In this document: piece after piece, positions 1 to 24,000 of the stretch
How the letters are laid out: each line of letters starts with the position of its first letter
Position numbering within the stretch: position 1 is the stretch's first letter
DNA from: Clostridiales bacterium UBA6114
GTDB taxonomy: Bacteria; Bacillota; Clostridia; Oscillospirales; Butyricicoccaceae
Length of the DNA: 24,000 nucleotides
Assembly (NCBI GenBank): GCA_002423435.1
Contig: DIWE01000009.1
Span: 133,161-157,160 of the forward strand
Direction of reading: 5' to 3'
The notes under the pieces: model-generated
What the model saw: only the letters and a program-made list of their open reading frames with translations
What the model was told of the DNA's origin: nothing
The model's database searches: none
Program-made: the position numbers and the translations under genes

Positions 1-857
1 TCGGTCTCATACGGCTTTCCGTCGATCGTCACGACCTGATTGCCGCTCCAGTAGGTCTGGGCGCCGCGCTGATACGTCACGCTTTTATCGACAACACTGT
101 TTAACTCCTGCAGAATCAGGCGGCTGTCTTCCGTTTTATAGTAATAGATCTCACCGGCGTCGGGAGAGAGAGAGACCTCGGATAAGGCATAGCTCGCCTT
201 GCGTCCGTCCTGGCCTAAGATGCTGACCTGATCGTTTTCGATCGACGTAACGGCGCAAAGCTGATAATTTACTGGGGAGTCTTCGTCCCCCGTCATCGCG
301 TTGTAAATCATCAGAGCCGCGAAATCGCGGGTCACGGCGTCGGAAAGCTGCAAGGTGTAATTTTTAAGAAAGCCCTTTTCAGACGCGAGCGTCTGGGTGT
401 TGAGCATCCAGCCGATCCCGGTTAGTCCGGCCTTGTCGGTGTCGGTCCCGGTCGCGGCAAGCAGCATTTTCGCCATCTCATAGCCGGTCAGAGCGCCGTC
501 CGGCGAAAAGGCGCCGCCGTTTCCGGAAATCACGCCCTCGTCGTAAAGCGCCGAGATATAGCCCTTTGCCCAGTGGCTGCCGATGTCCGTAAACGGAGCC
601 TTGCCGGTATAAGCTTTTACGTCCGGGGTGCCTTTTTCCATCACGTAGACCATTTTCGCAAACTCCGCCCGGGTGACGGTCTTATCGGGACGAAACGAGT
701 TGTCGGAATAGCCGCCCAGAATCCCTTTTCCGATCAGATACGAGACGGCGTCCTTATTCCGGATTTCGTTTTGATCCGTAAATGCCGCCGAGGCAAAAAC
801 GGTAAACAGCATACAAAAAAGCAGTAAAACGGACAGTTTTTTCAATAATCGCTGCAT
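1..857 (-). CDS. SLH-domain cell-surface protein, 5' part only (C-terminus lies beyond the left window edge)
   Basis: Hand translation of the minus strand from the ATG at 857-855 gives MQRLLKKLSVLLLFCMLFTVFASAAFTDQNEIRNKDAVSYLIGKGILGGYSDNSFRPDKTVTRAEFAKMVYV...FTDIGSHWAKGYISALYDEGVISGNGGAFSPDGALTGYEMAKMLL... This reads as a signal peptide followed by SLH repeats. A GGAAGGA Shine-Dalgarno lies 7 nt upstream. The ORF track omits it because its stop is outside the window. I hand-checked the frame for stops only over 661-857; the rest is inferred. Confidence 0.8.
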   Translation of the reverse strand, partial: MQRLLKKLSVLLLFCMLFTVFASAAFTDQNEIRNKDAVSYLIGKGILGGYSDNSFRPDKTVTRAEFAKMVYVMEKGTPDVKAYTGKAPFTDIGSHWAKGYISALYDEGVISGNGGAFSPDGALTGYEMAKMLLAATGTDTDKAGLTGIGWMLNTQTLASEKGFLKNYTLQLSDAVTRDFAALMIYNAMTGDEDSPVNYQLCAVTSIENDQVSILGQDGRKASYALSEVSLSPDAGEIYYYKTEDSRLILQELNSVVDKSVTYQRGAQTYWSGNQVVTIDGKPYET

Positions 858-896
858 AGTGATTTCCTTCCATTTCAGGCGGCGTTTTCTAGTTTT

Positions 897-925
897 ATCG
901 TACTCCTTATGATACAAAATATCAA
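897..925 (-). promoter_or_regulatory. Candidate sigma-A promoter of the 1-857 SLH gene (TTGATA-17 nt-TACGAT on the minus strand)
   Basis: The -35 hexamer is at 920-925 (plus-strand tatcaa) and the -10 is at 897-902 (plus-strand atcgta), with a 17-nt spacer. The -10 lies about 40 nt upstream of the ATG. Confidence 0.4.
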
Positions 926-987
926 TGTAAAAGGGCCGTTTCCCAAATATTGGCGAACACGCCCGAGGCTTTCTCCTTTAAGGGAGA

Positions 988-1016
988 GCGCCCCGCGGAC
1001 GAAAGCCGCGGGGCGC
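988..1016 (-). terminator. GC-rich hairpin downstream of the 884-aa SLH gene (probable terminator, weak U tract)
   Basis: Arm gcgccccgcgg (988-998) pairs with ccgcggggcgc (1006-1016), giving an 11-bp stem. It lies 40 nt past the stop at 1056. No clean T run follows on either strand. Confidence 0.5.
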
Positions 1017-1055
1017 CCTTGATCCGTTGATCGGTATCTAACTTTCTAAACAGCC

Positions 1056-3710
1056 TTAATCTTCTTCAACGTCTGGCATTGTCGCACTGGAGTCGATGGC
1101 TATGAAGAGGAGGTCGTGCGAGCTGTCTCTATCCGTCGCATAGTAGCAGTTGCTGGCGCCGTCAGCATCGGAGGACGAGATCTTCGGATAGCCGGAGCCG
1201 GTCTCGCCCTTTCCTGCGTCACGGTCGACATAGATCGTTACCGTGTCTTCGGTGATGTTGTAGATCGTGCCCTGGATGGTGACCTTGGATGAGGACTTGT
1301 TGTACGACTGGATGTCGCCATACAATCCACCGTAAGCGTCAGTCGTAGTAGTATCCGCATCCCAGATGTCCTTGATGGTTCCGTCGGCTTTCAGGGTAAA
1401 CTTAACGAAATCTTTCTTCTTGACACCGTTCACAGCGGATGTCTCTTCTTCTATGAGATAGCTCTTGGATTCGCCGTTAACCCACATGGTGTATTTGACG
1501 TAATCCTCGTCGGTGGAGGAATTATGGCCCTTCATCGGGTCGCTGGTCAGGAAGCCGAAGTACAGGTCGGAGCCCGTGCCTCTCTGCGCCGGGAGATCAT
1601 CTGTATCGCTGAGAATGACGGCGCCCTTGATATAGCTGAAGCCGCCGCTTCTCTTGTAGGCGAAGGATGAAAGGTCGTCGCTTAAATCAAAGTCTTTGTC
1701 GAAGTCGCCCGCGCCGTAAATCTTCCATTCCGGCGTAGCTCCATCCTCACTAACACGATAGAAGACAACCGCGTCGTCGGCCAGCAGGTAGCTGCCGTTA
1801 TGGTTTTCGGCTGTATTGGAAACGGTGAAGATATCGCTGTCTTCACTATACTCAATATCCGCACTCGTCGTGTAGTTCGGGATATCCTGGCTCAGCAGGA
1901 TCGTTCCGTTGCTCTTGATGCTGTAAGCAAAAAGCTTTCCAACAACCGGCGTGGTCGCTGTAACTGCATATTCCCCTGTTGGAACCGTTACGATTTTGTC
2001 TAACTCAACTTCTTCAAGTTCGCCGTCGACATAAACTTCCGAATCCTTATTGAGCTCGTAGACAACAGGATCGTCCTCGCCCGGAATCAACACTTCGACG
2101 TTGGCTTCCTTTTTGCCTGCGCCGGAGCCGGTCTCGTTGGTTGCCGACAAGACATAAGCGTAATTGCCCGAGCCCGCGATGCCCTCGCCCTCAACGAGCG
2201 CAGCGATCCAGTATTTGCCGTCTAAGAAGACGGTGTAGGTGTCTCCGGTCTCAACGTCCTGCTCGGCTTCGTTAAGATCTTGAACATCGCTAACCGAGAG
2301 GCTCTTGCTGCCGCTGACGCCGCTGATATAGATCGTGGTCTCGGCTTCGGAGCTCACGCCTTCGATCTCGCCGGAAACGGATTCCGCTTTGGTGAGATAG
2401 TAGACGTCGTCGTCGGTGTTGGCTTCGTCCTGCCAGTAGAAGACATAATCGCCTTCCTCGATGCCGTCCGCGAAGACAACGGTTTCATCGTCGTCGTTTA
2501 AGAATTCCACGCCGCCCTCGCCGAAGCTGATGGACTGGGAATCCATGGAGTCGACATAGCTGAAGGTGCGCGCGGTGACAAAGCCGTAGTCGAGCTCGCC
2601 GTCGCCGTCAAAATCAACTATCGTGATCGGGTTGCCGCTGTTGATGTCGAGATAGGTGTCAACCCAATCCGACACGTCGCCGCTGATTTCCTCGCCGTTA
2701 CTGTCATAATTGTAGTAAAGTGTGAAATCGCTGGCTAAATCACGGCTCTTGCTGTTGAATTTGATCTGTTCATCAGGGGTAGCGCCGTTGTCGATATCGC
2801 CAAGGGTCATCGTGTAAACGTCGCTGTCCTCCGTCGGAACAATGTCGTAAACGACTTTATCGCCGTTTGTTTTGACCTTGTAGACAACGTTGACTTCCTG
2901 TCCAATATAAGTTCTGTCGGTTTCAAACTCATACGTGTAGTCGCTGTCATTATCGAGTTGGACGGTGTCCTCTTCGATATCGCCGTACATGTTGAAGCCG
3001 TCGGCCGCGGTCAGGATGCCTTCCTGCTCCTCAAGGGAGAAGTACTTCCTGCCGACCGTAGCGAGATAAGCGTCGCCGTCGGAATTCAGGTTTGTATACT
3101 CGCCGTCGCGGAGAACGACAGTCGCGGTATAAATGGTGTTGTAGAAGAGGATCGCCGAGTCCTCACGGGGAGCGTCGGACGAAACGTCGGCGTTGTAGTC
3201 GTCGAACAGGTTGTTCTCGAAAGCCAGCGACATCGTGGAGATGAGCCACTGGTCGCCGACCAGGTTCGCTTTGGTTGCGTCATAGCCGATAACGGTTAAG
3301 AGCATTTTCGCGAGCTGAGCGCCCGTCAGTTTGCCTTCGGGATTAAACTTGCCGCCGCCCACGCCGGCAATAATGCCGTTTAAGTAGCAGTAGTTAATGT
3401 AGCCTCTGGCCCAATGACTGGTGGACACGTCGGTAAAGGGGTTGGCTGCGTTGACATAATTCGACGAGCCTTCGTCCTTGCCGGTTTTTAACACATACAG
3501 CATCTTCGCGGCCTCGGCGCGGGTGATGGTCTGTGTCGGGCCGAAAGAGCCGTCGGGATAGCCCTTCATAATTCCGAGAGCGTAGATCATGTTGACCTGA
3601 TTCTGAGCGTCGATGCTCGAATCATCCGTGAAAACGGTAGCTCCCGCCATCATTGTGAACGCAAACGCGAACACAAGGGCCAATGCGAGTACTTTTTTCA
3701 AAGTATGCAT
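1056..3710 (-). CDS. S-layer-type surface protein, 884 aa, with N-terminal signal peptide and SLH repeats, then an acidic beta-rich body
   Basis: The ORF-track protein starts MHTLKKVLALALVFAFAFTMMAGA (signal peptide). SLH repeats follow: FTDDSSIDAQNQVNMIYALGIMKGYPDGSFGPTQTITRAEAAKMLYV and FTDVSTSHWARGYINYCYLNGIIAGVGGGKFNPEGKLTGAQLAKMLL, plus a degenerate third. AGGAGGA lies 7 nt before the ATG at 3710. The rest is D/E/S/T-rich and Cys-poor, as in S-layer proteins. Confidence 0.9.
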   Translation of the reverse strand: MHTLKKVLALALVFAFAFTMMAGATVFTDDSSIDAQNQVNMIYALGIMKGYPDGSFGPTQTITRAEAAKMLYVLKTGKDEGSSNYVNAANPFTDVSTSHWARGYINYCYLNGIIAGVGGGKFNPEGKLTGAQLAKMLLTVIGYDATKANLVGDQWLISTMSLAFENNLFDDYNADVSSDAPREDSAILFYNTIYTATVVLRDGEYTNLNSDGDAYLATVGRKYFSLEEQEGILTAADGFNMYGDIEEDTVQLDNDSDYTYEFETDRTYIGQEVNVVYKVKTNGDKVVYDIVPTEDSDVYTMTLGDIDNGATPDEQIKFNSKSRDLASDFTLYYNYDSNGEEISGDVSDWVDTYLDINSGNPITIVDFDGDGELDYGFVTARTFSYVDSMDSQSISFGEGGVEFLNDDDETVVFADGIEEGDYVFYWQDEANTDDDVYYLTKAESVSGEIEGVSSEAETTIYISGVSGSKSLSVSDVQDLNEAEQDVETGDTYTVFLDGKYWIAALVEGEGIAGSGNYAYVLSATNETGSGAGKKEANVEVLIPGEDDPVVYELNKDSEVYVDGELEEVELDKIVTVPTGEYAVTATTPVVGKLFAYSIKSNGTILLSQDIPNYTTSADIEYSEDSDIFTVSNTAENHNGSYLLADDAVVFYRVSEDGATPEWKIYGAGDFDKDFDLSDDLSSFAYKRSGGFSYIKGAVILSDTDDLPAQRGTGSDLYFGFLTSDPMKGHNSSTDEDYVKYTMWVNGESKSYLIEEETSAVNGVKKKDFVKFTLKADGTIKDIWDADTTTTDAYGGLYGDIQSYNKSSSKVTIQGTIYNITEDTVTIYVDRDAGKGETGSGYPKISSSDADGASNCYYATDRDSSHDLLFIAIDSSATMPDVEED

Positions 3711-3756
3711 GGATTTTCCTCCTTAACAATTTTGGGTATAAACCCTGACATTGTGA

Positions 3757-3785
3757 ATCATACCGTTTTATGGCAGGAGAGTCAA
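3757..3785 (-). promoter_or_regulatory. Candidate sigma-A promoter of the 884-aa SLH gene (TTGACT-17 nt-TATGAT)
   Basis: The minus strand reads TTGACT (plus 3780-3785), then a 17-nt spacer, then TATGAT (plus 3757-3762). The -10 lies about 45 nt upstream of the ATG. Confidence 0.55.
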
Positions 3786-3799
3786 CCATTTCCGCTAAT

Positions 3800-3821
3800 C
3801 TGTAACATATCTGTAACATAA
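3800..3821 (-). repeat. Two tandem 11-bp units CTGTAACATAT / CTGTAACATAA, 14 nt upstream of the -35
   Basis: Read directly: the units start at 3800 and 3811, an exact 11-bp period. Confidence 0.85.
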
Positions 3822-4024
3822 GGCCGTTTTGCCCAAATATAATCCAATAAAATCCATATATATTATTATAAGGTATAATCAAAAAGCGTCTTGCAGCTTT
3901 CGCCGCGGGGCACTGCAGTCTGTAGACAAAGTAAGGTTCTTACGTTTTTTTATGCGTTGCGTTTACATACCATTTTTTCAAAAAGCCGAATCAACTGGAG
4001 AGCGCCGGCTTTGTCGACACTCAA

Positions 4025-4056
4025 AGGCGCCCCGCGGCTTTCGCCGCGGGGCGCCT
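4025..4056 (-). terminator. GC-rich hairpin downstream of the 859-aa SLH gene (probable intrinsic terminator)
   Basis: aggcgccccgcggc (4025-4038) pairs with gccgcggggcgcct (4043-4056), a 14-bp stem. The loop reads GAAA on the minus strand, and the minus strand continues TTTGAG. It lies 30 nt past the stop at 4086. Confidence 0.6.
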
Positions 4057-4085
4057 GGTCAGAGTTACCCGGATATTTGGTTTAT

Positions 4086-6665
4086 TTAAGCCAATGTTTC
4101 GGGAAGCGTTGCGCTGGAGTCGACAACGATGAAGAGCAGGTCGGACGGATGGTCCTTATCGGTCACGTAGTAGCAGTTGCTGTTGGTGGCGGCGTCGGAG
4201 GAGGAGATCTTCGGATATCCGGATCCGGTTTCGCCAGTTGTCTCATCGTAATCGACGTACAGTGTAACCGTGTCTTCGGTGATGTTGTAGATGCGCCCGC
4301 TGATGGTGATCTTGGAAGTGGTCTTGTTGTAGGCCTGGATATCGCCGACATTGCCCGCGTTCGCGTCGTCGCTTGCGGTGTTGGCATTCCAGATGTCCTT
4401 AATGCTTCCGTCAGCTTTCAGGGTGAAGGCGACAAACGCCTGCTTTCCGGCTACCGCGCTGTTCGTATCTTTATCTGTGTAGGTCTTCAGCTCGCCGTTT
4501 ACCCAGACGGTGTATCTGACGTAATCTTCGTCCGCGGAGGAGTCATGGCCTACCATCGGATTGCCGGTCAGGAAGCCGAAGTACGTGTCGGAAGCGGCTC
4601 CGCTCTGCTCAGCGAGATCCTGGTCGTCGTCGATGATGGCGGCTTTAATATAATTGAATCCGCCGACAGATTTGTAGGAGAATGCGCACAGGCTGGCGTT
4701 GGCATTGAAGTTCTCGTCGAAGTCGCCCGCGCCGTAAATCTTCCAGGTGTTGCCGGTGGTGTTGTAGAACACAACCGCGTCGTCCGCCAGGAGGTAGCTG
4801 CCGTTGGCGGCTCCCGCTCCGGATACCGTGAAGATGTCGCTGTCGCTGTCATATTTGATTTTCGCGCCGGTCGTGTAGTTCGTCAAATCCTGGGTCAGCA
4901 GGATCGTGCCGTCGCTCTTGATGCTGTAGGCAAACAGTTTGCCGGCAACCTGATTGGTGATGTCGCCGAGCGTGACCTTCACGAGATCGCCGTTCGCGTC
5001 AACGTATTTGGAATCCTTATTGAGCTCGTAGACGATAGGATCGTCTTCGCCCGGAATCATGACTTCGACCTTGGCCGCCGTTTTGCCTGCGCCGGAGCCG
5101 GTCTCATTGTCAGCGGATTTCACGTAAGCGTAGTTGCCCGAGCCCGCAACGCCGTCCTCTTCGGAGAGCGCCGCGATCCAGTACTTGCCGTCTAAGAAGA
5201 GGGTGTAGGTATCGCCGATTTCCGGAGCGGCCTGGCTGGCTTCGTCGAGATCATTGGTGGCGGTGTTGACCGCAAGCTCCTTGCTGCCGCTTACGTCGCT
5301 GATGTAGACTGTGGTCTCGGCCGACGAGCTGTGACCCTCGATTGCGCCGGAAACGGAGTCGGCTTTCGCGAGATAGTAGTTGTCGTCGGCTAAATCCTTG
5401 TAATAGAAGACATAGTCGCCTTCTTCAATGCCTTCGGCGAAAACAACGGTGTCGCCGTCGTCATTTAAGAACTTTTTGCCGCCTTCGCCGAAGCTGATGG
5501 ACTTGGAGTCCATGGAGCCTACATAGCTGAAGGTGCGCTCTGTAATAAATCCGTAGTCAACCGTGCCGTTTCCGTCGGCGTCGATCAGGCTTACGGGATT
5601 GCCGCTCTTAAGGTCAAGATTTGCGGTGATAAAGGCATTGAGGTCTCCGCCGTTTGCCAGGGCGTCACCGTAGTTCTTGTACAGCTTAAAGCTGTTGTCG
5701 AGCGTATAGTTCTTGTTGTTGAACTTGACCTGGTTGGCGTTTGTGCCATGATCAATATCGCCGAGAGTCAGGCCATAGACCTTGCTGTCGCCTGTCGGGA
5801 CGATGTCATAGACTGTCTTGTCGCCGTTTGCGGCAACCTTGTAGACGACCTTGACATCCTGGCCGACAAACTCTCTTCCGCCTTCAAAATCATAATCGTG
5901 ATTGTTGATCGTGATGGTGTCCTCGTCGACGTTTCCGTCGGTCATGTCAAAATCGTTCGCGGCGGTCAGAACGCCCTCTTCCTCTTCAAGGCCGAAGTAT
6001 TTCTTTCCGGCTGTCGCAAGATAGGCGTCGCCGTCGGAGTTAAGGTTCGTGTATTCGCCGTCGCGATAGACAACGGTCGGGGTATAAACGGCGTTGTAGA
6101 AAAGAATCGCCGCATCCTGGCGGGGAGCCGCGGCCGACACGTCGACCGTATAGTCGTCAAACAGGTTGTTTTCAAACGCGAGCGACATTGTGGAGATCAT
6201 CCACTGTGTTCCCACGAGGCCTGCCCTGTTTGCGTCGTAGCCGATCACGGTCAGGATCATCTTCGCAAGCTGCGCGCCCGTTACCGAACCCTCGGGATCA
6301 AACTTGCCGTTACCCACACCGGCGATAATGCCGTTTAAGTAGCAGTAGTTTATGTATCCTCTGGCCCAGTGGCCGGAATACACGTCGCTAAAGGGATTGG
6401 CAGCGTTCTTATAATTGTCCGAGCCAACGTCTTTGCCGTTTTTAAGAACATAGATCATTTTTGCGGCTTCGGCACGGGTAATCGTTTTGTCGGGTCCGAA
6501 TGAGCCATCCGGATATCCATTGACAATGCCGAGCGCAGTAATCATATTAACCTGATTCTGCGCGTCGATTTCTTCATTGTCGGTGAAAACCGTTGCGCCA
6601 GCCATCATTGTGAACGCAAAAGCGAACACAACGGAAAGTGCGAGCAGTTTTTTCAATGTGCGCAT
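4086..6665 (-). CDS. S-layer-type surface protein, paralog of 1056-3710 (859 aa from the preferred start)
   Basis: The ORF track gives 4086..6698. The internal ATG at 6665 is preceded by AGGAGGA at 7 nt and yields MRTLKKLLALSVVFAFAFTMMAGA, matching the paralog's N-terminus. The protein is collinear with the 884-aa protein over its full length, for example ...RGYINYCYLNGIIAGVG..., ...GDYVFY..., ...TGETGSGYPKISSSDA...SNCYY...DLLFI..DSSAT. Confidence 0.9.
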   Translation of the reverse strand: MRTLKKLLALSVVFAFAFTMMAGATVFTDNEEIDAQNQVNMITALGIVNGYPDGSFGPDKTITRAEAAKMIYVLKNGKDVGSDNYKNAANPFSDVYSGHWARGYINYCYLNGIIAGVGNGKFDPEGSVTGAQLAKMILTVIGYDANRAGLVGTQWMISTMSLAFENNLFDDYTVDVSAAAPRQDAAILFYNAVYTPTVVYRDGEYTNLNSDGDAYLATAGKKYFGLEEEEGVLTAANDFDMTDGNVDEDTITINNHDYDFEGGREFVGQDVKVVYKVAANGDKTVYDIVPTGDSKVYGLTLGDIDHGTNANQVKFNNKNYTLDNSFKLYKNYGDALANGGDLNAFITANLDLKSGNPVSLIDADGNGTVDYGFITERTFSYVGSMDSKSISFGEGGKKFLNDDGDTVVFAEGIEEGDYVFYYKDLADDNYYLAKADSVSGAIEGHSSSAETTVYISDVSGSKELAVNTATNDLDEASQAAPEIGDTYTLFLDGKYWIAALSEEDGVAGSGNYAYVKSADNETGSGAGKTAAKVEVMIPGEDDPIVYELNKDSKYVDANGDLVKVTLGDITNQVAGKLFAYSIKSDGTILLTQDLTNYTTGAKIKYDSDSDIFTVSGAGAANGSYLLADDAVVFYNTTGNTWKIYGAGDFDENFNANASLCAFSYKSVGGFNYIKAAIIDDDQDLAEQSGAASDTYFGFLTGNPMVGHDSSADEDYVRYTVWVNGELKTYTDKDTNSAVAGKQAFVAFTLKADGSIKDIWNANTASDDANAGNVGDIQAYNKTTSKITISGRIYNITEDTVTLYVDYDETTGETGSGYPKISSSDAATNSNCYYVTDKDHPSDLLFIVVDSSATLPETLA

Positions 6666-6713
6666 AGATTTTCCTCCTAAAAAATTTTGGGTACGCACCC
6701 TTGGTCTGTTTGT

Positions 6714-6742
6714 ATGTTATCTGGTTTGCCCATCGCAGTCAA
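6714..6742 (-). promoter_or_regulatory. Candidate sigma-A promoter of the 859-aa SLH gene (TTGACT-17 nt-TAACAT)
   Basis: The minus strand reads TTGACT (plus 6737-6742), then a 17-nt spacer, then TAACAT (plus 6714-6719). The -35 hexamer and spacer length are the same as in the paralog's promoter. Confidence 0.5.
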
Positions 6743-6756
6743 TGCTTCGAAACGAT

Positions 6757-6800
6757 CTGTAATGCAACTGTAATTCGGCTGTAATGTAACCGTAATGTGT
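6757..6800 (-). repeat. Four tandem 11-bp units (CTGTAATGCAA, CTGTAATTCGG, CTGTAATGTAA, CCGTAATGTGT), 14 nt upstream of the -35
   Basis: Read directly: the units start at 6757, 6768, 6779 and 6790, an exact 11-bp period. Confidence 0.85.
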
Positions 6801-7014
6801 TTTTTTCTGCCATATTCCCCGCATCGGGAGCAAAAAACAACGGCTCGTTTTTGAAAACGGCAAGCCGCCGGATTCCTTTCTTTTGCCGCAAAGTTTGATA
6901 AAACGGAGGCTCCCGGGATTTTTAGCTATTTGAACGGGCCTTGCTTTCCTTCTTCTTTTTCCTCGTCAAAAAGCTTTGTGCGCCGCACTTTGCGGTTCAT
7001 CATTTTTGATTTTG

Positions 7015-7036
7015 TTGTAACACAATTGTAACAGGC
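7015..7036. repeat. Two further tandem 11-bp units TTGTAACACAA / TTGTAACAGGC in the long divergent intergenic region
   Basis: Read directly: the units start at 7015 and 7026. They share the TGTAAC core and the 11-bp period with the repeats at 3800 and 6757. Confidence 0.8.
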
Positions 7037-7282
7037 GGGAACGAAAAACTTCCTTTCTTTGGAAAAGGCGTCGTTTTTCTTATTTCTGGTGCGCGGATTG
7101 GTTTTGAGGCTTGTTTTTTATACGATGGGGGAAACGAAAAATGTCTTAAAACTGTTTCAACAAGTCACATAAGCATTTTTTTGTCATATCATGTAATTAG
7201 GAGACGGATAACAAAGATTGCAAACGCGATAAATATTTGTTGTTTTTAAAATTTTTTTAATACAAACTTTAAGGTGAGATAT

Positions 7283-7783
7283 ATGAGTTATTATTTTGAC
7301 CCCTTTGCGGCGCAGAGCAATTCATGCTGCCATAGAAGGCGGGATGATAGGGCTGTGCAGTTAAACGCCTCGACCGGAGGCGCCGGACCGCTTCCGATTA
7401 TCACCACGCTGCTTGCCGCCCCGATCCCCGTCGTGGACGTGACGATTGATACAAAAGGCATGAGAAATCCGGCCGTGCTACTGAACTTTACAAGCATCAT
7501 CAGCCTGCCGGTCGGTATTTCCGTCACTTTGAACTTTGAGCTTAAAAGGAGCTTAGACGGCGGCCCGCCCGTAAGCGTCGGCTCGACCTATACTTTCTCG
7601 ACGCTGGTAACGGTGCTCGAAGCGGAATCTTTCGGCTTCCAGTTCTTTGACAACAACCTCGCGCCGGGCTTATACACGTATTCCGTACAGCTTTCCACAA
7701 ATTCCATCATCGATATCACCCCAGGGGTCACAGTGACAAACGCAACGCTGAGCGCCCTGGCCGTTGACAACGGTATCGTATAA
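7283..7783 (+). CDS. Small beta-rich protein of unknown function with an N-terminal CC motif (possibly DUF4489-like)
   Basis: The ORF track starts at the GTG at 7274. I prefer the ATG at 7283, which has AAGGTGAG 4-5 nt upstream. There is no signal peptide. The N-terminus reads MSYYFDPFAAQSNSCCHRRRDD, followed by alternating hydrophobic/polar beta-strand patterns (VLLNFTSIISLPVGISVTLNFELK, TYTFSTLVTV, FGFQFFD, GLYTYSVQL, VTVTNATLSALAV). The family assignment is from memory only. Confidence 0.6.
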   Translation: MSYYFDPFAAQSNSCCHRRRDDRAVQLNASTGGAGPLPIITTLLAAPIPVVDVTIDTKGMRNPAVLLNFTSIISLPVGISVTLNFELKRSLDGGPPVSVGSTYTFSTLVTVLEAESFGFQFFDNNLAPGLYTYSVQLSTNSIIDITPGVTVTNATLSALAVDNGIV

Positions 7784-7834
7784 CATCCGCGTCTTTTGCA
7801 GTCAGCAAGTCAATACGGTTCCGTCCGGACCGGC

Positions 7835-7870
7835 AAACCCGTCGAATAACCCTCCGGTTATTCGGGGTTT
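7835..7870 (+). terminator. Probable intrinsic terminator of the 7283-7783 gene
   Basis: aaacccgtcgaataacc ... ggttattcggggttt forms a stem with one bulge, followed by TTTG. Confidence 0.55.
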
Positions 7871-8137
7871 GTACATACGTTCTCCGTATAACCGTAATGT
7901 AAAAGTCTCCCCGAAAGACCGTTATCTCCCACCGTCCTGCCTGCCTTCGAAAAGGACAGGCATAAAACTGTCGGGCCGGATGCAGGCCGATATCTACTCT
8001 GCTGCGTTTACCTGAAGACAAAAAAAGTCGAGCCGAAGCCCAACTCTTTTGAAAAACATGCAAATTACTTTATACGTAATGGCGATATTATCCAGAATTA
8101 AACAATTTATTTATTTTTCATTATTTGCCAGCACTAC

Positions 8138-8166
8138 TTGTATTTGTCTAATAATTAAATTATAAT
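8138..8166 (+). promoter_or_regulatory. Candidate sigma-A promoter of the agr-type operon (TTGTAT-17 nt-TATAAT)
   Basis: The -35 is at 8138-8143 and a perfect TATAAT is at 8161-8166, inside a very AT-rich stretch. The -10 lies about 30 nt upstream of the ATG at 8198. Confidence 0.45.
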
Positions 8167-8197
8167 TACTTATAAATCATAAAATAGGAGATATTCT

Positions 8198-8764
8198 ATG
8201 ATTGAAACAGTATTAGCCGCTTTAATTGCGGCCAAAATCAGGCATTACAAGTTAAAATATCTGTTTATGTCATGGACGTTTTATCCGATTATTGCTTTGG
8301 AAATCATCCTTTTCTTTTTTCAGACGAATACCTTTCTCAGCAATTATTTTTATGTGATTCATTTCGACCGGTACTTTAAAACCATATACATACTGGCTTA
8401 TCTGGTTCCTATATTATATTTTAAGTTGTACAAGCAGTCGCTGATCGGCTCGGCCTCCGTATTAGTCGGTACTTTGCTGAATCGGTTTGTTATGGCACAA
8501 AACGGCGGCAAAATGCCGGTTTTTCCGACTCTCTCCTATCTGACCGGTTATCTGAAACCCTATACCTTCGATCAGGTGAACGACTACCACGTTTTCGGGG
8601 ACGCTTCGTCCCGTTTCAAGATTCTGTGCGATTACATAGACGTCGGTTATAATGTAATGAGTCCGGGGGATCTTTTTATCCATTTCTTTGTATTTATCAT
8701 TATCTATAGTGCAATTAAAGAGCTGAACTTAAAACACAAAGAGGAATTCGTAAAGGCAGGATGA
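8198..8764 (+). CDS. Polytopic membrane protein, 188 aa, first gene of the agr-type operon (possibly DUF5317-like)
   Basis: AGGAG lies 7 nt upstream of the ATG. Several hydrophobic helices are visible. The motif LLNRFVMAQNGGKMPVF resembles, from memory, the N-G-G-x-M-P-V signature of DUF5317 membrane proteins. The stop overlaps the next start (ATGA at 8761-8764). Confidence 0.7.
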   Translation: MIETVLAALIAAKIRHYKLKYLFMSWTFYPIIALEIILFFFQTNTFLSNYFYVIHFDRYFKTIYILAYLVPILYFKLYKQSLIGSASVLVGTLLNRFVMAQNGGKMPVFPTLSYLTGYLKPYTFDQVNDYHVFGDASSRFKILCDYIDVGYNVMSPGDLFIHFFVFIIIYSAIKELNLKHKEEFVKAG

Positions 8765-9267
8765 CGTTTATGCGGCTTTCATGGATCGAGTTATTGATCA
8801 AGGGAATACCCGAAGGTTTTTTGGACATCCTTGCCATGTACATATTAACAAAAGCGAAATTCAATAAAAAGAAGTATTTAAGCATCAGCTTGATCTTTAT
8901 TGTTTTAACTTATTTCGTCCGCATGCTTCCGATCAATTACGGAGTAAACGCGATGATATCCATACTGGTCTTTATGCTTCTTTTTGTCCTGTTCTGCGAC
9001 GTGGAATTCCCGTTGGCCATCAAGTCGGCGATTACTGTAATGATATTCCTGTTTGTGAGCGAGGGCTTCAACGCCCTTCTGCTCATAGCCTTATACGGCC
9101 GGGACCAGACACAAGCCCTGTTTGATTCGCCTTTGGCCAAAAGTATTTACGGGATTCCGTCCACTCTGTTTTTTGCCTTGTTCATTTTAATAACCTATCT
9201 GGTTTTATCCAGATTAAATAAAATCAGGAAGGATACCGATGGAGAAGCTGGCAAAGAAAATCGCTGA
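8761..9267 (+). CDS. Polytopic membrane protein, 168 aa, unknown function
   Basis: The protein has 4-5 predicted TM helices (ILAMYILT, ISLIFIVLTYFV, MISILVFMLLFVLF, ITVMIFLFVSEGFNALLLIALYG, IPSTLFFALFILITYLVL). The start ATG is at 8761 (alternative 8770). Its 3' end overlaps agrB by 29 nt. Confidence 0.7.
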   Translation: MTFMRLSWIELLIKGIPEGFLDILAMYILTKAKFNKKKYLSISLIFIVLTYFVRMLPINYGVNAMISILVFMLLFVLFCDVEFPLAIKSAITVMIFLFVSEGFNALLLIALYGRDQTQALFDSPLAKSIYGIPSTLFFALFILITYLVLSRLNKIRKDTDGEAGKENR

Positions 9268-9901
9268 CAGGCTGTCAGCGGAGCTTAACCTTGACGACGA
9301 GAAAAAGGAAGTCGTCGCTTACGGCATGGCTGCGCTTTTTCAGACGTTTTCAACCCTTTTGTTCGTCTTTCTTCTGGGACTTATTGCCGGTATTCCCGTT
9401 GAGGCACTGATTATCTGTCTTTGTGTCAGCCTCCTCCGAAAATACAGCGGAGGCGCCCATTTGAGCTCAATGGGATTATGCACGTTTTGCGGGGTGCTCT
9501 ACAGCGTAACGGCTGCCGCCGTCGGCAGATATCTCTTGTCCCCCCTTCTTACCGTCCGTTCAATGTCTGTGATACTGGCTGTTACATTTGCGGTATCTTT
9601 TTTTATCATCTATAAATTTGCCCCTGTCGCAAATCCGAAAAAGCCGATTAAAACTGAAAGAAAAATCCGGCGGATGAGGCGCGGCTCGTTCACCGTACTG
9701 TTTTCCTACCTTGCGGTTTCGCTTCTATTTCTTTTTTTTGGACAGGCATATCCGCCTTTTCTCGGTTATGGGATCAGTCTTGTGTTTGGAACCATATGGC
9801 AGATTATGACTTTGACAACCTTTGGCGCGCAACTCTTTCACATATTGGACCAGGTTGGCAACAAGATTTGTGACAATGGAATGGAGGTGAAGAAAAGATG
9901 A
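9239..9901 (+). CDS. agrB: AgrB-family membrane peptidase (AgrD-processing enzyme)
   Basis: The sequence LRKYSGGAHLSSMGLC contains a His and a Cys 7 residues later, the same spacing as the catalytic H77/C84 of S. aureus AgrB (..GAHAPSSFWC..). A basic stretch APVANPKKPIKTERKIRRMRR matches the AgrB APxxxxKKPI...K/R-rich loop. AGGAAGGA lies 5 nt upstream of the ATG. Confidence 0.9.
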   Translation: MEKLAKKIADRLSAELNLDDEKKEVVAYGMAALFQTFSTLLFVFLLGLIAGIPVEALIICLCVSLLRKYSGGAHLSSMGLCTFCGVLYSVTAAAVGRYLLSPLLTVRSMSVILAVTFAVSFFIIYKFAPVANPKKPIKTERKIRRMRRGSFTVLFSYLAVSLLFLFFGQAYPPFLGYGISLVFGTIWQIMTLTTFGAQLFHILDQVGNKICDNGMEVKKR

Positions 9902-10023
9902 AAAAACAGCTTTTGGCGTTGGCAGCATCCTTCGCTGCACTGTTCGCTTCAATGGTGGCGACTTCCGCGTGTTGCTTCTTTGCATATCAGCCGGAAGAGC
10001 CAAAGTGCCTGAGAGACGAATAA
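9898..10023 (+). CDS. agrD: AgrD-type autoinducing-peptide precursor, 41 aa (not in the ORF track)
   Basis: Hand translation gives MKKQLLALAASFAALFASMVATSACCFFAYQPEEPKCLRDE*. The ATG at 9898 overlaps the agrB stop (ATGA). The peptide has an amphipathic leader, a Cys-containing core and an acidic P-E-E-P-K-x-L tail. The tail is nearly identical to the C. perfringens AgrD tail as I remember it (..TSACLWFTHQPEEPKSLRDE). Confidence 0.85.
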   Translation: MKKQLLALAASFAALFASMVATSACCFFAYQPEEPKCLRDE

Positions 10024-10068
10024 TTTCAAATAATCAGGAGGAAGATTTCCTCCTGATTATTTGAAATT
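10022..10068 (+). terminator. Perfect 21-bp inverted repeat immediately after agrD (probable terminator or attenuator)
   Basis: aatttcaaataatcaggagga (10022-10042) is the exact reverse complement of tcctcctgattatttgaaatt (10048-10068), with a 5-nt loop. A U-rich tail attactttgcttttt follows. Confidence 0.65.
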
Positions 10069-10094
10069 ATTACTTTGCTTTTTGGGGGAATACG

Positions 10095-11762
10095 ATGTTT
10101 GATCAAAATAAAAACATCAACTCAAAAATTCAGCAAATTACGAATGCCGTTAAGATATTTTCCCTGCTTTTTTCCGGAATAGCGTGTTCACAATATTACT
10201 TTAATAATCAAAATTTGTATCAATTTCTTTCTTATAATTTTTTTCAGTATTTCGCAATCATCATTATTTGCTTTACCATATACCTTTGCATGGATCTTCT
10301 CGACAAAATAGCAAAAAAAAACGTCTATTTCGTCAAATGGGTTCATGCCGGAGTATTGCTTGCAGTCACTTTCTTATCCGTTATGCTGACCGGCGGCTAT
10401 GAAAGCAACTACAAATTCCTTTTTTTATTTGTGGTCATCTCGGCAAGCATGGAATTAGGCATGGGCGCGGGGCTTATCATTTCCGGATTTTCTTCCCTGA
10501 TTGTTCTCGGAGTGGATCTTATATATGCCCCGTCGAATCTCATAAACACCTGTTTTCAGAGCGATATCGTCCTTGCCTCCGCTTTTTTGATCATCGCGTT
10601 AACCCTCGGGTTTTACGTAATAACGGAAAACGAACATATTGATTATCTGAAAAATCTGGCAAACATCGACGGCCTCACCGGTCTATACAACCATCGATAT
10701 TTTTATGAGCGCCTGAACATATTGACGCAGGAATGCAAAAAAAACGGCTCGTTTCTTTCCCTGCTTTTCATTGACATCGATTATTTTAAATATTTTAACG
10801 ATGTCAACGGCCATCAAAAAGGCGACGACGCCTTAATCGTCCTGGCGGACATGTTCAGGAGCCTTGTACGTGAAAATGACGTTGCCGCGCGGTACGGAGG
10901 GGAAGAATTCGCAGTCATCCTGCCGGATACTCCGGAAGAACAAGCCCTTGAAATCGCCGAGAACTTAAGGCGGGCCGTACAGGAGCACGTATTTTCCGGC
11001 CAGGAATACCTGCCGAACCGGAATCTGACGATCTCCGTCGGAGTTTCCGTCTTTCCGACAAAGGCAAAGACGGAGGACGAAATCATCCGCTATGCCGACG
11101 AAGCGCTATACCGGGCGAAAAGCTTCCGGAAAAACAGGGTGGAATCCTATTCCTCGATTCTTGACGATCTCAAAAACGACGTCGACGGAAACGACAAGGA
11201 AATTGTCGCTTCCATCAAGACCCTGATCGCCGTTATCAACGCGAAAGATAAATATACCTTCCGCCACGTCGAACGGGTTGTGACATTTTGCAGCCTGATG
11301 GCGGATGTGTTGAAGCTCGGCGACGCCTCAAGGAAAAATTTTATTTACAGCGCTTATATGCATGATATCGGGAAGATCAATATTCCCGAAGAGATTTTAA
11401 TGAAAACCACTCCGCTTACTCCCGGCGAATGGGAAATACTGAAAAAGCACCCTGAAAACGCGGCGGAAATGGTAAAAAACGTGATGCTACTGAAGGATGT
11501 TGTCCCCATCATTCTGCAGCATCACGAGAGGTATGACGGAACCGGATACCCGAACCGCTTAAAGGGGGAGGAAATTACATATCTCGCAAGAGTATTGAAC
11601 GTAGTCGACAGCTTCGACGCCATGACCTCCTTCCGTCCGTATCAAAAGAGAAAATCCTACTCGGAGGCATTCGACGAGCTGATCCGGTGCAGCGGCACAC
11701 AGTTTGATCCCGAAATCGTAAAGGTATTTATTGCGACGATTAAGGACGACACCTTCCAATAA
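10095..11762 (+). CDS. Membrane-bound bifunctional c-di-GMP enzyme: N-terminal 5-6 TM module + GGDEF diguanylate cyclase + HD-GYP phosphodiesterase
   Basis: The first ~175 aa are hydrophobic helices. GGDEF-domain markers are DGLTGLYNHRYF, the RxxD I-site plus active site in RENDVAARYGGEEF, and RYADEALYRAK. HD-GYP markers are FRHVERV, YMHDIGK and HHERYDGTGYP. Confidence 0.9.
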   Translation: MFDQNKNINSKIQQITNAVKIFSLLFSGIACSQYYFNNQNLYQFLSYNFFQYFAIIIICFTIYLCMDLLDKIAKKNVYFVKWVHAGVLLAVTFLSVMLTGGYESNYKFLFLFVVISASMELGMGAGLIISGFSSLIVLGVDLIYAPSNLINTCFQSDIVLASAFLIIALTLGFYVITENEHIDYLKNLANIDGLTGLYNHRYFYERLNILTQECKKNGSFLSLLFIDIDYFKYFNDVNGHQKGDDALIVLADMFRSLVRENDVAARYGGEEFAVILPDTPEEQALEIAENLRRAVQEHVFSGQEYLPNRNLTISVGVSVFPTKAKTEDEIIRYADEALYRAKSFRKNRVESYSSILDDLKNDVDGNDKEIVASIKTLIAVINAKDKYTFRHVERVVTFCSLMADVLKLGDASRKNFIYSAYMHDIGKINIPEEILMKTTPLTPGEWEILKKHPENAAEMVKNVMLLKDVVPIILQHHERYDGTGYPNRLKGEEITYLARVLNVVDSFDAMTSFRPYQKRKSYSEAFDELIRCSGTQFDPEIVKVFIATIKDDTFQ

Positions 11763-11801
11763 TCTGTGTTTTGCCATAACCCGTCGGTATATCCGCTTTT
11801 T

Positions 11802-11841
11802 GATCAGCCGCGACGTTAACCGCCGCGGCTGATCTTTTTTT
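11802..11841 (+). terminator. Intrinsic terminator after the GGDEF/HD-GYP gene
   Basis: gatcagccgcg (11802-11812) pairs with cgcggctgatc (11824-11834), followed by TTTTTTT. Confidence 0.8.
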
Positions 11842-11845
11842 GTTC

Positions 11846-12607
11846 TCAGCGCATATAAGCGCCGCCGTTTACGTCGATTGTCGCGCCGGTTATAAAATTT
11901 GCCTCCTCGCTTGCAAGGAATACCGCCGCATATCCGATATCCTCAAGTGTGCCGATGCGATGCATGGGAGTCCGCTCGAGGGTGATATCCATCCGCTTCG
12001 GGTCGGCCAGAAGGATGCCCGCCAGCTGCTCGGTCATATGTACCCCGGGCGCGATTGAATTGACGGTGATGCCGTCGAGGGCTACGGATCGGGCAAGCGT
12101 TTTCGTAAAAGCCAGCTGCGCGCCCTTGGTCGAGGCGTAATGCACCTGCCCGAACAGCGCGCCCTGCTCGGCGACGAGCGAGGAAATCTGTATGATTCTC
12201 CCCCATTTTTGCCTGCGCATCATCGGGAGAGCATATTTCGAGCAAAGAAAACAGCCGGTGATGTTCGTTTTAAGCACGCGCTCCCACTCGGCAAGATCGA
12301 TCGTATCGATATCCAGATTGCTGTTGATGCCCGCGTTGTTCACCAGGATGTCCAGCCTGCCGAACGCGGCTTCAATGGCCTCGAACAGCCGGATAACATC
12401 CGCCTCGTTCCCGACATCGCCCTGCGCGACGACGGCACGGCGGCCCATGGCGCGAATTTCCTCAGCCACCCTTTCGGCTTCCTCTTTGGACTTTACGTAA
12501 CTTACCATGATATCGGCGCCGGCCTCCGCGAGGCATTTTGCAATTCCCATGCCAAGCCCGCGCGACGCGCCGGTGACAAATGCGGTTTTCCCGGTTAAAT
12601 TGAACAT
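11846..12607 (-). CDS. SDR-family oxidoreductase (FabG / sugar dehydrogenase-like)
   Basis: The protein carries TGASRGLG (Rossmann TGxxxGxG), NNAG, and the catalytic S...YASTK motif. AGGAGGAG lies upstream of the ATG at 12607. Confidence 0.85.
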   Translation of the reverse strand: MFNLTGKTAFVTGASRGLGMGIAKCLAEAGADIMVSYVKSKEEAERVAEEIRAMGRRAVVAQGDVGNEADVIRLFEAIEAAFGRLDILVNNAGINSNLDIDTIDLAEWERVLKTNITGCFLCSKYALPMMRRQKWGRIIQISSLVAEQGALFGQVHYASTKGAQLAFTKTLARSVALDGITVNSIAPGVHMTEQLAGILLADPKRMDITLERTPMHRIGTLEDIGYAAVFLASEEANFITGATIDVNGGAYMR

Positions 12608-12649
12608 GCAGACTCCTCCTTTATCAAGTATGCTTTGTTGATCATCACG

Positions 12650-12678
12650 AATATATCATACAGAATATCACATGTCAA
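12650..12678 (-). promoter_or_regulatory. Candidate promoter of the divergent SDR gene (TTGACA-17 nt-TATATT)
   Basis: The minus strand reads TTGACA (plus 12673-12678) and TATATT (plus 12650-12655). The AGAATATCA box (12662-12670) sits inside the spacer. Confidence 0.5.
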
Positions 12679-12692
12679 ATATTGAATATCTA

Positions 12693-12722
12693 TTGACAAA
12701 CCATCGCGCAGGATACTATAAT
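12693..12722 (+). promoter_or_regulatory. Candidate promoter of the GntR gene (TTGACA-18 nt-TATAAT)
   Basis: Consensus hexamers lie at 12693-12698 and 12717-12722. Confidence 0.55.
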
Positions 12723-12787
12723 GAAAATTACCAGGCGTAAACATTTTTAAAATTGTGGACATTAAATTATAGAGATCGGGGTTTTAT

Positions 12788-13453
12788 ATGAGCGGCGACA
12801 TCATTGTTGACAATACAATAGCTTCTCAGGTCGTCCGCGTATTGCGCAATGATATTATCACAAAGCGCATTAAAGCGGGAAGCAGAATCACGATCAAGGA
12901 GATCTCGGAGCGTTACGGCGTGAGCAATATGCCCGTGCGCGAGGCCTTCCGCACTCTCGAGGGCGAAAAGCTCCTGGAAATGAATCCTTACAAGGGCGCG
13001 ACCGTGCTCAATATCGACGTGAACTTCATCAGGGACACCTACGGCATTATCCGGGCGCTGGAGTCTCTGATCACCGAAGAGGCCATGGACGATATCGACG
13101 ACGCGGCCGTCGCGCACCTTCATGAAATCAATCAGTCCATTGCAGCTCTCAAACGCGAGGAGATCGCGGAGGGCAAGTATAATGAACTCAATTCGGAGTT
13201 CCATAACATCATCTTTGCCTTCGGGAAAAACGCAAAAGCCCTTGACATCCTTCGTTACCAGAATTCGCTGATCCTGGCTCTGCGTAGCGTATATGTACAG
13301 CACAGCGAACGGATTAAGCTCGCCACCAGCCAGCATGCGAAGATCGCATCCGCGCTTTCTCAAAAAGACCGGGTTCTTTTAAGGGTTGCGGTTGACGAGC
13401 ATACGATATCCGCGATGGAGGATTTCCTGCAGCAATTCAAAGAAGAAAATTAG
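12788..13453 (+). CDS. GntR-family transcriptional regulator, FadR/FCD-type
   Basis: The N-terminal winged HTH reads RITIKEISERYGVSNMPVREAFRTLEGEKLLEMNPYKGATV. It is followed by an all-helical C-terminal domain of FCD length. Confidence 0.85.
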   Translation: MSGDIIVDNTIASQVVRVLRNDIITKRIKAGSRITIKEISERYGVSNMPVREAFRTLEGEKLLEMNPYKGATVLNIDVNFIRDTYGIIRALESLITEEAMDDIDDAAVAHLHEINQSIAALKREEIAEGKYNELNSEFHNIIFAFGKNAKALDILRYQNSLILALRSVYVQHSERIKLATSQHAKIASALSQKDRVLLRVAVDEHTISAMEDFLQQFKEEN

Positions 13454-13559
13454 CCTTCACCCTGCAAAGAAAACATATGGTGTAGATAGAATATGCGCAA
13501 TATAGAATATCAAATATATAATATTAAATATATTAAAATATTAAAGGGGGGGAAAATAA

Positions 13560-14063
13560 TTGAAAAATCCACTGAAAAAGGCCATGGATGCTCTGGAGAT
13601 GATGCTGAAAACCACTGTGACAGCCGTGTTGATCGTGTTTACGGTGTTGGTTGCCGTACAGGTCATATCGAGATACGTATTTCATTCACCGATCACCTGG
13701 ACGGAACAGGCGGCCAGGTATTTGTTTATCTGGATGATTATGCTGGAAATGCCGGTGCTGTTTCGGATCAAGGGAAATATGACGTTCGACCTGCTGCTTG
13801 ATAAATTTCCGGAGAAGATGCAGACGTTCATTCATATTGTGGGCATAATTCTTGTCGCCGGGTTCGCAGCCAGCTATTTTTCAGCGAGTCTCGGATTATG
13901 CATGAAATCGGTCGGCAGAATCGCGGTCGGTATCGGCCTGCCGATCAATTGCGTGTATGCCGCGCAGCCCGTGGGCTCGGCGCTGCTGTTTCTGACTGCG
14001 GCCGAGGCGGCCGTCGAGTCATTAAGGCGGTTATTCCACAAAGAGAAGGGGGCGCTTTCCTGA
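13560..14063 (+). CDS. TRAP transporter small permease (DctQ family)
   Basis: TTG start with GGGGGGG 5 nt upstream. The sequence VQVISRYVFHSPITWTEQAARYLFIWMIML matches the DctQ signature region. It abuts the next gene (TGA then ATG). Confidence 0.8.
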   Translation: MKNPLKKAMDALEMMLKTTVTAVLIVFTVLVAVQVISRYVFHSPITWTEQAARYLFIWMIMLEMPVLFRIKGNMTFDLLLDKFPEKMQTFIHIVGIILVAGFAASYFSASLGLCMKSVGRIAVGIGLPINCVYAAQPVGSALLFLTAAEAAVESLRRLFHKEKGALS

Positions 14064-15335
14064 ATGCTTGCAGTATTGGGTATTGCTTTTCTCGTCCTTT
14101 TGTTTATCGGCGTTCCGATTGCATATTCGCTTGCAATTGCCGCAACGGGCGTGATTCTCATGATGCCGGATCTGCCGAACCTTGTCATCGCTCAGAAAAT
14201 TTTCAGCTCCATGGATTCTTTTTTTCTTGTCGCGGTTCCCTTTTTCATGCTGGCCGGCGGCATTATGAACGAAACCGGCATCACAAAACGGCTCGTACGC
14301 TTTTCCGACTCGCTCGTGGGACATATCAAGGGCGGACTTGGCCATACGTCGGTTCTGACGGGCATGCTGATGGCGGGCGTATCCGGCTCGGCAAACGCCG
14401 ACGCCGCGGCGATCGGCACCCTGATGGTTCCCCCGCTGAAAAAGAGCGGGTATGAGGAAGGGTTCGCCGTTTCCCTGGTTGCGGCGGCCGGCGCGTTGGG
14501 CCCGATCATACCGCCGAGCATCATGATGATCGTATATTCCGGCGTTACGAATATCTCGATTGCCAAGCTGTTTATGGGCGGCGTTTTACCCGGAATTTCC
14601 CTCGGCATCGGCTACATGGTGCTCAATTATTTTTACGCGGTCAAACATAACCTCAATTCGCGCGGCTTTTCAGGCTGGCGCAACGTCTGGGACTCGTTCA
14701 AGGAAGCGGTTTGGGCGCTCATTATGCCCGCGATCATACTCGGCGGCATCCTGTTCGGCGTCGTGACGGCGACCGAGGCGGGCGTACTCGCCTCCCTGTA
14801 TGGCATCATATACGGCTTTATCACGAAAACCCTTACGTTACCCAAGCTGTGGCACTGCTGCTACGACGCGGTCAAGACCTCCGCGGTCACGATGATCATC
14901 ATCGCGTTTGCGACGCTGTTCGGCTATATGCTGGCGCGCGGGAATTTTTCCGAGGTGATCATAGGATTTTTAGGCGCTTTCACCACAAATAAATATATCG
15001 TGCTGGGCCTTATCGTAATTCTCATATTCATACTCGGCATGTTCATCGATCCGAACGCTATTTTGCTGATGGTGGTGCCGGTGGTGGCGCCGCTCGTAAC
15101 GCAGTATAACTTCGATCCCATCCACTTTGCAGTCGTGCTGGTGCTGGCGCTGGTCATGGGCGGCCTGACGCCGCCGGTGGGGCTGGTGCTGTACATAGTT
15201 TCTTCGGTGGATCAGACGCCGCTTTATAAAGCGGTCAAGGCGGTATGGCCGTTCGTGTGGGTCAATTTTGCCGTAATCCTGCTGGTCATGCTGATTCCGG
15301 GTATCGCGACATGGATTCCAGGCCTTATTGGGTAG
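14064..15335 (+). CDS. TRAP transporter large permease (DctM family)
   Basis: A 423-aa polytopic protein. The N-terminus LLFIGVPIAYSLAIA, and MLAGGIMNETGITKRLVRF and GSANADAAAIG, are typical DctM motifs. Confidence 0.9.
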   Translation: MLAVLGIAFLVLLFIGVPIAYSLAIAATGVILMMPDLPNLVIAQKIFSSMDSFFLVAVPFFMLAGGIMNETGITKRLVRFSDSLVGHIKGGLGHTSVLTGMLMAGVSGSANADAAAIGTLMVPPLKKSGYEEGFAVSLVAAAGALGPIIPPSIMMIVYSGVTNISIAKLFMGGVLPGISLGIGYMVLNYFYAVKHNLNSRGFSGWRNVWDSFKEAVWALIMPAIILGGILFGVVTATEAGVLASLYGIIYGFITKTLTLPKLWHCCYDAVKTSAVTMIIIAFATLFGYMLARGNFSEVIIGFLGAFTTNKYIVLGLIVILIFILGMFIDPNAILLMVVPVVAPLVTQYNFDPIHFAVVLVLALVMGGLTPPVGLVLYIVSSVDQTPLYKAVKAVWPFVWVNFAVILLVMLIPGIATWIPGLIG

Positions 15336-15384
15336 CTTTAAGCTGCTTGATGATAGGATATTAATTACGGGAGGAATGAGTAAA

Positions 15385-16428
15385 ATGAAAAAACTTGGCG
15401 CCTTATTTCTTGTCGTTTCGCTCCTCGCCGCGCTGCTTTCCGGCTGCGCACAGTCGGCGGCGCCCGCCTCGTCTGCCCCTGCGGAAAATACCACGCCGGC
15501 TGCGGATACGCCGAAGGACAAAATCGAGATCAAGTTCGGACATGCAAACTCGGTGGACCAGGCGGCAAACATTTATTCCCAGATGTGGGCAGACAGAGTC
15601 TCCGAGCTGAGCGGCGGCCGCATCACGATAACGGTCTATCCGGCAAGCCAGCTCGGCTCCCTGGACGAGATGGCCGAAGCGGTCACCCTGGGGACGCTGG
15701 ACGCATGCATGGGCGACACGTCGTTTTTGAGCAACTTCCTGCCGGAGCTCGGCGTCCTGTCGCTGCCGTTTCTGATCAAGGACTACGATATGGGCGAAGA
15801 GATCTATGACGGGGAGATTACCGCGGATCTTTGGAACAAGCTGGCGACGGAGCACAGTACCCACGTGCTCGCCTGGTGGTGGAACGGCTTTCGGATCATC
15901 GGCTCGAGAACCCCCATCACCTCGGTTGCCGACTGCAAGGGGATCAAGATCCGCACAGCCCAGGTGCCGGTATTTATCGAGACCTTTTCCCGTCTGGGCA
16001 TGAAGCCGACCCCGATGCCATGGGGAGATACGTATACCGCTTATCAGTCGGGCATAGTCGACGCGATGGAAACGCCCGCGGAGGTGATGTGTACGCAGGA
16101 GTTTGACAAGATCGGCGGCAACATCTGCAATTCCCGCCACATGCTCAACGTCATAGGCCCGACCATGAACGAACAGTTCTGGCAGTCCCTTTCCGCCGAG
16201 GATCAGGACATCCTGATGACCGCGGTCAAAGAGGTAACGGAAAAACAGCGCGCAAACGCCATCGAGCAGGAAGCGGGCTATTTAAAGACAATGGCCGACC
16301 GCGGCGCCAACGTCACGGAATTCTCGGACAGTCAGGAGCTGGTGGAGCTGTATAAGCCCTACTGGACCGAATACGCCGGACAGGCCGGGGCGGAGGATCT
16401 GCTCGATAAGATCATTGCCCTCTCGTAA
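15385..16428 (+). CDS. TRAP solute-binding lipoprotein (DctP family)
   Basis: The preferred start, ATG at 15385, has GGGAGGA 9 nt upstream. The lipoprotein signal is MKKLGALFLVVSLLAALLSGC, followed by a Pro/Ala-rich linker. The body (KFGHANSVDQ..., VYPASQLGS) resembles DctP. Confidence 0.85.
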   Translation: MKKLGALFLVVSLLAALLSGCAQSAAPASSAPAENTTPAADTPKDKIEIKFGHANSVDQAANIYSQMWADRVSELSGGRITITVYPASQLGSLDEMAEAVTLGTLDACMGDTSFLSNFLPELGVLSLPFLIKDYDMGEEIYDGEITADLWNKLATEHSTHVLAWWWNGFRIIGSRTPITSVADCKGIKIRTAQVPVFIETFSRLGMKPTPMPWGDTYTAYQSGIVDAMETPAEVMCTQEFDKIGGNICNSRHMLNVIGPTMNEQFWQSLSAEDQDILMTAVKEVTEKQRANAIEQEAGYLKTMADRGANVTEFSDSQELVELYKPYWTEYAGQAGAEDLLDKIIALS

Positions 16429-16470
16429 TGCGGCAGACTGAACAAACGGCGCGATTTCGTCGTTTGGACC

Positions 16471-16501
16471 GTTCCCGGCGGCTCGTTCCGCCGCCGGGAA
16501 C
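16471..16501 (+). other. Intra-operon GC-rich stem-loop after the binding-protein gene
   Basis: gttcccggcgg (16471-16481) pairs with ccgccgggaac (16491-16501). An A-rich sequence follows rather than a U tract. Confidence 0.6.
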
Positions 16502-16529
16502 GAAAAAACAAACAGGAGGTAACGGCGAT

Positions 16530-17240
16530 ATGAAGGCGACATGGATCGGACAGGGCGGACTGTTTTTTGAAACGGCGGGCGGCAGCAGGATCATGATCGA
16601 CCCTTATCTGTCAAACCGTATGGCGCGGCTGCGCGGCGCAGCCTGGGAGCGGCTTGTCCCCGCCGACGAGCGCTATCTCAAAGGGCAGCTCGATGTGCTG
16701 ATCCTCACACACATCCATGACGACCATGTCGACACCGAAACGCTCGACCGGCTGATTCCCGTACAGAAAAACCCGATTGCGATACTGGCGCCGCAAAGCG
16801 TCTGGGCTTTCGTCCGCGAGCGGTATACCGGGGCCCACAATTATATTCTGTTCGATCATGAGACCGAGGTAACGCTGAAGGATGCGGCGTTTTGCTCGGT
16901 CTACGCCGCGCACAGCGACGAGCACGCTGTCGGCGTCGTGCTGACGGCGGACGCGCGTACGGTGTATGTGACGGGCGACACACTTTATTCGAGGCGCATC
17001 CTGCGGGCGATCGACAGGCCCGTCGACTATATGTTCACCGTTATCAACGGAGCGGGAAACAATATGAATGCCTCCGATGCCGCGCGGCTCGCAAAAGCGA
17101 TTGCGCCTCAACACGCCATACCGATCCATTGGGATATGTTTCGCGATTTCGGCAGCGATCCCGAGGAGTTTCTTTGTTATATGCAGGACAGCGCGGTCCA
17201 TGCATTTTTGATGGAGCATTTTTGCCCAATTACGTTATAA
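16530..17240 (+). CDS. MBL-fold metallo-hydrolase (candidate lactonase)
   Basis: The preferred start, ATG at 16530, has AGGAGG 8 nt upstream; the ORF-track extension back to 16428 is unlikely. The protein starts MKATWIGQGG and carries the H-x-H-x-D-H motif in LILTHIHDDHVD. Confidence 0.8.
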   Translation: MKATWIGQGGLFFETAGGSRIMIDPYLSNRMARLRGAAWERLVPADERYLKGQLDVLILTHIHDDHVDTETLDRLIPVQKNPIAILAPQSVWAFVRERYTGAHNYILFDHETEVTLKDAAFCSVYAAHSDEHAVGVVLTADARTVYVTGDTLYSRRILRAIDRPVDYMFTVINGAGNNMNASDAARLAKAIAPQHAIPIHWDMFRDFGSDPEEFLCYMQDSAVHAFLMEHFCPITL

Positions 17241-17254
17241 GGGGTTCGTTGTGA

Positions 17255-18430
17255 ATGAAAATAACTGATGTAAAGACATTTATCGTCGACTGTTACCGCA
17301 CAAATTTTGTATTTGTGAAGTTGTACACGGACGAGGGCCTCACCGGCGTCGGCGAAGGCACGCTTGAATACAAGGAAAATGCGCTGACAGGCGCGGTTTT
17401 GGATATCAGGGAAGACTTGATCGGGCAGGACCCGTTGAATATCGAAAAAATCGTGTACCATCTCTACCGGGATTCTTACTGGCGCATCGGCGCCGTATTG
17501 CAGTCGGCAATCAGCATGGTCGAGATGGCGCTTTGGGATATAAGCGGAAAATTCTACAACGTGCCGGTGATGAACCTCTTGGGCGGCCAGGTGCGCGACG
17601 AAATCAAAATTTATGCAAACGCATGGTTCTCCGGCGCAAAAACGCCGGAGGAGTTTGCCTCGAAAGCGAAAGCGACGGTGGCAAAGGGCGTCCGGGCGCT
17701 CAAATGGGATCCCTTTGGAAAGGCGTATCTTTACATGGAAAAGCGCGAATTTTCGGCCGCGATCGATTGCGTCGCGGCGGTGCGGGAAGCGGTCGGGCCG
17801 GATGTCGAGCTCCTGATCGAAGGGCACGGCCGGTTCGACGTCGCGACCGCCGTTAAAATAGCAAACGCTATAAAGCCGTATGACCCCATGTTCTTTGAGG
17901 AGCCGATTCCCCCCGACAATTTAGACGCGCTGGCCGAGGTACACCGCAAATCCCCCGTCCCCATCGCGGCCGGCGAGAGGATTTATTCCCAGTACGCCTT
18001 CCGGGAGTTTTTAGAGAAGGGCTGCGCCGATTTCGCGCAGCTTGACGTCAGCCATTGCGGCGGCATCCTTGCGCTTAAGAAAATGGCCGCCATGGCGGAG
18101 GTCCATTACGTCGCGGTCGCGCCGCACAACCCTTGCGGGCCGATCACCAACGCATCGTCGCTCCAGCTTGCGGGCAATATCGTAAACTACCGGATACTGG
18201 AGACCATGTTCACCGATGTAAGCTGGCGCCGTGAGCTTACATCGGAAGAGGTCGTGTTCCGCGACGGATATATCGCGATCCCGAAAAAGCCCGGGCTTGG
18301 CCTGGACCTAAACGAGCGGGAGTGCCTCAAGCACCCCTACGTCCCGATCAAGCTCAGGCATTATAACGGCAATCTGACCGATATCCGGCCGAAGGAGGCC
18401 GCGGTCTGCTATTTTTACGGCATGGGCTAA
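17255..18430 (+). CDS. Enolase-superfamily sugar-acid dehydratase (galactonate dehydratase / mandelate racemase family)
   Basis: The N-terminus MKITDVKTFIV..FVKLYTDEGLTGVGEGT and MALWDISGKFYNVPVMNLLGG closely follow the DgoD-type pattern. The acidic metal-ligand regions (LLIEGHG, FFEEP, AAGER) are present. Confidence 0.85.
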   Translation: MKITDVKTFIVDCYRTNFVFVKLYTDEGLTGVGEGTLEYKENALTGAVLDIREDLIGQDPLNIEKIVYHLYRDSYWRIGAVLQSAISMVEMALWDISGKFYNVPVMNLLGGQVRDEIKIYANAWFSGAKTPEEFASKAKATVAKGVRALKWDPFGKAYLYMEKREFSAAIDCVAAVREAVGPDVELLIEGHGRFDVATAVKIANAIKPYDPMFFEEPIPPDNLDALAEVHRKSPVPIAAGERIYSQYAFREFLEKGCADFAQLDVSHCGGILALKKMAAMAEVHYVAVAPHNPCGPITNASSLQLAGNIVNYRILETMFTDVSWRRELTSEEVVFRDGYIAIPKKPGLGLDLNERECLKHPYVPIKLRHYNGNLTDIRPKEAAVCYFYGMG

Positions 18431-18451
18431 AACGTAAAAGGAGGAATCTGC

Positions 18452-19246
18452 ATGTCTTATTCGACGGGAAAGGCAGTGCTTGTGACCGGAGCGGGCCGGG
18501 GCATCGGCGGCGGGATCGCGCGGTGCCTCGGTCAGGCGGGGTACCATGTCGGCGTCCATTACAATAAAAGCGCGCAGGGTGCGCTGAAGGTGTGCGCGGA
18601 AATCAGAGAGATGGGGCGGGAGGCGCTCCCCATTCAGGCCGACCTGTCCGACCTCTCGCAGCTTCACGCGATGTTCGACACCTTCCTTGAGAAATTCGGA
18701 AAGATCGACGCGCTTGTAAACAATTCCGGCATCACGCAGTATATGCCCTTTCTTGAGGCTACCCCGGAGCACTTCGAGCTTCTCACAAACGTCGACTGGC
18801 GGGCGACCTATTTCTGCACCCAGCGCGCAGCGAAAAACATGATCGAAAACGACGTCAAAGGCTCGATCGTCAACATATCGAGCGTGCAGAAAGAGGCGAT
18901 CCTGAGCACGGCCAGCGTATACGGGCCGTCGAAGGCAGCCATCAGCCGGTTTACAAGGCATGCCGCGTTGGAGCTCGCGCCCTATAAGATTCGCGTCAAC
19001 TGCATCTCCCCGGGACATATCAAGGTGCTCGACCAAAACGTTGTGCTGGATCGGGAAAAGGAGCAGATCTCCCGCATCCCGTGGCACAGGGTGGGGCGGG
19101 CGGAGGAAATCGGCCGCGCGGTGCTCTTTCTGATCGATGAAAAATCGGATTATATCACGGGTTCGGACCTGCAGGTGGACGGCGGCTTCCCGCTCCCCGC
19201 GTTCATGGACAATTTTCTGTTCCCCCTCCCTCCGGTCGGCACATAA
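18452..19246 (+). CDS. SDR-family oxidoreductase
   Basis: The protein carries TGAGRGIG, NNSG, and S...YGPSK. AAGGAGGA lies upstream of the start. Confidence 0.85.
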   Translation: MSYSTGKAVLVTGAGRGIGGGIARCLGQAGYHVGVHYNKSAQGALKVCAEIREMGREALPIQADLSDLSQLHAMFDTFLEKFGKIDALVNNSGITQYMPFLEATPEHFELLTNVDWRATYFCTQRAAKNMIENDVKGSIVNISSVQKEAILSTASVYGPSKAAISRFTRHAALELAPYKIRVNCISPGHIKVLDQNVVLDREKEQISRIPWHRVGRAEEIGRAVLFLIDEKSDYITGSDLQVDGGFPLPAFMDNFLFPLPPVGT

Positions 19247-19269
19247 TGCCCGATCCATATGCTTCCATT

Positions 19270-19315
19270 CACATAAAAATGCACGGGGCTTTTATGCCCC
19301 GTGCACTTTTATGTG
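19270..19315 (+). terminator. Intrinsic terminator ending the sugar-acid operon
   Basis: cacataaaaatgcacggggc pairs with gccccgtgcacttttatgtg, a roughly 20-bp stem with one mismatch and a T-rich 3' side. Confidence 0.7.
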
Positions 19316-19379
19316 ATTATTCCAGACCGCCGAGTCATTGATTTAACAAAAGCCCCATACATTAGTAACAATATGATCT

Positions 19380-20942
19380 TTGGGGCGTGTTGCTTTGAAG
19401 CGGTTTGTCTTTCTGAAGAACACTCTGATTTTAACGACGACCTCTTTCCTTTTGCGGATGATCGGGATGTTCTTCCGCGTTTACATATCCAATAAGATCG
19501 GCTCCGAGGGCATGGGGCTTTACCAGCTGATTTTCTCGATTTATATCCTTGCCTCCACCTTCGCGACCTCGGGGATCAGCGTGGCCGTGACCCGCCTGAT
19601 TTCGGAGGCAGCCGGCAAAAACACGAAAAGATCGATTTCCTCCGTCTTAAACAGAGCCTTCCTTATAAGCCTTTCCATGGGATTTCTCGCGGCAGCGGCG
19701 CTTTATTTCGGCGCGGAGTGGATCGGTACCCTGTGGCTTCGGGATACGCGCGCCGTCCTCGCCCTTCGGGTGCTGTCCCCGAGCCTTCCGTTTATGTCGG
19801 TGACCGCCTGCCTGCACGGCTATTTTATCGCGCGGCGGCGCGTGTCCGTCACATCGGGCGCGCAGCTTTTTGAACAGGTTATCCGCATTGCCGTCGTGAT
19901 GCTCTTAATCGACCGTCTCGCGCCCATGGGCATCGCCTATTCCTGCGTCGCCGTTATGCTCGGAAACACGCTGGCCGACATGGCGGCCTGTCTGTATGTC
20001 TTCCTCGGGTACCGCCGCGACCTAAAAAGGAATATTCCTCCCGGCCCCCAGCACCCGGCGCCCCATCCTCCTGTCGCCGGACGTCTTGTCTCGATCGCCG
20101 CCCCGATCGCCGCGGGAAGCTATCTGACCACCATCCTGCGAACCGTGGAAAATCTGCTGGTGCCGAACTGTCTTACCCAGTACTCGTCGTCCCGTGAAAA
20201 AGCTCTTTCCGAATTCGGCATGTTAAAGGGAATGGCAATGCCGGTCCTGTTTTTTCCCTCTTCCTTTTTGTCGGCACTTTCCATCCTTCTGATCCCGGAG
20301 ATTTCCGAGGTAAATGCGTTAAGGCAAACCGCAAAATTAAACCGCACCGTCACGCTGGCGCTGCAGATCTGCACGACGATGTCCCTTCTGGCCGGCGGGC
20401 TGTTCACAATCTTTTCCAAAGACCTCGGCATGCTGCTTTACAAAAGCCCGGAGGTCGGGTTTTACATCCTGGTGCTCGGGCCGATCATGCCGTTTATCTA
20501 TTTCGAAAACATTGTCGACGGCATCCTGAAAGGCTTAAATCAGCAGGTCAGCACCCTGCGCTACAACGTGATCGACTCCGTTTCCCGGATTTCGATGATC
20601 CTTGCCCTGGTCCCTTTAAGAGGCATGCAGGCTTTCCTGTTTGTCATGCTTTTCTCAAACCTTCTGACGACATACTTAAACGCGCGCCGCCTCCTGGTCG
20701 TGACGGGTATCCGTTTCGACTGGAACAGCCTTGTCGTAAAACCGCTTTTGTCACTTATCGGTGCGATCTGCGCAATGGCCTATACGGTCGGGAACGCGAT
20801 GCAAAACGGCTTGCTCTCCCAGCTTTCCTATGTCGTGCTCGGTTCATGCGCCGTGGCCGCCGTCTACACGGCGCTTTTGTTTTTGACCGGCTGCCTAAAA
20901 ACGAGCAGCTTTGCCCGCCTGATCAAAGGCAGAAAGCCATAA
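19380..20942 (+). CDS. spoVB: Stage V sporulation protein B (MOP/MurJ-type flippase superfamily)
   Basis: FLKNTLILTTTSFLLRMIGMFFRVYISNKIGSEGMGLYQL parallels the B. subtilis SpoVB N-terminus (FLKGTLILIAAGMVTRMLGF..IGEEGVGLY). The protein is polytopic. The start is uncertain: it is a TTG at either 19380 or 19395, with no in-frame ATG nearby. Confidence 0.75.
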   Translation: MGRVALKRFVFLKNTLILTTTSFLLRMIGMFFRVYISNKIGSEGMGLYQLIFSIYILASTFATSGISVAVTRLISEAAGKNTKRSISSVLNRAFLISLSMGFLAAAALYFGAEWIGTLWLRDTRAVLALRVLSPSLPFMSVTACLHGYFIARRRVSVTSGAQLFEQVIRIAVVMLLIDRLAPMGIAYSCVAVMLGNTLADMAACLYVFLGYRRDLKRNIPPGPQHPAPHPPVAGRLVSIAAPIAAGSYLTTILRTVENLLVPNCLTQYSSSREKALSEFGMLKGMAMPVLFFPSSFLSALSILLIPEISEVNALRQTAKLNRTVTLALQICTTMSLLAGGLFTIFSKDLGMLLYKSPEVGFYILVLGPIMPFIYFENIVDGILKGLNQQVSTLRYNVIDSVSRISMILALVPLRGMQAFLFVMLFSNLLTTYLNARRLLVVTGIRFDWNSLVVKPLLSLIGAICAMAYTVGNAMQNGLLSQLSYVVLGSCAVAAVYTALLFLTGCLKTSSFARLIKGRKP

Positions 20943-20955
20943 CCCGGCCGGTTCG

Positions 20956-23900
20956 CTATACGGCTTGCTTCTCCATTGCAAACGCCCTCGCGCAGACGGT
21001 CGCCGCCATCTCACGCGTCACGGTGCCCTTTGGATTGAATGCGCCGCCGCTTCCCGTCATCAGTCCGCTCGCGTATGCCGCCCCGACTCCCTCCGAGGCC
21101 CACGGGGAAGCGGCGCCTAGATCGCGGGGCGCCGAACCGCTCTGCGCGGATTCGAGCCTCAGCGCCCTTGCGAGCATGACGGCCATCTCCTCGCGGGTAA
21201 TCGTTTTATCCGGATAAAAGCTGCCGCCAAAGCCCGTTACAACGCCGTTTTCGTATGCCGAGCGCACCTCTTTTAAATACCACACCGATTCCGGAACGTC
21301 CGTAAACGGGAGCTCTCCGCCGCTTAACGCCTCAAGGCCCAGCATGCGGACAAGCATCGCCGAGAATTCCGCGCGCGTAACGCTGTTAAGGGGCTTAAAG
21401 CAGCCGTTTGTACCGTTTACGATCCCGTCGCCAGTCGCGCTGATAATCGCTTCCACCGCCCAGGGGGAGGCGTTTCCGAGATCGTCGTAGTAGTAGGGCC
21501 TGATTTCATAGAGCGGGGGCTTTCCCGCGTAATAGCGGCTGCTCGCGGCAAGCGCCAGCGCCGCCTGCGAGGTCGCCATCTCGTCGCTTCCGCCCCCCTC
21601 CTCGTGCGAAAAGGTATTGTCGCCGAGCATAAAAGAGTAAAGCGCCGAGAGCGCGGTGTTTGACCCTTTTATAAATGCCGGATCGGAAAGCGGGTCGATA
21701 TCAAGCGCCGTAAGCGCGATGACAACCTGCGCCGCGCTTTCAGAATTGTTGACACCTTCGGATAAAAAGCCGCCATTTTCCCGCTGGTTTTCGCTTAAAA
21801 AGGAAAGAGCCCTGTCGATTGCGGCCTTGGCGTCCTCCCTGCCCCTGTAAGGGGCGAGCGCCTGAAGCGCCATCGCGGTGAGATCCGTGTCGCTTTTTTC
21901 CCCTTTTTCAAGGGAATATCCGCCATCCAAGTTTTGCGCCGCCAGGATATACGAGAGAAGCTTATCTTTTGTCCAAAGCGCGTCCTGCGGCACGCCGTAG
22001 TACCCGCTGTTTAATGCGATCAGCGCGAAAACCGGCCCGTTTACCCCCTGCATCGTAAGATTCCGATTCCGGTAAAGCTTCTCCACAAGGTCATACCCCC
22101 CGGCGTCCGTCGGATCGAGCCCCGCCATGCCGATGGTGAGGACATATTTGGCGAGGTCGGTCGGCTTTCTGATATTTCCGCCCTGCTCCCGTATGTCTTC
22201 AATGATCAGGTCGAGCTGCCCTTGCTCCGCAGTCTCGCCCGCCGCGTAAAGCGCATAGATCTCCCACTCGGAGAGCTCGCTTTTCTTTTTGAATCCCGTG
22301 AGCACCTTTGAAAGCGCCTCGCTGTATTCCTCCGGCTCCCCGCTTAGTACGGGTGCCAACGTTTCGGAAACGGAAGGCGCCCCGACGTCCGCCCCGCCGT
22401 TTACCGTGTATATCCAGCGCACAGCGTCGCCGTCTCCGAGCGTATAGCTGCCCGCCCCGGCCTGGGGGAACCGCCCGTTTACACTGTACAGCCAGCCGCT
22501 TTTTCCCCCGTGATCAAATTCGCTCAGGCCTTCGATTGTTTTTACATAGCCGCTTGATACGGTTATCGAAAGGCCGCAGCGCCGCAGCACGCTTAGAGGC
22601 GTGTCACCCGACTGAAGCTCCATCGTCGTCGCCGAAAGCAGGCTTTGTCCATTGTAACCGGTGACCGACAGGGTTATGGTATCACGGTCGGTTCCCGCGC
22701 CGCCGTCTCCCCCGTCCGGTTCTTCACCGCCGGCCGTCGAATAGCTCACAAAGGTCGTCAGGTGCTTTGTCCAGACGGCCGTATCGCCGCCGGTTTCCGC
22801 CTTCCCCTCCGCTTTGTCCGCGGCCGCGAGGCCCGCTTCGGCACTTGAAAGGTTGTCGCCGCTTAAAACGGTATCGATTTCAACGGGATTCCCCGCTTGA
22901 TCAAGATAGGCAATCGTTTTTTGCGCGCCGCCCGGGATCAGAAGCCGGACCGGCTTATTAAAGTGCAGCGTCGCGCCGGGGGCTCCCGCCGAAATGGTTT
23001 TGTCAACGGTTTTCCCGGAGAGCGCGACATTGTCCTCGACTCTCGGAAGAGCGATCTCTCCGTCCCAGCCGGCATCATCCGACGTCGCCACAGTGCCCTG
23101 CGGGATCAAAAGGGACAGCCCGCCGTCGGCCACCGTCGCCGTGATCCCGGGAAGGGCGGCGCCTTTTGCCACCCGGATGCCTGCATACGCCGTATTTGAT
23201 GAAACGCTTATCTCCTGCGGCACATCCGCCGGCGCCGACCGGAGATCGGCCCGATAAAGCCCGACCGTGTAATCGGACGGCAGGCGGACGATGCAGGGTA
23301 GATAAAGGCCGGTGCCCTCGTCATACGCCCCGTTTTTCCGGAGCTGCAGGCTGTGCGCGTCGGAAGTAGCGCTTTCCGCCGCGATGGATATCGCACCGTT
23401 TTCATCGGTTAAGCCCGGCAGCGCGGAGCCGTCCCAGGTCACCTCGGCGCCCGTGATCGGCAGTACAGTGGGGTTCCAGTTCTCGTCATACCCGTCGGCC
23501 GTAAAGCAAAGCCTGAATGATCCGTCGGCCTGTCTTGACAGAGCAGTTTTCGGGTAAAGCGTGGAAAAATCGCCGTAATAGACGACGATATCCTCGCCGC
23601 CCGAAAGCACATAGCTTCCCATCCCGACAGACGGGCTTTGGCCGTCGACAAGGTACATCCAGCCGTCATAGCCGCCGAAGGTTTTCTCAGCTTCCCCGCC
23701 GATCGAGGAAAAATAACCGCCGGCTTCGGCGTACGCCTTGCCGTTTTGCTCGAGCGCCTGCTTTACGGCGTCGGAAACGGTCAGGAGTCTGTCCCCCGTT
23801 GTCTGCGCGGAAAAATCCCGCTCGTCGACGACGTTTGCATAAATCCCCTCGACGCGGACGCCGACCGTTTTCGAATCGGCCTCGCCCTGCGGTATGATAA

Positions 23901-24000
23901 TCGTGCATAAAGGCCTCGTGATCGAATAGGACGTCTCGTTTTGCGGCAGCCTCGCGCTTATTTCGTAAGTTCCCGCCTGATAAAACACAAGCGTGATTTT
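20956..24000 (-). CDS. Large surface protein, N-terminus outside the window: two DUF4430-like modules, a prenyltransferase/alpha-alpha-toroid-like repeat region, and three C-terminal SLH repeats
   Basis: The frame stays open to position 24000 (KITL precedes the GTG the ORF track uses), and there is no signal peptide at that GTG. DUF4430-like signatures are GWMYLVDGQSPSVGMGSYVLSGGEDIVVYY and SGWLYSVNGRFPQAGAGSYTLGDGDAVRWIY. Toroid-like repeats are QNLDGGYSL, TAMALQAL and ENGGFLSEGVNNSESAAQVVIAL. The SLH repeats are at the C-terminus (PWAVEAI..., FTDVPESVWYLKEV..., ASPWASEGVGAAY...). Its stop lies only 13 nt from the convergent spoVB stop. Confidence 0.8.
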   Translation of the reverse strand, partial: KITLVFYQAGTYEISARLPQNETSYSITRPLCTIIIPQGEADSKTVGVRVEGIYANVVDERDFSAQTTGDRLLTVSDAVKQALEQNGKAYAEAGGYFSSIGGEAEKTFGGYDGWMYLVDGQSPSVGMGSYVLSGGEDIVVYYGDFSTLYPKTALSRQADGSFRLCFTADGYDENWNPTVLPITGAEVTWDGSALPGLTDENGAISIAAESATSDAHSLQLRKNGAYDEGTGLYLPCIVRLPSDYTVGLYRADLRSAPADVPQEISVSSNTAYAGIRVAKGAALPGITATVADGGLSLLIPQGTVATSDDAGWDGEIALPRVEDNVALSGKTVDKTISAGAPGATLHFNKPVRLLIPGGAQKTIAYLDQAGNPVEIDTVLSGDNLSSAEAGLAAADKAEGKAETGGDTAVWTKHLTTFVSYSTAGGEEPDGGDGGAGTDRDTITLSVTGYNGQSLLSATTMELQSGDTPLSVLRRCGLSITVSSGYVKTIEGLSEFDHGGKSGWLYSVNGRFPQAGAGSYTLGDGDAVRWIYTVNGGADVGAPSVSETLAPVLSGEPEEYSEALSKVLTGFKKKSELSEWEIYALYAAGETAEQGQLDLIIEDIREQGGNIRKPTDLAKYVLTIGMAGLDPTDAGGYDLVEKLYRNRNLTMQGVNGPVFALIALNSGYYGVPQDALWTKDKLLSYILAAQNLDGGYSLEKGEKSDTDLTAMALQALAPYRGREDAKAAIDRALSFLSENQRENGGFLSEGVNNSESAAQVVIALTALDIDPLSDPAFIKGSNTALSALYSFMLGDNTFSHEEGGGSDEMATSQAALALAASSRYYAGKPPLYEIRPYYYDDLGNASPWAVEAIISATGDGIVNGTNGCFKPLNSVTRAEFSAMLVRMLGLEALSGGELPFTDVPESVWYLKEVRSAYENGVVTGFGGSFYPDKTITREEMAVMLARALRLESAQSGSAPRDLGAASPWASEGVGAAYASGLMTGSGGAFNPKGTVTREMAATVCARAFAMEKQAV

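Follow-up and report, generated by a model that had tools for sequence, protein, structure and literature searches.

A six-helix membrane sensor with GGDEF and HD-GYP domains, encoded next to agrBD in Clostridia, is a probable peptide receptor with c-di-GMP output

Introduction

In S. aureus, agrBDCA yields a thiolactone peptide made from AgrD by AgrB, and the gene for a polytopic 6-TM receptor adjoins agrD. The locus described here shares both features, its 6-TM protein being a candidate receptor. Across the S. aureus agr groups, hypervariability extends over the peptide and the N-terminal portion of the receptor's membrane domain, and the cytoplasmic part is conserved. For clostridia, it is accepted that agrBD can occur as an orphan pair with its receptor encoded far away. 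C. perfringens has a four-gene production operon with the same gene order as ours, both upstream membrane genes included (PMC2706048), and its autoinducing peptide is CLWFT (PMC12312760). In the published C. perfringens model the receptor is VirS, and neither the downstream gene nor c-di-GMP is mentioned (PMC7492741, PMC12828898). Toxin regulation is explained by VirS, to which the peptide binds. Li and McClane considered additional peptide receptors possible, and a band of ~75 kDa in their peptide pulldown is unexplained (PMC7492741).

Quorum-sensing signals and c-di-GMP meet in at least two described systems. RpfR of Burkholderia cenocepacia, a PAS-GGDEF-EAL protein, is the receptor of the fatty-acid signal BDSF and works without a two-component step (PMC13220807). 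By analogy, the receptor proposed here would also be a c-di-GMP turnover protein that binds its signal directly. RpfR, however, is a cytoplasmic protein of Gram-negative hosts that senses through PAS, whereas our sensor has an integral membrane module; it responds to a fatty acid and not to a ribosomal cyclic peptide, and degrades c-di-GMP by an EAL domain where ours carries HD-GYP. In Xanthomonas, DSF acts through the kinase RpfC on the HD-GYP response regulator RpfG (PMC13220807). As in the proposed system, quorum sensing there ends in an HD-GYP phosphodiesterase, but it relies on phosphotransfer from a separate sensor kinase, whereas here sensor and enzyme form one polypeptide. We found no paper describing an agr-linked 6-TM/GGDEF/HD-GYP receptor. 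If the reading developed below is true, peptide quorum sensing and c-di-GMP signalling would be joined, in C. perfringens as well.

Results and discussion

We analysed a 24-kb stretch of DNA (the window) from an uncultured high-GC member of the Clostridia, known from a metagenome. A co-directional set of two small membrane proteins, AgrB, AgrD, a hairpin and a 555-aa protein had been predicted at 8198-11762, and all five open reading frames were confirmed at these coordinates on the + strand. The features are as follows.

8198..8764, +, DUF5317 membrane protein, 188 aa (PF17248, E 9e-24), opens the module
8761..9267, +, small polytopic membrane protein, 168 aa, without family; overlaps both adjoining genes
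9239..9901, +, AgrB, membrane peptidase cyclising AgrD (PF04647, E 1e-41)
9898..10023, +, AgrD precursor, 41 aa, MKKQLLALAASFAALFASMVATSACCFFAYQPEEPKCLRDE (TIGR04223, E 5e-12)
9970..9984, +, predicted autoinducer ring C-C-F-F-A, a 5-residue thiolactone, from alignment with the C. perfringens peptide CLWFT
10022..10068, +, hairpin resembling a terminator, in the interval from agrD to the sensor gene, with a 20-bp stem and then a U-rich tail
10095..11762, +, sensor enzyme, 555 aa, 6-TM module + GGDEF + HD-GYP
10095..10649, +, 6-TM sensor module, aa 1-185, six helices in the AlphaFold2 model
10191..10394, +, hypervariable 'specificity' segment, aa ~33-100 (end of TM1, outer loop 1, TM2, TM3)
10659..11138, +, GGDEF diguanylate-cyclase domain, aa 189-348 (PF00990, E 2e-46; I-site REND, GGEEF)
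11220..11717, +, HD-GYP c-di-GMP phosphodiesterase domain, aa 376-541 (HD_5, PF13487, E 3e-40)

Neither a histidine kinase nor a LytTR regulator was found among the genes of the 24-kb window, as had been noted of AgrC and AgrA.

The window AgrB is ~38% identical to that of C. perfringens. The window AgrD ends in ...TSACCFFAYQPEEPKCLRDE and fits the pattern ..SAC-xxxx-(Y/H)QPEEPKxLR(D/E)E of related loci, which it has in common with C. perfringens AgrD (..SAC-xxxx-(Y/H)QPEEPKxLRDE). Across related loci the leader and tail are almost invariant in the alignment and the ring varies. Cleavage sites giving the ring CCFFA are predicted from this alignment. A DUF5317 homolog lies 5' of AgrB in 56/80 related loci, and a homolog of the 168-aa protein directly 5' of AgrB in 76/80; the C. 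perfringens counterparts by position are CPE1563 and CPE1562, respectively. No Pfam or NCBIfam family was found for the 168-aa protein, whose sole match, to a Peptidase_M50B-like domain, scored 19.6 bits, below the cut-off of 26.

The strong hairpin after agrD has a minimum free energy of -32.1 kcal/mol (z = -7.8 versus shuffles), and a stable hairpin occupies the same intergenic position in 73/73 related loci. When 7700-12000 was scanned, the + strand showed nothing resembling a promoter in the interval from agrD to the start codon of the sensor gene. The conserved hairpin may be a leaky terminator, giving abundant agrBD message and, by presumed read-through into the sensor gene, little receptor message.

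For the membrane part of the 555-aa protein five or six helices had been proposed. AlphaFold2 modelling of aa 1-190 (pLDDT 82.9, pTM 0.77) gave six, which settles the number, with very short outer loops and a probable N-in, C-in topology. Six residues on the predicted outer face (S104, K107, D141, N151, F154 and D157) are conserved in a 76-sequence alignment. The family is specific and rare, with ~90 representatives at E<1e-30. Six-helix membrane sensors N-terminal to kinase or GGDEF outputs are also known from PilS-like 6TM (PF25323) and MASE-type domains. Weak matches to PF25323 were obtained for 16/76 members, all below the gathering score, and by Pfam's rules the module falls outside the family. 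The comparison with AgrC that the original prediction had proposed revealed no detectable similarity (hhalign probability 0.2%, using an approximate AgrC sequence), and none was detectable to any solved structure, so the label of peptide receptor is not available by homology.

The catalytic half had been described as apparently active, which agrees with its motifs, all of which are intact (DIDYFK, I-site REND259, GGEEF268, HDIGK423, HHERYDGTGYP476). Among orthologs GG(D/E)EF is retained in 62/63 and HD + HHExxDGxGYP in 63/63, the I-site RxxD in only ~38/63; at the level of sequence, purifying selection is acting on both catalytic sites. In many tandem GGDEF-phosphodiesterase proteins one of the halves is inactive, and the sensor gene is split into two open reading frames in three loci (L001, L002, L014). 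Both observations would suit a protein with one or more degenerate domains that serves as a c-di-GMP receptor or scaffold and not as a working bifunctional enzyme. We regard this as very improbable given the retained motifs; the splits concern 3 metagenome assemblies of ~70 and may be assembly errors.

Conserved linkage was the key test of the original prediction. We surveyed 80 genomes with a related AgrB (31-51% identity to the window AgrB), C. perfringens included, of which 77 loci were informative. The same 6-TM module is encoded directly 3' of agrD on the same strand in 75/77, an adjacency far beyond chance that extends through the whole AgrB clade: Clostridium spp. (C. perfringens among them), Oscillospiraceae, Peptococcaceae, Limiplasma, Holtiella, Fonticella and Tepidibacter. 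The distance from agrD to the sensor gene is 24-120 nt in most loci. In 68 loci the protein is of the GGDEF/HD-GYP type (64 intact). Three metagenomic relatives found by the TM module alone showed the same arrangement with different flanks. Between C. peptidivorans and Clostridium sp. BSD9I1, nucleotide identity is 80-93% from ~220 nt 5' of DUF5317 to the sensor stop codon, and the flanks beyond cannot be aligned. The five genes share common boundaries as one unit in differing genomic contexts.

In the other 7 loci the module, 50-55% identical to GGDEF-type modules, occupies the same position after agrD but is fused to PAS-HisKA-HATPase_c; no response regulator was found adjoining these loci. 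The module may thus be a peptide-sensing cassette with exchangeable outputs. In C. botulinum the orphan kinases CBO0336 and CBO0340 presumably adjoin the agr loci. They are 615/617-aa 5TM-PAS-HisKA-HATPase proteins and candidate Spo0A kinases (PMC11210211), and match our 7 kinase-type variants (615-642 aa) when compared by architecture and length alone. A library-wide profile search returned the architectures TM-GGDEF-HDGYP, TM-PAS-HK and TM-HK. In Alkaliphilus metalliredigens a TM-HK gene and an agrBD pair are 1.1 kb apart, and two more distant TM-HK relatives do not adjoin agrBD in the DNA available.

Could the sensor gene be merely co-regulated or hitch-hiking, the peptide being read solely by an unlinked VirS/AgrC-type kinase and the GGDEF/HD-GYP protein answering an unrelated membrane or envelope cue? 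The accepted orphan loci fit this view, and the window covers only 24 kb of this genome. In C. perfringens, too, VirS binds the peptide and the toxin response needs VirS/VirR (PMC7492741, PMC12828898). We nevertheless consider this explanation quite unlikely, since it accounts neither for module boundaries that take in the sensor gene, nor for the same module kept in place with a different output domain, nor for the divergence with the ring of the N-terminal half of the TM module alone, described below.

Ring and sensor were found to co-diversify. The 63 loci contain 56 distinct rings, and ring distance correlated with TM distance given catalytic distance (partial Mantel r = 0.27, p = 0.0005, with pairs that are phylogenetically non-independent); the reverse test gave -0.10 (p = 0.98). 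In sister loci with differing rings the catalytic domains are nearly identical (2-5% divergent; 94-98% identity where the sensor segment was compared) and the TM module is 18-38% divergent. TM and catalytic divergence were 0.307 and 0.039 for L077/L083 (FWAM vs WWAM), 0.367 and 0.048 for L020/L022, 0.38 and 0.045 for L015/L022, and 0.178 and 0.03 for L040/L058. Same-ring pairs had TM/catalytic ratios of ~1.0-1.6 (2.4 in one near-identical pair). At the protein level the divergence maps to sensor aa 33-100 (MWU p = 4e-5), where identity is 44-65% in different-ring sister loci and 84-94% in same-ring loci. Nucleotide identity dips over the ring codons of agrD and over the 5'-most 300-400 nt of the sensor gene. 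With only ~150 nt separating these codons from the 5' end of the sensor gene, both could have been replaced in one recombination event even if they were not functionally coupled, but the same boundaries recur in at least 4 independent lineages, which argues against this. The pattern is that of S. aureus, the ring and the N-terminal part of the sensor varying and the catalytic part being conserved. In the surveyed loci, however, AgrB is less variable than in S. aureus agr, and the output is GGDEF + HD-GYP instead of an HPK10 kinase, with no AgrA/LytTR partner.

Co-diversification with the ring would suit recognition of the AgrD precursor equally well. The enzyme might be tied to agr without reading the extracellular peptide, by monitoring the precursor or the AgrB/ORF2/DUF5317 machinery in the membrane, or by acting upstream, with c-di-GMP controlling peptide production. 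PilS offers an analogy, as it senses the pilin inventory through a 6-TM domain. The window protein aligns to the PilS-like domain over nearly its whole length (best E in the family 8e-6), and with such short outer loops any ligand would be met in or at the membrane. The Pfam similarity, however, stays under the gathering score (16.6 vs 27 bits), and in informative pairs sensor aa 33-100 is more divergent than AgrB, ORF2 or DUF5317. Moreover, ring and sensor segment vary together against a nearly invariant leader and tail, so that the recognised element would be the ring, the form in which the product is exported. On balance we find intramembrane monitoring unlikely, though less so than hitch-hiking.

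We therefore favour, as the probable explanation, that the 555-aa protein is the cognate receptor of the AgrD-derived peptide with c-di-GMP turnover as its output. A sensor gene conserved after agrD, with a membrane part that changes with the peptide, probably represents an undescribed receptor linking both signalling systems. The original suggestion that the TM module senses the thiolactone and alters c-di-GMP gains support, on genomic grounds, from the linkage, the kinase swap, the co-diversification and the unit boundaries. The five genes would form one conserved, transferable quorum-sensing module. AgrB would turn AgrD into a 5-residue thiolactone, cyclo-CCFFA here by alignment, probably assisted by the DUF5317 and 168-aa proteins. 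The 6-TM module would bind the hydrophobic peptide on or close to the external side of the membrane, with specificity set by residues ~33-100 and the invariant polar cluster (S104 to D157) serving the common ring or signal transmission. TM6 is predicted to run on as a helix into the GGDEF domain, and binding would shift the balance between diguanylate cyclase and HD-GYP phosphodiesterase within this one protein. The c-di-GMP level would thus be set directly by cell density, without phosphotransfer; in some clostridia the same sensor module would drive an orphan PAS-HisKA kinase.

The C. perfringens locus (L044) carries an orthologous 567-aa TM-GGDEF-HD-GYP gene 48 nt 3' of agrD, CPE1560 by position. 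Its TM module is only ~36% identical to that of the window, and the rings differ (CCFFA in the window, CLWFT in C. perfringens). As VirS is the known peptide receptor there, a protein of the 555-aa type would be an additional one. The receptor reading in the original prediction is supported, but its 'bypassing' of a two-component system should read 'in parallel with', at least in C. perfringens, where VirS already binds the peptide.

The remaining genes of the window encode SLH proteins, DUF4489, SDR, GntR, a TRAP transporter, a lactamase_B protein, an MR_MLE enzyme and MatE.

An agr-type module ending in a GGDEF + HD-GYP protein

We found five ORFs running in one direction at 8198-11762, which confirms the predicted agr module followed by a polytopic GGDEF + HD-GYP protein. 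The hydrophobic region preceding the catalytic domains of that protein (the sensor) matched no family.

Features of the module, all + strand, in gene order
DUF5317 protein, 188 aa (PF17248, E 9e-24)
8761-9267, ORF2, 168-aa polytopic protein without a family, overlapping agrB
AgrB membrane peptidase (PF04647, E 1e-41, score 142 bits, cut-off 23)
AgrD, 41 aa, directly 3' of agrB (TIGR04223, E 5e-12, 45.6 bits against a cut-off of 19), ending ...TSACCFFAYQPEEPKCLRDE
10022-10068, perfect 20-bp hairpin, then a U-rich tract (MFE -32.1 kcal/mol, z -7.8)
Sensor, 555 aa: GGDEF at aa 189-348 (PF00990, E 2e-46), HD_5/HD-GYP at aa 376-541 (PF13487, E 3e-40)

The module has a GC content of 37-47% against 50-60% in the background, which suggests acquisition through transfer. 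The other genes of the window encode SLH proteins, DUF4489, SDR, GntR, a TRAP transporter and others. The SLH-domain surface proteins flanking the module are very large (884 aa, 870 aa and a partial one of >1000 aa; 1-7783 and 20956-23988), and the DUF4489 protein lies in the module flank at 7274-7783.

The claimed absence of AgrC and AgrA also held: the 24-kb window contains no histidine kinase (AgrC-type HPK10 included) and no LytTR/AgrA-type regulator, the gene after agrD being the one for the GGDEF + HD-GYP protein. When S. aureus AgrA was compared by phmmer with 84 loci (L001-L084), the sole match was one OmpR-type regulator. This apparent AgrA, in L081, belonged to an ordinary OmpR/HAMP two-component pair, not to AgrCA. 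Rfam gave no RNA family anywhere in the window, c-di-GMP riboswitches included.

AgrB and AgrD together show both sequence hallmarks of an agr-type cyclic-peptide module, AgrD having an acidic tail at its C-terminus and, four residues ahead of the point where it would be cleaved, a Cys/Ser. In related loci AgrD follows the pattern leader, (S/T)(S/A)AC, four variable hydrophobic residues, (Y/H)QPEEPKxLR(D/E)E. Aligned with the known CLWFT precursor, the window AgrD reads ..SAC-CFFA-YQPEEPKCLRDE; from this alignment with the C. perfringens autoinducer peptide (AIP) we infer cyclo-CCFFA as the window peptide. Two adjoining Cys occupy the ring position (CC, 9970-9975), so either could form the thiolactone. 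A further Cys lies in the tail (10006-10008, PKCLRDE), at a position that is mostly Cys or Ser across the family.

DUF5317 and ORF2 homologs are found 5' of agrB and co-directional with it both in the window and in C. perfringens (locus L044), and the closest named relative of the window AgrB is that of C. perfringens (38% identity). ORF2 was considered as a metalloprotease and rejected, as its Peptidase_M50B-like match (19.6 bits) was below the cut-off and the sequence has no HExxH motif. ORF2 is present before AgrB in nearly all loci. The weak match raises the question of whether it might take part in peptide processing or export. ORF2 is present in two copies in L054 and in three in L084.

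The catalytic motifs of the window sensor are intact (DIDYFK226, I-site REND, GGEEF268, HDIGK423, HHERYDGTGYP476), including the metal-binding aspartates of the GGDEF domain. Of 63 orthologs, 62 retain GG(D/E)EF and all 63 retain HD and HHExxDGxGYP, whereas only ~38 have the I-site RxxD. Both predicted activities are thus under maintaining selection, which suggests that the sensor would be a switchable bifunctional enzyme and not a degenerate one.

The sensor is linked to agrBD across genomes

The original prediction had proposed a survey of AgrB/AgrD neighbourhoods as a check. Twenty AgrB relatives were aligned (alignment A1) and GTDB was scanned at one genome per species, yielding 80 loci whose AgrB was 31-51% identical to the window AgrB. 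Every ORF of these loci was searched with the window proteins. Three loci end before any downstream gene is visible; in 75 of the 77 informative ones, C. perfringens included, a gene with the same N-terminal transmembrane (TM) module lies directly 3' of agrD on the same strand. Homologs of ORF2 were present in 76/80 loci and of DUF5317 in 56/80.

Gene directly 3' of agrD in the 75 linked loci
Intact TM-GGDEF-HD-GYP, ~550-580 aa: 64 loci
Split TM-GGDEF-HD-GYP: 1 locus
Truncated by contig end: 3 loci
Kinase-type variant: 7 loci

In C. perfringens, a 567-aa GGDEF + HD_5 protein starts 48 nt past the AgrD bearing CLWFT. The operon CPE1563-CPE1562-agrB-agrD is co-transcribed and agrD sits between CPE1561 and CPE1560 (PMC2706048); by position, the sensor ortholog is CPE1560.

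We also used the TM module alone as query in a word-indexed protein search, which returned 6 proteins, 38-47% identical. The contigs of three of them carry DUF5317 (where the contig reaches), a small membrane protein, AgrB, AgrD and then the sensor, in flanks unlike those of the window. In C. peptidivorans and Clostridium sp. BSD9I1 the DNA is 80-93% identical from ~220 nt 5' of DUF5317 to the sensor stop codon, and unalignable beyond this stretch on both sides. The module, sensor included, therefore occupies different genomic contexts, which is also consistent with the GC contrast in the window. Judged by these sequence comparisons, the five genes form one unit.

Within the unit, genes overlap or almost abut, the exception being the 71-nt gap between agrD and the sensor gene. 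A stable hairpin was present in this gap in 73/73 loci, with MFE <= -10 kcal/mol in all and z <= -2 in 69. We infer that it would act as a leaky terminator, which could set a high ratio of peptide to receptor expression. A separate sensor promoter between hairpin and start codon was discarded, as only 26 nt are free there and no + strand consensus site occurs from agrD to the start.

The TM module stays in place while the output domain changes

In the seven kinase-type loci, agrD is followed by a protein whose TM module is joined to neither GGDEF nor HD-GYP; the Pfam architecture of this protein is PAS-HisKA-HATPase_c and its length 615-642 aa. The hosts are C. prolinivorans, C. aciditolerans, C. 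thailandense, C. drakei, Clostridium sp. OS1-26 and two MAGs.

Kinase-type genes (locus:coordinates)
L033:8895-10742
L049:8846-10705
L053:8857-10716
L061:8856-10709
L065:6061-7920
L078:6391-8256
L084:8813-10741

In alignment, the kinase-type TM modules were 50-55% identical to their GGDEF-type neighbours, about as close as they are among themselves. No response regulator lies beside any of the seven genes, making them orphan kinases. That the TM module holds its position beside the signal genes as the output domain changes would be expected of a receptor for the signal.

When 1.84 billion representatives were searched exhaustively with a profile, ~90 proteins were obtained at E<1e-30. Because the profile also held the start of GGDEF, its 183,020 total matches are uninformative on the TM module, and only matches spanning profile positions 1-190 were counted. 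A word-indexed search with a 76-sequence profile returned 21 proteins, all fragments of <320 aa, and so did not reveal the range of architectures. Those seen in the exhaustive search were TM-GGDEF-HD-GYP, TM-PAS-HK, TM-HisKA-HATPase (~460-477 aa) and a single TM-GGDEF-HD-GYP-MEDS. In Alkaliphilus metalliredigens, 1.1 kb separates the short TM-kinase from an ORF2-AgrB-AgrD cluster; for two short kinases that are more distant relatives, the available surrounding DNA showed no agrBD. The MEDS protein (P0246, 756 aa), in which this domain is added at the C-terminus, represents a fourth architecture of the sensor family.

The TM module has no detectable likeness to AgrC

An AlphaFold2 model of aa 1-190 (22-sequence alignment) gave a six-helix bundle (pLDDT 82.9, pTM 0.77), in agreement with the 5-6 TM helices originally predicted. 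The last helix (152-189) is predicted to continue straight into the GGDEF domain. The N-terminus is K-rich, loop 36-46 has no charges, and loop 69-80 reads DKIAKKNVYFVK. Such a distribution of charge is consistent with an N-in/C-in topology, in which the three outer loops would be very short.

A comparison with AgrC sensors had also been proposed, and here no likeness was detectable: compared by hhalign with residues 1-252 of AgrC-I, the 76-sequence TM alignment reached a probability of 0.2%. No relatives of the TM module were found among PDB sequences. Foldseek produced no match with E<0.4; its top matches, at E about 0.4-1, were to the membrane domains of adenylyl cyclase 9 and of the ImcA cyclase. 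In Pfam, the window protein matched 6TM_PilS at 16.6 bits against a gathering threshold of 27, which places it outside the PilS-like/MASE families; sub-threshold matches among the 76 members were to 6TM_PilS (16/76), DUF4118 (9/76) and MASE1 (4/76). The TM module is, by these searches, a distinct family of putative integral-membrane sensors, proposed to work like the AgrC sensor family yet not a member of it. The faint PilS likeness prompts a rival reading, in which peptide or precursor would be sensed by the module inside the membrane instead of from outside.

Sensor and peptide ring diversify together

We compared three distances in 63 full-length GGDEF-type sensors: those between the four variable ring residues, between TM modules and between catalytic domains. 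These loci hold 56 different rings. Ring distance correlated with TM distance when catalytic distance was controlled (partial Mantel r 0.27, permutation p 0.0005), and not with catalytic distance when TM distance was controlled (r -0.10, p 0.98), the pairs behind these statistics being phylogenetically non-independent. Closely related pairs with different rings had strongly diverged TM modules. In one such pair, C. sartagoforme (L077) and Clostridiaceae AF10-41 (L083), the catalytic domains share 95-98% identity.

Divergence in sister pairs with different rings (variable ring residues; catalytic domains; TM module)
L077/L083: FWAM vs WWAM; 0.039; 0.307
L020/L022: SWFS vs TWFS; 0.048; 0.367
L015/L022: SWFT vs TWFS; 0.045; 0.38
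L040/L058: YWMT vs LWMT; 0.03; 0.178

In pairs with the same ring the TM/catalytic ratio was near 1 (for L032/L077, both FWAM, 0.187 vs 0.164). A sliding window along the DNA revealed a trough of nucleotide identity that starts at the agrD ring codons and ends 300-400 nt inside the sensor gene, with identity of 0.85-0.97 on either side. At the protein level the trough corresponds to sensor aa ~33-100 (end of TM1, outer loop 1, TM2 and TM3). This segment was 44-65% identical between sisters with different rings, compared to 94-98% for the catalytic domains, and 84-94% identical in same-ring pairs. The ratio of segment to catalytic divergence was higher in different-ring pairs (median 2.77) than in same-ring pairs (median 1.24; Mann-Whitney p 4e-5), with the same non-independence of pairs. 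One recombination tract can alter the ring codons and the sensor 5' end together, and the two are physically near each other; however, at least four separate lineages show the same trough boundaries. The co-variation seen here is the pattern shown by the S. aureus agr specificity groups. In the second half of the TM module, S104, K107, D141, N151, F154 and D157 are invariant or nearly so, and are predicted to be on the outer face.

A candidate receptor converting peptide into c-di-GMP turnover

In clostridia, toxins, sporulation and biofilm are under the control of agr-type peptide signals, and for most clostridial agrBD loci, the 'orphans', the receptor is at best partly known. A receptor gene right after agrD across a large clade would be a concrete candidate for the missing one. 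Four independent lines of comparison lend support to the suggestion of the original prediction that the peptide could be converted directly into a c-di-GMP change: synteny, the boundaries of the unit, the swap of outputs, and the co-diversification of ring and sensor. The most likely mechanism, which we rate somewhat better than an even bet, is that the sensor acts as a cognate, AgrC-unrelated peptide receptor. The peptide would bind the TM module, and its concentration would be turned into c-di-GMP turnover within one protein, joining peptide quorum sensing and c-di-GMP signalling. Where VirS-type systems exist, the sensor would act alongside them.

In C. perfringens the AIP is CLWFT, a 5-mer thiolactone (PMC12312760; PMC12828898). 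Its accepted receptor is the kinase VirS, which binds the peptide; the VirS authors considered further receptors possible and reported an unexplained ~75 kDa pulldown band (PMC7492741). The 567-aa sensor ortholog has a predicted mass of roughly 65 kDa, which makes that band no more than a lead. If our reading is true, the sensor would be the suspected second AIP receptor of C. perfringens, and anti-virulence peptide analogues could be directed at it as a new target. A 2025 review of C. perfringens mentions neither c-di-GMP nor diguanylate cyclases (PMC12828898). We found no paper tying agrBD to an adjacent GGDEF/HD-GYP gene in a search that lay largely outside subscription journals, and a prior mention is possible.

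The sensor would join two kinds of system already known, agr quorum sensing and receptors that couple a signal directly to c-di-GMP. In RpfR/BDSF a quorum signal is coupled directly to a c-di-GMP enzyme (PMC13220807); here too, sensor and c-di-GMP turnover domains are in one polypeptide, linked to the signal synthase in 75/77 loci. In C. difficile, c-di-GMP enzymes are part of the AgrA regulon, via transcription (PMC3754575). Unlike canonical agrBDCA, the window locus has no AgrC-type kinase, no AgrA-type regulator and no detectably AgrC-like receptor membrane domain.

More broadly, the chances are about equal for and against the 6-TM module being a new AgrC-unrelated class of thiolactone-peptide receptor with exchangeable outputs, GGDEF/HD-GYP leading to c-di-GMP and PAS-HisKA giving peptide-gated orphan kinases. 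If so, the GGDEF + HD-GYP form would be the first peptide-autoinducer-gated c-di-GMP enzyme. The kinase-type variants suggest a route from peptide signal to Spo0A: the 6-TM orphan kinases after agrD could be peptide-gated Spo0A kinases, and the PAS-HisKA form feeding Spo0A could explain the control of sporulation by orphan agrBD loci in clostridia. They resemble CBO0336/CBO0340, orphan kinases of C. botulinum, in architecture and length (PMC11210211). Natural pairs of putative receptor and peptide that differ only in a ~70-residue segment would be ideal for specificity mapping.

Variant loci

The two exceptions to linkage are a bare agrB-agrD pair in C. brassicae (L070, 2862-3647), without sensor, ORF2 or DUF5317, which may be a second, satellite agr pair, and an Alkaliphilus MAG in which an HD-GYP remnant is all that remains after agrD (L073, 2642-2917). 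Three metagenomic loci (L001:10001-11679, L002:1304-2967 and L014:7548-9265) carry the sensor gene as two ORFs, either TM-GGDEF + HD or TM + GGDEF-HD; such splits may reflect pseudogenes with frameshifts or faulty assembly. Just 5' of the main module, a second, weak AgrB-like ORF (L050:6090-6665) and a second AgrD-like ORF (L079:7173-7310) hint at tandem agr pairs in some genomes.
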